From Acidobacteriota bacterium (lineage in GTDB: Bacteria > Acidobacteriota > Blastocatellia > RBC074), in NCBI GenBank assembly GCA_018269055.1, contig JAFDVI010000001.1, forward strand, positions 69,443 through 133,442: a stretch of DNA of 64,000 nucleotides, read 5' to 3'. Below the pieces are notes generated by a model. That model did not search any database and was not told where the DNA came from. It worked only from the letters and a program-made list of their open reading frames with translations. This document shows positions 1-64,000 of the stretch, in pieces; positions within the stretch are counted from its first letter, which is position 1, and the number at the start of each line of letters is the position of its first letter. The translations under genes were made by a program, and so were the position numbers.

Positions 1-1972
1 TCAGTGGCTCGCCGCCTTCAATCGGCAAAAGCGCAACGGTGCTTCGGACGTTTTTTTCATCCTGACAAAAACAGGCAATCCAACTTCCGTCCGGCGAAAT
101 CACCGGACGAGACATAGGCTTTTGACTGAGCGGAACGGGCTCTCCACCTTCAATTGAGACTTTCCACAAAGCAGTCTTGCCGGTGGTGGAAGAGCTGTAA
201 ACCACTGATTTCCCATCAGGCGTTACAGCCGGAAAAACATCCCCGATTCCGTTCGTAAGCTGTCTTGGATTGCCGCCGTCTATGTCCATTCGCCAAATGT
301 GGCTGCCGCCACCACGTTCCGAGGCAAAGACAATGTAACGATTATCAGGGGAAACGACGGGCATAATGTCTGTTTGCGGATCCCGCGTTAGTTGTTTTTG
401 CTGTTTTCCATCAATATCAGTGACCCAAACATCCAGATTGCCGCTGGCATGGGCCGTGAACACCAATTGCCCGTCCGGCGTCCAATCCAGTCCGAAGCGT
501 TCGCTGTAATTGTCTCCAAACCCGGATTTGATCTGCGAAGCTTTCCAGGCATCGAAACTGCCCGCTCCTTCGGGGACAATCCAGATGCTGGAAATTCGGT
601 CGGAGCGCCCGGTCACCAGTAAGCCAGAATCGGCGGTGATTCCAACCCCTTCGTAGCTGGTCATATCATTGGTCACACGGCGGGTTTCGCCTTTCGGGTA
701 GGTCAGCAAATAAAGCTGGTCACCGTATACCGCCGAAGTTCGCTGCCAGGCGCTGAAAACCACGCCACTGCCATCTCCCAGCCAAGCCACCTGGCCAATG
801 CTGGACCAGGTTTGACTGCCGATCGGTTTCGCTGAACCGTCTTCGACATTGACCGTCAACACCTGCATCACGGAATCGCTGGGCACCAAAGCTCCCGCCG
901 CACATGCAACCACGCGACCATCCGGTGACCAGGCCGGTCCGCGCGAAGACAAAATCTCAGGTCGTTTTTTGGTCAGCAATTTTCGATCTTCGGAACCATC
1001 GAGCTTTGCCACGATCAGCGAAGCTTCACGTTGTTGCGGGAAGTTACGCACAAACGCGAAATACTGGCCGTTTGGAGAAAATGTGATCGGGCTATCAACG
1101 TCATTCAATACTTCGCGCGCAATGCCGCCGAACAACGGAACCTGATAGAGCTTGCCAAGGGTCAAACCACCTTGCCTGTTGCGAGGATAGGTCACGTAAT
1201 AAATGAAGTTGTCGTCTGGCGAAAACGTGATTCCAACAAATTCAATTTCGGCCGGCACAACAATCTGAGTCGCACTTTCGGTCGCGACCTGCCTGACCCA
1301 AAGGCTCTGCAGATCACCATTTTCCGCCACATAAGCGACATATTTTCCGTCGCGCGAAATCGTCGGCTGCAACGCCTTGCCTGATGTCGTCAGTTTGACC
1401 GGGGCGATTTGCCGAAAAGCCGTTTTTCCGTGATTGTTCGTGCGCCGATACGCGATGTAAATCGCTAGTACCACAATCGCCAAGCTCACCGCCAGCAATC
1501 CAAACGTCGCCAGCAACCGTTTTCGGTTGAATGGTTCCGGCGCAACTTCAGCCATTGGCCCAGGCAAAGAAACCATTCCGTTCGTTTCTGCCACTTCCGG
1601 CACATGGCCGTTTGTCGCAAAACCCAACTCAGGTTCCGGCTCGCCAACCAATTGAACGTTGGCGGCGAACCTGTAACCGCGTTTCGGAATAGTTTCGATG
1701 AACTGACCGTCGCCGTTTCCATCACCCAACGCGCGACGAAGCTGGGAGATGTTTTGCGTCAAATTGCTCTCTTCGACAAAGGTCTCTGGCCAGAGCAACT
1801 GCATCAATTCTTCCTTGCCGATGATTCGCCCACGGTTTTCTACCAGGGCCAGCAAGGTGTCGAATACTTTGGGCGGCAAAGGAACTGTGCGCCCCTCGCG
1901 CATCAACAACTTTTCACCCGTATCCAAAAGAAACGGGCCAAATTCGTATAACTGCTTGATTTGCTTATTCAT
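1..1972 (-). CDS. Transcriptional regulator with an N-terminal OmpR/CadC-type winged helix, a TM helix, and a TolB-like beta-propeller. The C-terminus is cut by the window edge.
   Basis: A minus-strand ORF runs off position 1, so it is missing from the ORF track. The ATG is at 1970-1972 and translates MNKQIKQLYEFGPFLLD...GYRF, a Trans_reg_C motif. A hydrophobic segment (LLATFGLLAVSLAIVVLAIYIAY) follows, then repeated PD40/TolB-like blades (SPDG..VAY, SPDNRYIVFAS, TPDGKSVVYSS). Confidence 0.8.
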   Translation of the reverse strand, partial: MNKQIKQLYEFGPFLLDTGEKLLMREGRTVPLPPKVFDTLLALVENRGRIIGKEELMQLLWPETFVEESNLTQNISQLRRALGDGNGDGQFIETIPKRGYRFAANVQLVGEPEPELGFATNGHVPEVAETNGMVSLPGPMAEVAPEPFNRKRLLATFGLLAVSLAIVVLAIYIAYRRTNNHGKTAFRQIAPVKLTTSGKALQPTISRDGKYVAYVAENGDLQSLWVRQVATESATQIVVPAEIEFVGITFSPDDNFIYYVTYPRNRQGGLTLGKLYQVPLFGGIAREVLNDVDSPITFSPNGQYFAFVRNFPQQREASLIVAKLDGSEDRKLLTKKRPEILSSRGPAWSPDGRVVACAAGALVPSDSVMQVLTVNVEDGSAKPIGSQTWSSIGQVAWLGDGSGVVFSAWQRTSAVYGDQLYLLTYPKGETRRVTNDMTSYEGVGITADSGLLVTGRSDRISSIWIVPEGAGSFDAWKASQIKSGFGDNYSERFGLDWTPDGQLVFTAHASGNLDVWVTDIDGKQQKQLTRDPQTDIMPVVSPDNRYIVFASERGGGSHIWRMDIDGGNPRQLTNGIGDVFPAVTPDGKSVVYSSSTTGKTALWKVSIEGGEPVPLSQKPMSRPVISPDGSWIACFCQDEKNVRSTVALLPIEGGEPL

Positions 1973-2411
1973 AACCAATCCCGTAAACGCCTTCGGAACC
2001 CAGTTGCAAGTCGCTTGGAAACAACTCAGTCAATTTTGAGCCTTTCTTGAAGACTTACAACGTCTTGTTTCGATAAATGTCCAAACGCAGCGGAGATCAA
2101 CCGGGATCAAACTGACGGCACTCAGGATTGGTCGCGCAATTCGCCGCCAGTGGGTTCCCTTCACGGTCAAGGCTGCACGCATATTAGTCCTGCTCATCGG
2201 GACTCACAACCTTGTCCGAGGCACGGCCGCAAACAAAGGTGAATTCTGACGACTCAAAAAAACCTGCGTTTTCGACTGTGCCGCGGGCGGTTCTTCCAGG
2301 AGACCTTTGGATGGAAGGGAATTTCCGAGGTGGCCTCTTTGGCGTTCCCTTGCTCCAACAATTTCAGCAAAGACGTTTGGTCTTGGCTTTCACGCTGCAC
2401 GATGAAAACAA

Positions 2412-2457
2412 CGAAGACAAAAAACAGGCGAGCGGCAACCAATTCACCGCTCGCCTG
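2412..2457 (-). terminator. Rho-independent terminator read on the minus strand. Likely the distal terminator of the pyrE transcript.
   Basis: An 11-bp perfect stem (caggcgagcgg / ccgctcgcctg, 2425-2435 and 2447-2457) is followed on the minus strand by TTTTTTGTCTTCG. Confidence 0.6.
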
Positions 2458-2794
2458 TCATTTTCCCGCCTGACCTGTTTTTCTTCAGTAACTCCCTGAA
2501 GCCATCAACTCAAAATCACTGAAACAAAACAACTTCTTCGCCTGCAACCCCCAGTTTCACACGATTTTCGATTCGACCACCAGTCATTTTGCAGAAATTC
2601 CATATCTTGGGGCTAAATGAAAAACCGAGTACCATATTTTGCGCCTGGCGATTCCCACCCATGCACTTGACAGCGATTTCACTTAAGCCAGCACGGGCGA
2701 TTTCAGGCGCATATTAGTTTTCACGTGGAACGGCGCGGGTTTTACGCGCCGACCTGCTGAAAGCGCCTGCTGACAGGGGACAAATCCGTTCCTT

Positions 2795-3397
2795 TCATTG
2801 CTGGCCGCCGGGTCGGCTTCCGGGTTTGATCGCGGTCGAACCTTCCTTGCACATCGGACAATCTTCCGGTTTGTAGGTTGGCACTTCCAATACAGCCAAT
2901 GCATGCCGTGGAACGCCCAAATCCACTGCTCCGCCGCTTCGATCAATCAACGAACCTGCTCCGACCGTCACGCCGCCCAAAGCTGCGACGACATCCATCA
3001 CTTCGCGCGTGGAACCGCCAGTTGTCACGACATCTTCGACGACCAGACAGCGTTCGCCTGATTTGATGGAAAATCCTCGTCGCAAGGTCATCACCTTTTC
3101 CTGCCGTTCGGTGAACAGCGCGCGAACGCCCAATGCGCGAGCGACTTCGTGCGCAACGAATACGCCGCCGAGCGCCGGAGCAATGACCAAATCAATCTGG
3201 CCGATGCTCGGATCGGCTTTGGCCTTGGCGGCAAGCTCCGCACAAAGTTTTTCCGCCACAGGCGGATGCTGCAACACCAGCGCGCATTGCAAATACCGCG
3301 AGCTGTGCAGGCCAGAACTGAGCAAAAAGTGGCCTTTCAACAAGGCCTGGTTTTCTTCAAAAATTGTCAACACCTCTTCTGTCGTCATGATTGCCAT
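2795..3397 (-). CDS. pyrE: Orotate phosphoribosyltransferase
   Basis: 200 aa. PRTase-type motifs are present (VLVVEDVVTTGGS PRPP-binding loop), and the length fits PyrE. Confidence 0.85.
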   Translation of the reverse strand: MAIMTTEEVLTIFEENQALLKGHFLLSSGLHSSRYLQCALVLQHPPVAEKLCAELAAKAKADPSIGQIDLVIAPALGGVFVAHEVARALGVRALFTERQEKVMTLRRGFSIKSGERCLVVEDVVTTGGSTREVMDVVAALGGVTVGAGSLIDRSGGAVDLGVPRHALAVLEVPTYKPEDCPMCKEGSTAIKPGSRPGGQQ

Positions 3398-3501
3398 CCA
3401 GAAAATGAAGTTCCCGGTTCGCAGTTTACAGGTCGCGGCTTGTGGAGTTACTTTGTCGCCGCTGTCTCACAACTCTTCAAACCGGAAAGCGAAAAAAAAT
3501 T

Positions 3502-4242
3502 ATGTCCACAAAACTAAATCTGGAGGAGCACATCTCCTCCAAAGAGAAAAAGCAAGGCTACGTCACGCAGATGTTTGAAATCATCGCTCCGCGCTATGAT
3601 TTCTTCACGGTCTTTTTTTCTTATGGCATGGATCGCGGTTGGAAACGCAAGCTGATTGAAATGCTCAATCCGAAAGGCCACGAATGCGCGCTCGATTTGG
3701 CCTGCGGCACCGGCGACATCACCTTCGCGCTGGGAGAGAAGCTGCCGCGCGGTGAGGCCACCGGGTTAGACATTACAACGGGAATGATTGAAATCGCCGA
3801 ACGGAAGCGCAGGGAAAAAGGCGTCAACAATGTTCGCTTCCAACTCGGCGACATCATGAAAATGCCTTTCGCCGACAACTCCTTTGATTATGTCACCTGC
3901 GGGTATGCGCTCAGAAACGTGCCGGATGTCGAAAAGGCGCTCGTAGAAATCAACCGCGTTATGAAGCCCGGCGGACGAATCATTTCGCTGGATTTCGCTC
4001 AGCCAGACAATCGGATTTACCGCTGGCTATACTTGAATTACCTGATCGTCACCGGTTCGCTGGTCGGCATTTTAATGCACGGCGACGCAGACATTTACCG
4101 CTATATTCCCGAAAGCTTGAAACGCTATCCGGGCCAGCATGGCGTTCAAACCCTCATGAACCAAGTGGGTTTCACAGAAACAGGTTTCCGCGTCTTTGGC
4201 GGCGGCATCATGTCTCTCAATTTCGGAACCAAGCCGAACTAA
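3502..4242 (+). CDS. ubiE: Class I SAM-dependent methyltransferase of the UbiE/MenG type (demethylmenaquinone/ubiquinone C-methyltransferase family)
   Basis: SAM-binding motif I is LDLACGTGD. Motifs YDFFT..S.G and YALRNVPD are typical of UbiE/MenG. The ATG at 3502 is preferred over the ORF-track start at 3442. It converges with fabF, with stops overlapping at 4239-4242. Confidence 0.75.
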
Positions 4243-5507
4243 GCTTCAAACCTCCTCACTACCAGTGCGGAGTTTTTCGATCCGAATCCGATGCAATTGC
4301 ACACTGCAGTGCGGATGTCCGCCGGGCGAGCCGCGTTCGGCACGTAATCCAGATCGCATTCTGGATCGGCTTCGTCCAAATTGATGGTCGGCGGTAGAAA
4401 TCCTCCGTTGATGCCGCCAATGGTCGCCATCAACCCCGCCGCGCCAGAAGCTCCCTGCGGATGCCCGATCATGCTCTTGGTCGCGCTCATCGGAATTTTG
4501 TAAGCCAAATCGCCGAAGGCATTTTTGACCGCACGCGTTTCAATGCGGTCATTCAGTTTGGTCGAAGTTCCATGCAGATTGATATAATCCACTTCTTGCG
4601 GCGCGATTCCAGCATCGCGCATTGCCAGCGTCATCGCCCGTGCGGGTTCCACGCCACTTTCATCCAGTTGTACGCGGTGATGCGCGTCGCAGGTAGAACC
4701 GTAGCCGACAATTTCCGCATAAATCTTCGCGCCGCGTTTTTGCGCGTGCTCCAACTCTTCCAGCACGAACAGGTAACCACCTTCGCCGATAACGAACCCA
4801 TCACGATCACGGCTGAACGGGCGCGAACCGCGCGCCGGTTCGTGATTCCACGAAGGTGTCATCACCTTCAACATGCAAAACCCCAGCATGAAACTGTGCG
4901 CCAACGGAGCGTCCACGCCTCCGGTCAGCACACTGTTGACGCGACCAAGCGCGATATTTTGTGCTGCATAATTGATCGCATCGGTCGAAGACGTGCAGCC
5001 CGTGGAAACCAGATGACTGAAGCCTTTGATCCCAAACGGCATCGAAAGCTCGCTGGGCAAAGACCCAGGCGTCGCCGTCGGAATCGTGTAAATGCTGGCG
5101 CGTTTGGCTTCGTTGCCAAAATAATACCGATACTGTTTTTCAATGAATCCAAGCGAAGCGCCGCCGCTGCCCAGCACGATGCCGATGTCGCGTTTTTCAT
5201 CCAGCGACATTTCTCGTGGATTCAATCGCGCGTCAGCAAACGCCAGTTCCGCCGCAGCAACGGCAAACGCCACTGTCAGGGAAACGTGTTGCCGATCTTT
5301 GGCAGAGATGAATTGATCCGGATCGAAGTCTTTCACTTCGGCGGCAATCTGTACCGGCAAATCGTCCGGCTCAAATCGCGTGATGCGATTCACACCACTC
5401 CGACCGGTGCGGATGGATTGCCAATACTGCTCTTTGCCTAAGCCAATCGGAGTGACACAACCGATGCCCGTGACGACAACGCGTCGCAGCGTTTTAGGTA
5501 TTTGCAT
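4239..5507 (-). CDS. fabF: 3-oxoacyl-[acyl-carrier-protein] synthase II (KAS II)
   Basis: 422 aa. Contains the active-site Cys region ([12 protein letters not shown]), two His motifs ([16 protein letters not shown]) and a C-terminal GHPQGASGA. Confidence 0.9.
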
Positions 5508-5603
5508 ATTTTTGATCTCGCTTGAGTGAAGGATGTAAAGAGTGCGAGTGATAGCTTACCGCGAGTCGGCGGATTCGCCAAATTCGATCCATACGCGTTG
5601 AGG

Positions 5604-5999
5604 TCAAATCACCTGGATCGAAATACTGGTGTAATGGTTCAACCGATGATCGTTTGTCAAAAACACATCGCAGTTGGAAATGGCAGCGGCGGCTAAATGA
5701 AGTGAATCCGGAGTTTTGAAGTTGAATTGCGCTCGGATTTCGGTGGCCTTATCAATCACATCACGAGTCAGAGGCACGATCTCAGCAATTGTGTTTGCAA
5801 AATAATCGTCAAAGTCTTGCAATAAAATCAGATCAACCAATTGAATTGGTTTCACGCGACATTCCAATCGTGAAAGTTCACTGGTAATTGGAATAATCCC
5901 GGTCGAAGCTAACTGACTGCGGACTAAGGACGCGTACGGCTGACGTTGTTCAATCAGATAGATGATAGGAGCAGCATCAAGGTAATAACGCATCTTCAA
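5604..5999 (-). CDS. vapC: PIN-domain toxin, VapC family
   Basis: 131 aa. The N-terminus is MRYYLDAAPIIY. It shows the acidic PIN quartet pattern and overlaps the upstream antitoxin by 4 bp. Confidence 0.75.
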   Translation of the reverse strand: MKMRYYLDAAPIIYLIEQRQPYASLVRSQLASTGIIPITSELSRLECRVKPIQLVDLILLQDFDDYFANTIAEIVPLTRDVIDKATEIRAQFNFKTPDSLHLAAAAISNCDVFLTNDHRLNHYTSISIQVI

Positions 6000-6244
6000 T
6001 CATTCCAGCTATCGCGCTCGGCTTGTAAATCGGCGTCTATTTCCTCACGTGTGCGAGGTTGATGCCCGCGCGCTTGTTGTCGTGCCCAAATTTCAGCAAT
6101 AACTTCGTCATGTGGGCGCTTTTGGACAGGCTTAATCGGTTCGACCGACAGCCGCACTTTCATCGGCGTCAGCGGCAAGGCTTCATCCAATGTCACGGTG
6201 TTCTGATCAGTCAGTGTGCCCGTTACGATATATGCAGTTTCCAT
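5996..6244 (-). CDS. vapB: VapB-type antitoxin
   Basis: 82 aa (METAYIVTGTL...). A GAGGT RBS lies 7 nt upstream of the ATG at 6244. ATGA overlap with vapC. Confidence 0.65.
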   Translation of the reverse strand: METAYIVTGTLTDQNTVTLDEALPLTPMKVRLSVEPIKPVQKRPHDEVIAEIWARQQARGHQPRTREEIDADLQAERDSWND

Positions 6245-6302
6245 AGTTGTTACCTCGGCGGCGATTATAAGCTGAACCGGTTGGTGCGGAAATGCGAAAG
6301 CC

Positions 6303-7064
6303 TTAAACGTCATAATCAATCACCACTGGAGCGTGGTCGGAAAAGAACTGGTCGGTATGAATTTTCGGCGAATGTGCCACCTTGTTCAGCCCCGGCGTCG
6401 TGAAATGGTAATCCAGCCGCCACCCGACGTTGTTGGCGCGCGCGTTGCCGCGATTTGACCACCATGAATAATGCACCGCTTCAGGGCCAACCAGATGCCG
6501 GAATGTGTCGTGATAGCCGACCTCCAAAAACGTTGTCAGCCAGGCGCGCTCTTCGGGCAAAAAGCCGGAGTTCTTTTGATTGCTGCGCCAGTTTTTCAGA
6601 TCAATTTGTTGGTGCGCGATGTTGAAATCTCCGCAAAAGACTAACTCGCGTTTGCTTTTGCGCAGCCGCTGGCAATGCGCCAGAAATTCCTCCATGAACT
6701 TCAGCTTGATGGCCAGCCGTTCCGGACTGCTCGTCCCCGACGGGATGTAGGTCGAAACCACGGTGAAATCTTTGAAATCCGCTTGCAGCACGCGACCTTC
6801 GCAATCGTAAACGCAATTGATCCCGCGCGTGACTTTTTTCGGCTTGGTTTTCGAGAGCACGGCAACGCCGCTGTAACCGGACTTTTCCGCCGGATACCAT
6901 TCCGCGTGATAGCCGAGCGATTGCCATTCCGCAGGAATTTGCGCCGGCAGCGCCCGCACTTCCTGCAAACAAATGACATCGGCTCCGCTCATCGCGAGCC
7001 AGGAAACTACGCCTTTCGCTGTCGCCGAGCGAATACCATTCACATTGAGAGTAATAAGTCGCAT
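6303..7064 (-). CDS. xth: Exodeoxyribonuclease III (AP endonuclease, EEP family)
   Basis: Begins MRLITLNVNGIRS, the canonical Xth N-terminus, and carries the C-terminal SDHAPV motif. The start at 7064 gives 253 aa. The longer ORF to 7247 would overlap the next gene. Confidence 0.85.
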   Translation of the reverse strand: MRLITLNVNGIRSATAKGVVSWLAMSGADVICLQEVRALPAQIPAEWQSLGYHAEWYPAEKSGYSGVAVLSKTKPKKVTRGINCVYDCEGRVLQADFKDFTVVSTYIPSGTSSPERLAIKLKFMEEFLAHCQRLRKSKRELVFCGDFNIAHQQIDLKNWRSNQKNSGFLPEERAWLTTFLEVGYHDTFRHLVGPEAVHYSWWSNRGNARANNVGWRLDYHFTTPGLNKVAHSPKIHTDQFFSDHAPVVIDYDV

Positions 7065-7165
7065 GGAGTTAATAGATTGGGAACGCATGCAATGGCGCGT
7101 GCGTTCCCGGTTTACGATGTTACGGTTCAGCAAAGTTCGCGGACGTCCCCGTCCGCGCTCCCGGC

Positions 7166-10100
7166 TTAGTTCGTCACCAATGGCAGATTCGCATTGCGGA
7201 GTTGGTCGTTGAGCGCTTTCACCTCTTTGCTCTTCAACTCTTCCCATCGGCCGAGCAAATCGGCCAAAGTGCGTTGCGCGCTGGAGGTCGCGGCAACGGC
7301 TTGTGTGGTCGGGGGCATGTCAGTGTCATCCACCAGATTCATCAGCGAATACAGCTCGCCAGCAACGCCCGACAGGCTTGGGGCGCCACCTCCGCCGCCA
7401 CGGCCTCCACCACCGAAACGGCCTCCGCCGCCTGCGCCTTCAATCGCGGAAGCTTTTTGATCAAGCGCGGTGATGGCATCTGCAACGCCGCCCTGCCCGG
7501 CTTTGTCTTTCAAGGATCGCAACTGATCGCGCAGTTTGCGGATGTCAGCTTGCGCAGCGCGCGCCTTGGTAATGCCGTCGTAACAACGCATCGCCACGTC
7601 ATGGATTTGCGCCAAGCCTGCCTGCGGCGTAGTCACGCGCGGGTCCATTTTCACGGTCAGCGGTTGGGTGAAGCTTTTGCCGTCCACGGTCAGGCGGACT
7701 TGATAAGTGCCGGGGCTGACCAACGGGCCATCGGGTTGCGGCGGCGTGTCTTCGTAAATGGCCGTCATCGGATACGTTCGCGGAAAGCCTGCGGGAGGCG
7801 TGTAGCGCAAATCCCACGTCCATCGCTGCATTCCGGCTTTGCTGGGCAGCACACGCGGCGCACGGAACCAGTATTCCGGATAAGCCTGTGTTTTGGGATC
7901 AACCGCCTCGGGTTCGTCAGCACTGGAATAACGGCGGATGACGCGGCCCGATTGGCCCAGAATTTCCAGCGTGACGTCTTTGGCGTCTGTTTTCAGCCAG
8001 TAATTGATGATTGCGCCATCAGGCGGGTTTTGACCCATTGGCTCTTCGGGCGGGATGGGCGTGTCGGTATTATTGCTACGGCGAACGCGAATGGCGGCTT
8101 GCGGTTTGTACAAATGTGCATCGGCGCTGGCGACATTGCCATCAATCTGCCGCAGTGGCGTGATGTCGTCCAGAATCCAGAAACTGCGTCCGTGCGTGCC
8201 GACGACAATATCGTCGTCTTTGATGACCAAATCGCGGATCGAACTTGGTGGCAAATTCAGTCGCAATGATTGCCAGTTGTCACCATCATCAAATGAGACG
8301 TAAACCGTCTGCTCGGTTCCGGCAAAAAGCAATCCTTTGCGCTGCGGGTCTTCGCGGACGACATTGACGATGGTGCCGTTCGGGATTCCGTTGGTAATGT
8401 GTTTCCAGGTTTTGCCGCCGTCGTGCGTGCGGTAAATGTGCGGGCGCAGATCGTCAATGCGCAGCGTGTTGATTGCCGCGTACGCCGTGTCGTTGTCGAA
8501 ATGCCCTGCATCCATCAGCGACACTTTCATCCACGATTTCAAATCGGGCGGTGTGACGTTCGACCAGTTTTCGCCGCCGTCGCGCGTGATGTGAATCAAC
8601 CCGTCGTCGGTTCCCACCCAGATGGTATTGATGTCTTTTTGCGAAGGCGCGATGGTGTAAATGACGCCTCGGCGCGGCATGGTCGCCATCTCCGGCGTGC
8701 GATATTTCCCGATGACTTCGGGGATGTCGTATTTTTCGCGCGTCAAATCGGGGCTGATGACTTCCCAACTGTTTCCGCCATTTGTCGTTTTGAACAGCAC
8801 GTTGCCGGAATAGTAAAGCGTCTTGTTATCCACCGCCGAAAAGATGACTGGCTGCGTGCGCAGGAAACGATATTTGCCGCTGCGAACGGCTTCGGGCGCG
8901 ATGTTTTGCGTCTGGCCGGTTTTCCAATCGTATTTGGTGATTTTGCCGCCGTAAATGATGTCCGGGTTGAGCGGGTCAGGCGCGACATAACCGTACTCTT
9001 CGACGCCAACCGTGCGCCAATCGCGCCAGGTGATTGCGCCGTAATCTCCGCGCGAAGCGACAGCAACGGAACCGCTTTCCTGCTGTCCGCTGTACACCCA
9101 ATAGGGCCAGCGGTTATCCGTAATGACGTGATACATCTGCGCCGTCGGCTGGTTGTACCAACTGCTCCAGGTTTCTCCGCCGTTGACAGTGATGGTCGCG
9201 CCCTGGTCGGCGGCAAACAGCATAATGTCGGGCTGGTTCGGGTTGATCCAGATGCGATGATAATCATCGCCGCCCGGTGCGCCTTTGAACCCTGTCCAGG
9301 TTTTGCCGCCGTCGGTGGATTTATACGACGCTGTGTTGGCGACAAACACGATGTCAGAATTTTTCGGATTAAAGCGAATTTCGGCGAAATCCGATCCGCG
9401 CCCCCAGGTGCGCGCTTCGTTGCTGACCTTATGCCAGGTTTCGCCCGCGTCTTCGCTGCGATAAATGCCGCCGGTTTGCTGGTTCGCATCCACCGTCGCG
9501 ATCAAAATATTCGGATTGCTGCGCGATACGTCGAAGCCAATTCGTCCCAGCCCCTGTTCAATGGTTGGCAAGCCTTTGGTCAGTAGCCGCCAGGTCGTGC
9601 CGCCATCTGTGGATTTGTACAAACCGCTGCCCGGCCCTTGCCACTGGCCGTTTTCCCAAGGGCCGTGGCGGATTTCAAACAAAGCTGCATACACGATTTG
9701 CGGATTTGCGGGATCGAACTGCACCTGCATTGCGCCCGTGTTTTCGTCTTTGTACAACACCTTCTGCCAGGTTTCGCCGCCGTCCATCGAACGGAAAACG
9801 CCGCGTTCCTGGTTTGGCCCGAACGGGTGGCCGCAAACTGCCACAAAGACGCGATTCGGATTTTTCGGATCCACGATGACCGAACCAATTTGCTGGCTGT
9901 CTTTCAACCCCATGTTTCGCCAGGTTTTGCCGCCGTCCGTGGATTTGTACATGCCGTCGCCAACGGAAAGATCGGGCCTGAGCGGCAAGCCTTCGCCGCT
10001 GCCAACGTAAATGACATTTGGGTCGGATTCAGACACGGCTAAATCGCCAATCGAACCGGTCGGTTGATCATCAAAAATCGGTTTCCAGGTGCGTCCACCA

Positions 10101-10333
10101 TCAGTTGTTTTCCAGACGCCTCCGTTATTGACGCCGATAAAAAAGACGTTCGGTTGGTTTGGAATCCCCGCCGCGCCGACGGTTCTGCCAGCGCGAAACG
10201 GCCCAATACAACGCCAACGCATGCTTTGATACAACGATTGCCCGAACTGCTGCGCGTTTGCGCCTTGTTCAGCGAAAGGCAGACAAATCGCCAGCAAAAG
10301 ACAAACCAATAGACAACGGCGAAAAATAATCAC
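7166..10333 (-). CDS. Secreted BNR/Asp-box repeat protein (sortilin/VPS10- and GH74-like beta-propellers) with a C-terminal Gly-rich tail
   Basis: 1055 aa with a signal peptide. At least 11 Asp-box motifs S/T-x-D-x-G-x-T/S-W are present (TTDGGRTW, STDGGKTW, SMDGGETW and others). Ends in GGGGRFGGGGRGGGGG. Confidence 0.8.
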   Translation of the reverse strand: MIIFRRCLLVCLLLAICLPFAEQGANAQQFGQSLYQSMRWRCIGPFRAGRTVGAAGIPNQPNVFFIGVNNGGVWKTTDGGRTWKPIFDDQPTGSIGDLAVSESDPNVIYVGSGEGLPLRPDLSVGDGMYKSTDGGKTWRNMGLKDSQQIGSVIVDPKNPNRVFVAVCGHPFGPNQERGVFRSMDGGETWQKVLYKDENTGAMQVQFDPANPQIVYAALFEIRHGPWENGQWQGPGSGLYKSTDGGTTWRLLTKGLPTIEQGLGRIGFDVSRSNPNILIATVDANQQTGGIYRSEDAGETWHKVSNEARTWGRGSDFAEIRFNPKNSDIVFVANTASYKSTDGGKTWTGFKGAPGGDDYHRIWINPNQPDIMLFAADQGATITVNGGETWSSWYNQPTAQMYHVITDNRWPYWVYSGQQESGSVAVASRGDYGAITWRDWRTVGVEEYGYVAPDPLNPDIIYGGKITKYDWKTGQTQNIAPEAVRSGKYRFLRTQPVIFSAVDNKTLYYSGNVLFKTTNGGNSWEVISPDLTREKYDIPEVIGKYRTPEMATMPRRGVIYTIAPSQKDINTIWVGTDDGLIHITRDGGENWSNVTPPDLKSWMKVSLMDAGHFDNDTAYAAINTLRIDDLRPHIYRTHDGGKTWKHITNGIPNGTIVNVVREDPQRKGLLFAGTEQTVYVSFDDGDNWQSLRLNLPPSSIRDLVIKDDDIVVGTHGRSFWILDDITPLRQIDGNVASADAHLYKPQAAIRVRRSNNTDTPIPPEEPMGQNPPDGAIINYWLKTDAKDVTLEILGQSGRVIRRYSSADEPEAVDPKTQAYPEYWFRAPRVLPSKAGMQRWTWDLRYTPPAGFPRTYPMTAIYEDTPPQPDGPLVSPGTYQVRLTVDGKSFTQPLTVKMDPRVTTPQAGLAQIHDVAMRCYDGITKARAAQADIRKLRDQLRSLKDKAGQGGVADAITALDQKASAIEGAGGGGRFGGGGRGGGGGAPSLSGVAGELYSLMNLVDDTDMPPTTQAVAATSSAQRTLADLLGRWEELKSKEVKALNDQLRNANLPLVTN

Positions 10334-10444
10334 GGTTCACCTCCGAAAATGGGGTTGGGTTGTTACGAATTGAAGAGACTGCTTGTTAAGACGCCACGGA
10401 TTTTACACGCAAGCAAGCAAAGGCGGGAATTGCCTTCGTGATAG

Positions 10445-10506
10445 CAAAGAAAAAACCGCGAAACGGACAATCAAGCCGGGTCAGCTTTAATCGCCCATTT
10501 CGCGGT
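10445..10506 (-). terminator. Probable intrinsic terminator of the RRM-protein gene (minus strand)
   Basis: A 9-bp stem (accgcgaaa / tttcgcggt) with a structured loop, then TTTTTT on the minus strand, immediately downstream of the stop at 10535. Confidence 0.5.
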
Positions 10507-10534
10507 TTAATCCGATCAAATCGCAATCGTTTTT

Positions 10535-10963
10535 TTAGTAATCGCCGCCGCCGCGACGATCGTAACCACCACGATCTCCGCCGCGTCCGCCTCCACTACG
10601 ACCACCGCCGCGTCCGCCGCCAAATCCGCCGCCACGACCTCCGCCGCGTCCGCCACCGCCGCCAAAGCCGCCACCACGACCACCGCCACCACCAAAACCG
10701 CCGCCGCTGCGGGGTTCGCGCGGACGCGCTTCATTGACGGTCAAGGTGCGACCTTCCAATTCACGACCATTGAAATTCTGAACCGCTGCGTCGGCTGCCT
10801 CCTGTGTGTCCATCTGAACAAATGCAAAGCCGCGCGAACGACCGGTGTCACGATCCGTCACAATGCTGACGTTTTCGACCGTGCCTACCTGGGCAAAAAT
10901 TTCTTCCAAATCCTGCTCCGTCACGTTGAAAGGCAGGTTACCAACGTACAAACGCACTGACAT
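10535..10963 (-). CDS. Glycine-rich RNA-binding protein with a single RRM domain
   Basis: Contains the RNP2 motif LYVGNL and the RNP1 motif RGFAFVQM, then an RGG/GGF repeat tail. An AAGGA RBS precedes the ATG at 10963. The longer ORF to 11056 lacks an RBS. Confidence 0.9.
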   Translation of the reverse strand: MSVRLYVGNLPFNVTEQDLEEIFAQVGTVENVSIVTDRDTGRSRGFAFVQMDTQEAADAAVQNFNGRELEGRTLTVNEARPREPRSGGGFGGGGGRGGGFGGGGGRGGGRGGGFGGGRGGGRSGGGRGGDRGGYDRRGGGDY

Positions 10964-11367
10964 AAATTTTCCTTTGAAGTACTGGGGAAGCAGGCACTGG
11001 CGGACGGAAACGGTCTCCGGAATACGCAATCGTGACTGAGAGAGCAAAAGAACCAACAGACGACGAACTGAGCTGCTTCTAAAATTGCAAACGACCTTCT
11101 CTCTAACTACCGACTGCGCAAACCGAAACTGCTATGGAGACGCATTCACCGTTGATGCTAGCGAGCAGGCAAGGCTGGAAACTTGATCTCAAACCGAACC
11201 AACCGACACGCAACCGACTGCTTCCGTAAAAGCCCTCGATTTTGTGCTGTGAATTGAGATTGGGATATTTCCATCGCGCGCATCTTACCCGGCCAAATGA
11301 ATTTGGCAAATGCTTTTTTTGACCGAATAAAGATCGCACAAAGCTGCCAAATGGCTTTACCATAAGC

Positions 11368-12207
11368 TCAAAGAAGGTTGAACCCTTCCTGGCTGAATCC
11401 AACCCCGTCTGCTCCCATCCGTTTTCGCAATGCCTCAAGTAGCGGAATATGCGCGTTTTCTTCCAGCCAATGACCGTATCCAAGCGAACGTAAAAGTTCC
11501 GGCATCCCCAGCTCTGCGCTACGCCGCCCGCTGGCGCCATCGCCGTGAATCAGCGTGTCAACAACCGCGCGCGTCGCTCGCGGTGCAATCAGTTCGGCAA
11601 ACTCCGCTGCATCGCAAGGCAGCACGGGACTGATCGCCGCCTGCACTCTGATCCCGGCGCTTGTCATTCGCTCCAGCGTTTTCAATCGCCGCTCGATGCT
11701 CGGCGAAGCGGGCGTGATTTGCCGACGCACGTCTTCTCGATTCGTTTCCATCGTGAAACTCAGCCAAAGGCGATTGCCCAATTGAGCCAGCAAATCCACA
11801 TCCCGTTCAACCAACGGCGAACGCGTCTGCACCACCAGCAATCCGAAATCTCCTGCATTGGCAAAGATTTCCAGCAACCCGCGCGTCAATTTCAACCGGC
11901 TTTCCGCGCCTTGATACGGATCGGTCGCCGTGCTCATAAAAATCCGCAAGCTGCCGAATTCACCTTTGCGTTTGGTTTTCTCCAAATCCTGCTGCAACAC
12001 GTCCGCGGCGTTGATTTTGGCTTTAACCCAATCGCCCCACGCTTTGCCGGAAAATCGCTGCACGGGCATGGCGCGAACGTAACAATACGGACACGAGTTT
12101 TTGCCGTACGCACAGCCCTGATACGCATTGAGCGAATGTGTGTACGTGGACAGAAAGCCTCCCGTCGGATTGAGTATGGATTTGGCCTGAATCTCTTCGA
12201 TCATCAC
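11368..12207 (-). CDS. Radical SAM protein, SplB/COG1533-like (DNA repair photolyase / spore-photoproduct-lyase family)
   Basis: 279 aa. A Cys cluster GCAYGKNSCPYCYV sits near the N-terminus. Overall composition resembles COG1533 members. Confidence 0.55.
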   Translation of the reverse strand: MMIEEIQAKSILNPTGGFLSTYTHSLNAYQGCAYGKNSCPYCYVRAMPVQRFSGKAWGDWVKAKINAADVLQQDLEKTKRKGEFGSLRIFMSTATDPYQGAESRLKLTRGLLEIFANAGDFGLLVVQTRSPLVERDVDLLAQLGNRLWLSFTMETNREDVRRQITPASPSIERRLKTLERMTSAGIRVQAAISPVLPCDAAEFAELIAPRATRAVVDTLIHGDGASGRRSAELGMPELLRSLGYGHWLEENAHIPLLEALRKRMGADGVGFSQEGFNLL

Positions 12208-12310
12208 ATTTCGATTTCTTGCCCGGCTTCGCCAGCGGGAGTAGTATCGCCTCCGCTTTACCGCGACTTCAAACCTGAGCAGTCAAACTTTCCAGCAAAG
12301 GATCCTTCTC

Positions 12311-13702
12311 GTGTCACGACTCTCGCTCAAATCCTGGATGCGCAATGTTGCCAAGCTGTCGTTATTTTGCCTGTGCTGTATTGCTGTGAATTCAACACCG
12401 CCGAATACAGCCGCGCAGCACCAACCTAACATCATCTTCATTTATGCTGACGATCTGGGTTACGGCGATGTTGGATGCTTTGGCTCACTTGCGATCAAAA
12501 CGCCCAACCTGGATCGGATGGCGGCGGAAGGGTTGCGGCTGACGAACTTTTATTCCGTTGCGCCGGTGTGCACGCCTTCGCGAGCGGCGTTGATGACCGG
12601 CCGCTACGCCGCGCGCATGGGCATCCAGCAAATGCACCTGTCGAATGTGCTGACCTTTCAGGACAAAACCGGCATCCCGACCGATGAAACGCTGATTTCC
12701 GAAGCCCTGAAAGCGCGCGGTTATGCGACAGCGGCGATTGGCAAATGGCATTTGGGGACCGCGGCTCCGTACCGTCCGACGGATCGCGGATTCGATTATT
12801 ACTACGGCATTCCCTACAGCAACGACATGCAGCCTTCGATGTTGTGGCGCGGAACGGACATCATCGAACAACCCGTCAACCAGGACACGCTGACGCAACG
12901 CTATGCACAGGAAGCCGTCAGCTTCATTGAACGGTCAAAAGGCAAACCGTTCTTTTTGTATTTACCGCATAACATGCCGCACATTCCGCTGCACGCATCG
13001 GAAAAGTTCAAAGGCAAATCGGCGGCAGGCGCGTATGGCGACGCGGTTGAAGAAGTGGATTGGGCTGTCGGTGAGGTATTAGCCACGTTAAAACGATTGG
13101 GGTTGGATCGCGACACGCTGGTGATCTTTTCCAGCGACAACGGCCCCTGGTACGAAGGCAGTCCCGGCTCGCTTCGTGGCCGCAAAGGCTGGACATACGA
13201 CGGAGGCGTGCATGTTCCGTTCATCGCTCGCTGGCCGGGCAAAATCAAACCGCGCAGCGTTTCCGACGAACCGCTGGCGACGATTGATTTCTTTCAAACC
13301 GCGTTGGCCATCGCCGGAGAAAAGAACCCTGCCGCCGCGTCCAAACTTCCACTAGACGGCAACAACGCGCTGGCGTTCCTGCTTAACTTGGACAAAAAAG
13401 CTCCAGACAATGTGTATCTGTTTTTCGACGGACCGTATTTGCAAACCGCGCGCTGGGGACGTTGGAAGATTCACGTTGCGCGCTGGAACATTCCCCGCTA
13501 CACGGCGGCTTCCGGCCAACAGAAAAATAATAAGCTGGCAAAACCGGAACTGTACGATATGCCCCTTGACCCAGGAGAAAATTACAACGTCGCAGACCGC
13601 CATCAGGACATTGTCAAAGACCTGCAAACGCGCATTGCCGCTAAGCTGAAAACCTTTCCCGAAGAAATTAAACAAGCCAACGCCGACCTGATGAAGCCGT
13701 AA
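12311..13702 (+). CDS. Sulfatase (arylsulfatase family, formylglycine-dependent)
   Basis: Sulfatase signature [13 protein letters not shown] plus a second motif GKWHLG. Has a signal peptide. Confidence 0.9.
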
Positions 13703-13769
13703 TTTTGCGTTGCTTTTCCGCGCCAAGCTGGCTACTTTTAGCTTATGCCATTTCGGGAAAGGAGGCTGT

Positions 13770-14054
13770 ATGACAGAAATCACTTTTGAATCCGTATATG
13801 CCCAGGCTAGTCAGCTAACGCCAAACGAACGCGCGCGGTTAATTGAAGAGTTGGCCCAGGAGTTGATGCCATCGTCCTCTCCTGTACACGAAAAACTTTC
13901 CAACCAAGAACGCCGGGCGCGTATTAGAGCATTTCGAGGCAAGTATCGAGGCAGCGTTTCTAGCGTGGATGAGTTTTTGGCCAACAAACGCCAGGAAGTC
14001 GAACTTGAAGAAGCTCGCTATCTGGCGCGTCATCCCGGAGAGGCTCTGCAATGA
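13770..14054 (+). CDS. vapB: Antitoxin (VapB/Phd-like) of a second VapBC pair
   Basis: 94 aa. A GGAGG RBS lies at 13761-13765. Its stop overlaps the ATG of the PIN gene (ATGA at 14051-14054). Confidence 0.6.
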   Translation: MTEITFESVYAQASQLTPNERARLIEELAQELMPSSSPVHEKLSNQERRARIRAFRGKYRGSVSSVDEFLANKRQEVELEEARYLARHPGEALQ

Positions 14055-14455
14055 TTTACGTGCTGGATTCAAGCGCAATGATCGCCTTAGCCAATGACGA
14101 AACAGGTGCAGATGTTATTGAAAGCCTGCTCGCTGATCCGCAAAACAAATGCTACGCGCATGTGATCAACCTTTGCGAAGTCTTTTATGATGCGATTCGA
14201 CGTAGCAATGAAGCTCAGGCCGTAAATCTCATTAGTGAGCTTCGGAGTCTTGGGGTAATTGAAAACCGCGATTTGGTTACCGCGTTTTGGCAGCAAGCAG
14301 GCAGATTGAAGGCACTGCATCGGCGCGTTTCGCTGGCGGATTGCTTCGCGCTTGCGCTGACGTTGCGACTGGACAGCGAACTCGTCACCTCAGACCATCA
14401 CGAACTGGACGCGCTCGCCGCTGCAGGCGTTTGTCCAATCAAGTTCTTTCGTTAA
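14051..14455 (+). CDS. vapC: PIN-domain toxin, VapC family
   Basis: 134 aa. The N-terminus is MIYVLDSSAMIAL. Conserved acidic residues fit the PIN fold. Confidence 0.75.
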   Translation: MIYVLDSSAMIALANDETGADVIESLLADPQNKCYAHVINLCEVFYDAIRRSNEAQAVNLISELRSLGVIENRDLVTAFWQQAGRLKALHRRVSLADCFALALTLRLDSELVTSDHHELDALAAAGVCPIKFFR

Positions 14456-14492
14456 TCCCCTACGTTGTTGACCCTCATCGAAAAGAGGACAA

Positions 14493-15416
14493 ATGACAAA
14501 CTTCAGATTGAATTCGTTTTCCGCTCTGTGCCTGATGATTTCCATCTTCGGCGGAGCCGTTATCGCCAACGCCGCACCGCAAGAAGCGCAAACGCGCAAG
14601 CTCTGGGACAGCCAATTTTTCAAGGCCAAAAAACCAGCGACGGGCAAAGCGACAACGCCACGACGGCGATACCGCGTCGTCACGCCGCAAATTTCGCCGG
14701 ATCGCGTAAATGGCGACACGGTGCTCGGCATTACGTTGTGGCGATTACGCCCGGCTTCGGCCAAAGACGACAAAGAAGTTCGACTGTTCAAACATTCCAA
14801 AGACGACACCAAAGTCGTGCAGTGGACGCCGGAGCGAATTTCCGTGGACACGCCGCTGGCCATCGGACAGCGCGTGCGATTGAGCATCGAATCCGCTCGA
14901 ACGGGGTATCTGTACGTCATCAACCGCGAACTGTACGCCGATGGTTCGATGGGCGAGCCGTATTTGATCTTTCCGACGACGCGATTGCGTGGAGGCGAAA
15001 ACAAAGTCACGCTCGGACGCATCGTGGACATTCCGGCGCAGGAAGACAGCCCGAATTATTTCAACCTCGATCCTGACCGCGCCGATCTGGTGGGCGAATC
15101 GCTGAGCGTGCTGATCACTCCCGAACCATTGCCCGGGGTCAAAATCGGCGAAGATGCCATTCAACTTCCCCGCGCCGAGGTCGCCGAATGGGAAAAGAAA
15201 TGGGCTTCGCGCGTTGGACGATTGGAGATGGAAAATTCGGTCGGCAAAGCCTGGACGAAAGAGGAAAAAGAGGCCAGCGCTGCTGGCGGCAAACAACTCA
15301 AAGCCGGAAGCCCGGCGCCGCAAACCGTGTATTACCGCCCGGACGCCAAAGCGACTGACCCGATGATGATCAGCGTCAAATTGCATTACGGCAAAGCCAA
15401 AAGCGCCAGCAAATAA
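14493..15416 (+). CDS. Secreted hypothetical protein with a DUF4384-like core
   Basis: Has a signal peptide. The segment GYLYVINRE..DGS..PYLIFP resembles the DUF4384 signature. AAGAGGA RBS. Confidence 0.45.
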   Translation: MTNFRLNSFSALCLMISIFGGAVIANAAPQEAQTRKLWDSQFFKAKKPATGKATTPRRRYRVVTPQISPDRVNGDTVLGITLWRLRPASAKDDKEVRLFKHSKDDTKVVQWTPERISVDTPLAIGQRVRLSIESARTGYLYVINRELYADGSMGEPYLIFPTTRLRGGENKVTLGRIVDIPAQEDSPNYFNLDPDRADLVGESLSVLITPEPLPGVKIGEDAIQLPRAEVAEWEKKWASRVGRLEMENSVGKAWTKEEKEASAAGGKQLKAGSPAPQTVYYRPDAKATDPMMISVKLHYGKAKSASK

Positions 15417-15486
15417 GTGAACTCCGCCGGAAGCGGCTTCGTAGTCGCTTCCGGCAACCGTTCAACTTATTTTCCGTGGAGGTTTT

Positions 15487-16122
15487 ATGCACTGCCCTCA
15501 ATGCGGACAGCAACCGCCAACCGAACAAACTCGATTTTGCACGCACTGCGGATTTGCGCTCGGCGGGCTGAAAGAGTTTATGACGACGGGGTTGTTGCCC
15601 GGCTCACCCCGGCAACGAGACATCACGCTCGGCGGTGGGCTAATGCTGGTCGGCGCGCTGAAGGGATTCTTTCTGGCTGCCGGCATTATGGGTTGGCCCT
15701 GGGAAATCTTGATCCTTGCCCTCGGAGTATTCTACGGTTTACTCCAATTGTTCTTTCAATTATCGCCGCGTCAAAAAGGCTTGAGCCTGGGCGCGACGCT
15801 CATGTTCCTCGGCAGTGTGGTTGCGTTCCTGGCAGGAATGCATACCGAAGGTTTTGGAGCCATTCCGGTTGCGCTCGTCACCATCACGATGATTTTGTTC
15901 TGGAAGCGATTGTCAGCGGGGTTTCTGAAAATCTTCTTCGACAAAACCGATGCAGCACCTCCGCGCATGTCGCCGCAGCCGAAACCTGTTGCGGCGCTAC
16001 CGCCGGAGCAAACCCCGGCGGTAGATACAAATCGCGTCCGGCAAGACGTCTCGCCGGAACCCGGCAGCATCATCGAAGGCACCACCAAAACGCTGAATTT
16101 CAGCGGTATCAGCGAACAATGA
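15487..16122 (+). CDS. Zinc-ribbon membrane protein (hypothetical)
   Basis: N-terminal CPQC...CTHC zinc ribbon followed by 3-4 predicted TM helices. GGAGG RBS. Confidence 0.5.
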   Translation: MHCPQCGQQPPTEQTRFCTHCGFALGGLKEFMTTGLLPGSPRQRDITLGGGLMLVGALKGFFLAAGIMGWPWEILILALGVFYGLLQLFFQLSPRQKGLSLGATLMFLGSVVAFLAGMHTEGFGAIPVALVTITMILFWKRLSAGFLKIFFDKTDAAPPRMSPQPKPVAALPPEQTPAVDTNRVRQDVSPEPGSIIEGTTKTLNFSGISEQ

Positions 16123-16138
16123 CCGGCGCTATCGTAGA

Positions 16139-16745
16139 TTACCCTGAGCTACCGTTCTGTCCGTTGCCGTTTTTTCCGGGAAAACGCCGTTTCATCACGA
16201 TAGGTTTCGGCGGGCGGCGGATCGAATTGCCTGCCTCGTAAAGCTCGCTCAGCAAATGCACGCTCAGCGGGAGCGGGAAGTATTCGGATCCGGGGATGCC
16301 TCCCAAACTCATTCGTAAACGTCCTGGGCCAGCAACCCTCATTTCGATCAGTTCCCGCTGATAATCGTTGAAGTCTCTCATTAACTTCCCTATCCGCGTG
16401 ACTTTGTCATTCATCATTTCTTGAACCAGAAGCAGTTGCTCGGCAATGGCGCTTTCATTCGATATGGTTTGAACCAGTTTTGGCGAACAAACACGGAAGC
16501 CGCTATAAAACAGCATTGCCCGAATGCCTCTGGCTTCTTGAATCAGATTCTTGGCGCCGACCAGTAAATTCTCAATTTTATCAATTGTGTTCAACAGATA
16601 GTTCAGTCCCTCCAGGAAAATTGCCCTCTCCTCGGAGGCAAAGAATCTGGTTCGACCGGAATACCGAAGCGCTTCCATCAAGTCTTCGCACTCGCCTCTT
16701 GCGTCCTGCAGTTCCATTTCCAGTTGTGTAATCATTGTTGCACCT
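16139..16745 (-). CDS. Hypothetical protein. It is the last gene of the multi-REC operon and its 5' region carries direct repeats.
   Basis: An AAGGAGGTG RBS sits 6 nt upstream of the ATG at 16745 (MITQLEMELQ...). I recognise no known domain. The protein is predicted helical. Confidence 0.5.
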
Positions 16746-16820
16746 CCTTTTACCGATGAATCTTTCGTTCTCAATCAGGTGCATTTTCACGACGTTCGTA
16801 CACGGCAGGGCTTATCTTTC

Positions 16821-16888
16821 TCTGACAGGAGGCTGAAGTTTCTTGCGTTCGGACTTACGCTGGTCTGACGGGAGACTGAGCTTTCTTG
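16821..16888. promoter_or_regulatory. Tandem imperfect direct repeat (2 x 25 bp, 43-bp period), a candidate binding site for an OmpR-family regulator
   Basis: R1 is tctgacaggaggctgaagtttcttg (16821-16845) and R2 is tctgacgggagactgagctttcttg (16864-16888), 20 of 25 identical. A third partial cctgaca lies at 16907. The repeats sit between the wHTH-protein stop and the start of gene 16139-16745. Confidence 0.4.
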
Positions 16889-16958
16889 AAAGCGATCTTA
16901 CATAGGCCTGACAAACGGCTAACGTCACCGGTCAATTGCTTATGCCGGGAAATATTTG

Positions 16959-18905
16959 TTACTCCGATTCATCGGCCAGCCAGTAACCGCCGCCCGGTTC
17001 GTTGAGCAACAGGCGCGGATTCTCAGCATCGTCTTCGATCATTTTTCGCAATCGGCTGATAGCCACGTAAAGACGGTTGTTCTGATAGCTGTCATTTTCG
17101 CGGTACTCTTCCTTGAAGACTCGTTCGATGATTTCGCGCGGTGAATACAGTTGCCCGCGCCGTTCGGACAGCAAGCAAAGCAAATCATAGCTTTGCTTGC
17201 CTATGCGTAGGCGTTGACCACGCACCAACACAGCATGTTTTTCCTTATCAATTTCCAGCTTTCCACTGTGCGCTATTCGGTGAAGCGTTGCAGGTTGAGC
17301 GAGTTTGCCGCTGCTGACGGCGGCGGCAAGCAGTATATGAATCATGCGTACCAGTTCGCCTTTCACCAGTGATTCTGGATTGAGGCTCATAAACCGGCGC
17401 ATCGCTTCGAAGAGCATTCCCCAATGGTAGGTCGCCTGTCCCTGAACCAGCATGTTACTGGCCAATTTTCTGACGGTTTGGATGATGCGCGCTACGGGAC
17501 GTAGCGGCGGTTCCAACTCGCCGAAGTTGAAAATAGTGAAATCAGCGACCAAAGATTTTTCGAATTCGTGCAGCCAAATCAGCTTGTCGTTTTCGACCCA
17601 GTCGAATCGGATCATCGCTTCCAAAATTACGAAGTTCCAGAACAGCGGCATGGGGCCGGCACCGGCAAAATCCGTCAGCCAGGCCTTGCCAGTGCTATCG
17701 CTCAAAATACGCTCTCCGGAGGAAATGATTGGAGAATTGATCAGCGCCGGAAATCCGAAATCGCGGCGCATCATCTCCATCGGGTCGGGATATGTAATGG
17801 ACTCGCCGCCGAAGTAAAAGCGGATACTTCCCGGCGTAATTTCAAGTTTCATGTCCAGCAGAGTGGCTTTTTGCGCAAGAGCCTTTAGCCGCAATTCGTA
17901 TGCTTCAGGTGCCAAGCCGGAATAATCAAAGCCGAATCGCGATTGGCACAACGCGCCGAGAGATTCCCACTCATCTGAGAGATATTTTTCGCGAAAGCAA
18001 TAAGCAAGTGTCTCCTGGAAAAGCGTCTCAATTGTTTTGGCAACCGCCCTTTCATTGCCGCTGCGATACAATTCGATTAGCGAAGACACGCCGTCCAGAT
18101 CAGCCCCTATCAGCGTGTAAGCATTCAAGGCAAAATGGGTAACCGCTTGTGCGGATTTCAGTTGTGTTCGATTTAATCCGTCTGTTTTGGCAGAAACTTC
18201 GGAAGCTCGTTTGCTCTCTTCAGCGATCAACGATTCCCTTCCGCACACTACAAACAACGAAGTCTGTGGCTGATGGTCGGTAAAGGTGTGCACAAGCAAC
18301 GCAACTCGCCCGCCGCTCTGCCAATACAAGCGGGCAATTCGAATCAACCGTTCCTGCTGGAAAACCCGCCGAAACAGATATTCCAGTTCTTCTGCCTGGT
18401 TGGCCGCCTGCACGCGTTCCAGGCTGGGGCTGATTAGATCGGCCAAGTGCTGGAACGACGAAAGTCGCGACTGTTCATCGAACCGAATCTCCAGCTTTTC
18501 GTTACTCTGCGCATATTTTTTCAGGGCATTTTCAATTGCGCTGAGCAGCGCCTTCTTTCCTTCCTTCTTGCTGACGAAATCCACCGCAGGCGGCAATCCC
18601 TCCACCACCGGCCCCAGCGCTTTGCGAACCTGGTCGTAATCCGGCCAGCGGGTCATGATAATTTTAGGAATGCGGCGGTACTCCATTTTCTTGGCCAATG
18701 AAATACCGCTGGTGTCGCGACGGTTGTTGTCCTGTCGCAACCGTACATCAGTGATAAGTAGATTCACCCACGAATCAGCCATCACGCGCTCGGCCTCCTC
18801 GGAAGAAGCTGCGCACATCACTTCATAACCTGCTCGCTCCAAAATGTCAGCGCAGGTTTCCAGATAATCCGGATCGTTATCCACGACCAACAATCTCTTT
18901 TTCAT
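16959..18905 (-). CDS. Atypical response regulator: REC (with insertion) - protein-kinase-like/APH-like domain (probable pseudokinase) - OmpR/PhoB-type winged-helix DNA-binding domain
   Basis: The N-terminus is LLVVDNDPDYLE...LITDVRLRQDNNRRDTSGISL. The middle region resembles a kinase C-lobe: ...SSGERILSDSTGKAWLTDFAGAG is DFG-like, with a degenerate HGD catalytic loop. The C-terminal Trans_reg_C motif is YDLLCLLSERRGQLYSPREIIERVFKEEY...LYVAISRLRKMIEDD...GGGYWL. AGGAG RBS. Confidence 0.75.
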   Translation of the reverse strand: MKKRLLVVDNDPDYLETCADILERAGYEVMCAASSEEAERVMADSWVNLLITDVRLRQDNNRRDTSGISLAKKMEYRRIPKIIMTRWPDYDQVRKALGPVVEGLPPAVDFVSKKEGKKALLSAIENALKKYAQSNEKLEIRFDEQSRLSSFQHLADLISPSLERVQAANQAEELEYLFRRVFQQERLIRIARLYWQSGGRVALLVHTFTDHQPQTSLFVVCGRESLIAEESKRASEVSAKTDGLNRTQLKSAQAVTHFALNAYTLIGADLDGVSSLIELYRSGNERAVAKTIETLFQETLAYCFREKYLSDEWESLGALCQSRFGFDYSGLAPEAYELRLKALAQKATLLDMKLEITPGSIRFYFGGESITYPDPMEMMRRDFGFPALINSPIISSGERILSDSTGKAWLTDFAGAGPMPLFWNFVILEAMIRFDWVENDKLIWLHEFEKSLVADFTIFNFGELEPPLRPVARIIQTVRKLASNMLVQGQATYHWGMLFEAMRRFMSLNPESLVKGELVRMIHILLAAAVSSGKLAQPATLHRIAHSGKLEIDKEKHAVLVRGQRLRIGKQSYDLLCLLSERRGQLYSPREIIERVFKEEYRENDSYQNNRLYVAISRLRKMIEDDAENPRLLLNEPGGGYWLADESE

Positions 18906-19749
18906 GGTTTCGCTCCTGATTGGCTGATCGTTTGGCCGGCACAGACGGCTTTACTGGTTTCTGCCCCAACCACAAACCAGTAGCGGCATTGATGACGCGC
19001 TCTCTGCATTGCTCACGCATTCCGCCAACCGGCAGTTCCTCACTAGCGTCAAGCAGAATTTCCAATCCGCGGGTTTCCACCAATTCCTGGTGATACCGAT
19101 CCATGCGCTCGTTGGCGCTGTCGGTTCGCTTGAAGAAAAGCAGTGTTGCAGCTTCCGCCAGCACACCAGCCAAAGCGCTCAACACTGCCACATAAGTTTT
19201 ATCCTTGAGCGCCAGATATGTCCCGACAAAGATAAAAACCGCCCCCAAAACAGCGATGCCCAATCCTATCCGATAATTCCAGCGCGATTGCTGGCGAGCT
19301 TCTTCATAATCCTGATTGAGTTTGAGCACCAGCGTGTTGCTCGATTCACGATACCGGGATTCAAATTCCAAAGTGTTCCGCACTGCCGACAGTATCGCTG
19401 AAAATTCGTCTTTTTTGTCCACACAAGCTGCTGGACGCAGCTTCCCGTCCAATGACTCCTTGTTTGCTTTCCGCAGTGTTTCGTAATTCAGCCACCGAGT
19501 CAGAAGAATTTTGGGAACTTCCGGTGCTACCTTCAAAATGCGAATGCCGCTGATGTCCTGCTTGTTGCTATTGTTTTCCAATCGAACGTCCAGAATCGCC
19601 AGATCAATCCCGCCTTGCTCCAGAATTGCTTTGGCATCGTCTGGATTGGTTGCCGTCCTTACCTCAAAGTGCTTTCTGTCAAAATAATCCCGAAGCGATT
19701 CCAAATAATCGACATCATTGTCGGCCAGTAACAAGGTGTATTGAGCCAT
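18877..19749 (-). CDS. REC domain (with insertion) fused to a 2-TM membrane region and a short C-terminal tail
   Basis: Paralogous to the REC of the previous gene (LLLADNDVDYLE...LAILDVRLENNSNKQDISGIRIL...ILLTRW). Two hydrophobic helices follow (IGLGIAVLGAVFIFVGTYLAL; VAVLSALAGVLAEAATLLFF). AAAGGAG RBS. Its 3' end overlaps the next gene by 29 bp. Confidence 0.75.
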   Translation of the reverse strand: MAQYTLLLADNDVDYLESLRDYFDRKHFEVRTATNPDDAKAILEQGGIDLAILDVRLENNSNKQDISGIRILKVAPEVPKILLTRWLNYETLRKANKESLDGKLRPAACVDKKDEFSAILSAVRNTLEFESRYRESSNTLVLKLNQDYEEARQQSRWNYRIGLGIAVLGAVFIFVGTYLALKDKTYVAVLSALAGVLAEAATLLFFKRTDSANERMDRYHQELVETRGLEILLDASEELPVGGMREQCRERVINAATGLWLGQKPVKPSVPAKRSANQERNHEKEIVGRG

Positions 19750-19761
19750 CGAACGTCTCCT

Positions 19762-20133
19762 TTAAGCCGTAAGGTTTAATGCCTTGCAAACGGCCTCGCG
19801 CAATTCATCTTCGTCGTAAGATTTGCTGATGTAGTTTGTCGCGCCCGCTCTCATTGCGCTGCGCGCATGCTCCCAATGGGGCGCGGCTGAAGCGACAATA
19901 ATTGGCAAAGTTTCCTGTCGGCTTCGGATCAGCTCAATGAGAGCGGATGGCTCCGCCACCGCAGTCGCATCTATAAAAAGCAGTACGTATTCGCAGCCTT
20001 CAATTGACGCCAGGACATCTTTTTCTCCCACCGCATCTACTTCTCCCAGCCCAACCAGTGCCGACCTGAGCGTTCTGAGCCAATACTGGCTTTGCGATCC
20101 GTTGATGAGGAGGAATCGCATCTTAGAAACCAT
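19762..20133 (-). CDS. Stand-alone single-domain receiver (CheY-like) with a degenerate acidic pocket
   Basis: 123 aa. The putative phospho-Asp is in VLLFIDAT and the conserved Lys in YISKSYD. The N-terminal acidic pair is replaced (LLINGSQS). Confidence 0.65.
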   Translation of the reverse strand: MVSKMRFLLINGSQSQYWLRTLRSALVGLGEVDAVGEKDVLASIEGCEYVLLFIDATAVAEPSALIELIRSRQETLPIIVASAAPHWEHARSAMRAGATNYISKSYDEDELREAVCKALNLTA

Positions 20134-20148
20134 ACTTTTCTTCCGATC

Positions 20149-23100
20149 TCAATTTAATCGCGGGAGTTCAATTACTACCCGTGTACCAGTCTTTTCGCCT
20201 TTGGTGCTGGTCCAGGGAATCTGAATGCTACCGCCGTATTTTTTGATTATGGCCTGCGCCTTGAGCAAGCCGCCCCCTAACCCTTCACCGCCGTCTTCCT
20301 TGGAAATGATGCCCTTGAAAAGTTTGTCCAAAACCTTTTTAGGAATGCCCCTCCCCGTATCTTCAAAGGTGATTTCCACCTTTCCGTTCTCTTGGCTGGT
20401 GGTCACAGTGACCTCTTTCCGTTTGGAGTTCGCGACTGCCCGCACTGCATTGTCAATCACAATGTCACAGGCGAACTGAAACCAATCAGGACTGATTCTG
20501 ACTTCCAGCGGGTCGCTTGGTAGCAGGTTAAGTTTGTACTTCGTCCTTTGCTCAGGGTCATTTTCCCTGCGCGTTCTGATTTGCTCAGCCAACAGGTCGT
20601 TGACCGAAACATTTGTCACCCCCTCTTCGTTGGTGACCGGCGGAGTGATCTTGTAGTCCTGAATTTTTTGCGCGAGTTCCCTGATTTTCCTGAGCTTCTT
20701 GTCCTGTTCTCTAGTCAGCTTTTTCCCGTACGGATCGTCGAAGATTTCGCCGACTTCGGCGGCAATCGTAATCGCCTTTCCCTCGATCTCGTGCCTCCAC
20801 ACTCCGCTGACCATATCCATCCAGGAAAGCTCCGTGCTCGCCTGAATCTGCACATTGGCTTCAATCAGGCTTTTGTACTTTCGGGCATTTTGAATGGCGA
20901 TGGCTGCCTGTGTCGCCAGTGACTCCAAATCCCGTTTATCTTCTTCGTCAAAGGCGTTTGGTTCCGGATGTTCCAGGTTGATTACATAAACCACTTCGTC
21001 ATCAATGATGATTGGAACCGCGAGTTCCGCTTTGGTGGCGGGGTAATATGAAAGGTAGTCCGGGTCTTTGGATACGTCCCCGACCAAATACGATCGCTTA
21101 TCGCGAACAACCCGACCAGTAATTCCGATTCGCTTGCCCGGCTCAGGATTAAGCGGGATCGGAGGATTCTCGGGCGGCGAAGTCGGATAATAAGCCTCCG
21201 CTACGGCTTCATTCCCGACGATCCGCCTGATCGCCACAAAAGCTCCTTCTTCATTGGCGAGCTTCCACATCCAGGGAATGATTTTATTGATGACTTCGCG
21301 TTCAACGAGCGTCCTGGTAATTTCCTCGCCTGCTTCGTGCAAGGTCTGCAATGCTGTAACGCGTCTCCGCAATGCTTCATAAAGGCGCGTATTTCGGATG
21401 GCAACAGCGGCTTGGTCGGCAAAGAGTTCGATGTTCCGCTGCTCATTTGGCGTAAAGTTGTGCTGAGAACGGTTATTGACGAATAGGACGCCAACCGATT
21501 CCGTGCCGAGTCGCAGCGGAACAGCCAAACAGGATTTGATTTCTTCCTCTCGGGCAAATCGTTTGTCATGAAACATCGGGTCTGATGAAACGTCATCCGC
21601 TTTCACCGTCTTTCCCAGTTTCATAATTTCGTAAACCAGGGAATTCTCGGGAACTTCATCCCCACTAGCCAACTGCTCATCCCATACGCCAACCATGGTC
21701 CGCGGCTTCCTGAAGCTATTCTTCTCCTGATCGTAAACGAACAACACAATTGGCTCACAACCCGTAGTTTCTTTCGTGCCGTGGACAATTGTATTCAACG
21801 TTGTATCCAGGTCGCCGAGCGTGGTGACTTTCGCCACGACTTTTGCCGTGTCGCGCGTGGCCTTCAACTCTTTCATCTGACGTGCATTGTCGTACGTGCT
21901 CGCCGCTTGATTGACGTAGAGTTGCAAGGACCTGAGTTCCTGGCCGGTAAAATTGTGTGGCTCGGCGTAAGCAACCCAAAGCACTCCATGCCGCCGGCCT
22001 TGAGCAAAGAAGGGCAGGCAGATCGCTGCTCTAACCCCGTGTTCGAGAAGCAGTGGATTGGTTCGCCCCGGTTGGCGTTTCAAGTCAGGGATGGCAATCA
22101 GTTGGCCGCCGCGCATGACTTCGAGCGACACGCCATTTGCTCGAACGGAACGCGTTAAATCAAGCTGGCGTCCGATTTCATCAGGAATGATTCGCAGAGG
22201 GCGATAAGTTATCTCGTCAATCAAGATAATTCCTGCAAACAGAGCCTTCGTTGCTTTGCGCGTCAGTTCGCAGATAATTTGCAGCACCTGATCGGGGTCT
22301 TGCGGCGCGACCAGTTTGTCACTGGCGCGAGTGAGCGCTTCCTGCCTGATTCGCGCTTCCTGAGTTTGCTGAAACAGATTGTGATTCTCAACCGCTACGG
22401 CCGCCGCATTGACGAAAGTCATCAGGGATTTGAGGTCTTCTTCTGTAATGGGCAAGCGTGTGAAGTTATTGTCGGCAACGACCACGCCGAAAACGTGCCC
22501 TCGCACATTAAGCGGGGCCACCACCAGTTGCGGTCCGGGCAAAAATGCTTCCAGCAACCGATCTGGCAGTTTCAGCGCCTGATCACCTTCCAAGATGAGA
22601 CCCTTGCTATGCCTGCCATCAAGGACCTCATTGAATATATCGTCCGCTGAAGGCTTGCGTTCAAACCGCAATTCCTGCACCTTCGCGCCAACCGGCGTGA
22701 GTTCGATCTTTCCCTGCTCAAGCAGCTTTGTGTAATGAAAGAAATCGTCCAGCGTAGGCGCTTGCCAATCTCGCCAAACCGTATCCGCAGAAGCATGGTC
22801 AAATTGACCTATTCCGCATTTACCGACCAATTCCCCGCGTTCGTCCAGAAGAAAGAGGGCGGCGCGATTGAACCCCAATCCGTAACCCGCCGTGACGCCG
22901 GTCAAGGTGACGTGCAGCAAGCGTTCCAACCTCTGCGCAGCGGTCAATCCTTCATCGCCAAGCATTTTTTGAATGTAAAAGCTGACCTGATGGAGCAGGT
23001 TGAGCTGCTTGTTGACCTTTTCCTTTTGCGTCCCAAGCCGTGCGTTCTGCAATGTCAGCGAGGCGCGCCCTGCCAGCCGTTCCAACATCTCCTCATCGGT

Positions 23101-25350
23101 TTCGACAAACTGCCGGCTGTCGGTGCTTCCTACAACCAGCAGATATTCAATTTGTTCGCTGGGTTTGAGCGGCACAGCCACGACGGTCTTGAAGTGAAAT
23201 TGGTCGAAAGCGTGCTCGCGCTTGTGCCACTCATCATATTCAGCCTTGAACTGCGGTCTGCCCGTGCGGATGACTTCACCAAGCAATCCCTCCACAGACG
23301 AGGGATAGATAGAAGGCAGTGTGTTTTCGGGAAAAGTTCGGCAAAGCTCCAACTCCAACTGGCCGGGGCGGCAGGCAAAGAGAAAACTATTCGAATAATC
23401 CAGCACCTCTGCCGCGTACCGCGTGATTTCCTGTTCCAGTTCCGAGACCTTCAGTCCGCCTTGAATGTGCAAAAGGGCCTTGTTCAGCTTATCCAACAAA
23501 TGGTTGCGGTATTCGGTGAGGTCGAACTGCCAAAGACGGTCAATCAGACCAGTGATCTGGTGCGCAATGGCCGTAGCTGTCGGATAATCGGTTTCGTCGG
23601 TAGCGAAGGGAAATATCCCCGCCTTCTGCACTTCGCCGAGGGTGAGCAACCCAACGATCCTGTCGTCTTTCAGCAGGGGAACCAGCATCAACGTTTGAAT
23701 GTCTTCGCTAAGCCGCAAATATCCGGCAAATTGAATCAACTCCTGCCGCCACTCGGCGTCGCTGTGGAAAATTACTTTGCACTGGTTGGTATCGAAGATT
23801 TCCCGTAACAAGGCGCAGTCAGAGATTTTCATTGGAAATCCGGAGGCCGACCTATCATCCGGCCCCAGACCTGCATCCAGGGGAACATGTGAAACCTTGC
23901 TGACCAGGGTCTGGCTGTTTTCGTTGTATAGAAAAATGCTGCAGAAACTACTTTGTAACCGTTCAGCCAGCAGCCGCGCCAAAGCATTCAACCCCTCTTT
24001 AAGCGTGGCGGCTTCGGCCATGATCCTGCTGGCCTCCGAGAGGACCGCCAGTTGAGCATCCTTTTTTTGAATCTCTGTCAGATTTTCGAAATGGCCGATA
24101 CTGCCCAGATAAGCGCCGCTGGCGTCGTGGACGTAAGCCGCTGAAAGAAGAACAGGGACAGGGCGGCCATCTTTGGTCACCAACTCGGTTCTTTCCTGTC
24201 GCACCATGTGGTCTGAAGCGGTTTCCAGCATTTTGCCGATGCGTTGGGCTTCCGAAAATTTGAGATAGAGAATTTGAACGCCTTTCCCGATCAATTCCTC
24301 TTCCGTGTAGCCCAAAATCTGCAACGCCCGCTGGTTGACGAAATTGATCTTGCCTTCGGTATCAATGGCGATCTGGCCATTGGGCGAGCAGTGATCAAAA
24401 AGAGCCAGTTTTTGTTTTTCGGCGTCCAGTTGCTGCGCCAAATCTTTGGTCTGTTGAAAGAGCGCGGCATGTCGAATAGCTATAGCGGCCTGTGTGGCAA
24501 TGGTTTCAGCAAGTCTTTGGTGTTCTTCCTTGAAATAGCCAGTTTCGCGACAACTAAAGGTGAACACTCCTATGGCTTCATCGCCGTCTTTAAGCGGCAC
24601 GAGCAAAGCGGAGCCTCGCCGTAAGACGTCATCGGCCAAGATCAGCCAGCGTGGATCGGTGGTGAAATCGTCCAGACGCAGCGACTCAGAATTATTCATG
24701 ACCCATTTTGCACAGCCGTTGGCAAGGATCATCCGCGCCTTTTCATCCGACATGGCCAGTTCGTGGCCCCGCCAATTGTGCAGGCTGCCGTCTGCCTTGA
24801 CGAGCAGTAGACTTCCTTCGTGCGCGCCAATGCTGGTGGTTGCTCGCGTGATGGTTTCCTGCAGCAGGGTTTCCAGATCAAGATGCCTGAGATTCAATTG
24901 GTCAGAAATAACGCTGAGTAATTTCAGTGTGTCGAGTTCCTTAAACAGATGATGCTGCTGTGCGGCGTGGCGGATCAAGATGGCCAGTTCTTCCGGGTTA
25001 AAAGGCTTGGCTAAATACCGGAACGCTCCTGCCTGCAAGGCCTCCAAAGCCCGCTCCATTCCCCAGCCTGTGAAGATGATTGTTTCAGTGCGCGGCGAAT
25101 GCTTTTTGATATGGCTCATCAGGTCAACGCCGGAACGGATCGGACTTTTTCCGGCGCTGGGCGCCAGCACATCATCAATTAGCGCGACGTGATAAGGAAG
25201 TGTTGCACTTGTCACAAGTTCCCAAGCCTGCTCGGCGTCAGCGGCGGCATCCACGTGATAGTCATAGTCGGTTTGCAAAAATTCAGTCAACGGTTCGCGC
25301 AGGTTTATGTCATCGTCCACCAGCAAAACCCGCAAAGGCTCGTCGCTCAT
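20149..25350 (-). CDS. Giant multidomain signalling protein: REC (with insertion) - multiple GAF domains - PAS - further GAF domains - C-terminal histidine-kinase-like ATPase (HATPase_c)
   Basis: 1733 aa. The N-terminus is VLLVDDDINLRE...ALIDDVLAPSAGKSPIRSGVDL. At least five GAF-like modules are present. The C-terminus carries the N-box IDNAVRAV and the G-boxes DTGRGIP and GGEGLGGGL. A possible H-region is VWRHEIEGK. A strong GAAGGAGGG RBS precedes it. Its ATG overlaps the stop of the upstream kinase gene (ATGA). Confidence 0.8.
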   Translation of the reverse strand: MSDEPLRVLLVDDDINLREPLTEFLQTDYDYHVDAAADAEQAWELVTSATLPYHVALIDDVLAPSAGKSPIRSGVDLMSHIKKHSPRTETIIFTGWGMERALEALQAGAFRYLAKPFNPEELAILIRHAAQQHHLFKELDTLKLLSVISDQLNLRHLDLETLLQETITRATTSIGAHEGSLLLVKADGSLHNWRGHELAMSDEKARMILANGCAKWVMNNSESLRLDDFTTDPRWLILADDVLRRGSALLVPLKDGDEAIGVFTFSCRETGYFKEEHQRLAETIATQAAIAIRHAALFQQTKDLAQQLDAEKQKLALFDHCSPNGQIAIDTEGKINFVNQRALQILGYTEEELIGKGVQILYLKFSEAQRIGKMLETASDHMVRQERTELVTKDGRPVPVLLSAAYVHDASGAYLGSIGHFENLTEIQKKDAQLAVLSEASRIMAEAATLKEGLNALARLLAERLQSSFCSIFLYNENSQTLVSKVSHVPLDAGLGPDDRSASGFPMKISDCALLREIFDTNQCKVIFHSDAEWRQELIQFAGYLRLSEDIQTLMLVPLLKDDRIVGLLTLGEVQKAGIFPFATDETDYPTATAIAHQITGLIDRLWQFDLTEYRNHLLDKLNKALLHIQGGLKVSELEQEITRYAAEVLDYSNSFLFACRPGQLELELCRTFPENTLPSIYPSSVEGLLGEVIRTGRPQFKAEYDEWHKREHAFDQFHFKTVVAVPLKPSEQIEYLLVVGSTDSRQFVETDEEMLERLAGRASLTLQNARLGTQKEKVNKQLNLLHQVSFYIQKMLGDEGLTAAQRLERLLHVTLTGVTAGYGLGFNRAALFLLDERGELVGKCGIGQFDHASADTVWRDWQAPTLDDFFHYTKLLEQGKIELTPVGAKVQELRFERKPSADDIFNEVLDGRHSKGLILEGDQALKLPDRLLEAFLPGPQLVVAPLNVRGHVFGVVVADNNFTRLPITEEDLKSLMTFVNAAAVAVENHNLFQQTQEARIRQEALTRASDKLVAPQDPDQVLQIICELTRKATKALFAGIILIDEITYRPLRIIPDEIGRQLDLTRSVRANGVSLEVMRGGQLIAIPDLKRQPGRTNPLLLEHGVRAAICLPFFAQGRRHGVLWVAYAEPHNFTGQELRSLQLYVNQAASTYDNARQMKELKATRDTAKVVAKVTTLGDLDTTLNTIVHGTKETTGCEPIVLFVYDQEKNSFRKPRTMVGVWDEQLASGDEVPENSLVYEIMKLGKTVKADDVSSDPMFHDKRFAREEEIKSCLAVPLRLGTESVGVLFVNNRSQHNFTPNEQRNIELFADQAAVAIRNTRLYEALRRRVTALQTLHEAGEEITRTLVEREVINKIIPWMWKLANEEGAFVAIRRIVGNEAVAEAYYPTSPPENPPIPLNPEPGKRIGITGRVVRDKRSYLVGDVSKDPDYLSYYPATKAELAVPIIIDDEVVYVINLEHPEPNAFDEEDKRDLESLATQAAIAIQNARKYKSLIEANVQIQASTELSWMDMVSGVWRHEIEGKAITIAAEVGEIFDDPYGKKLTREQDKKLRKIRELAQKIQDYKITPPVTNEEGVTNVSVNDLLAEQIRTRRENDPEQRTKYKLNLLPSDPLEVRISPDWFQFACDIVIDNAVRAVANSKRKEVTVTTSQENGKVEITFEDTGRGIPKKVLDKLFKGIISKEDGGEGLGGGLLKAQAIIKKYGGSIQIPWTSTKGEKTGTRVVIELPRLN

Positions 25351-27566
25351 TTCGCCCCTCCTTCATCGGCAGCGGGCAATTCGACCAGAATTGTTGTCCC
25401 CAATGGAACGAAGCTTTCTTCAACGCTCACCCTGCCGCCCATCGAATTGACGAAGCTGCGCGCAATGAACAGTCCCAAACCGCTGCCGCCGCGTGTCGAA
25501 AATCCGGGTGAAAAAATCTTTTCCCATAACTGGCGGTGAATGCCTGGGCCGCTGTCCCAGAATCTGACCTGAACGGGCAACTCCCCTTCTCCCAAACTAC
25601 TGCTAATTGACAGCGAACGATGGTCGCCTCCCTTTATGGCCATTTGCTGTACGGCGTTGAGCATCAGATTCAGAAAGATTTGCTGCAAGGTGATGACGCT
25701 GCCTGCGACTTTAGGAAGCCCATCGGCCAGACGGCGGTTTATTTTCACGCCCTCTCGTCGCGCGACGGGTAGCAACAATGTTTCCGCGCGCAGCAACACC
25801 TGATTGAGGTCGCAGCCGCTGTCGCTGTGCTGAAGGTTGGTGCGGGACAATTGCTGAAAAGCCTCTACCGTATTCTTCATATCAACCACCATGTCGAGCA
25901 CGCGCTTGGAATCGAGCTTTAAGCGATCCTGTCCCTCGCATTTGCGCAGCAGGTTGAGAACCTGGATTTCGAGGCCGGAAACCTTGTTGGCGACTTCATG
26001 GCCGAAGCCTGCGCCCAGTTCTCCGCTCAACAGCATGGGGTGCATGGCCTGCAATCGTCTGTTGATGACGTCTTCGGTCAGAAGGGCTGAGAAAAGCGCC
26101 GCGCCCACGTATGCGTCCCGCAGCAGGCTGTCTCGTTGAAACCGATCCGGATCGCGGTGAAAAAAGAAGGCGGCGTGCCGGACTTCGCCGTGCACCTTGA
26201 TCGGGACGCCGAGGCAGGATTCGAAGCTCACATAATCGAGCAGCCGCGCAAAGCGAGCGCGCCCGCGGTCGCTGGCCTGGTTTTCGATTACCGACCTGCT
26301 TTCGCAAATCACATCTTTGACTGGACTTTCACGTAACGCATAGAAGGCCTCCTGATTTACAGCCACGCCCTCGGTCTGCGCCAGCAAGCTGATGGCCTGA
26401 GATACCGGATCAAGACAGAAGATCATCCCCGCCTGCGCGCGCATGTTTTTCGTGATCCAGGAAAGCGCCGCTTTCAGGCGATGAAACGGCGCGTCTTCCA
26501 AATCTTCAAACAGTTCCAGTTCGGGAAAGATTAGGGTTTGATCCCGTTCCGGAATGTGTTTGGCGTGCCAGGGCTTGATCGCTTCGCCCCCCGCCAGACG
26601 CAGAAAAAAGTGCTCTAACTCAGCCAGATCCAATGGTTTGGGAAAGACTTCCGACACCTCAAGTTCTTCGATTTCCGATGCACGGCCCGCCAATGTATCC
26701 GGTGTGCTCATCACGCAAATATGCGCTTGACTGCCCAGCTTTTTGGCGTGGCGAACAAGCTCCAATCCATCGCAATCGAACAAGGTCAAATCAGCAAGGA
26801 TCAACCCCCAATCTTTTTGTCCCAATTGGAATAGGCCCTCATTCAGGGTCGCGACCGGCTCAACCTCACAGCCGTGTTGTTTCAGCCAAGTCGTCAGTGA
26901 ATCACGCATCGCCGGATGATCCTCCACCAGCAGAATCGGCCCGATCAAAAGACACACCTCCGGAGTAATCATCTCGCCGGTAAAGGCCGCTGCCATAGAT
27001 GCGGTCACATCCGTTTCATCTATCCCGGTTTCCACTTGATCAAACATCGCCAACGCCCGTTTACGTTGTTGCAACCGCGCTTTAATGCTCAACAGAACTT
27101 TCTTTCTGCTCGGATCAATCCGTGTAACCACTGCTTCAACGCGGTCTTCCAGCCAAAACAATTCCTCTGGACGCGCAATCCGGCGTTCGCTCAACTCGTC
27201 GAGCGACACAAAACCTCTGATGCCTGGACAAAGGCGGACAGAAACACCGTTGGAGTGCAAAGCGCTGATGGCTCCTTCAATCACACTGCCTTCGCGGTGA
27301 AGGCGCAGAAAATCGTCCCAACCGTCTTCCAGCAAATCGCGGCGACTCAGTTCCAAGCACTTGTCTGTTTTTTCCAGGCCGATGACGATGCCCTGTACCA
27401 GTTCGCCAACCTGCGTCACTTTCGCCGGTTCTAGATCAGGTTCCAGACTTAATTCGCGGCGGCGAATGTATGCTCTTGTTTTGTCGCGGAGTTGCAGAAA
27501 GACACCAAAGGGCAGAATTGATTCAACAATTCCTTCCACTTTTTGTCCGATTTGATAGCCGCTCAT
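25347..27566 (-). CDS. Hybrid sensor histidine kinase with two N-terminal S1 RNA-binding domains: S1-S1-REC-GAF-HisKA-HATPase_c
   Basis: The S1 motifs are GQKVEGIVESILPFGVFLQL and GSVIEGAISALHSNGVSVRL. The REC is ILLVEDHPAMRD...LILADLTL. The H-box is GFGHEVANKV. HATPase motifs are LNLMLNAVQ, DSGPGI and GGSGLGLFIARS. An AGGAG RBS lies 8 nt upstream of the ATG at 27566. The longer ORF to 27872 lacks an RBS and overlaps the promoter region. Confidence 0.8.
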   Translation of the reverse strand: MSGYQIGQKVEGIVESILPFGVFLQLRDKTRAYIRRRELSLEPDLEPAKVTQVGELVQGIVIGLEKTDKCLELSRRDLLEDGWDDFLRLHREGSVIEGAISALHSNGVSVRLCPGIRGFVSLDELSERRIARPEELFWLEDRVEAVVTRIDPSRKKVLLSIKARLQQRKRALAMFDQVETGIDETDVTASMAAAFTGEMITPEVCLLIGPILLVEDHPAMRDSLTTWLKQHGCEVEPVATLNEGLFQLGQKDWGLILADLTLFDCDGLELVRHAKKLGSQAHICVMSTPDTLAGRASEIEELEVSEVFPKPLDLAELEHFFLRLAGGEAIKPWHAKHIPERDQTLIFPELELFEDLEDAPFHRLKAALSWITKNMRAQAGMIFCLDPVSQAISLLAQTEGVAVNQEAFYALRESPVKDVICESRSVIENQASDRGRARFARLLDYVSFESCLGVPIKVHGEVRHAAFFFHRDPDRFQRDSLLRDAYVGAALFSALLTEDVINRRLQAMHPMLLSGELGAGFGHEVANKVSGLEIQVLNLLRKCEGQDRLKLDSKRVLDMVVDMKNTVEAFQQLSRTNLQHSDSGCDLNQVLLRAETLLLPVARREGVKINRRLADGLPKVAGSVITLQQIFLNLMLNAVQQMAIKGGDHRSLSISSSLGEGELPVQVRFWDSGPGIHRQLWEKIFSPGFSTRGGSGLGLFIARSFVNSMGGRVSVEESFVPLGTTILVELPAADEGGAK

Positions 27567-27738
27567 GCTGAAACTCCTGAATGTATCATTCCCGGAATTA
27601 GGGTAATGCGAGAACTGGCGAAGGGTACTTACATTCTCCTTACAAATTTCGACAGCGGCAGAAGTTACGGCTCCGGCCAGGGGCGTAGAATGTTTGAGGG
27701 ACAAGCTGGCGGCTTGTTCCTCATCTTCGGTGGGTTTT

Positions 27739-29610
27739 TCAGTGAACAATGACCGGCACGCTGACATGCGAAGGAAACTGTTTCGACCGATGAATGCTGT
27801 GTGTTGCTTTGATGTAATCGGCGTCCGTCGCTTTGAAAATGTTCGGCACGAATTTTTGCGGGTTGCGGTCAATGATCGGGAACCACGAGCTTTGCACCTG
27901 CACCATCATCTTGTGCCCCTTCAAAAACCGATGATTGCAATACCGCATGTTGACGGCGAATTCGTTGATCGCGTTGGGCGCTAACGCTTCCGGTTTTTCA
28001 AAGCTCTTGTGGAACCGCCCGCGAAAGACTTCGTTGGCGACCATCAATTGGTACCCGCCCATTTTTACATCCTGCGGATAATTTTCGGGATACACATCAA
28101 TCAACTTGACGATCCAATCGGCGTCCGAACCGGTTGTTGACGCGAACAAATGGCCTACGACGTTGCCGCTGATGGTCAGGTCTTCCGTCAACGAATCAGT
28201 TTCCCAGCTCAGCACATCCGGTCTCCCTTGCGCAAAACGTTGATCGCCAACCAGCCACGCGCCCCAACCGGAACCGCGCGGATCGTAAGTGGCTTCGACC
28301 GGGCGCGGACGATACGGAACAGGGTTCGCCGGATCGGAAACGTAACTGTCCGCAGCCTGGCGGCTGACATCCGTTGGCGCGTCAAACGATAATTTGCCGT
28401 TGGCTTGAAAATGCAGCTTGCGCATTTCGGTTTTGTAACTTGGCGGCCATTGGTCGTAACTACGCCATTCGTTCGATCCGGTTTCAAACACATTCGCTTC
28501 TTTCCACGTTGGTGTGCCTTTGTCCTTCAGGTAATAGGCAAAAAAAGGAGCTTCGATTTGCTGGCGGTATTGCAGCGAGATGTTTCCGCCGAATTGAATC
28601 TTGCCCAAACTGCTGCCGTCCGCGCGCGCCCAACCGCCGTGATTCCACGGGCCGCCGACAAAGAAGTTCTGCTTCTGCGGATCGTTCTTTTCAAACTCTT
28701 CGTAAATTTTGACCGGGCCGTAAAAATCTTCCTGATCCCACCAACCGGCCACGTTCAACGTCGGCACCCGCGCCTGTTTCAAATATCCGGCGGCAGCCTG
28801 TTCCTGCCAGAACCGGTCGTAATTCGGATGCTCTACAAAATCGTTCCACGTAAGGATTTTGCCGTGCAGGTATTTTTCGTTGACGTTCGACAGCGCGCCC
28901 AGCCGCAAATACCACTCGTAAGTGTCGTACTTGTCGAATTCAAACCGAGCCTGTTCCTTGTTGGTTTCCATCATCGTCGCGTATTCAAACCCATAGCTGA
29001 GCCGGAACGCGCCGTTGTGATGAAAATCGTCGCCCATCCACATATCCGCCGGAGACGCTTGCGGCGAAGCCGCGCGCAAGGCCGGGTGCGGCGCAATCGT
29101 CGCCATCATCGCCGTCCAGCCCGGGTAGGAAATGCCCGTGATGCCTACGCGACCATTGTTGTTCGGGACGTTTTTGGTCAGCCATTCAATTGTGTCGTAA
29201 GCGTCCGTGACCTCATCAATCCGCTTCGGATCGTTTTTCAGCACAGACACCGGAGCGCGCTGCATAACAAACTGCCCTTCGGATTTGAAGCGCCCCCGAA
29301 TGTCCTGGAAAACAAAGATGTACCCTTCCGCAACCAATTCCTTGAACCGACCAGCTTGCGCCCACCCTTGCCCTGCCTGTGCCTGATACGGCGTGCGCTC
29401 CAAAATGATCGGCAACGGCCCGGATTGGTTTTTCGGCGTGAAGATGTGCGTGTTCAGCTTCACGCCGTCGCGCATTGGAACCATGACGGATTGGAAGTTG
29501 AAGGATGGCGAGGGTTGTTGTCTCGCACCCGCAGGAAAATTTTGTGGAATGGAAAAAATTGCCGCTGCAATAAGCAGGCACACAAAGAATCTAGGTACTT
29601 GACGATTCAT
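27739..29610 (-). CDS. CocE/NonD-family (S15, X-Pro dipeptidyl-peptidase-like) alpha/beta hydrolase, secreted
   Basis: 623 aa. Has a signal peptide, the catalytic GISYPGW (GxSYxG) motif and a large C-terminal beta-sandwich. Confidence 0.8.
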   Translation of the reverse strand: MNRQVPRFFVCLLIAAAIFSIPQNFPAGARQQPSPSFNFQSVMVPMRDGVKLNTHIFTPKNQSGPLPIILERTPYQAQAGQGWAQAGRFKELVAEGYIFVFQDIRGRFKSEGQFVMQRAPVSVLKNDPKRIDEVTDAYDTIEWLTKNVPNNNGRVGITGISYPGWTAMMATIAPHPALRAASPQASPADMWMGDDFHHNGAFRLSYGFEYATMMETNKEQARFEFDKYDTYEWYLRLGALSNVNEKYLHGKILTWNDFVEHPNYDRFWQEQAAAGYLKQARVPTLNVAGWWDQEDFYGPVKIYEEFEKNDPQKQNFFVGGPWNHGGWARADGSSLGKIQFGGNISLQYRQQIEAPFFAYYLKDKGTPTWKEANVFETGSNEWRSYDQWPPSYKTEMRKLHFQANGKLSFDAPTDVSRQAADSYVSDPANPVPYRPRPVEATYDPRGSGWGAWLVGDQRFAQGRPDVLSWETDSLTEDLTISGNVVGHLFASTTGSDADWIVKLIDVYPENYPQDVKMGGYQLMVANEVFRGRFHKSFEKPEALAPNAINEFAVNMRYCNHRFLKGHKMMVQVQSSWFPIIDRNPQKFVPNIFKATDADYIKATHSIHRSKQFPSHVSVPVIVH

Positions 29611-29817
29611 CTCGATCTCCTTTAGTTTGCCGCACGCACAGATGTCATGTCTGGCGCTCTACACACAATGGGAATTGATTAGCCAAAAAATCGAAGCGCA
29701 GGTTAATCGCCTCCGCTTGCAACAACAATCCAAAAGTTAAGTTGAGTCTCTGCTCTTAGCAACTCTAGCCTGATGTTTTCCCCTTACTACGTCTTTTACT
29801 GAAATTTCGGAGGTACT

Positions 29818-32439
29818 ATGTTCGTTCGCAAGTTTCGCGTGGGGCGATGGTTTGTCGCCGCGCTGGCCCTGATGTTGTTTTATGCGTCGCTGATTGTGCT
29901 CTCGTCGGCGCAATCGGCCAAGCCACCTGCGGCAAAATTCAAACCGGCGAATTTTTCCGCCGCCGCGTTTCACGACGACGGCGAGGGGAAGAAAAAAGGC
30001 CCCAGCCGCGAAGATCGCATCCGCGAAGCCTGGGTCTGGCACCAGGCCAATCGGCAACGGTTGATCGAAACCGAAGGCCTGGCCAGTTTGGAAGCGGAGG
30101 TGCCCGCTGAAGACATCAATGACATTTCAGTCATTCAAGCCGACAGCCGCATCGCTACGCCGTCGAATTTCTTTGACCTGACCGGTCGTCAGGTGCAATT
30201 CACACCTTCTGGTTCGGGGTACACGATTTCCTCGACGACCGGAGGGTTTGACGCCAACTTCGGAACGAAGCTCAACCTGACCACATCGCCCGCCGTCAAT
30301 CCCAAAGCAGGAACGGACCCCGGCGATGACGCTTATATCAATCAGGATTTGGGATTCAGCTTCAGTTTTTACGGTTCGTCGTTTACCACGGTGGCGATTT
30401 CCAGCAACGGATTTCTGGCCTTTCGACCGGCGGGGGTAACGCAAACGGATTTTGATTTGGGCGCTTCGGAATCGGGCGAAAGCCTGGCCAAGTTGCAAAC
30501 GGGCATTCCGCGCATTGCGCCGTACTGGCACGACCTGGACGCGGAAGCGAGTGTCACGCAAGGAGCCAACGGCATTTACATTCGCAAAGACAGCGATCGT
30601 GTGGTCATCACCTGGAACAACATACGCGATTTTCCAAACGATCCAACCGTAGACAACGGCATTCACCGATTCCAGGCAACGCTGTTCAGCAACGGGCGAA
30701 TTGTGTTTGCTTACGATCAAGCACAGTTGACCAGTTTGGCGCTGACGGGGATTTCCGGCGGAGGGGTGGCGGCTCCCGTGCCGACGTTGGTGAATTTTGC
30801 CAGCCCGTCGGCGTCGGTGATTACAACGCCAATTGCCGAATTCTTTTCCACCAGCTCCAAACTGGATGTGGTCGCGGCGGCGCAGGCGTTTTACACCGCG
30901 CACCCAAACAACGATGTTTATGATTTCGTGTATGTGCTGACCGATTTTCAGTTCGATCTGGGCGATGCGTTCGCGTTTTATTTGCCGCTGCGCAATGACG
31001 CCGCAGGCATCGGGTTGGAAGTCGGGGTGTCATCTGACGCGCTGACCATTAATAGCCAAAAGATTCAGGGCATTCTGAATCTGAGCAACATTTCGCAGGC
31101 ATATCCGGCTTCGCCCGTGACGCGATTTCTGGGCGCCAACCACGCGCTTTCGATCATGGGGCAGGAACAGGGGCATCGCTGGTTGGCGTTTCCGGGCTAT
31201 CCAGGGGCTGATCCAGCGCTGTTGCTGGGACGCGATAATGCGCACTGGAACTTTTTCCTGAACATCGAATCCAACGTCAGCAGCCCGGCAGCGCCGCGCT
31301 CATCCAGCGCCGAAGGCAGCGTTTGGCGCGATAACGGCAACGGTTCTTTTACAACCATCAACCTGATTGATGGGTATTCACGATTGGATCAATACCTGAT
31401 GGGATTGCGTCCGTCCACGGATGTTCTTGACACGTTTCTGGTCGCCAATCCGTCGGGAACCGTGCGCACGCGCGAATCCAATCCTTTCCCGAACGTGACC
31501 GTTTCCGGCACCCGGCAAACCATCACAATGAGCCAGATTTTGCAGGCCAACGGAAATCGCAACCCGAGTTCGGCAACCGCGCCCAAAACCTTTCGCGCGG
31601 CGGTTGTGTTGTTGACGCAGCAAGGCGCACAGGCTTCGCAGGCGACGCTGGACAAAGTCACGCTCTACCGGCTGGCTTGGGAAAGTTACTTCCGCCAATC
31701 CACCGATGGGCTGGCCAGCATCAATACGGGCCTGGCGGACGCGGCGACGGCGCGAACGATCGTGGCGCTGTCCGCCGCCAGCTTCAAACAGACTTTGGCC
31801 GCCGGAGAAATCTCTGCGCTGTTTGGCGCGGGTTTGAGCGGCAGCACTGCCGTGGCAAATTCGACACCGTTGCCGACGACGCTGGCCGGAACGCAGGTAC
31901 GAATCAACGGAACGCCTGCGGGTTTGTTTTTCGTTTCGTCCGGACAGATCAATTTTCAGGTTCCATTGACGACGACAACGGTGACAGGAACCGCGGTCAA
32001 CTCTTCTACCGCATTGATTGAAATTTACAGCAACGGGCAGTTGATTCGCGCCGGGACGTTCCAAATTGCCCCGGTCGTTCCGGGCATCTTCACCACCAAC
32101 CAGAGCGGCACCGGCGCAGCGGCGGCGCTGGACGCGTTCACCTTCACGCCCGGCCCATTCAATGCCAAACAATCCAATGGCCAGCCCAACATCATCGCGG
32201 TGTTTGGAACAGGCCTTGGAGCCGACGTAACCGATACCAATGGCGATGCGGCTGGTTCGACGGCGGCGACATTGGATGGTGCGAATGTTTCGGTGGGGTA
32301 CGCTGGCCGAGCGCCCGGTTTCATCGGATTGAATCAATTCAACATCACCTTCCCGGCAAATATCACGTCGGGCAATCACACTTTGTTGATTTCGCGTAAC
32401 GGCATCGCCGCCCGCGAAGTGACGATTGCCGTCAAATAA
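29818..32439 (+). CDS. Secreted hypothetical protein with a C-terminal Acidobacteria-type (TIGR03437-like) domain
   Basis: 873 aa with a signal peptide. The C-terminal ~250 aa (QINFQVP...IIAVFGTGLG...GRAPGFIGLNQFNITFP) are paralogous to the C-termini of the genes at 34224 and 53612. Confidence 0.7.
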   Translation: MFVRKFRVGRWFVAALALMLFYASLIVLSSAQSAKPPAAKFKPANFSAAAFHDDGEGKKKGPSREDRIREAWVWHQANRQRLIETEGLASLEAEVPAEDINDISVIQADSRIATPSNFFDLTGRQVQFTPSGSGYTISSTTGGFDANFGTKLNLTTSPAVNPKAGTDPGDDAYINQDLGFSFSFYGSSFTTVAISSNGFLAFRPAGVTQTDFDLGASESGESLAKLQTGIPRIAPYWHDLDAEASVTQGANGIYIRKDSDRVVITWNNIRDFPNDPTVDNGIHRFQATLFSNGRIVFAYDQAQLTSLALTGISGGGVAAPVPTLVNFASPSASVITTPIAEFFSTSSKLDVVAAAQAFYTAHPNNDVYDFVYVLTDFQFDLGDAFAFYLPLRNDAAGIGLEVGVSSDALTINSQKIQGILNLSNISQAYPASPVTRFLGANHALSIMGQEQGHRWLAFPGYPGADPALLLGRDNAHWNFFLNIESNVSSPAAPRSSSAEGSVWRDNGNGSFTTINLIDGYSRLDQYLMGLRPSTDVLDTFLVANPSGTVRTRESNPFPNVTVSGTRQTITMSQILQANGNRNPSSATAPKTFRAAVVLLTQQGAQASQATLDKVTLYRLAWESYFRQSTDGLASINTGLADAATARTIVALSAASFKQTLAAGEISALFGAGLSGSTAVANSTPLPTTLAGTQVRINGTPAGLFFVSSGQINFQVPLTTTTVTGTAVNSSTALIEIYSNGQLIRAGTFQIAPVVPGIFTTNQSGTGAAAALDAFTFTPGPFNAKQSNGQPNIIAVFGTGLGADVTDTNGDAAGSTAATLDGANVSVGYAGRAPGFIGLNQFNITFPANITSGNHTLLISRNGIAAREVTIAVK

Positions 32440-32599
32440 CCGGCCAATTGAAAATGGACGGAAGCTTTCGCCCTACGAAGCTTCCGTCCATCTTCTTTCG
32501 GAGCCTACGCCAGCATCAGCCAAGATTTGGCAAACTTCGCTACTGCCCAGCCCGTATGCTAAGCTCAGCGCACAGTGCCGAATCATTTTGAGGATTGTT

Positions 32600-33307
32600 A
32601 TGAATCAACGCTCTGAACCCGTTTCTTTGTTTGCCAAACACCGACAACAATTTTTCGTCTTGGCCTCGCTGTCCTTTTCTACGGCATTATGCTTGGGATT
32701 GTTGATGCTGCGCGCGTGGCATTACCACGGTTCGATTCAGAAATGGCTGGTCTGGAATTTGTTTCTGGCGTGGTTGCCGGTGCTGGGAGCCTTCGCAGCG
32801 TATAACCTGCATCACTGGCCGACGCGATTGCGTTGGTTGCCGATTTTCGGGTTTGCGTTTCTGTGGCTGTTGTTTTTGCCCAACGCTCCCTACCTGATCA
32901 CGGACATCATTCATTTGAAACAGAGCAGCAATGTTCCGCTGTGGTATGACCTGATCACATTGGTCGCGTTTGCCTGGACGGGTTCGTTTTTAGGTTTGGT
33001 ATCGTTGTTTCTGATGCAGGAATTGGTGCGCCGCACCGTGGGTCGCACAGCCAGTTGGCTGTTCGTCGTTAGCGTGCTGCTGCTGAATGGATTTGGCGTG
33101 TACTTCGGACGCTTTCTGCGCTGGAACAGTTGGGACGCGCTGTTCCGCCCCACAAGCCTGATGAACGATCTGCTGGACGGGCTTCAGCATCCATTTGAAC
33201 ACATGCAGACGCTGGCGTTCGCAGGACTATTCACACTGCTGTTCAGCGCCGTGTACCTGATGATGCTGTCGTTTACTCATCTGCACCTGGAACACGAACG
33301 GCGTTAA
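32600..33307 (+). CDS. DUF1361-family polytopic membrane protein
   Basis: About 6 TM helices. A GAGGA RBS precedes the ATG at 32600. The ORF-track start at 32426 is an unsupported extension. Confidence 0.55.
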   Translation: MNQRSEPVSLFAKHRQQFFVLASLSFSTALCLGLLMLRAWHYHGSIQKWLVWNLFLAWLPVLGAFAAYNLHHWPTRLRWLPIFGFAFLWLLFLPNAPYLITDIIHLKQSSNVPLWYDLITLVAFAWTGSFLGLVSLFLMQELVRRTVGRTASWLFVVSVLLLNGFGVYFGRFLRWNSWDALFRPTSLMNDLLDGLQHPFEHMQTLAFAGLFTLLFSAVYLMMLSFTHLHLEHERR

Positions 33308-33615
33308 TCAGGCATCTCCTCAAACATCGCCACTCCTTACAGTGATTGACGGTTTCGCCTTGATCCGGTAGTTTCTCGCGCAGCCTGAAGCACTGAGCAA
33401 ATTGCTCAACATTAGCGATTCCCTGTTCCCCTGAATCGTCAGCCAAGTTTCAGGCGTACGCTTGTCGTTACGAAAAACTACGGATCTTCTGAATTACCCC
33501 TGCATCCTCGTTCTGCTCACCCGGCGAGATCCTCCGCGCTTCGGCAAAGTCGCTGTCGCGATGTTGTCAAATCACTTTCTTTCTAACTTTGTTTTTGAAA
33601 GGAGCAAAACTTTCT

Positions 33616-34185
33616 ATGCATTCACGGCATTCTTTCCAAAAACCTATTGCGCTGCTGATGCTCTTTGCGCTCGCAACAGTCTTTTTTTCTGCTTTTTCTG
33701 CCAAAGCGACAATTATGCAGCGCCTGGAAATTGAGGAATTGGCGCGCAGTTCCACGGATGTATTTCACGGACAGATTCTTTCCACCCAAACCTCTTGGAA
33801 TCCGAACCACACACGCATTTACACCGGGGTAGATGTTCGCATCCAGGAAAGCTTCAAAGGCGCCGCACGACAGGGCGACACCGTTCGAATCGTGCAATTA
33901 GGCGGCGAAAAAGATGGCTTCAAAACCGATTACGCGGGACGCCCGGAATTCTCAGCGGGCGAATCCGTAGTGCTGTTTACCACGCGCACGCGCAATCACG
34001 AACTGACCGTTGTCGGGTTGAAGCAAGGCAAGATGAGAGTCAATGGCCAATCTGTAATCCGCGACTTTTCAGGGATCACGCTGATTGAACGCTCAAAATC
34101 TGGGAAAGAACCGCAATCGCCGAAACCGATATTCGCGCAGTTAACCTTGAGCGAACTTCGCCAGCGAATCAGCAGCGCGAAGTGA
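33616..34185 (+). CDS. Secreted hypothetical protein
   Basis: AAAGGAG RBS. Has a signal peptide (ALLMLFALATVFFSAFSAKA). Lies immediately upstream of the metalloprotease gene. Confidence 0.5.
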   Translation: MHSRHSFQKPIALLMLFALATVFFSAFSAKATIMQRLEIEELARSSTDVFHGQILSTQTSWNPNHTRIYTGVDVRIQESFKGAARQGDTVRIVQLGGEKDGFKTDYAGRPEFSAGESVVLFTTRTRNHELTVVGLKQGKMRVNGQSVIRDFSGITLIERSKSGKEPQSPKPIFAQLTLSELRQRISSAK

Positions 34186-34223
34186 AATCATCTATTCCAG
34201 CCATCTCAACTCGGAGGAAAGAT

Positions 34224-36266
34224 ATGAAGTACCTGATCTCTTTGCTGGCGTTCTGCGCAATCTTTTTTCTTACGACTATATCCACAAAATCTTTTGTTCG
34301 CGTGCCTATCAGCGAAACGAACGGCGCTCCGTTGGCGTGGAATTTGACGAATCCCGCCACAAGCATTGTCCAGGGTGGCCGAATCACATACCGGCTGAAT
34401 TCCGCCGGAAGCGACAACGTTCCGTTTGCGCAAGTCGAACAAGCCATCGCCGCTTCCTTTCAAACTTGGGAAGACATTCCCACCAGCACAATTGCCTTTA
34501 TGCGTGGCTCGAATACTTCTTCGACGGCGACCGCTGGCGATGGTCAATTGGAACTGTTCTGGCAGGAAAATTCCGAAACCACGGCGGATGGATTAAACCT
34601 GACAGGCGCTGTGGCGCTGACGCGGCGTCAGTTCAATACGGCCACAGGCGAAATCACGGACGCTTCCGTGGTGTTCAATGGGTTTCGATATACCTGGGCG
34701 GCTGATGGCAGAGGCGATGCGGTAGACATTCGCGATGTCGCCACGCACGAAATTGGCCATATCATTGGGCTGAGCCATAGCCCAATCGGTGGCGCAACCA
34801 TGTATCCGCGAACAATGGCCGGGCGGACGCAAAATCGGGTTCTGTCGTTGGATGACATCATTGGCGCATCGGTCATTTACCCGGAGCCTGGATTTTTGAA
34901 TTCGCGCGGCACGATTCGCGGACGGGTCAGCGAACCGGACAACACAAGCATTTTCGGCGCGCACGTGGTGGCAGTGGATGCAAACGGCAATGCCGTGTCC
35001 AGCGCGCTTTCTCAACCCGACGGAAATTATTCGATTCCGGGATTGCCGCCCGCCAATTACACGGTGTTTGCCGAACCACTTGATCCGGTCGGAGCCTCGT
35101 TTTTCAGCCGCGGCGATCTGGACGGGTTTTATGCCAATACGACCTCTACGTATTCGACCAGCAATGATGTTCAGGTCAGCGTCGGGGCTGGCGGAACGAC
35201 AACACAAAACTTCACGCTTGTCCGTGGCACACCGGCTTTGGGTGCGTATCAAGTGCGCGGGCCGGAAAGCACGGATTTTTTGAATATCAGCGGACAAGCG
35301 CCACAAGGCGCGACGAACATTATCATTGGCGTTACCGGTCCCGGCTTGCCGCAATCCGGCACGCCGTTGCAGGTCGGCGGCCCAGGCATCACCGTCAACC
35401 GCACCTTTTTCAGCACCACCAGCATCGGATTTCCGGCGGTATCAGTGGAAATTTCCATCAGTCCGACCGCTCCGCCCGGTTCGCGCAATCTGATCATTTC
35501 CTCCGGAGGACAGCGAACCGTTGTGACCGGCGGGCTGGAAATCCTCCCGACGGCAACGGCGGTCGTTTCTTCTGCGAGCTTCGCCGGAAATGTTGCCCAA
35601 GAATCCCTGGTTTCGATGTTCGGTCAAAATCTGGCGGCAACCACTCTGGCAGCTAATTCAACTCCATTGCCAACTTCGTTGAGTGGCACATCCGTCCGGC
35701 TGCGGGATTCTTCAGGCGTGGAACTGCTGGCGCCGCTCTTTTTTGTGTCGCCGGGACAGATCAACTTTCAAATAACGCCAGGATTGCTGACCGGCCCGAT
35801 TCTGGTCAACATCGGAAACATCAACGGGACGACTTCAACAGGCTCTCTCAATGCAGAAAGCGTCGCCCCCGGATTGTTCAGTGCCAACGGCAACGGGCAA
35901 GGGCTGGCAGCAGCGGTCGCCTTGCGAATTCGGAATGGCGTGCAAACCTTTGAACCTGTCACCCGCTTCGATTCGTCTGCCAATCAAATTGTTGCTGTGC
36001 CAATTGACCTTGGGCCTGCGACGGATCAGGTGATTTTGCTTCTGTTTGCGACCGGCGTTCGATTTCGCAACCAGCTTGCCGCGGTCAGTTGTGACATCGG
36101 CGGGCAGGCAATTTCGCCGATGTATGCGGGATCGCAGAATGAATTTGTCGGCCTGGATCAAATCAACGTGCCGGTATCGCGCAATTTGATCGGACGCGGA
36201 TTGGTCAATGTGAGATTGACAGTGGACGGCAAGCTCTCAAACACAGTCGCCGTCAACATCAAGTAA
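34224..36266 (+). CDS. Secreted matrixin-like zinc metalloprotease with a CarboxypepD_reg-like domain and a C-terminal TIGR03437-like domain
   Basis: Zincin motif HEIGHIIGLSHS (HExxHxxGxxH) with a Met-turn-like MYP. Has a signal peptide. The C-terminus is QINFQITP...YAGSQNEFVGLDQINVPV. A GGAGG RBS precedes the ATG at 34224. Confidence 0.8.
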   Translation: MKYLISLLAFCAIFFLTTISTKSFVRVPISETNGAPLAWNLTNPATSIVQGGRITYRLNSAGSDNVPFAQVEQAIAASFQTWEDIPTSTIAFMRGSNTSSTATAGDGQLELFWQENSETTADGLNLTGAVALTRRQFNTATGEITDASVVFNGFRYTWAADGRGDAVDIRDVATHEIGHIIGLSHSPIGGATMYPRTMAGRTQNRVLSLDDIIGASVIYPEPGFLNSRGTIRGRVSEPDNTSIFGAHVVAVDANGNAVSSALSQPDGNYSIPGLPPANYTVFAEPLDPVGASFFSRGDLDGFYANTTSTYSTSNDVQVSVGAGGTTTQNFTLVRGTPALGAYQVRGPESTDFLNISGQAPQGATNIIIGVTGPGLPQSGTPLQVGGPGITVNRTFFSTTSIGFPAVSVEISISPTAPPGSRNLIISSGGQRTVVTGGLEILPTATAVVSSASFAGNVAQESLVSMFGQNLAATTLAANSTPLPTSLSGTSVRLRDSSGVELLAPLFFVSPGQINFQITPGLLTGPILVNIGNINGTTSTGSLNAESVAPGLFSANGNGQGLAAAVALRIRNGVQTFEPVTRFDSSANQIVAVPIDLGPATDQVILLLFATGVRFRNQLAAVSCDIGGQAISPMYAGSQNEFVGLDQINVPVSRNLIGRGLVNVRLTVDGKLSNTVAVNIK

Positions 36267-36308
36267 TCTTCGGTTGATCTGAAACTCACGGTGCAGGGTA
36301 AATCGTCA

Positions 36309-36345
36309 CCGGCAGGTAATGTCGTCTTGCCTGCTGGCTTTTTCC
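36309..36345 (+). terminator. Intrinsic terminator downstream of the metalloprotease gene
   Basis: Stem ccggcagg / cctgctgg (7 of 8 bp) followed by CTTTTTCC. Confidence 0.5.
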
Positions 36346-36474
36346 TCGGAATTTCGCAACGCAATGAATCAGCTTCATCTTTTGATGGGGTGGGTTGCCC
36401 GCTACCCAGAACGTGAAGCGTTCCGTATAATCCGCGCCGGTTATTTCCAACCAAACTTCAACAGGAGACAAAAG

Positions 36475-36945
36475 ATGAACTCGAAACGCAGGCAAATTCT
36501 GAAAGCTGCCGCAGCAGCAGTCCCCGCGGCCGCAGCAATTTCCACGGAAGCCACTGCTCAATCAAAAGCCACCAAAAAAGTTCACTACCCCGGCGGCAAA
36601 AAACCGGAACGCAAACCGGGACAACAGCCGCCGCTGTTTAACGGCGCGGTGTCGTACGGCAATTTGCTGTTCATCGCGGGCAAAGGCGCGCATTTCAAAG
36701 GTGACATCAAAGAACACACCAAACACGTGCTGGATGAAGTTGAAAAGGAATTGGTCAACGCCGGGTCTTCGATGGACAAGGTCCTGAAATGCAACGTGTA
36801 TCTGGCCGACGGCAAAGATTACGCAGCGATGAACGAAGTCTTTCGCGGACGGTTTGGCGAAGAGCCTCCGGTGCGAACCACGATTGCTGCCGCGTGGGTT
36901 CCCGGCGATTCGCTGGTCGAAATTGACGTGATCGCTTACATCTAA
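36475..36945 (+). CDS. RidA/YjgF/endoribonuclease L-PSP family protein with a Tat-type signal
   Basis: Begins MNSKRRQILKAAAAAVPAAAA, a twin-arginine-like motif. The C-terminal YjgF signature is PVRTTIAAAWVPGDSLVEIDVIA. An AGGAGA RBS precedes the ATG at 36475. Confidence 0.75.
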   Translation: MNSKRRQILKAAAAAVPAAAAISTEATAQSKATKKVHYPGGKKPERKPGQQPPLFNGAVSYGNLLFIAGKGAHFKGDIKEHTKHVLDEVEKELVNAGSSMDKVLKCNVYLADGKDYAAMNEVFRGRFGEEPPVRTTIAAAWVPGDSLVEIDVIAYI

Positions 36946-36992
36946 ACGAGTTGCGCGAACTGTCAGTTTGCGCCGCTTTCTGTACTTGAGCC

Positions 36993-38525
36993 TTGCTGGT
37001 CGAAACGCTAACTGACTGTTCGCGAAACATGAAAATCGGGGAAACCGTGCTCAACATATTTCGCTCAAACCCTGACAAGTTCATTCGCACAATTTGCCTG
37101 CTGGCGCTCGGCAGCATGGTACTTGTGATAATGCCAATCCGCCCCATTGAGGCGCAGGCCGAGTTCGACATCGTGCTGGCCAATGGTCGTGTGATGGATC
37201 CGGAATCCGGCCTGGATGCCGTTCGCAACGTCGGCATTCGCGGCGGAAAGATCGCTGCCATTTCCGCCAGTCCGTTGAAAGGTAAAACGGTCGTTGATGC
37301 GAAAGGAATGGTCGTCACCGCCGGGTTCATTGATCTGCATTCGCACGGGCAGGACGACGAAAATTACCGCTACAAAGCGCGCGACGGCGTGACGACGGCT
37401 TTGGAACTGGAAGTCGGCGCTTCGCCTGTTGCCGCCTGGTATGCCGAACGCGAAGGCAAATCGCTGATCAATTTCGGCGCAACCGTAGGCCACGTTCCCG
37501 TCAAAATGGCTGTGATGAAAGACACGGGAACGTTTTTGCCGCGCGACAATGCTGTTACGAAAAAGTCTTCGCCGGAAGAAGTGCGCCAGATTGCCGAGTT
37601 GATCAAGCGCGGCCTGGACGAAGGCGCATTGGGAATCGGTTTCGGCATCAATTACGTGCCGACCAGCACGCGGACAGAAATTCTGGATTTGTTTCAACTT
37701 GCGGCCGAACGCAAAGTCGCGGGCTACGTTCATATGCGATATGCCGGAGGAGTTGAACCTGGCGGCGCCATCGAAGCGTTGCAGGAAGTATTGTCCGATG
37801 CGGTTTCAACCGGCGCGGCGCTGCACGTCGTTCACCTGACCAGCACCTGTTTACGCCAGACGGCAATCTGTTTGAGAATGATTGAAGGCGCGCAAACACG
37901 CGGCCTGGACGTAACAACCGAAGCCTATCCGTACACCGCAACGCAAACGCGCATCGAATCGGCGATTTATGACGAAGGTTGGCAGGAACGATTGGGGATG
38001 AACTTCAAGGATTTGCAGTGGGTGGCGACCGGCGAACGACTGACGGCGGAAACCTTCGCCAAATATCGCAAAGAAGGCGGTGTTGTCATTGGCCATTCCA
38101 TCCCCGAAGAAATTTCCCGTATGGCCGTCGCCAACAAACAGGTGATCGTCGCCAGCGATGGGTTCATCAACAACAAACAAGGCCACCCGCGCGGCGCTGG
38201 CAGTTATGCGCGTGTGCTGGGCCTGTATGTTCGGCAGCAAAAAGCTGTTTCGCTGATGGACGCGCTTCGCAAAATGTCCCTGCTTCCGGCGAAACGGTTG
38301 GAGGTTTCGGTCCCCATGATGCGCTCGAAGGGCCGCGTCAAAATCGGAGCCGATGCCGATCTGGTGGTTTTTGATCCGGCGACGGTAATTGACCGCGCGA
38401 CGTTTGAAAACGCAGCGCAATACTCAACCGGCATTCCCTATGTGTTGGTCAACGGCACGTTCGTTGTACGCAATGATCAGATTGTCGAGGGCGTAAAGCC
38501 CGGCACTGGCATTCGCCGCAAATAA
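36993..38525 (+). CDS. N-acyl-D-amino-acid deacylase (D-aminoacylase), amidohydrolase superfamily
   Basis: Metal-binding motif GFIDLHSHG and the overall D-aminoacylase architecture. The N-terminal hydrophobic segment suggests export. The start could be the internal Met at 37029. Confidence 0.75.
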   Translation: MLVETLTDCSRNMKIGETVLNIFRSNPDKFIRTICLLALGSMVLVIMPIRPIEAQAEFDIVLANGRVMDPESGLDAVRNVGIRGGKIAAISASPLKGKTVVDAKGMVVTAGFIDLHSHGQDDENYRYKARDGVTTALELEVGASPVAAWYAEREGKSLINFGATVGHVPVKMAVMKDTGTFLPRDNAVTKKSSPEEVRQIAELIKRGLDEGALGIGFGINYVPTSTRTEILDLFQLAAERKVAGYVHMRYAGGVEPGGAIEALQEVLSDAVSTGAALHVVHLTSTCLRQTAICLRMIEGAQTRGLDVTTEAYPYTATQTRIESAIYDEGWQERLGMNFKDLQWVATGERLTAETFAKYRKEGGVVIGHSIPEEISRMAVANKQVIVASDGFINNKQGHPRGAGSYARVLGLYVRQQKAVSLMDALRKMSLLPAKRLEVSVPMMRSKGRVKIGADADLVVFDPATVIDRATFENAAQYSTGIPYVLVNGTFVVRNDQIVEGVKPGTGIRRK

Positions 38526-38545
38526 CAACTCTTCTCCTACGAATG

Positions 38546-38600
38546 CACACGAAGTTTCACGAAGAAGCGAATCAAACTTCGCGTTTCTTCGTGCGGCTTC
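38546..38600 (+). promoter_or_regulatory. Long imperfect hairpin with three 'cacgaag' repeats in the intergenic region
   Basis: Arms cacgaagaagcgaa and ttcgcgtttcttcgtg pair over a 6-nt loop, flanked by further cacgaag / cttcgtg copies. No clear U-tract follows. Confidence 0.35.
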
Positions 38601-38625
38601 GTGGGAGGAAATTTGGGAGATCAAA

Positions 38626-39780
38626 ATGGATCGTAGAGATTTCGTCAGGTTGTTGGCCGCGACTCCGTTGTCATCGGCGTTTCCGACGGCCAAACCCGGC
38701 GACAGAATCATTCCCAATTACAAAACGGTGACGCCGTACAAGCCTGCGGCTTCGCCGGGAATGCCCGGCCCTTATCCCGGCAGAGTCATTTCCGTGAAAT
38801 CGTCCAACTGTTTGGACGCGAGTGGTGACCACATCAACGCGGAAGTCGTTCACCAGATGATGACGCGCGGAATGACCGAACTGACCGGGGACAAGGACGC
38901 GCGCGATTCGTGGCGGCGATTCATTTCGCCGGATGACATCATCGGCATCAAGGTGAATGTCGGCGGGTATCCATGGGTTATGTCTTCGCCTGCCGTTGTC
39001 GCCGAATGCATTCGCAACCTGATGGCCATCGGCGTGAAACCGGAACAGATTTACATCTACGAACGGTTTCAAAATCAGATGGACGAAGCCAACTATAAAC
39101 CTCATATTCCCGAAGGCGTGCAAATTCACGCCGCCGAAGGCCGCAACGAACGGTCGGACAACAATCGCTACGATCCATTTGTATATGCCGAAGCCTGTTT
39201 TTTTGGAGAAGAAGACACGCGGTCGAACATGATGCGCCTGATATCGCAGCGCGTGACCAAGATCATCAACATTCCCAACATGAAAGATCACGGCGCAACA
39301 GGTGTGACCGGCTGTTTGAAGAATGTCGCCTATGGCGGATTTTCCAACGTCGCGCGCTCACATCAACATGGAGTGACGCACACATATTCATTCGTACCGA
39401 CACTGACGGCAATGGAGCCGCTGCGGTCAAAAGTCGTGCTGAACATTATGGATGGCATTCGTGCGTGTTGGCACGGCGGGCCGTTCGCCCGAACCAAACG
39501 ATACGTCTTTTATCCGAAGCAAATCTGGTTCGGCACGGATCCGGTGGCGCTGGATCGGTTGCTGGTGGATTTGATTGACAACGAACGCAAATCCCGCAAG
39601 GCCATTTCGATCTGGGATCGCGACCGAAAATCCCTGGATTTCATCAACGGCGGCAATCGCGACCGTGACCCGAACGTCAACATCTTGATCCGCGAACCCG
39701 GCCACGTGGATTACGCAGCGAAACTGGGACTGGGAATTTCCGACCTGAAGCAAATCAAACAGAAGGAAGTTGAAATATGA
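38626..39780 (+). CDS. DUF362-family protein with a Tat signal peptide
   Basis: Twin-arginine motif MDRRDFVRLLAA. The core IIGIKVNVGG...KDHGATGVTGCLKN is DUF362-like. Confidence 0.55.
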   Translation: MDRRDFVRLLAATPLSSAFPTAKPGDRIIPNYKTVTPYKPAASPGMPGPYPGRVISVKSSNCLDASGDHINAEVVHQMMTRGMTELTGDKDARDSWRRFISPDDIIGIKVNVGGYPWVMSSPAVVAECIRNLMAIGVKPEQIYIYERFQNQMDEANYKPHIPEGVQIHAAEGRNERSDNNRYDPFVYAEACFFGEEDTRSNMMRLISQRVTKIINIPNMKDHGATGVTGCLKNVAYGGFSNVARSHQHGVTHTYSFVPTLTAMEPLRSKVVLNIMDGIRACWHGGPFARTKRYVFYPKQIWFGTDPVALDRLLVDLIDNERKSRKAISIWDRDRKSLDFINGGNRDRDPNVNILIREPGHVDYAAKLGLGISDLKQIKQKEVEI

Positions 39781-40712
39781 AGCTGCTGGCAATCATATTG
39801 CCGCTGATCTTTTGGCAGGGCGGCATTGAAACGGTTCCGGCGTTAAAACAGGCGGGAATCGAACGCCTTGCGGTCGCGTCGGAAAAAGCCGATGCCTGGC
39901 GCAAAGCCGGGTTCGATGTTGTGCCGATGACCGAAACCGAATTGAAATCCCGCGAAAAGCTGTTAACGCCCGGCGCTGCCGGACGCCCTGGTTTGGCGGC
40001 GGCAACAGGTCGTCCGTGGGTGGACGCCAACGGTTGGCAATTTACACGCAATCCTGCGGGCAAGTTTTATTACGAACTGCCCAAGGGGCGCGCGGCGCTG
40101 GCGGTTGCCGAAAGCTTCGCTTACAACGCCGACACGGTTCTGAAAATTGACCCCGCCGATTTGGCCGAAGTCGGTCGCATGTTGGCGTTTTTGAAATCAG
40201 TTCCCGCAAACGAAGATTTGCCGCTCATTGCCGACATTGGCGTCATTGACGACGGTTCAAAACTGGTCGGCGAAGTGATGAACCTGCTTTCGCGCCGCAA
40301 CCTGCTGTTCAAACCTGTCAAAGCGGCTTCGCCTCGGCTCAAGTTGACCATTCAACTCGGAACCAAAGCTTATCCCAGAGCCGCAGCCGCCGACCCGAAC
40401 GAATTCGCCCAATCCATTCGCAAACGGCTGACCGACGAAGCCAGAACCTTGCGGATTTATGGCAGCGAAGTCGTTGTCGCTCGATTGACCGGTGACGACA
40501 AACACATCCGATTGCATTTGTTGAATTACGGACGGCGCGATTTTGATGGAACGCGAATCCGGCTTTTGGGCATTTTCGGCAAAGGCAACGTCTTTGTTTC
40601 CGGACAGGGAAAATCCGAACTAATGGATTTCGTAGTGATCGGGCAAACCACTGAATTTTCTATTCCGCGAATGAGCACTTACGCGGTGATTGATTTATCA
40701 TTGGCTAAATAA
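39777..40712 (+). CDS. Hypothetical protein, translationally coupled to the DUF362 gene
   Basis: ATGA overlap at 39777-39780. 311 aa. I recognise no domain. Confidence 0.45.
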   Translation: MKLLAIILPLIFWQGGIETVPALKQAGIERLAVASEKADAWRKAGFDVVPMTETELKSREKLLTPGAAGRPGLAAATGRPWVDANGWQFTRNPAGKFYYELPKGRAALAVAESFAYNADTVLKIDPADLAEVGRMLAFLKSVPANEDLPLIADIGVIDDGSKLVGEVMNLLSRRNLLFKPVKAASPRLKLTIQLGTKAYPRAAAADPNEFAQSIRKRLTDEARTLRIYGSEVVVARLTGDDKHIRLHLLNYGRRDFDGTRIRLLGIFGKGNVFVSGQGKSELMDFVVIGQTTEFSIPRMSTYAVIDLSLAK

Positions 40713-40930
40713 CCAGTTTACGAACAACGCTGGCTTGGGAATTGCCTCACTGTGGGCGAGATTTGATATTTGAACGTTCGGTTGAGTAAAAACGCTCGAA
40801 CAAGCCCGCAGAGGGAGGTCCCGTGAGTAAATTTACGCAATCCATCGAACGTCATTGTTAATAATACGTAGTAATTCTGATTCCAATAAAAACTTCTTCC
40901 GAAACTTTTCGGATGGATAAGGAGTAGCTT

Positions 40931-41998
40931 ATGCGAACTCTGAAAATCTTTTTTGTCGCTGCTTTTTTAATCGCGCCGCTATCACCGGTGGTTTCATCGA
41001 AGATGACGGCGTTGATGACAAGGTTTTCAGCCAATTCTTCAACCGTTGAGGCTGCGGCGGTTTCCGATCCGAAGCAGTCCAAACCCATTGACGCTGGGCA
41101 GTATGTCGGCAGCGAATCTTGCGCCGAATGCCACGGCGGCGAAGCCACCCATTATGCGTTGACGGCGCACGCTAAAACCAAGGTATTAAATTCTCCAGTT
41201 GATAAAACCGGATGCGAAGCCTGTCACGGCCCAGCACGCGGGCACCTGGACTTTTACCTGGCCATTCAGAAACTCAACCAAGCCGGGAAGGAAGACGAAG
41301 CCACGGCGTTGATGAATGACACGGCCAAAGCCGCCGCCGCCAAATTGAACTCCTTCAAGGAAATGTCCGCCGCCCAATCCACGGCTATTTGCCTGAAGTG
41401 CCACGAAGGTTCTCAAGGGAAAAGCGAAGAGCGATTCAACTATCGTCGCAGCGAGCATTCCCGGCACGGCGTGTCCTGCAATGATTGCCATTCATCGCAT
41501 GAACCCAAGCGGACGGAATTTCTGTTGAAAGGCACGGAACCCAATCTGTGTTATCAATGCCACGCCGAACAAAAGGCGTCTTTCTCCAAACCGTTCCACC
41601 ACAAAGTTCCCGAAGGCGGAATGAAATGCTCCGATTGCCACAATCAACATGGCGGTTTTATGGGCAAATCGCTTCGCAATTCGGTTACCGGCGATGCAGC
41701 CTGCATCAAATGCCACGCCGACAAAGCGGGACCATTTGTGTTTGAACACGCACCGGTCAAAGTCGAAGGTTGCCAGGCTTGCCACACGCCACACGGTTCA
41801 ACCAATCCGAAATTGCTAACCCGAAACACAATCCGATTCCTGTGCATTGAATGCCATTCCAACACAGCCGGACTGGAGGTTGACGGAACCGGAATTGGCG
41901 GCGCGGCGACACATGACCAGTCGCAATTGCGTTATCAAAACTGCACGGCCTGTCACATTGAAATTCACGGTTCGAATAAAAACCGAGCCTTCCGCTAA
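40931..41998 (+). CDS. Decaheme c-type cytochrome (MtrA/DmsE/PioA-like periplasmic multiheme cytochrome)
   Basis: Ten CxxCH motifs in 355 aa (CAECH, CEACH, CLKCH, CNDCH, CYQCH, CSDCH, CIKCH, CQACH, CIECH, CTACH). Has a signal peptide and an AAGGAG RBS. Confidence 0.85.
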
Positions 41999-42012
41999 GA
42001 AAAGGAGACAAG

Positions 42013-44160
42013 ATGAAAACATATCGTCATCCAATTCGTTTATGGCTCTCCCGGACTTGCGTGGGGGCAATCACGGTGATGTTGATCGCATTTGGCGCGC
42101 TCACCTACGCCCAAAGCGTAGAAAAAGCAGAAACCAGTCAGCAGGCCAGAGAGGCCGAAAGCGAACTGGAACGCGCCAAAGCCATCGTCACCAAACCACA
42201 AGACAACAAACCCAGCAAACCAGAAACAGGGCGCACATGGGGGATTTATTCCACGACCAGTTCGCTTGAATTAGGGTATCGGTTCGTTGACACCAGCGGC
42301 AGCATTTCCCGCTATCTGTCGGACGTCAACGTTCGCGATGGATTCCGCGTCCTGGAATCTTCGTTGGATATGCGCGCCCAACCCGGCACAGGAATTCTGT
42401 TTGATTACCTGCACGCCGACGTAAACAACGCGGGCGGTGATCAAGCCCAGACATTCTCCTTGCGAATGGACAAAACGAAATGGTACCGCTTCGATGGTAA
42501 CGTTCGGCGATTCAATTACTACCGTTCGCTTGGCCCGAATTTCGCGCTCGGTTTGCGGGATTACGACCTGCGCCAACAGGTTTCGGATTTCAATCTGAAA
42601 TTGTTGCCGCAACGCGCCGTTCGTTTCAATCTGGGATACGGTCGCAGCATGGCCAAAGGCCGCTATACCCCGACGTACTATTCTCAAAGCGATATTTTCC
42701 AGCTTTTGGGCGACACCCGCTGGGAATCCAATGATTATCGGTTGGGAATGGATGCAAGCTACCGTAGGTGGAACTTCAACGTGGAACAACTATATCGCGA
42801 GTTCCGCAATAACCCTGAGCTGACGACCAAAACCGGCGGCGATCTGGGATTCAACGCCACGGACAACGGCAAACTCGCCACGCTGACCCGTGTTACGCCC
42901 CTGCGTTCTCACGCTCTGGTATCCAGAGCCAGCATCAACGGAAGCATCACGGATGATTTGCATCTGGTCTTTCGTGCGTTACACGATGAAGAGCGGATGA
43001 CGGGGCAATACGCCGAAGTCCTGACCGGAACCAGCAGCACTAACCTGCCGGTTCTGTCTGCGACCATCAACTTTCCCAATGCCGGCGCTACGATAAAACG
43101 GCCCAGCGACAAAGTTGATGCGGGAATCAGCTATGACCTGGGCAAACATTTCACCATCAGTGATACGTTTAGCTATACGGCCTTCAAAATTCTTGGCTAC
43201 GGTGAAGTCCTGACAACCACAATGACGCGAGCTGCGTCCGGCAACACGACCACGTCGTTTTCCGATGTGATCAACAAAGATTACCTGACAGATCTGACCT
43301 CTTACTGGAATACCCTGGAATTGGGCATGACCTGGAGCCGAAAATTCAGCGCGAATCTGGGATGGCGCGCTCAGCAGCGCGACGTAACCCTGTTAGGCAC
43401 CCGCCTGACAGTGACCAGCCCGCTTTCAGCGTCGAATCCGGCCCTCAAGAACGAAGAGGAATCCATCGGCACGCACGCGTTCATCGGCGGAATGCGGGTT
43501 CGCCCGACGAAACAGACGAGCTTTATGTTCGATGTGGAAAAGGGTGAAAATAACAACGCTTTCGTCCGAATCAACCCGCTCGACTACACACGCTTCCGTG
43601 TGAGAGCGCAGGTACAGGTCAGTGACAAACTGCAATTTTCGGGCGTCTTCACCTCACTGGATAAGACCAACCCGACGCCGCAGGTTAACAACGATTCGAA
43701 TTCGCGCAGTTATACGATTGCCGTCAATTATGAACCCAAACAACGGGTGATGATTGACTTGGGATACGATTACCATCATCTGGATGCCCAGGGAGGCATC
43801 GTGTACAGAATTCCGATCAATGGTGTCACCACACAGGTCACCGGGACATCGTATTACTATGCGCGGATCAATTCCTTTTATGCCAACACGCGGTTTGGGT
43901 TGACCAACCGGCTCGATCTTTTGATGGCCTATTACTACATCATGGATCGTGGCGCACCGACGGTTTCTTTGGGGCCAAACGATTTCGTGAATTCGTACCC
44001 ACTGAGACGGCATAACCCGGAAGCCCGATTGGCCTATCGGTTCACGAACAACGTGACCGGCAACTTGAGTTACCGGCACTACAGCTACAACGAACGCGAT
44101 TACTCGGTGCAGGATTACCGCTCGAACATCCTGACAACCAGTTTGCGATTCACTTTCTAA
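42013..44160 (+). CDS. Large outer-membrane beta-barrel protein (MtrB/PioB-like porin partner of the upstream cytochrome)
   Basis: 715 aa. Has a signal peptide and alternating amphipathic beta-strand periodicity rich in Y/G/T/N. The C-terminal OMP beta-signal ends in ...LRFTF. An AAGGAG RBS lies 14 bp after the cytochrome stop. Confidence 0.7.
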   Translation: MKTYRHPIRLWLSRTCVGAITVMLIAFGALTYAQSVEKAETSQQAREAESELERAKAIVTKPQDNKPSKPETGRTWGIYSTTSSLELGYRFVDTSGSISRYLSDVNVRDGFRVLESSLDMRAQPGTGILFDYLHADVNNAGGDQAQTFSLRMDKTKWYRFDGNVRRFNYYRSLGPNFALGLRDYDLRQQVSDFNLKLLPQRAVRFNLGYGRSMAKGRYTPTYYSQSDIFQLLGDTRWESNDYRLGMDASYRRWNFNVEQLYREFRNNPELTTKTGGDLGFNATDNGKLATLTRVTPLRSHALVSRASINGSITDDLHLVFRALHDEERMTGQYAEVLTGTSSTNLPVLSATINFPNAGATIKRPSDKVDAGISYDLGKHFTISDTFSYTAFKILGYGEVLTTTMTRAASGNTTTSFSDVINKDYLTDLTSYWNTLELGMTWSRKFSANLGWRAQQRDVTLLGTRLTVTSPLSASNPALKNEEESIGTHAFIGGMRVRPTKQTSFMFDVEKGENNNAFVRINPLDYTRFRVRAQVQVSDKLQFSGVFTSLDKTNPTPQVNNDSNSRSYTIAVNYEPKQRVMIDLGYDYHHLDAQGGIVYRIPINGVTTQVTGTSYYYARINSFYANTRFGLTNRLDLLMAYYYIMDRGAPTVSLGPNDFVNSYPLRRHNPEARLAYRFTNNVTGNLSYRHYSYNERDYSVQDYRSNILTTSLRFTF

Positions 44161-44183
44161 CTTCGACTAACACCGGCTGAAGC

Positions 44184-44221
44184 AAAAGGCGCAGGCATTA
44201 AACCTGCGCCTTTTGTTTTTG
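44184..44221. terminator. Bidirectional intrinsic terminator
   Basis: aaaaGGCGCAGGcattaaaCCTGCGCCttttgttttt: a perfect 8-bp GC stem with an A-tract upstream and a T-tract downstream. It serves the + strand beta-barrel gene and the convergent - strand gene. Confidence 0.8.
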
Positions 44222-44272
44222 TTCAATCGTCCGTTCTCTTCAGATTCTTTTCTCTACCTTCAGCCAACCTTT

Positions 44273-45157
44273 TCACATAGGCAGCGCGAAGCGCGGTTGA
44301 TAAAGACCATCGGTTAGCACAGCGGTCTCTTGAAAAAGTTGCACTACGCTTTTGACGGCGTCGTCGAGTTCCGCCGCCGAACTCCCCAGATGCGCCAACG
44401 TTTGTTGAACACGCGGGGCGAACGCGCGCGGTGACAATGCGAATTCAGCGACCTCAGCCAGCGCCGTCTTGTCATTGAGCAGGTACTGACGATTTAAGGC
44501 GAACAACACCAGGATCAGTTGATTTACCGCGCGCGTCAGGCAAGCGGCAGTCCCGTAAGCATCCTCACGAGCCGCAAATTTGCGCGCAAACGCCGCCAGG
44601 TTGAATTCCACCTGCCAGAGATAATCCTGCACCACCGCCCGGCGCAGCTCTTCTGGGTAATTCGCTACGCGTTGCTTCAGCACATCAAGCCGGGCATCAG
44701 GATCGAACAAGGGGATACAAATCGAGGTTTCGCCGAGGTAGGTTCCGCTGAAAAACCCGAAAGGCGGTTGCTGGGCATAATCAAGCGCGTAACGCCCGGC
44801 TTCCGCCTCGGCAATGACCCGCTCCACATGTTCCAGACTGCGGTAAATGAAATCCACGCGCTGCCCGCCAATGGTTAGCCACGCCCCGCCGTTGACCCAA
44901 GGGCCCCAGCCGTAAAAGTCCGTCACCACAGGATTGGCGGTATCATTGATGGATTCAGCCAGTTCGCGAATGTGTCGAATCGAAAAAGGAGAAGCCTCGG
45001 AATAGAACAAGCCAAGATCAATATCCGACCCGGTTTTAGCGCGTCCACGCGCATGTGAACCGCCCAGGACAACGGCCATGATTCCACTGACCACACGAAG
45101 CTGCTCTGTAAGAGAAGACAATAATTCGCGTTGTTCCGTTGAGAGTTGCTTCATCAT
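44273..45157 (-). CDS. Nucleotidyltransferase-domain protein (Pol-beta superfamily; ANT/KNTase-like)
   Basis: NTase motif GSHARGRAKTGSDIDL (GS-x9-DxD) with a C-terminal helical substrate-binding domain. Confidence 0.6.
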   Translation of the reverse strand: MMKQLSTEQRELLSSLTEQLRVVSGIMAVVLGGSHARGRAKTGSDIDLGLFYSEASPFSIRHIRELAESINDTANPVVTDFYGWGPWVNGGAWLTIGGQRVDFIYRSLEHVERVIAEAEAGRYALDYAQQPPFGFFSGTYLGETSICIPLFDPDARLDVLKQRVANYPEELRRAVVQDYLWQVEFNLAAFARKFAAREDAYGTAACLTRAVNQLILVLFALNRQYLLNDKTALAEVAEFALSPRAFAPRVQQTLAHLGSSAAELDDAVKSVVQLFQETAVLTDGLYQPRFALPM

Positions 45158-45278
45158 GAAGGCTCCTGCCTGAATGCCGCGCTAAAAGTCGCGACGTGAT
45201 TCAGGGAATTACCACTCAGGTTTTTGATTTTGTCCAGCGAACTCTCGACGAATCACACAATCACTTTCTGGTTGCCGA

Positions 45279-46916
45279 TCAATAATTCATGCCAATGATC
45301 TCACCGCGATCGTCCACATCCAGCTTGGCGGCTTGCGGAACTTTTGGCAGCCCCGGCATCAACATCATCGAACCGGCAACCACAACGACAAAGCCTGCTC
45401 CAGCGGACAGGTGGGCATCGGTCGCCGTCATCGTCCACCCCTTGGGGGCACCCAGGACTTTCGGATTGTCCGATAGTGACGAAGGCGTTTTGGCAATGCA
45501 CACCGGCAATTGACTAAAACCAAGCGCCGCGAATTTCTTCAGCTTCTTGCGGGCTTCGGAATCAAAATACACCGACCCTGCGCCATAGATTTCTTTGGCT
45601 ACGCGTTCGACTTTTTCTTCCAACCCCAATTCCGCCGGGTAAAGAGAAGTCACGGTTTCCGCATCGCTGGTGTCGGCAACGGCCATGACTTTCGCGGCCA
45701 ATTCCATCGCGCCCTCACCGCCTTTGGTGTAAACCTCGACGATGGCGCTCTCGACTTTGGCTTCGCGGCAAAATTCCTTTATCGCGGCAACTTCTTCGTC
45801 CGTATCGGTGGTAAAGCGATTGATGGCGACCACGACCGGAACTTTGTACTTGCGCAGGTTTTCCAGGTGTTTTGCCAAATTTGCCAACCCGCGCCGCAAA
45901 TTGTTCAAGCTCGTGTCATCAGGAAAATCCGCCGAACCGCCGTGCGCGGCCAAGGCTCTGGCTGTGGCAATCAACACGGCGGCAGAAGGTTTCAAGCCGG
46001 ATTTCGGCATGACCAGGTCGAAGTATTTTTCCGCGCCGAGGTCGGCTCCAAAACCGGACTCATTGATCACGTAATCCGCCAGTTTCATCGCCATCTTTTG
46101 TGAAATGACACTGCTGGTTCCGTGCGCAATGTTGGCGAATGGGCCTGTGTGAACAAACGCAGGCGTGCCTTCGGTCGTTTGCGCCAGATTCGGCATGATC
46201 GCTTCGTTGAGCAACACCATCAGCGCGCCGGTCACATGCAAATCCTTTGCGCGAATCATCTGTCCGTCCAGGTTGTACCCCAAAACGATCTCATCCAGTC
46301 GGCGACGCAAATCTTCGCGCGATTTGGCCAGCCCCATAATCGCCATGACTTCGGAAGCTGCCGTGATCACAAACCCGGTTTCGCGCGGAACCCCATTCAT
46401 TTTGCCGCCTAATCCGACGATGATATGCCGCAATGCGCGGTCGTTCATATCCATCGTGCGCGGCCAGAAGATGTTGTCCACATCAAAACGCAACTCATTG
46501 CCGTGATGCAGATGCGAATCAATTGCCGCTGCCAGCAAATTGTGCGCAGTCGTCATAGCGTGAAAGTCTCCGGTGAAATGCAGGTTGATGCGCTCTGCGG
46601 GCAACACTTGCGATTTTCCGCCGCCTGTTGCCCCGCCCTTCAATCCGAACACTGGCCCCAACGACGGTTCGCGCAACGTTACAATCGGACGTTTGCCGTG
46701 GCGCTCGATCGCCTGCGCCAGCCCGATGGAAACGACGGTTTTGCCTTCGCCGTGGCTGGTCGGTGTCATCGCGGTCACCATAATAAATTTGGCCTGTTTC
46801 GGCGATTTCCATTCGGTCAACAATTCCATTTTCAGCTTGGCCATGTGCTGGCCGTAATACACCAGATAATCATTTGGGATATTCAGTTTTTCAGCGATTC
46901 GTTTAATTGGGAGCAT
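45279..46916 (-). CDS. fhs: Formate--tetrahydrofolate ligase
   Basis: 545 aa. FTHFS motifs are PTSHGEGKTVVSIGL and GLKGGATGGG. Identity is clear over the full length. Confidence 0.9.
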   Translation of the reverse strand: MLPIKRIAEKLNIPNDYLVYYGQHMAKLKMELLTEWKSPKQAKFIMVTAMTPTSHGEGKTVVSIGLAQAIERHGKRPIVTLREPSLGPVFGLKGGATGGGKSQVLPAERINLHFTGDFHAMTTAHNLLAAAIDSHLHHGNELRFDVDNIFWPRTMDMNDRALRHIIVGLGGKMNGVPRETGFVITAASEVMAIMGLAKSREDLRRRLDEIVLGYNLDGQMIRAKDLHVTGALMVLLNEAIMPNLAQTTEGTPAFVHTGPFANIAHGTSSVISQKMAMKLADYVINESGFGADLGAEKYFDLVMPKSGLKPSAAVLIATARALAAHGGSADFPDDTSLNNLRRGLANLAKHLENLRKYKVPVVVAINRFTTDTDEEVAAIKEFCREAKVESAIVEVYTKGGEGAMELAAKVMAVADTSDAETVTSLYPAELGLEEKVERVAKEIYGAGSVYFDSEARKKLKKFAALGFSQLPVCIAKTPSSLSDNPKVLGAPKGWTMTATDAHLSAGAGFVVVVAGSMMLMPGLPKVPQAAKLDVDDRGEIIGMNY

Positions 46917-46960
46917 GTGAAACCTCCATTTGGATGATTGCAGTTTTTGACATCAAATGT

Positions 46961-48355
46961 TTACGATTCTTCCAGCACAAAAAAACCGGTTTCTCCGCCG
47001 CCGGAAGTCACATTCACAATCGGAGAATCCGACAATCGCACCATCGCGCCATGAACCTGGCCGCGAAACAGAAACGGGTTTGTATCCACGAACATCGGTT
47101 GCAGCGTCCAACTGCTTTCGTTGAAGACGGGAAACTCCTCGGTTTGCAGTTCCAGTCTTTCCTGGGCGATGTAATCGCCGCCCAGCGCTTGTTGCAGCGC
47201 TTGTTCCCATTCGCTCTGGCTTAATTGGTCGCCAAAGAAAATGCCGTGGCCGCCGTAATCATCGTTCGGTTTCAAAATGAATTCGGTTCGATGCCGTCGA
47301 AGATGTTCCAGCCAATCCACGTTTTGATGGCGATAGGTTGTTTTTCGATCCAGGACGCGCCGCGTCCACGGCACACAACTTTGGATCACTTTCTGTTCTT
47401 TGCTTGTGAACCAGTGCTGATTGGCATCATCGGTCAGCAATTCAAAACAGGCTTTTTTGTGCAGGAGCTTGCAGCGAAGCGGGTTGACCAGGCACACGGC
47501 GCGATCGGCATAAGCGCGAATCAACGGGTGCTCATCATCATACCGATTCAGAAATTCGTGAATGACGATCCGTTTGTAAACCAGATCAATCCGAAAATTG
47601 CCGCGCCGCAATCGTCCCTGGCTGTATTCGATTTCATCCGGCGTGCAAATGATCGTCGGAATGCCACGACCAACCAGATAATTTCGCAACAAGATAAATT
47701 CGTGATGCGTCGGCAGGTCAGCCCAATCCAGAATGGCGATATTTGGCTTCCCTGTTCCGCCCCATTCTTTGAATGTGGTCAACAGCGAATCCACCAATCT
47801 GGAAACAGGCGAAAACTGCTGCAAGCGGTATCGTTCCGCCAGCAATTGCAAGGCGCGAACTTCAAATAAGACCTGATTCAACCCTGCCTGATCTGTCAGG
47901 CTGGACGGATTTTCAGCGTTGTATTCGACGAACTTGATCTGGTCGCCTTGAACAAAGGCATCCAATCGCGTGTTGATGGCCGGCATGGAATACCCAGGAT
48001 GTATCCCGGCCAGAAACCGTTCCCTGTCGCTGACTCCGATTCGGTTCATCAGCAATGGTTCCGCGATCATCGCTGCCGCCAATTTATCGAAGGCTCCGAC
48101 CAATATCTGGGATTGATCACGAAGCAATTCATATTGCTGCCGGGTTAGAAAATGCGGTCGCAGAGAAATTCCCAGTTCCCGATTGCCATACAGCAATCGG
48201 TTCGCGCTCATTCCCTGTTTCAGTCGCGCGAACAACTCCGTGGTCAACGATTCATCGCCAGCCAACAGTTCGTGATATTCGGCAATCGCTTTTTCGCGCA
48301 TGCCTTCTGAATACCAATCCGCGTGCCACACCAAGGCGAATCCACTCAACAGCAA
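46961..48355 (-). CDS. Circularly permuted ATP-grasp (type 2)-like protein
   Basis: 464 aa. Composition and motifs resemble the COG2308 / DUF404-DUF407 family. I assign this by overall pattern only. Confidence 0.45.
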
Positions 48356-48683
48356 TATGTTGAATGCATTCGCAGAACAAACGCCGCGTTACAGTTGAAC
48401 TGATTGGTTTTTAGACGACAAGAAAATTCGGCGGTCGGTTTCGCGTTGGCTCAGCAATTGCCTCGTGAAGTACGTAAGTTGATATTTGCAGGGATTGGCA
48501 GAGCAGAATTCCTCAATGCGGCTCAAAATTGCGCAAACAAACGCAAGTTTTCGCAACCATTGCCGCGATCTGCTAACAAATGCTGAATGCGCGCAATCCC
48601 GACTTACAACAATTTTCAGGCGGGAAAATGCCGATTTTCTTTTCTCGCCTGGTTTCCCAGTGTTTCAAGAAAGGAAGCAGGAT

Positions 48684-49493
48684 ATGTATAAGAAACTTTC
48701 CGTGGTTTTCTTGTTCGCATTCTTTGCTGTCGTTGTGCTTTTTGGCTCTGGGGTAAAAGCCATTTCATCTCAGGACCTGCAGGCGGAATTCAAGGACAAC
48801 AATTGCGTGTTATGCCATGCCAGATTGTCCTCGCCCTATCGTCTGACCAGTCGTTATGCGGAATGGCAACTCTCGACTCATAAGGAGAAATCTGTCGGCT
48901 GCGAGAAATGCCACGGAGGTGACCCAGGAAGCAAAGATGAAAAACGGGCGCACGTCGGAATTCTTTCCCCACAGGATACTCAAAGCAAATTGCACCAGAA
49001 GAATTTGCCTGAAACCTGTAACACGTGCCATCAATCCGTCGTCAGTTCATTTACCGAAAGCAAGCATTACCAAAAATTGAAAGAGGCGGGAGTCGGACCG
49101 AGTTGTTCCACTTGCCACGTTCACATGGCCTCGCAAGTCCTTTATACTCCCGAAGAGACGGCAGCAATGTGTTCGACTTGCCATAACTCGCCGAACAAAT
49201 TGATGCCGCTCCGACCGGAAATTCCTGAAAAAGCCAACGAGGTAATGCAAGCGATTCGCCGCGCAAGTACTGTTGTGCTGTGGGCGGATCGGCTCATCGA
49301 ACAGGCTGAAGCCAAAAAGATGGATGTTCGCGACGAAAAGAAAGAACAAAAAATTGCTCGGGCGGTAATGGCTGAGGCCAAATCCAGTTGGCATGCATTC
49401 AATCTCGATGCCGTCCGCAAAAAGGCGGACGATGCCTTTGCAATGAGCACAAAAGTAAAAGACTCAGTGCGGGCAAAGCTTTTTCCCCAATAA
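48684..49493 (+). CDS. Pentaheme c-type cytochrome
   Basis: Five CxxCH motifs (CVLCH, CEKCH, CNTCH, CSTCHV, CSTCHN). Has a signal peptide. An AAGGAAG RBS precedes the ATG at 48684. The ORF-track start at 48486 is an unsupported extension. Confidence 0.8.
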   Translation: MYKKLSVVFLFAFFAVVVLFGSGVKAISSQDLQAEFKDNNCVLCHARLSSPYRLTSRYAEWQLSTHKEKSVGCEKCHGGDPGSKDEKRAHVGILSPQDTQSKLHQKNLPETCNTCHQSVVSSFTESKHYQKLKEAGVGPSCSTCHVHMASQVLYTPEETAAMCSTCHNSPNKLMPLRPEIPEKANEVMQAIRRASTVVLWADRLIEQAEAKKMDVRDEKKEQKIARAVMAEAKSSWHAFNLDAVRKKADDAFAMSTKVKDSVRAKLFPQ

Positions 49494-49538
49494 CAAACCC
49501 CGATCAGACCGCAATTTTTTGCGGAAGGAGACAATTAA

Positions 49539-49895
49539 ATGACCAGATTCACGAGAAAAAGTATCTTTATTGTATTTGTGGCAGTGGCGTTGATCCTTAT
49601 GGCAACCACCATGACTCGCTCAACGGATGCTGCCTATTTCCAAAGCGCCAAATCGCTCTTTGCCCAAAAGTGCGCCGTCTGCCATGGCAATGATGGAGCC
49701 GGCAACACCGCCAAAGGCAAAGAAGTCAAAGCCAGAAATTGGAAAACTGACGCGGAAGTCAAAAAGATGACGGATGCCAAGATGTTGGAAATCGTCTCGA
49801 AGGGCAAAGGGAAGATGGAAGCGTACGAAAAATCACTCGGTAAAGATAAGGTGCAAATGCTCGTCACTTACAGCAAGGAATTGATGGGCAAATAA
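49539..49895 (+). CDS. Monoheme class I cytochrome c (c6/c553-like)
   Basis: A single CAVCH with a distal Met ligand region and a signal peptide. GGAAGGAG RBS. Confidence 0.8.
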   Translation: MTRFTRKSIFIVFVAVALILMATTMTRSTDAAYFQSAKSLFAQKCAVCHGNDGAGNTAKGKEVKARNWKTDAEVKKMTDAKMLEIVSKGKGKMEAYEKSLGKDKVQMLVTYSKELMGK

Positions 49896-49974
49896 TTCCT
49901 CACATCTCAAACTTCAGCCGCAGATCAACGCGCGTCTGCGTTCATCTGCGGCTTCATTTATACGGAGGCTTCAC

Positions 49975-50604
49975 ATGACGGGAACAACGACCATAGTTGT
50001 GGCTGTTATTCTGTTCAGCGTGTTGCTGATTGCCTGGTTGACCATCCGCCCCTCCATCACCACCACCCGTGGCGGCAAGATGTTGGCTTTTGTGGCGCTG
50101 TTGGTCTTTCCGGTTTTGGCCGGAGGCATGGGCGTCAATGAACACATTCAACATTCCAAAACCACCAATTTCTGTTTGTCTTGCCACGTGATGGAAGATT
50201 ACGGGAAAAGTCTGCACGTAGACGATCGCAGCTATATCCCGGCAATTCACTATCAGAACCATTTGGTTCCGCACGATAACGCCTGTTTTACCTGCCATAC
50301 GGATTACACGATGTTTGGCGATTACAAAGCCAAACTGCGAGGTTTGAAGCATGTATATGCGTATTACATCGGCAAACCGATGCAGCCGTTGAAATTGTAC
50401 ACGCCTTACAATAACCGCGAATGCCTGCATTGCCATTTGGGTGCACGTGGATTTGAAGAATCGGAAGCCCACACCAAGGAAGCCGATATGATGGCAAGGA
50501 TCAAGAACAACCAACTCGGTTGCACAACCAGCGGTTGCCACAGTATTGTCCACAACATCAGCAGCTTGAAAGAGGCGACGTTCTGGAAGGAGGAAGGCAA
50601 ATGA
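49975..50604 (+). CDS. NapC/NirT/NrfH-family membrane-anchored multiheme cytochrome (quinol dehydrogenase-like)
   Basis: N-terminal TM helix. Heme motifs CLSCH, CFTCH, CLHCH and a CTTSGCH variant. ACGGAGG RBS. Confidence 0.7.
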   Translation: MTGTTTIVVAVILFSVLLIAWLTIRPSITTTRGGKMLAFVALLVFPVLAGGMGVNEHIQHSKTTNFCLSCHVMEDYGKSLHVDDRSYIPAIHYQNHLVPHDNACFTCHTDYTMFGDYKAKLRGLKHVYAYYIGKPMQPLKLYTPYNNRECLHCHLGARGFEESEAHTKEADMMARIKNNQLGCTTSGCHSIVHNISSLKEATFWKEEGK

Positions 50605-50798
50605 ATACCAAACTGAACAAGATCGAAAAACGTATTCGTCTTTCAGGTATGTTGTTGATCGCCGGATTGCTGGTCGAGCTTACGACGCTGAACTGGTCAC
50701 ATCCGACTTCATTTCTTTTCTTCCTGGGGGTTGGCGGATTGCTGATGGCCCTCGGAATTCTGGTATTTCTGATCTCCCTGGTTTCTGCCGAAGGATGA
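50601..50798 (+). CDS. Small 2-TM membrane protein coupled to the NapC/NrfH-like gene
   Basis: 65 aa. Its ATG overlaps the upstream stop (ATGA). A GGAGGAAGG RBS lies just before it. Two hydrophobic helices. Confidence 0.5.
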   Translation: MNTKLNKIEKRIRLSGMLLIAGLLVELTTLNWSHPTSFLFFLGVGGLLMALGILVFLISLVSAEG

Positions 50799-50823
50799 AA
50801 GCTGGGAAATTCGATGTATAAAA

Positions 50824-50862
50824 ACAGCCCCTGTCGTTTTTCAAGCGGCAGGGGCTGTTTTG
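50824..50862 (+). terminator. Intrinsic terminator of the cytochrome operon
   Basis: cagcccctg-(15 nt)-caggggctg, a 9-bp perfect stem, then TTTTGG. Confidence 0.7.
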
Positions 50863-51198
50863 GTGATCAACGCTCGGAGAAGGAGGGACCGACGATTACC
50901 GAGTGTGACCATTCTCCATTGCTTCTCATTTACGACATTCGATCACCAATGATGACAGCAAGAAATATGCCTTCCGCCTACTGCCAGGATTGCTGACTTT
51001 AAGACGCCGCTGCAAAACCATGCTGGTGGGAATTCCTCAGTTCTGGGGCAAATCGCTCGGCGCTTGCTGCCAAATCCGCACAAAGCCATTTTAGCAATCC
51101 TGTGGCGGAATCTTGCTTCCCAACATGCTCGTGCTAAACTCCGGCTTCGTTTTCCCGTAATCCATCGATTCAACTCCACCGTCACCAGGAGAGAGCAA

Positions 51199-53526
51199 AT
51201 GAAAAGATTCAGTCTCGTCCGCGTCTCGCTATTTGTGCTTTTTGTTTTTGCGGCCGAAGGGCAATTTCTTCCCAATTCCCAAGCCAAAGACACTGCAAAA
51301 ACTTCGCTGGAAAAAATCGCCCACTCCATCACCATTTACCGCGACAAATGGGGCGTGCCGCACGTTTACGGCCCGACGGATTACAGCGTGATGTTCGGCT
51401 TTATGTATGCCCAGGCCGAGGACAATTTCTGGCAAATCGAAGACAGCTACATTCAGGCGATTGGCCGCGCCGCCGAAGCTTATGGCGAAAACGCCGTGCT
51501 TTCGGCCAACGCCGGACGACCGCTGGAATCCGACCTGATCAACCGGCAGTTGGAAATTAACCGGTTGGCACAAGAGGATTACGCCAAGCTGAGCAAACAG
51601 GCCAAAGACATTTGTGATGCGACGGCGGATGGATTGAATTACTTTCTGGAAAAGAACCCGCAGGTCAAACCCATTCTGATCACCAAATTCGAGCCGTGGC
51701 ATTTGCTGGCGTTCAATCGCTTTGCGCAATACCAGCTTTTCATTTTTCGCCGGTTGGGATTGCGCCCGAATGAATTGCGCGCTTCGGTGCAGGAAGTTGG
51801 CGCGAAAACTTCCGTGGTGGCGGAACCCGAACTGGAAAAGACGGACTTTATCGCCGCCACGCCGATGGAGATGTTTTTCAATGATCCGAATGCCGCAGCG
51901 CAAATCGGTTCTAACACCTGGGCCATTGCGCCGAAGAAATCCGCCACCGGCAAAGCCATGTTGTTGGTCAATCCGCACCAGCCCTTCTTTGGTCCCGGCC
52001 AGTGGATCGAAGGCCACGTTCACAGCGACAGCGGCTGGAACATGTCCGGCGCTTCGTTTCCAGGCTCGCCCTTCCCTACGCTCGGTCACAACGACAATCT
52101 GGGTTGGAGCCATACGGTCAATGCGCCGGACGTGATTGATGCATGGGAAGAAAAATTCGACGACACAAGCCATCCACTGAATTACAAATACGGCAACGGT
52201 TACAAGTCTGCGACCGAATGGAGCGAAACCATTAAGGTAAAAACCGATACTGGAATCGTCGAGCGAACATTCAAAATGCGCAAAACGCATCATGGCCCAG
52301 TGATGGCTGTGCGCGATGGCAAACCGCTGGCGGTCAGAATGGCGGCGTGGGAAAACGCTGGAGGCGCTCTGGAACAACGCTACCTGATGTCCAAAGCGAA
52401 AAACCTGAAGGAATTCAAAGCGGCAATGTCGCACCTGGCTGTGCCGATGTTCAACACGATGTACGCTGACCGTGAAGGCAACATCTTTTACATCTACTAC
52501 GGCGCAGTGCCGAAACGCGATCCCAAATACGATTGGTCGAAATTCGTGGAGGGAAGCGATCCGGGCACGGAATGGCAGGGGTATCACTCGTTGGAGGAGT
52601 TGCCACAAATCCTGAATCCGGCTTCCGGCTTTGCCCAGAACTGTAACGCCACGCCGCTGCTGGCTTCAGGCGAAGAATTCGGCAAAGACGGCAATCCTGA
52701 CGGCGCGAAGTTCCCTGCGTATATGGTCACGGAAAAGGACAATCCGCGCTCAAGAATTTCACGCCGCGTGTTGAGCGAACGCCCCAAATTTACTTACGAA
52801 GATTGGACGAAAGCCGCCTACGACACACGTGTCATTGAAGCCGAACGATTGATTCCGCAACTCACCACCGAATTTGACAAGTTCAAAGCCGCCGATCCCG
52901 CCAAAGCCGAAAAGCTGGCGGAAGTCATTGCGATGTTGAAGGGCTGGAACGGCGTCAGCACCATTGATTCCGTGCCGATGACTGTGTTCACGCTCTACGC
53001 TTACACGCGCATTCAGCCGCAAGCGCAACAACTGACCAAAGGGCGCCCGTATCCGGAAGTGGATGTTTTGGATTATGTCGTCAACGATCTGACCAAGAAA
53101 TTAGGCACGTGGAAGGTGAAATGGGGCGACCTGATGCGCATTCAGCGCGTCCAGACCAGCGGCGTGCTGGAACCGTTTAGCGATGCCAAACCCAGCTTGC
53201 CGGTGGCGGGCGGCCCAGGCGATCCGGTTGGAATTGTGTTTAACTTTTACGCGCCGGAAGCGCGCGGGCAAAAACACCGTTACGGCATTGCGGGACATTC
53301 GTTTTTCAGCGTCATCGAATTCGGCGCAAAACCGCAGGCGCGCTCCGTGTTGCAATTCGGACAGAGCGCCGACCCGAAATCGAAACACTATTTCGACCAG
53401 GCCGAGTTGTATTCCAAGATGCAGTTCAAACCAGCATGGTTCGCGCTGGAAGAGATCAAAGCCAATCTGGAAACGTCGTACCATCCTGGCGAAAAAGCCG
53501 CGGCGGCCAGCGCTTCGGCAAAATAA
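51199..53526 (+). CDS. Penicillin amidase / acylase family protein (S45, Ntn hydrolase; possible AHL or beta-lactam acylase)
   Basis: Has a signal peptide. The family-typical N-terminal block is [13 protein letters not shown]...[16 protein letters not shown]. 775 aa. An AGGAGAGAG RBS precedes the ATG at 51199. Confidence 0.8.
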
Positions 53527-53540
53527 CTCAATGAAGTAAA

Positions 53541-53576
53541 GATGACCGGACAGCAATTGCCCGGTCATCTTTTTTC
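53541..53576 (+). terminator. Intrinsic terminator
   Basis: gatgaccgg-(11 nt)-ccggtcatc, a 9-bp perfect stem, then TTTTTTC. Confidence 0.75.
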
Positions 53577-53611
53577 ATTGTCTGCTTCGATTTAGGGTTA
53601 AGGCGTTAATC

Positions 53612-55771
53612 TTATTTGATCGCGATTTTGAGCGTATTTGCCTGCTTGCCGTTGACCAGGACTGCAACATCAACCTCTCCACGCCCGACCAGATTGCGTG
53701 AGAGCAGAACATTAAGCTGATCCAGCCCGGCAAATGTTCCCTGCGGCCCGGCATAAAGGGCATCCGCGCTAAGTCCGCCAATCTTCATCACCACATTACT
53801 GAGAGAACTACGATTTCGCACTCCGGTAGCAAACAGAATCAGGTAGACTCGATCCGTAGCCGACCCCAAATCAATCGGCGCGGCAATGAATTGTTTCGTC
53901 TTTGCGTCATAGTTCGTGATTGGTTCGTAGCTCTGTGAACCATCCGCTCTGATTCGTAACGCCAATCCCATCAACAGGCCCTGCCCACTCGAATCCGCCG
54001 AAAAAAGTCCAGGCGCGACAGATTCGATTTGAGCCTCACCCGTCGCAACCGTTTCATTTCCGCGGAGCACCGTGATTGCGGCCTTGCCGATTGCGACGCC
54101 CGACGGAAGCTGGAAGTTGATCTGATTGGGCGAGGCGAAAAAGAGCGGCGCAAAGGATTCCGCACCTTGGTTGTCGCGGACACGGACGCGGGTCCCCGCG
54201 AGGGTCGTCGGTAAAGGTTGCGTTGCCGCAATTTCAATTGACTCTGACAATCCACCCCCGAACGCAGCCACGATGGATTCGCTGGCCAGCGCAGTTCCTG
54301 CAAAACTGGCAGCCGAGACAGGGGTAATTAAACTTGGTTTGTTGGCGCGAAAAATATACGCCGAACCTTGATCTGCATTCTCTCCAATGTCGTCGCGCTG
54401 GGTCCCCACCGCCAAAGTGTCGCCGCTCATCGCGACGGTGACGCCAAAATTATCTTCAGCATCGCCATCATTGGCGGTAAGTTTCTGTTGCTGCGTCCAG
54501 ACCGCACCGCTGCGGGCATAGACAAAGACATCGCCCTGTTCCGCATTTTTACCAACGGTGTCGTAAAAAGCGCCCACCGCTATTGCTTCGCCGCTGATTG
54601 CGACCGATGTACTGAAGTAATTATGGAACGCTCCGTCATTGGCGATCAGTTTCTGTTGCTGCGTCCACATTCCGTTATTACGGATGAACACGTATGCCGA
54701 ACCTTCACTGCCCGGGGTGTAGGAATTGTCATCCAGTACCCCTACGACAATAGTCTGACCGCTCAGCGCAACTGAAAATCCAAACCCTTGCGCCGCCGCG
54801 GGATCAATCGGGTTGAGTCTCTGTTGCTGAACCCAGCCTCCGCCGCTGCGAGCGAAAACGTAAGCCGAGCCGACAATGCCAGGCACGCCGATCCTGTCAT
54901 ACTCCGCCCCAACCACAATCGTCTCGTCGCTCATCGCGACCGAGGAACCAAAATGATCGTTGGCGACACCGTCACTGGCGGTCAGCTTCTGCTTTTGCGT
55001 CCAATTATTGCCGCTGCGAGTGAAAACGTAAGCCGAGCCTTGGACAGAGTTCATACCGATATTGTCGAACTCCGCTCCAACCACAACCGTATCTCGGTTG
55101 ATCGCAACCGCAGTGCCAAAGTATTCACTGGCTCCGCCATCATTGGCAGTGAGTTTCTGTTGCTGCGTCCAGACTCCGCCGCTGCGAACGAAGACATAGA
55201 CGGAACCCTGGTTTGCGTTCGCGACGATATCGTCAAGAAACGCGCAGACCACCACAGTATCTCCGCTAATTGCGACAGAGTTGCCGAAATAATCATCGGC
55301 CGCGCCGTCATTGGCAATCAATCTTTGTTGTTGCGTCCAAACTCCGCCACTGCGAGTGAAGACATAGGCCGAGCCTTGATTTGCCACCTGTCCAATGTCG
55401 TCGCTAGGCGCGCCGACTATTGCTGTATCTCCATCCAAAGCAATTGACCATCCCAGCGCATCTTTGGCCGCGCCGTCGCTGGCGGTCACCTTCTGCTGTT
55501 GGATGTAATTGTTCGCGCTTATGCTCTGATCCCGCGCCACTGCCACAGCCGCCGACAGCGAATCATAACCGCCGTCTGCCTTGAGCTGCCGCACAGCCGC
55601 CCTGCCGCGCAATGTGGCAGTTTGTTCCGCTTGCGCCCGGCTTGGATGGAACCATGCCGCATATAGCGTCGCCGTCGCCAGTATGGCGCAAGCCGCAATC
55701 CACCGCCGGTTGCGTGCTGTTGCGCCTGTCGCGAAAAGCCATAAGTGACTATTCTGTGTGATCAATTTCAT
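53612..55771 (-). CDS. Secreted FG-GAP/integrin-alpha-like beta-propeller repeat protein with a C-terminal TIGR03437-like domain
   Basis: About nine repeats of ...DGAA.D.FG.SVAISGDT.VVGA..DDIG..NQGSAYVF.RSGG.WTQQQKL. The C-terminus is QINFQLP...YAGPQGTFAGLDQLNVLLS. Confidence 0.75.
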   Translation of the reverse strand: MKLITQNSHLWLFATGATARNRRWIAACAILATATLYAAWFHPSRAQAEQTATLRGRAAVRQLKADGGYDSLSAAVAVARDQSISANNYIQQQKVTASDGAAKDALGWSIALDGDTAIVGAPSDDIGQVANQGSAYVFTRSGGVWTQQQRLIANDGAADDYFGNSVAISGDTVVVCAFLDDIVANANQGSVYVFVRSGGVWTQQQKLTANDGGASEYFGTAVAINRDTVVVGAEFDNIGMNSVQGSAYVFTRSGNNWTQKQKLTASDGVANDHFGSSVAMSDETIVVGAEYDRIGVPGIVGSAYVFARSGGGWVQQQRLNPIDPAAAQGFGFSVALSGQTIVVGVLDDNSYTPGSEGSAYVFIRNNGMWTQQQKLIANDGAFHNYFSTSVAISGEAIAVGAFYDTVGKNAEQGDVFVYARSGAVWTQQQKLTANDGDAEDNFGVTVAMSGDTLAVGTQRDDIGENADQGSAYIFRANKPSLITPVSAASFAGTALASESIVAAFGGGLSESIEIAATQPLPTTLAGTRVRVRDNQGAESFAPLFFASPNQINFQLPSGVAIGKAAITVLRGNETVATGEAQIESVAPGLFSADSSGQGLLMGLALRIRADGSQSYEPITNYDAKTKQFIAAPIDLGSATDRVYLILFATGVRNRSSLSNVVMKIGGLSADALYAGPQGTFAGLDQLNVLLSRNLVGRGEVDVAVLVNGKQANTLKIAIK

Positions 55772-55927
55772 TCCTTCCCCCTCTCGAACGTTGAGCGGCC
55801 AACCTATGGTCGGTCGCCGATATTTTTGTGCTTGAGTGATGCAACGCTCCCACTCAACTACACATGCGAAAACTCGAGTTCGAATTGCTGGCGAAAGGAA
55901 GTTTTTATTTGCTTGTCGTAAACAGAA

Positions 55928-57235
55928 TCACTCTGCGCTCAAATACACGTACCGTAGCACAAACAGCACAGCCAGCACGTAGACCAGCGGACTGGCTTCG
56001 CGCCAACGTCCGGTCAATACCTTCAACAGCGGGTAAAAAATAAAGCCCAGCGCCAGGCCGTTGGCGATGGAAAAGGTCAGTGGCATGGCCAAAATGGTCA
56101 GAAACGCGGGAATGGCTTCGGTGATGTCGTCCCAGTCAATGGCTTTGACGGCGCTGATCATCAGCGCGCCGACGATGATCAACGCCGGAGCCGTCGCAAT
56201 CGCCGGAATGGCTCCGGCAATCGGCGAAAAGAATGCCGCCAGCAAAAACAACACGGCAACAACACTTGCGGTCAATCCGGTGCGTCCGCCTTCGCTGACG
56301 CCGGTGGCGCTTTCGATGTATGTCACCACCGTCGAGGTTCCAAACAGCGAACCGACAATTGTCGCAATCGCATCGGCAAACAGCGCGCGATTGACGCGCG
56401 GCATTTTACCGTCAGCGGACAAATATCCGGCTTGGCGTCCCAAGCCCATCAGCGAGCCAATCGTGTCGAACAAATCCACGAATAGAAACACGAACACAAC
56501 ATCGAACAAGCCGAGCTTCAAGGCGCCGCGAATATCCAGTTGCAGAAACGTCGAGCGCCAATCCGGCAGTTGAACAATTCCCTTCGGAAGCGGAGCCAAC
56601 TTGAACGCAATGGCCGCCACCGTCACGGCCAGAATCCCGATGATGATCGCCGATTTGAATCCGCGCGCCAGCAACACGCCTGTCACCAGTAACCCTCCCA
56701 ACGACAGCAACACCGGTTTGGAAATGATGTGGCCAAGTGTGACGTATGTGTTCGGTGAGGCGACGATAATTCCGGCGTTCTTCAACCCGATAAAAGCAAT
56801 GAACAACCCAATGCCAGCGGCGACGGCGGTTTTCATCGTCATCGGAATGGCGTCCACAATCATCGCTCGAATGCGTGCCATCGTCAGAATCAGAAAGACC
56901 ACGCCGGAAATGAACACCGCGCCGAGCGCCACGCGCCAGTCGTACCCCATCACCTTGACAACCGAATACGTGAAATACGCATTCAGCCCCATTCCCGGCG
57001 CGAGCGCGAACGGATAATTGGCGATCAATCCCATCATCAGCGAACCAACTGCCGCCGCGATGCACGTGGCAAACAGCGCGCCTGAAAACGGCACGCCCGC
57101 TTCGCTGAGAATCTTTGGATTGACGAAGATGATGTAGGCCATCGTCAGAAACGTCGTGACTCCGGCGGCGATTTCCGTGCGAATGGTCGTGTTGTTTTCG
57201 CTGAGCTCGAAAACTCGTTCGAGAACATTGGTCAT
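55928..57235 (-). CDS. NCS2-family nucleobase permease (AzgA/PbuG-like purine permease)
   Basis: 435 aa, about 13 TM helices. The N-terminus VFELSENNTTIRTEIAAGVTTFLTMAYIIFVNP is typical of adenine/guanine/hypoxanthine permeases. Its ATG overlaps the stop of the upstream gene. Confidence 0.85.
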   Translation of the reverse strand: MTNVLERVFELSENNTTIRTEIAAGVTTFLTMAYIIFVNPKILSEAGVPFSGALFATCIAAAVGSLMMGLIANYPFALAPGMGLNAYFTYSVVKVMGYDWRVALGAVFISGVVFLILTMARIRAMIVDAIPMTMKTAVAAGIGLFIAFIGLKNAGIIVASPNTYVTLGHIISKPVLLSLGGLLVTGVLLARGFKSAIIIGILAVTVAAIAFKLAPLPKGIVQLPDWRSTFLQLDIRGALKLGLFDVVFVFLFVDLFDTIGSLMGLGRQAGYLSADGKMPRVNRALFADAIATIVGSLFGTSTVVTYIESATGVSEGGRTGLTASVVAVLFLLAAFFSPIAGAIPAIATAPALIIVGALMISAVKAIDWDDITEAIPAFLTILAMPLTFSIANGLALGFIFYPLLKVLTGRWREASPLVYVLAVLFVLRYVYLSAE

Positions 57236-57996
57236 TGCTTGCTCGTTTGGTTTTGGTTGGGAGTGAAGTTTTCCAGCACTGGCACGTCGTTGCGTTCCAA
57301 CAAGCGCAATGCGGCGGCGATGACTTGATGTTGTAATTCGGCGTTATTCGGTTCACCCAACGGAAAGCCCATCGGAAACGGAACCCACAACGCGCGCGGC
57401 GGTTTCAGTTGCGCTGTCACTTCGCGCAACAACGAAATCGAAACCGTCGTAATGCCTTCCCGTTCAATCGCCGCCTGTACCAGACAAACTGTCTGGCTGC
57501 ACATCGGTCAAACGGGAGTCAGAAAGGCGACATTAACGCCGTCTTCCCGCAGCATTCGCGCGACTTGCGGAGCGGTTTGTTCGATCAATTTGCCGGGGCC
57601 GACAATCGAACCCATAAAACTGAAATGCCTGTGGTTGAGTTGGCCGATGATGCCGCGCGCTTCCAGTTCGCGAAACCGGTCGAGCGGAAACACCAGGTTT
57701 GTATCGGCGGCCAAGCCCAAGTGGTCAAACGCGTAGCTGCGATGCGATTCAATCAACGTTTGCGCTTCAATCGCAGTAGGAATTTCGCGGAATGTCGAAT
57801 CGCCCCTTTTGCTGGAATGGTCAAAACCACTTTGCTCCGGCGTTCGCAATCCGGCAGTTGTCACCAACGCCACGCGAGTTTCGTTGAGCGGTTTGCCTAA
57901 CTTCGCGCACAATCCCGGCTCAATTGCGTAGCGCGAAAACGGATAACCCTTCATAAACAGCCTGACGTGAAGGCTCAGATCGTTGTAAGTTGCCAT
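57232..57996 (-). CDS. Candidate selenoprotein with an in-frame TGA (Sec) at 57508-57510; tentatively a GrdB/PrdB-like reductase B family member
   Basis: Two adjacent same-frame ORFs (57508-58089 and 57232-57504) are separated only by TGA-CCG. Read through, they give ...VAFLTPV-U-PMCSQTVC..., a UxxC redox motif. A SECIS-like hairpin begins 11 nt downstream. The 5' end is uncertain: ATG at 57996 or GTG at 58089. Confidence 0.55.
57480..57496 (-). promoter_or_regulatory. SECIS-like stem-loop in the mRNA, 11 nt 3' of the in-frame UGA
   Basis: mRNA reads UGA-CCGAUGUGCAG-CCAGACA-GUU-UGUCUGG. A 6-7 bp perfect stem with G/U in the apical loop. The spacing matches bacterial SECIS elements such as fdhF. 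Confidence 0.5.
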
Positions 57997-58138
57997 GTTG
58001 ATTCTGATGAGTGTGGCGGAACCTTGTCGGCGGAATTGTACGCGATGCCGTTGCAAGTCCAAATGCTTGCTTGGCCAAATGGTGTACACTTAAGCGGAGC
58101 TTGGGTGCCCTACTTTTCTTTTGTCTTTTTTTGTTTTT

Positions 58139-60415
58139 ATGAGCAAAACTCTTCTGGCAGCAATTCTGATTTCAGCCATCGCATTTTGGCAACCGCCACC
58201 GGCTCACTCACAAGAAGCCGCAACGCAACAACCTGTTCCCATTGAGCGAATTTTGATTGATGCGTATGACGCCGCGCACGTCAACGGGCTGGTGTTCATC
58301 ACGGGGCAACAAAACGTGGTTGAGCAAAATTGTTTCGGCCTCCGTTTTCTGGTTTCCAACCCAAACGGCGTGGAAGTCAGTCCCAGCAAATTCGATCTAG
58401 GCCAGCATGCGCCAGACGGCAAGTTTGCGCGCGTCAGTTGGCAACCTCAATTCGATCCGCAAACGACAGTCACCTTGCGCTGGCATCGCGAAGGCAAACG
58501 ACTGGTTGTCGGGCAGGTGTCGGCTTCGGCAAACATCCGATTGACGATTGAAGCCTATCGCCCCTGGAGCAATGCGCACGACGAACAAAGCTGGGCGGTG
58601 TATTCCACGCCAAAAGACAATCGCACGATTCTGGGCGAACAAGTCCATAACCGGAAAATTCAGGTTCCGCTCAATCGCTTTCTGCTGAAAACCGACCGCG
58701 CCGCCATCGGCAAACCCGACCAGGGCGAAAATGCGAATGTTCCGCTTCCTTCTCCTAATGCTTTGCTGGTTTTTGACCTGACTCCGAATTCGCCCGTGGG
58801 ATTTGTCGCCGCCGTCGGCGAAGAGTTCCCGGCGATTGAAAGCGAAACTGAAAAACTGTCCTCTCATTCCGCCGCCGAACTTTTGGACAAAGCTGAAAAA
58901 GAATATGCGGCAATTGGTTCGGCTTCAGGTGGCGCGCTGGGCGACGGCGTTGAAGCTATCACGCGAATAACGATGTGGAATCGTTATTACTCGCCAGGCC
59001 AGAGATTTGAATACGTGACGCCACATCGGTTTTCCGGATCGGGAATGCGCGGTGACGTGCTGGGCGAAGATTCTTTGCTGATGTCCCTGTTGACCGGATT
59101 GACCAACGGCGAAAGCGCCTCCGCCAGTTTGAAAATTCTGTTGGCAGGACAAACTGCGGATGGGCGCATTCCGCTTCGCAGGTATCAGCAATCGGAAGCG
59201 GCGGGCGAACCGCCGGTGCTGGCTGGACGCTCCCTGCCACCGTTGGGAGCGCTGGCCGTGTTCAAAGTGTATTTGGAAACACAGGACGTGGCATTTCTGG
59301 CCTGGGCGTATCCGCATTTGCAACAATGGAATAATTGGTGGCACGCCAACCGCGGCGACAATCAACAATGGCGCGACGGCAATCGCGACGGATTGTTGGA
59401 AAACGGATTCGATGCCGAACTCGAATACGGCGCGATGGGCGCTCAATCATTGAGCAACCTAAAAAAACTGCAAATGGCTTTGGCGGAAGCGGAACTTTCA
59501 ACCAGCGAGGCAAAATTCAACGACGAAACGCACACGTTGACGATGTCGCCCGTGGCGCTGAATTCCCTGTATGCGCTGGACACGGAGTTGATGGCGTTGA
59601 TTTCGCGTGAAATCGGATTGACAACTGAAGCCGACCGCTGGCAGGCGCGTTACGATGAAATCAAACGGCTGATTAACGACTACCTGTGGAGCGAAGACGA
59701 CAAGCTGTATCTTGACCGGCATTGGGACGGGAAGTTTTCCAGCCGCAGAGCGCCGGATTTACTGCTGCCTCTGATTGCCGGGATTCCGGATCAACCGCGC
59801 GCAAAACTGCTGATCGAAACGATGTCCGGCTCCAAAGAACTGTCCGCATTGAGCGATGCAGAACATGCCGCCATCGGCTATCTGGTTTATCTGGGAATGA
59901 AGCGGTATGGATTTGAAAAACAAGCTTCACAACTGGCACAACAAAATTTGAAGGCGGCTGGCGCCACCAACCCTGGCGCAATGAATCCGTTGCGCGCGGC
60001 GTTTTGGCCTTTGCTGTATTTGCCCGCCACCGAAGAATTGCTTTCCGCAGATCCCTGGTTCGGGTTGACCTTCGGGAATTTGAATGCGACCGAAGAAGCG
60101 CACATTGATCGGTTGAAAATCGCTGGAGCAAGTTTTGATGTCACAATTGGCCCGAAACGCACCGTCATACGCCGCGACGGCAAGGTAGAAGTGGAATTTG
60201 AAGGGGCGGTCAAATTGCGCGGGTATCGAAGCAATGACCGCGTATTGTCTTGTTTGGTAGAAACCAAAACGGAAGTTCGCACGACAATTCCCGGCGAAGA
60301 AGGCAAGAAAATCACGGCCTCAGTGGACGAAAAGGTTTTGGGAAGCGCTTCGGTCGGCTCAGGAGCAAGTTTCAAGATCAGAGAAGGCAGCCACAAACTG
60401 CTGGTCGTCAAATAA
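58139..60415 (+). CDS. Secreted six-hairpin (alpha/alpha)6 glycoside-hydrolase-like protein (GH63/GH37/MGH1-like)
   Basis: Has a signal peptide. Trp/acidic-rich segments such as WNNWWHANRGDNQQWRDGNRDGLLENGFD are typical of GH63-like barrels. The ATG at 58139 is preferred over the TTG at 58121. Confidence 0.5.
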   Translation: MSKTLLAAILISAIAFWQPPPAHSQEAATQQPVPIERILIDAYDAAHVNGLVFITGQQNVVEQNCFGLRFLVSNPNGVEVSPSKFDLGQHAPDGKFARVSWQPQFDPQTTVTLRWHREGKRLVVGQVSASANIRLTIEAYRPWSNAHDEQSWAVYSTPKDNRTILGEQVHNRKIQVPLNRFLLKTDRAAIGKPDQGENANVPLPSPNALLVFDLTPNSPVGFVAAVGEEFPAIESETEKLSSHSAAELLDKAEKEYAAIGSASGGALGDGVEAITRITMWNRYYSPGQRFEYVTPHRFSGSGMRGDVLGEDSLLMSLLTGLTNGESASASLKILLAGQTADGRIPLRRYQQSEAAGEPPVLAGRSLPPLGALAVFKVYLETQDVAFLAWAYPHLQQWNNWWHANRGDNQQWRDGNRDGLLENGFDAELEYGAMGAQSLSNLKKLQMALAEAELSTSEAKFNDETHTLTMSPVALNSLYALDTELMALISREIGLTTEADRWQARYDEIKRLINDYLWSEDDKLYLDRHWDGKFSSRRAPDLLLPLIAGIPDQPRAKLLIETMSGSKELSALSDAEHAAIGYLVYLGMKRYGFEKQASQLAQQNLKAAGATNPGAMNPLRAAFWPLLYLPATEELLSADPWFGLTFGNLNATEEAHIDRLKIAGASFDVTIGPKRTVIRRDGKVEVEFEGAVKLRGYRSNDRVLSCLVETKTEVRTTIPGEEGKKITASVDEKVLGSASVGSGASFKIREGSHKLLVVK

Positions 60416-60423
60416 GCCTGTCT

Positions 60424-62832
60424 TCAGCAATGAGGCGGAAAGACAGGCATTTTGTAAGCCGCAAGCGGAGCGAACGTCGCTTTGTGTAAATTTCGCCCGC
60501 CGCTAAATGCGTTCGGTAACGTTGGATTTCCCGTATTCAGCACAATCATTGAGCCAAGAATTGCCGCATTGTCGCCAGCGACGAACTTCATCCATCCCGT
60601 GTGGCCGCTCGGCACAAACTGCGAAAAGCGCGGCGCTGTGCGTGGAAATGTCGGCGAAACCGTTTGACGAAACTGACAGCCGCCGCTGGCCACAAAGCTC
60701 AAAGCCCGTTCCTGATCATCAAACAACCATCCGCTGAAATCGCCGATTCCGTCTACTTGTTCAAACAAATTCCCGCCGACCCGGTTGAGAATCACCAAAG
60801 TGAAATTGTTGTCGGCGAAACTGGGCAGATTGCCGGCAATCATTGCGCGCGGCGCCTGGTTATACTTTTCGCCATCGAACGTCAGATTGATTGACAATGC
60901 GTTTTCGTCGCAGGCACAGGGTTCTTTGTTGACGGCGGCAAATGCTTCCGCGCCTAAATTGGCCGAATGCCCGCTCAGCAACGCAACATATTCATCTCCG
61001 ATCAGATAGTTGAAATTGATCGGACACCCAGTCAGGTCATCCACTGCCACCACGATCAAATACCCTGTCACATCCGGATCAATATCCGAAATCATAAAGC
61101 TGGTGGTTTGGCTGCCGGTCATACACAGAAAATTGTCGCTGATGGTGCAACTGTCTCCGGACACGAAAAACTGATGCAGGGTGACTTCTTTCTCAGCCGT
61201 GTTGGTGATGTTGATGCGCGTGTTTTCCTTGTCCGGTGAGGTGGCTTTGGAAGCATACAAATTGAAAAACAATATGGAGCCTGCTTTTTGGGAACTGACC
61301 GGCGTTGATGGGGGTATGGCCGGCTCCGTGGGCGGATACGTGTCACAAACGGAATTGTAGGCATCGCAGGCGCTGACCGTTGTCACAGCATCATTACGAC
61401 CATCGTTGTTGGAGTCAAAAGAAAGATTTTCTTCGACGCAAAATTCTGTTACCTCCTTTTTCGTACTTTCGACCTGGATGAAATACGTGATGGTCACTTC
61501 CTCGCCGACTTCGACATCGCCGTCCCATTGAACCGTACTCTCTCCCGAAAGCCCGCTGGTGCGACAACGTCCTTTTGTGGCAGAACACGACCCGACAGGC
61601 GCAATAATTCCTGGCGATAGTTTGGCCAGAAATTCCGCTCCGGTGTTGTCCTGTTGTGCGGTCACGCCGGAGTTTTTGATGACAGTTTCTACCGTGTAGC
61701 TATTGCTGCATTGACCAGTGCTGGTAAGGGTCAAAAGCGTGTCCTGCTGTTCAAAGAAAGCTCCCGCGACAACGCGAATCCCCTTCACGGATGTGTTGCT
61801 TGCCGGGTTCGGATCGAAGCTATCGGAATTCGCCACGGCTCGATTGAAGTATTTTCCGGCAACCTCCGGCGCTCGCGCAGTGATCGCGAAACTCACGTTT
61901 TCACCCGCCGCCAGCGCGGGAATCGTCGGGAATTCGATGCTGTTGCCAATGACCGGCCCGCCGCCGATTTCCGTGAAGCCCGCAGGCACGGCATCAGTGA
62001 CGACCACATTTCTCGCCTCCGAAGGTCCGGCATTCATCACCGTAATCAGGAACGAAACGACGCCCCGTGGTGGAACCGCAGCGCCGGACGTTTGCGTGGT
62101 CACAACCAAGTCCGCGCTGGGTGAAGTTATTCCGTTGCAAGTATGAAGTGGCGTTGCGCTATTGCGCGGTGCTGGCGGCGCGGTGATGAAATCGGCGCTG
62201 TTGTTACGTATATTCCGGCAACCATCGTCTCGCCGGATCACCGCCGAAGCATTTCCCGTCGAAGGTGCTGGCCCACTGCCTTGATAACAGGTTGCACTGC
62301 CGTAGGCGACAAAATCCACGATGGAGGCTTCTGATTCAACCGATGGGCAAATGCTGTTGGGAGCGTTCGTGAGGTAAAGATTGTTGTTGAGCAAAGCGAC
62401 TCTGCCCGCCGTCGCATCAATTCCGATTGAACCGAAAGCATCTGGCGCGGGCACATTTTTCGCCCCCGTTGCGCCCGGAGAAAGTTGGATCAGGTAATAC
62501 TGCCCCGGTGCAATCGAACCGGACAGATCAACTTTTTGCCAGGCTCCGCTGTTAGCGCTGGCGTATTGCAACGACCAGCCGACCAGACTCGTGGTCATAG
62601 CTCCACGATTGAATAATTCAACAAAATCATTTTTGTAGGTCGTATTGCTACTCCCGCCTCCGCCATAAATCTGGTTGATGACGATTTCAGGGGCGCCGCC
62701 GGCAGCGTGGGACATTTTGGCCAAGCGAATCAATCCAGGAATTAAAACGATCAAGACGCACGCCGTTGCGCCGACACGCAACCAAACAGCGCGGCAATAT
62801 CGAAAACGAATCGTGAGGGGCAGCGTCTTCAT
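60424..62832 (-). CDS. Secreted protein with an N-terminal lamin-tail domain (LTD) and DUF11 repeats
   Basis: The LTD pattern is VINQIYGGGGS...DFVELFN...WSLQY. The DUF11-like block is VVVTDAVPAGFTEIGGGP. Has a signal peptide/anchor. Confidence 0.6.
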   Translation of the reverse strand: MKTLPLTIRFRYCRAVWLRVGATACVLIVLIPGLIRLAKMSHAAGGAPEIVINQIYGGGGSSNTTYKNDFVELFNRGAMTTSLVGWSLQYASANSGAWQKVDLSGSIAPGQYYLIQLSPGATGAKNVPAPDAFGSIGIDATAGRVALLNNNLYLTNAPNSICPSVESEASIVDFVAYGSATCYQGSGPAPSTGNASAVIRRDDGCRNIRNNSADFITAPPAPRNSATPLHTCNGITSPSADLVVTTQTSGAAVPPRGVVSFLITVMNAGPSEARNVVVTDAVPAGFTEIGGGPVIGNSIEFPTIPALAAGENVSFAITARAPEVAGKYFNRAVANSDSFDPNPASNTSVKGIRVVAGAFFEQQDTLLTLTSTGQCSNSYTVETVIKNSGVTAQQDNTGAEFLAKLSPGIIAPVGSCSATKGRCRTSGLSGESTVQWDGDVEVGEEVTITYFIQVESTKKEVTEFCVEENLSFDSNNDGRNDAVTTVSACDAYNSVCDTYPPTEPAIPPSTPVSSQKAGSILFFNLYASKATSPDKENTRINITNTAEKEVTLHQFFVSGDSCTISDNFLCMTGSQTTSFMISDIDPDVTGYLIVVAVDDLTGCPINFNYLIGDEYVALLSGHSANLGAEAFAAVNKEPCACDENALSINLTFDGEKYNQAPRAMIAGNLPSFADNNFTLVILNRVGGNLFEQVDGIGDFSGWLFDDQERALSFVASGGCQFRQTVSPTFPRTAPRFSQFVPSGHTGWMKFVAGDNAAILGSMIVLNTGNPTLPNAFSGGRNLHKATFAPLAAYKMPVFPPHC

Positions 62833-62877
62833 CTATGCGTGAGAAACAACTTGCGAGCAATCGTCTACCGCGACACT

Positions 62878-63576
62878 CTAAACCGGATTTTCTGATTTTT
62901 CCCCAAATAATTTTTCAGGGTCGCAGTTTACCAAACTGGAAACAATCCAATCGGCCTTTGCCAACTCATCGGCCTTGTAACTGTTCGTTACTGCCAAACA
63001 CCACATTCCTGCCCGTTTCGCCGCTTCAACGCCTGCAACGGAATCTTCGATCACCAAACATTCGTTTGGATGAATCTGGTCAACGCCAAGCGCATTCAAC
63101 GCGGCCAACGCCTTGTTGTACCCTTCCGGATCCGGCTTGCAGATCGTCACATCTTCGGAAGCGATGATTTCCTTGAAGCATTCGCGAATGCCTCCGCGTT
63201 GCAGCACGACTTCGATTTCTCCGCGCAATGCGCCGGAAGCAATCGCCAGTGGGTAGTTTGCCGCCAGCGTTTTGACCAGATCAGCGGCTCCAGGGAATAG
63301 TAGGAATCGGCCTTCAATAGCTTCGTAGTAATAATTGGCTTTGCGTTTGATTAGTTCGGCGACAAACATCACATCAGAAGCAAGCTCTGCCCGTCCCGCG
63401 TCATTTAGTGCAGCGGTAAAGCAGCCCCGGTCGTCGTAACCGAGATATTTTGCGTGATAATCCTCGTCGGTTAGCGCGATGCTTTCTTCGCCCAGCACGC
63501 GGCGAAACAATTCCAGATGCAGTGGTTCGTCATCAACGATGATTCCGTTGAAATCGAAAATTACGGCTTTCAGCAT
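62878..63576 (-). CDS. HAD-superfamily hydrolase, subfamily IA (beta-phosphoglucomutase/phosphatase-like)
   Basis: Motif I is VIFDFNGIIVDDE. Motif III/IV is VIEDSVAGVEAAKRAGM. 232 aa. Confidence 0.8.
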   Translation of the reverse strand: MLKAVIFDFNGIIVDDEPLHLELFRRVLGEESIALTDEDYHAKYLGYDDRGCFTAALNDAGRAELASDVMFVAELIKRKANYYYEAIEGRFLLFPGAADLVKTLAANYPLAIASGALRGEIEVVLQRGGIRECFKEIIASEDVTICKPDPEGYNKALAALNALGVDQIHPNECLVIEDSVAGVEAAKRAGMWCLAVTNSYKADELAKADWIVSSLVNCDPEKLFGEKSENPV

Positions 63577-63691
63577 TTTGATGAGTCAGTTTCCTTTTGA
63601 TAAATGAGGGTTGATCGTCCAGAATTGGTGCGCAATTGGTGAGGCTGCTAGCCAATCCGGATTCCGCATTCTGCAATCTGAAATCGAATTT

Positions 63692-63985
63692 ATGCAACTG
63701 GCTCGGGTCAAAGGAACCGTCGTTTCAACCATAAAAAATTCAACGCTGACGGCGCGAAAACTGATGGTGATTCAACCATTGGATGGAAATCTGAAAGCTT
63801 CGGGAAAACCGATGGTCGCAGTGGATTCCGTGGGCGCGGGCGCGGGGGAATTGGTGTTTTGGTGTCGCGGTAAAGAAGCCAGCTTTCCGTTTGAAGGCAG
63901 TGAAGTCCCGACCGATTGCACCATCGTCGGCATTGTGGATTCCGAAGCGCACGTAAAGGCCATCGCAACAGGAGGCAAGGCGTGA
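63692..63985 (+). CDS. Bacterial microcompartment vertex protein (EutN/CcmL/PduN family)
   Basis: 97 aa (MQLARVKGTVVSTIK...KLMVIQPLD...MVAVDSVGAGAGELVF), the EutN/CcmL fold signature. The Met at 63692 is preferred over the ORF-track start at 63611. No obvious RBS. Confidence 0.65.
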   Translation: MQLARVKGTVVSTIKNSTLTARKLMVIQPLDGNLKASGKPMVAVDSVGAGAGELVFWCRGKEASFPFEGSEVPTDCTIVGIVDSEAHVKAIATGGKA

Positions 63986-64000
63986 TTCTGGCCAGAGTGT

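Follow-up and report, generated by a model that had tools for sequence, protein, structure and literature searches.

Organization of the locus

The window (the whole 64,000-nt stretch of DNA that was analyzed) carries on its minus strand two consecutive open reading frames (ORFs) in the same frame, separated by a TGA, and a gene for a purine permease immediately downstream. The features of the locus are listed below.

57232..57996, minus strand: predicted selenoprotein coding sequence, 254 codons plus stop, with selenocysteine (Sec) at codon 163 (read-through translation)
57508..57510, minus strand: in-frame UGA, the U of a UxxC motif, U163-P-M-C166 (sequence and comparison)
57480..57496, minus strand: SECIS-type hairpin, beginning 11 nt after the UGA (fold and comparative alignment)
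57234..57232, minus strand: true stop, TGA (sequence)
57232..57235, minus strand: ATGA overlap of the selenoprotein stop (57234..57232) with the permease ATG (57235..57233) (sequence and ORF list)
55928..57235, minus strand: purine permease of the NCS2/AzgA type (Pfam Xan_ur_permease, E = 3.3e-47)

The TGA at 57510..57508 is followed by CCG ATG TGC, and reading through it gives ...AFLTPV-U-PMCSQTVC..., which creates the UxxC motif. The junction of the two ORFs at TGA-CCG and the motif produced by read-through are therefore present as the first-pass annotation had described them. Its choice of GTG at 58089 as the gene start is unlikely, and ATG at 57996 was taken as the start instead because all homologues open with MATY.... 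From this ATG, the product is 254 amino acids (aa) long with Sec as residue 163, and the predicted Sec-spanning peptide is FLTPV-U-PMCSQTVCLVQAAIER. At 80 loci, tblastn matches spanned residues 1 to 244 or more, across the TGA. A promoter and terminator scan of 55700..58300 returned nothing informative. The only other in-frame TGA in the window with a real ORF on either side lies between a histidine kinase (20149..25350) and a receiver-domain ORF (19762..20133). The pair are neighboring genes sharing a frame by chance, and the second has its own ATG.

The in-frame UGA very probably encodes selenocysteine

Several features of the orthologous loci bear on how the UGA is decoded. First, the internal stop was TGA at all loci (81 of 81), whereas the terminal stops were mixed (42 TGA, 24 TAA, and 13 TAG). 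Second, the frame downstream of the TGA behaves in its evolution as coding sequence, with a codon-position pattern matching that of the upstream part. In the 70 codons downstream, the differences per codon position were 0.249, 0.140, and 0.518, with 75% amino acid identity, compared to 0.209, 0.119, and 0.494, with 77% identity, in the 60 codons upstream. Third, the Met codon that follows the TGA in the window is missing at 17 of the 80 loci, which have PTC, PFC, or PLC there; a separate downstream gene would therefore have no conserved start. Finally, when homologues were aligned at the U, as the first-pass annotation had proposed, Cys was found in this column in full-length homologues (P0014, P0019, P0020, P0023, P0024, P0108, and many more). 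These Cys homologues are continuous single ORFs with the motif VPVCPMCNQ, which also occurs in many 50%-cluster representatives. The codon for U163 also aligns with the in-frame TGA of the annotated PrdB genes of Terrisporobacter and Peptoclostridium, and the UxxC motif is common to both. The proposal that this TGA is a candidate Sec codon is thus borne out by the comparison, and the codon very probably specifies Sec in a small redox protein of the PrdB/GrdB type. Acidobacteria are known to contain selenoproteins (PMC1794560).

The hairpin downstream of the UGA is conserved with compensatory changes

Bacterial SECIS elements of the fdhF type are hairpins located just 3′ of the UGA, with G-U in the apical loop, and are bound by SelB. 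In the window, a 7-bp stem is formed by CCAGACA (57496..57490) and UGUCUGG (57486..57480) around a GUU loop. The conserved core consists of 6 bp (57496..57491 with 57485..57480) and a 5-nt loop containing an invariant G-U, and the loop lies 17 to 18 nt from the UGA. From the window sequence alone, the evidence for this hairpin is weak: in a single-sequence fold of 76 nt, the z-score was −1.96, and 9 of 200 shuffles folded at least as well. The comparative evidence, on the other hand, is strong. Across 80 sequences, 91.3% of the hairpin cells were paired, compared to 17 to 46% when the 3′ partners were slid. The covariation score was 0.271 versus 0.122 in shuffles, none of which (0 of 500) reached the observed score. 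Compensatory changes were found at three core pairs (CG/GC/UA at 30:46, GC to AU at 33:43, and AU to GC at 34:42), and the RNAalifold consensus also supports the hairpin. The loop-closing and outermost pairs are imperfect, being unpaired in 35 and 14 of the 80 sequences, respectively. Part of the stem conservation is owed to conserved codons (Q-T-V-x-L).

Two further trends were apparent. The hairpin is missing from the Cys forms, and the Sec forms of Binatia, Verrucomicrobia, and Kryptonia have a hairpin at the same position with CAGGC/GCCUG in its stem. The perfect hairpin reported 11 nt after the UGA in the first reading of the locus is therefore confirmed, and its conservation across loci supports the view that it behaves as a bacterial SECIS-type element. 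It resembles the fdhF-type SECIS in lying within the coding sequence 11 nt after the UGA and in its loop G-U. It differs in that the stem is short (6 to 7 bp), a bulged U is not evident, and there is no Rfam match: a search of the whole window at the gathering score and of the locus at E values up to 10 found no SECIS or other RNA family.

Considering the comparative data and the hairpin, we regard it as highly likely that 57996..57232 on the minus strand is one gene, in which the UGA would be read as Sec by way of the SECIS hairpin, and that its product is a selenoprotein of 254 residues belonging to the GrdB/PrdB superfamily.

Association with the purine permease is restricted to close relatives

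The permease is 48% identical to Escherichia coli AdeP over its full length, and the overlap of its ATG with the selenoprotein stop is real (ATGA at 57232..57235). The two genes are probably cotranscribed here. The overlap had prompted the suggestion that purine or nucleobase metabolism includes a selenium-dependent step, with the selenoprotein functionally coupled to the permease. The same zero gap between the two genes occurs in five close relatives (L002, L003, L004, L006, and L007), and a permease gene lies downstream at 32 of the 80 orthologous loci. However, all 32 are close relatives, with about 70% identity or more, and even among these loci the gap ranges from 0 to 1,472 nt, sometimes with a GNAT gene in between. 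At the other 48 loci and in other phyla, the neighbors are unrelated; they include an E1 dehydrogenase, an exonuclease, RecX, a methyltransferase, M1 and M20 peptidases, an integrase, and radical SAM proteins. Clustering of the ORFs over the 80 loci revealed no conserved neighbors beyond a lineage-restricted glycoside hydrolase and the permease. Judged by these gene orders, the translational overlap is local to a single Blastocatellia sublineage rather than characteristic of the family. The proposed purine step is unsupported by this distribution, and we consider such a functional coupling unlikely.

The protein is a stand-alone PrdB-like member of the GrdB/PrdB superfamily

The loose resemblance to GrdB/PrdB proteins noted in the first-pass annotation was substantiated by profile searches. 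The Pfam GRDB domain (PF07355) scored 33.2 bits against a gathering threshold of 22 bits, with residues 35 to 160 aligned to profile positions 221 to 345 of 347, and the match ends three residues before the Sec. The best NCBIfam match was PrdB (TIGR04483; 140.6 bits, E = 5.4e-41), a score far below the 300-bit equivalog cutoff. The GrdB-type models all scored below their cutoffs as well: TIGR01918, TIGR01917, NF040794, and NF040795 gave 45, 40.8, 55.3, and 48.5 bits versus cutoffs of 65.45 (the "various selenoprotein B" model), 602, 800, and 775 bits, respectively. These matches support assignment of the predicted protein to the GrdB/PrdB superfamily as a PrdB-like member. Family members that reach about 400 aa carry a C-terminal extension without a Pfam match, and one member has an N-terminal helix-turn-helix (HTH) domain; neither fusion was informative about function.

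The match to the PrdB model raises the question of whether the protein is a true PrdB subunit of D-proline reductase (or a subunit of glycine, betaine, or sarcosine reductase) whose pyruvoyl partner (PrdA or GrdE) is encoded at another site in the genome. In addition to TIGR04483 being the top NCBIfam match, the JGI product name is "D-proline reductase (dithiol) PrdB," and the protein is 38% identical over residues 27 to 239 to the annotated PrdB of Terrisporobacter and Peptoclostridium acidaminophilum, with the Sec aligned, the in-frame TGA in the same alignment column, a UxxC motif, and a similar length. However, the equivalog cutoff and the "various selenoprotein B" cutoff are both missed, and the motifs differ from those of annotated PrdB: SHRS versus SHGG, FSFMGS versus IGFMGG, and PV-U-PMC versus AG-U-GTC. 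Furthermore, the Terrisporobacter PrdB gene adjoins prdA, whereas the window gene has no adjacent prdA. PrdA, GrdA, GrdE, PrdC, PrdD, and PrdE were found neither among the Pfam-scanned window ORFs nor among the recurrent or Pfam-annotated neighbors within up to 10 kb at related loci of several phyla; a partner may thus still be encoded at a distant site. Likeness to GrdB, GrdF, and GrdH (PF07355 and TIGR01918) is confined to profile positions ∼220 to 425 of 431 to 435, which make up the C-terminal half. GrdB-type proteins are about 430 aa in full length; the window protein lacks the N-terminal ∼220 residues, and no grdA, grdE, grdC, or grdD gene lies nearby. A true PrdB subunit is accordingly quite improbable. 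The protein falls outside the canonical subunits of D-proline and glycine reductases, in a stand-alone "PrdB-like" branch with a wide distribution among environmental bacteria.

The Sargasso Sea and Global Ocean Sampling (GOS) metagenomes yielded a selenoprotein family termed "proline reductase PrdB" (pfam07355, UxxC) that is abundant in the environment (PMC1088965, PMC2398784), and the gene fits this family of Zhang and Gladyshev (2005, 2008). By description rather than by sequence, the two are alike in the pfam07355 domain, the UxxC motif, and a length of about 250 aa. In both, Sec forms are more numerous than Cys forms, and the hosts are non-Stickland environmental bacteria. The earlier reports concerned marine metagenomes and a few genomes, such as those of Anaeromyxobacter and Geobacter, whereas the present gene is from a soil or freshwater lineage of Blastocatellia (Acidobacteriota). 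The gene thus adds a member to a family already known to occur commonly among environmental bacteria; neither the recoding mechanism nor the protein family is new. One could go further and propose that the stand-alone PrdB-like selenoproteins, which are frequent among soil and marine bacteria and are regularly misannotated as a truncated "D-proline reductase PrdB," are a distinct PrdA-independent enzyme, which one Blastocatellia lineage recruited to form an operon with an adenine/hypoxanthine-type permease for the selenium-dependent reduction of an imported nucleobase-like compound; we regard this as a speculative idea with a small chance of being correct.

A structural context for the motif is provided by the AlphaFold model of a Cys homologue, P0019 (pLDDT, 91.4); a PDB sequence search found no relative with a solved structure. 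The model has an alpha/beta Rossmann-like fold, and the aligned CxxC is located between a beta-strand (154 to 158) and the N terminus of a helix (162 to 177), at the start of the latter. From the comparative data, a mechanism can be proposed in which the UGA at 57510..57508 is decoded as Sec, with the hairpin, as a bacterial SECIS, recruiting SelB and Sec-tRNA(Sec) to the ribosome paused at this codon. By analogy with D-proline reductase PrdB only, the selenol of Sec163 would act as nucleophile, and Cys166 would supply the resolving thiol. A Sec163-Cys166 selenenyl-sulfide would then form and would be re-reduced by a dithiol donor.

Search for Sec machinery and read-through without Sec

No match to E. 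coli SelA, SelB, or SelD was found by tblastn in the window and 85 related loci, and no tRNA-Sec was found by ARAGORN in the 64-kb window and 60 loci. Likewise, Pfam detected no Sec machinery among 46 of the 47 long window ORFs or among the Pfam-annotated genes of a related locus (L096) that reaches ∼4 kb past the window. The related loci in this search amount to about 1.3 Mb in all, as flanks of up to 10 kb per locus.

This negative result leaves room for a UGA that is read through without Sec, by an opal suppressor, by a tRNA-Sec-like tRNA-Cys (selC* or allo-tRNA), or by near-cognate Trp. There is a precedent for such decoding, since tRNA-Sec-like suppressors (allo-tRNAs) have been described in Acidobacteria, and selC* tRNA-Cys in members of other phyla (PMC5389517). 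However, the canonical SECIS spacing of the hairpin and its invariant loop G-U argue for SelB-dependent decoding, and the Sec/Cys pairing with annotated PrdB genes is the classical signature of a selenoprotein. TGA is also a normal stop in the window, where it ends 15 of the 47 long ORFs (one more ORF runs off the window end), and it is the terminator of the gene itself. The "W" that a JGI protein (P0001) shows at this position results from translation of the TGA with a different code. Read-through without Sec is therefore very unlikely, and insertion of Sec remains the preferred reading of the UGA.

Split annotation of the family

The database annotation corresponds to two genes, one for a GRDB-domain protein of 162 aa with a genuine TGA stop and one for a protein of 90 aa whose ATG lies two codons on. 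This reading is hardly tenable: although an ATG does follow the TGA in the window and the NCBI, JGI, ENA, and Logan annotations give 160- to 162-aa products followed by ORFs of 77 to 90 aa, it is contradicted by the invariant internal TGA among mixed real stops, by the Thr, Phe, or Leu codon in place of the post-TGA Met at 17 of the 80 loci, by the unbroken ORFs of the Cys homologues, and by the in-frame TGA of annotated PrdB genes in the same column.

For a single gene decoded with Sec, such fragments are the products of recurrent misannotation. In two database searches, fragments of 160 to 162 aa made up most of the best 120 of 1,620 matches and most of the best 120 of 3,270 matches. They are often named D-proline reductase, and a small orphan ORF lay next to them where this was checked. 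Because this split annotation is recurrent, the extent to which Acidobacteriota and other soil phyla use selenium is understated. The PrdB-like branch, whose genes lack a nearby PrdA partner and conserved neighbors, is among the most abundant environmental selenoprotein families. The lineages that carry it include Pyrinomonadaceae and Aridibacter, which may provide culturable strains.

In-frame TGA of the PrdB-like gene

The first-pass annotation had proposed a candidate selenoprotein coupled to a purine permease from an in-frame TGA in a UxxC motif, a nearby hairpin, and a stop codon overlapping the start of a permease gene. These observations were confirmed in the window sequence, where the features are as follows.

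58089 to 57232, minus strand: open reading frame of the PrdB-like gene, opening with GTG 58089
57996, minus strand: ATG, likely start
57510..57508, minus strand: in-frame TGA, followed by CCG ATG TGC AGC CAG ACA GUU UGU CUG G
57496..57480, minus strand: hairpin CCAGACA/GUU/UGUCUGG, starting 11 nt past the UGA
57234..57232, minus strand: terminal TGA, overlapping the ATG of the next gene (57235..57233) as ATGA

The ATG at 57996 is the likely start because every homologue begins MATY.... Upon read-through, 254 residues are encoded, containing ...AFLTPV-U163-PM-C166-SQTVC....

Comparative evidence for selenocysteine

Several lines of comparative evidence support reading the TGA as selenocysteine. 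First, a genomic scan with one genome per species gave 318 relatives, and in the window and all of the best 80 loci, which were kept (most titled Blastocatellia, Pyrinomonadaceae, or Acidobacteriota), the site codon is TGA. At their true ends these genes use mixed stops (42 TGA, 24 TAA, and 13 TAG). Second, differences at the three codon positions were 0.249, 0.140, and 0.518, respectively, over the 70 codons past the TGA (75% amino acid identity) and 0.209, 0.119, and 0.494 over the 60 codons ahead of it (77% identity). These similar patterns mean that both sides have evolved as one coding frame. Third, 17 of the 80 loci have a Thr, Phe, or Leu codon in place of the Met two codons past the TGA, and thus there is no conserved start for a separate downstream gene. 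Two genes divided by a genuine stop are very unlikely. Finally, a protein database search returned 1,620 homologues; almost all of the best-scoring ones are exactly 162 aa and end at the TGA, and a handful of full-length proteins (245 to 253 aa, 51 to 56% identical) have Cys in place of the U (VPV-C-PMC). The sole product with Trp at the site, P0001 (JGI), comes from a contig translated under another genetic code, in which TGA means Trp.

The Sec machinery was searched for in the vicinity of the gene. There are no tRNA genes in the 64-kb window, and Pfam found no SelA, SelB, or SelD in 46 of the 47 long window ORFs. Escherichia coli SelA, SelB, and SelD queries had no tblastn match in the window or the flanks of 85 loci, and ARAGORN detected no tRNA-Sec in the flanks of 60 loci. 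The exact 162-aa product is also present on a 10-kb Logan contig reaching ∼4 kb beyond the window, on which no sel genes were found. Since just flanks were sampled, these searches do not test the genomes. Selenoproteins have been reported in Acidobacteria (PMC1794560).

Hairpin downstream of the TGA

The single-sequence fold of the hairpin is marginal (z = −1.96; 9 of 200 shuffles fold equally well or better). Covariation was analyzed in A2, an ungapped alignment of 80 sequences and 90 columns, for which RNAalifold predicted one helix, columns 30 to 35 with 41 to 46, with a 5-nt loop in which G37 and U38 are invariant. When 7 pairs are counted, 91.3% of the cells pair, compared to 17 to 46% when the 3′ partner is slid, and the covariation score was 0.271 compared to 0.122 ± 0.011 in shuffles, a value reached by 0 of 500. 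Pair 30:46, which joins a synonymous third position to the first position of codons for Val, Leu, or Ile, is CG in 33 sequences, GC in 15, and UA in 13; pair 33:43 is GC in 71 and AU in 7, and pair 34:42 is AU in 74 and GC in 6. Pairing is imperfect at the outermost and loop-closing positions, and conserved codons account for some of the stem conservation. The hairpin is not formed in the Cys homologues at loci L081, L083, and L085, and the Sec forms of Binatia, Verrucomicrobia, and Kryptonia have one at the same position, as CAGGC/GCCUG. Together, the stem covariation and this distribution support a putative SECIS-type element.

Family assignment and relation to PrdB

The proposed resemblance to GrdB/PrdB proteins was borne out. 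Residues 35 to 160 match GRDB (PF07355) at 33.2 bits (cutoff, 22 bits), and the match, which ends three residues upstream of the UGA, runs to profile position 345 of 347. The top NCBIfam model is D-proline reductase PrdB (TIGR04483; E = 5.4e-41); its score of 140.6 bits is far below the equivalog cutoff of 300 bits. Of the models for GrdB, GrdF, GrdH, and "various selenoprotein B," just the C-terminal halves are matched, with every score below cutoff. Annotated prdB genes were recovered at 33 to 38% identity by tblastn against plasmids, and in Terrisporobacter prdA adjoins the prdB-type gene. In PrdB of Terrisporobacter and Peptoclostridium acidaminophilum, an in-frame TGA falls in the same alignment column as the window TGA. 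UxxC is common to both (AG-U-GTC in annotated PrdB, PV-U-PMC in the window protein), whereas other motifs differ, SHGG and IGFMGG in annotated PrdB corresponding to SHRS and FSFMGS, respectively. PrdA, GrdA, GrdE, and PrdC were not found among the window ORFs scanned or the recurrent or Pfam-annotated neighbors of related loci. On these tests, the branch to which the window gene belongs does not qualify as a canonical subunit of D-proline or glycine reductase.

No relative by sequence is present in the PDB. AlphaFold2 gave a confident model (pLDDT 91.4, pTM 0.91) for the Cys homologue P0019 from a 24-sequence alignment, and in this model the CxxC comes past strand 154-158 and at the start of helix 162-177. 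Redox-active CxxC or UxxC motifs usually sit in such a place, between a strand and the start of a helix.

Gene context

The downstream gene encodes a purine permease (Pfam Xan_ur_permease) that, along its entire length, shares 48% identity with E. coli AdeP. The selenium-dependent step in purine or nucleobase metabolism suggested from this pairing is not supported by the gene context. Of the 80 loci, 32 have the permease next, all of them from closer relatives, at a distance of 0 to 1,472 nt and at times with an intervening GNAT gene; a divergent glycoside hydrolase is kept over roughly the same loci. In other sublineages the neighbors are an E1 dehydrogenase, a 3′-5′ exonuclease, a metallophosphoesterase with a BNR protein, RecX with a methyltransferase, an M1 peptidase, or VanY, and Cys forms and the Sec forms of other phyla are flanked by still different genes. 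The ATGA overlap is best explained by operon packing particular to one lineage.

Bacterial microcompartment genes occur 5 to 6 kb from the PrdB-like gene, which may be a coincidence. In the lineage of the window these are EutN/CcmL vertex proteins (window 63611..63985, plus strand; 3050..3615 in L096, a locus extending ∼4 kb beyond the window), and next to two Cys forms of another lineage, PTAC and BMC shell proteins (L081 13815..16741; L083 5586..6902), with acetate kinase as well in L081.

Family breadth and annotation

The PrdB family and its UxxC Sec site are already known from marine surveys: "Proline reductase PrdB" (pfam07355, UxxC) ranked third in abundance among the selenoprotein families of the Sargasso Sea (42 genes; PMC1088965), and 235 Sec and 110 Cys members were counted in Global Ocean Sampling (PMC2398784). 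A search with the Cys form returned 3,270 proteins, with Sec-type 160-aa truncations in Verrucomicrobia, Binatia, and Kryptonia. When 50%-identity representatives were searched exhaustively with HMMER, 2,039 matched with E values of up to 1e-3 and 751 with E values of up to 1e-10; they are a mixture of ∼160-aa fragments, full-length Cys forms, and ∼400-aa forms.

The gene is systematically misannotated as a truncated protein. Public gene calls split it, most best matches being 160 to 162 aa and ending at the TGA (window 57508..57996, minus strand; P0002-P0120, P0139-P0234); they are often named "D-proline reductase (dithiol) PrdB," and a separate ORF of 77 to 90 aa follows in the loci examined.

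Some Cys-form members have a C-terminal extension of ∼150 aa, and one bears an N-terminal HTH_3 domain (P0243, P0244, P0251, P0255, and P0308, ∼390 to 420 aa; P0340, 495 aa). The extension of the ∼400-aa members has no Pfam match. These and the HTH_3-bearing member are domain fusions of the PrdB-like module.

Some MAG records (loci L001, L003-L005, L011, L012, L019, L030, L043, L046, L064, and L065) bear the titles "uncultured Heliomicrobium sp.," "Heliomicrobium sp.," "Heliobacteriaceae," or "Clostridia." Several of them contain loci whose identity to the window protein reaches 91% and which have the neighboring genes of the window gene, as Blastocatellia-titled loci do; the organism names of these records look unreliable.

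Other features of the window

A hybrid histidine kinase of 1,733 aa (REC, PAS, several GAF domains, HATPase; region 19762..25350, minus strand) ends at TGA 20151..20149 and is followed in the same frame by a 123-aa receiver-domain ORF. Recoding at this junction was rejected: the kinase has a normal C terminus, and the receiver has an ATG of its own with a purine-rich stretch ahead of it, as expected of two adjacent genes. Multi-haem c-type cytochrome genes (40931..41998, 48486..49493, 49539..49895, and 49975..50604, plus strand; paired CXXCH, NapC/NirT-like, cbb3-type) surround a formate-tetrahydrofolate ligase gene (45279..46916, minus strand). Toxin-like PIN-domain genes lie at 5604..5999 (minus strand) and 14051..14455 (plus strand); the latter is directly preceded by a 114-aa ORF with no Pfam match, possibly its antitoxin.
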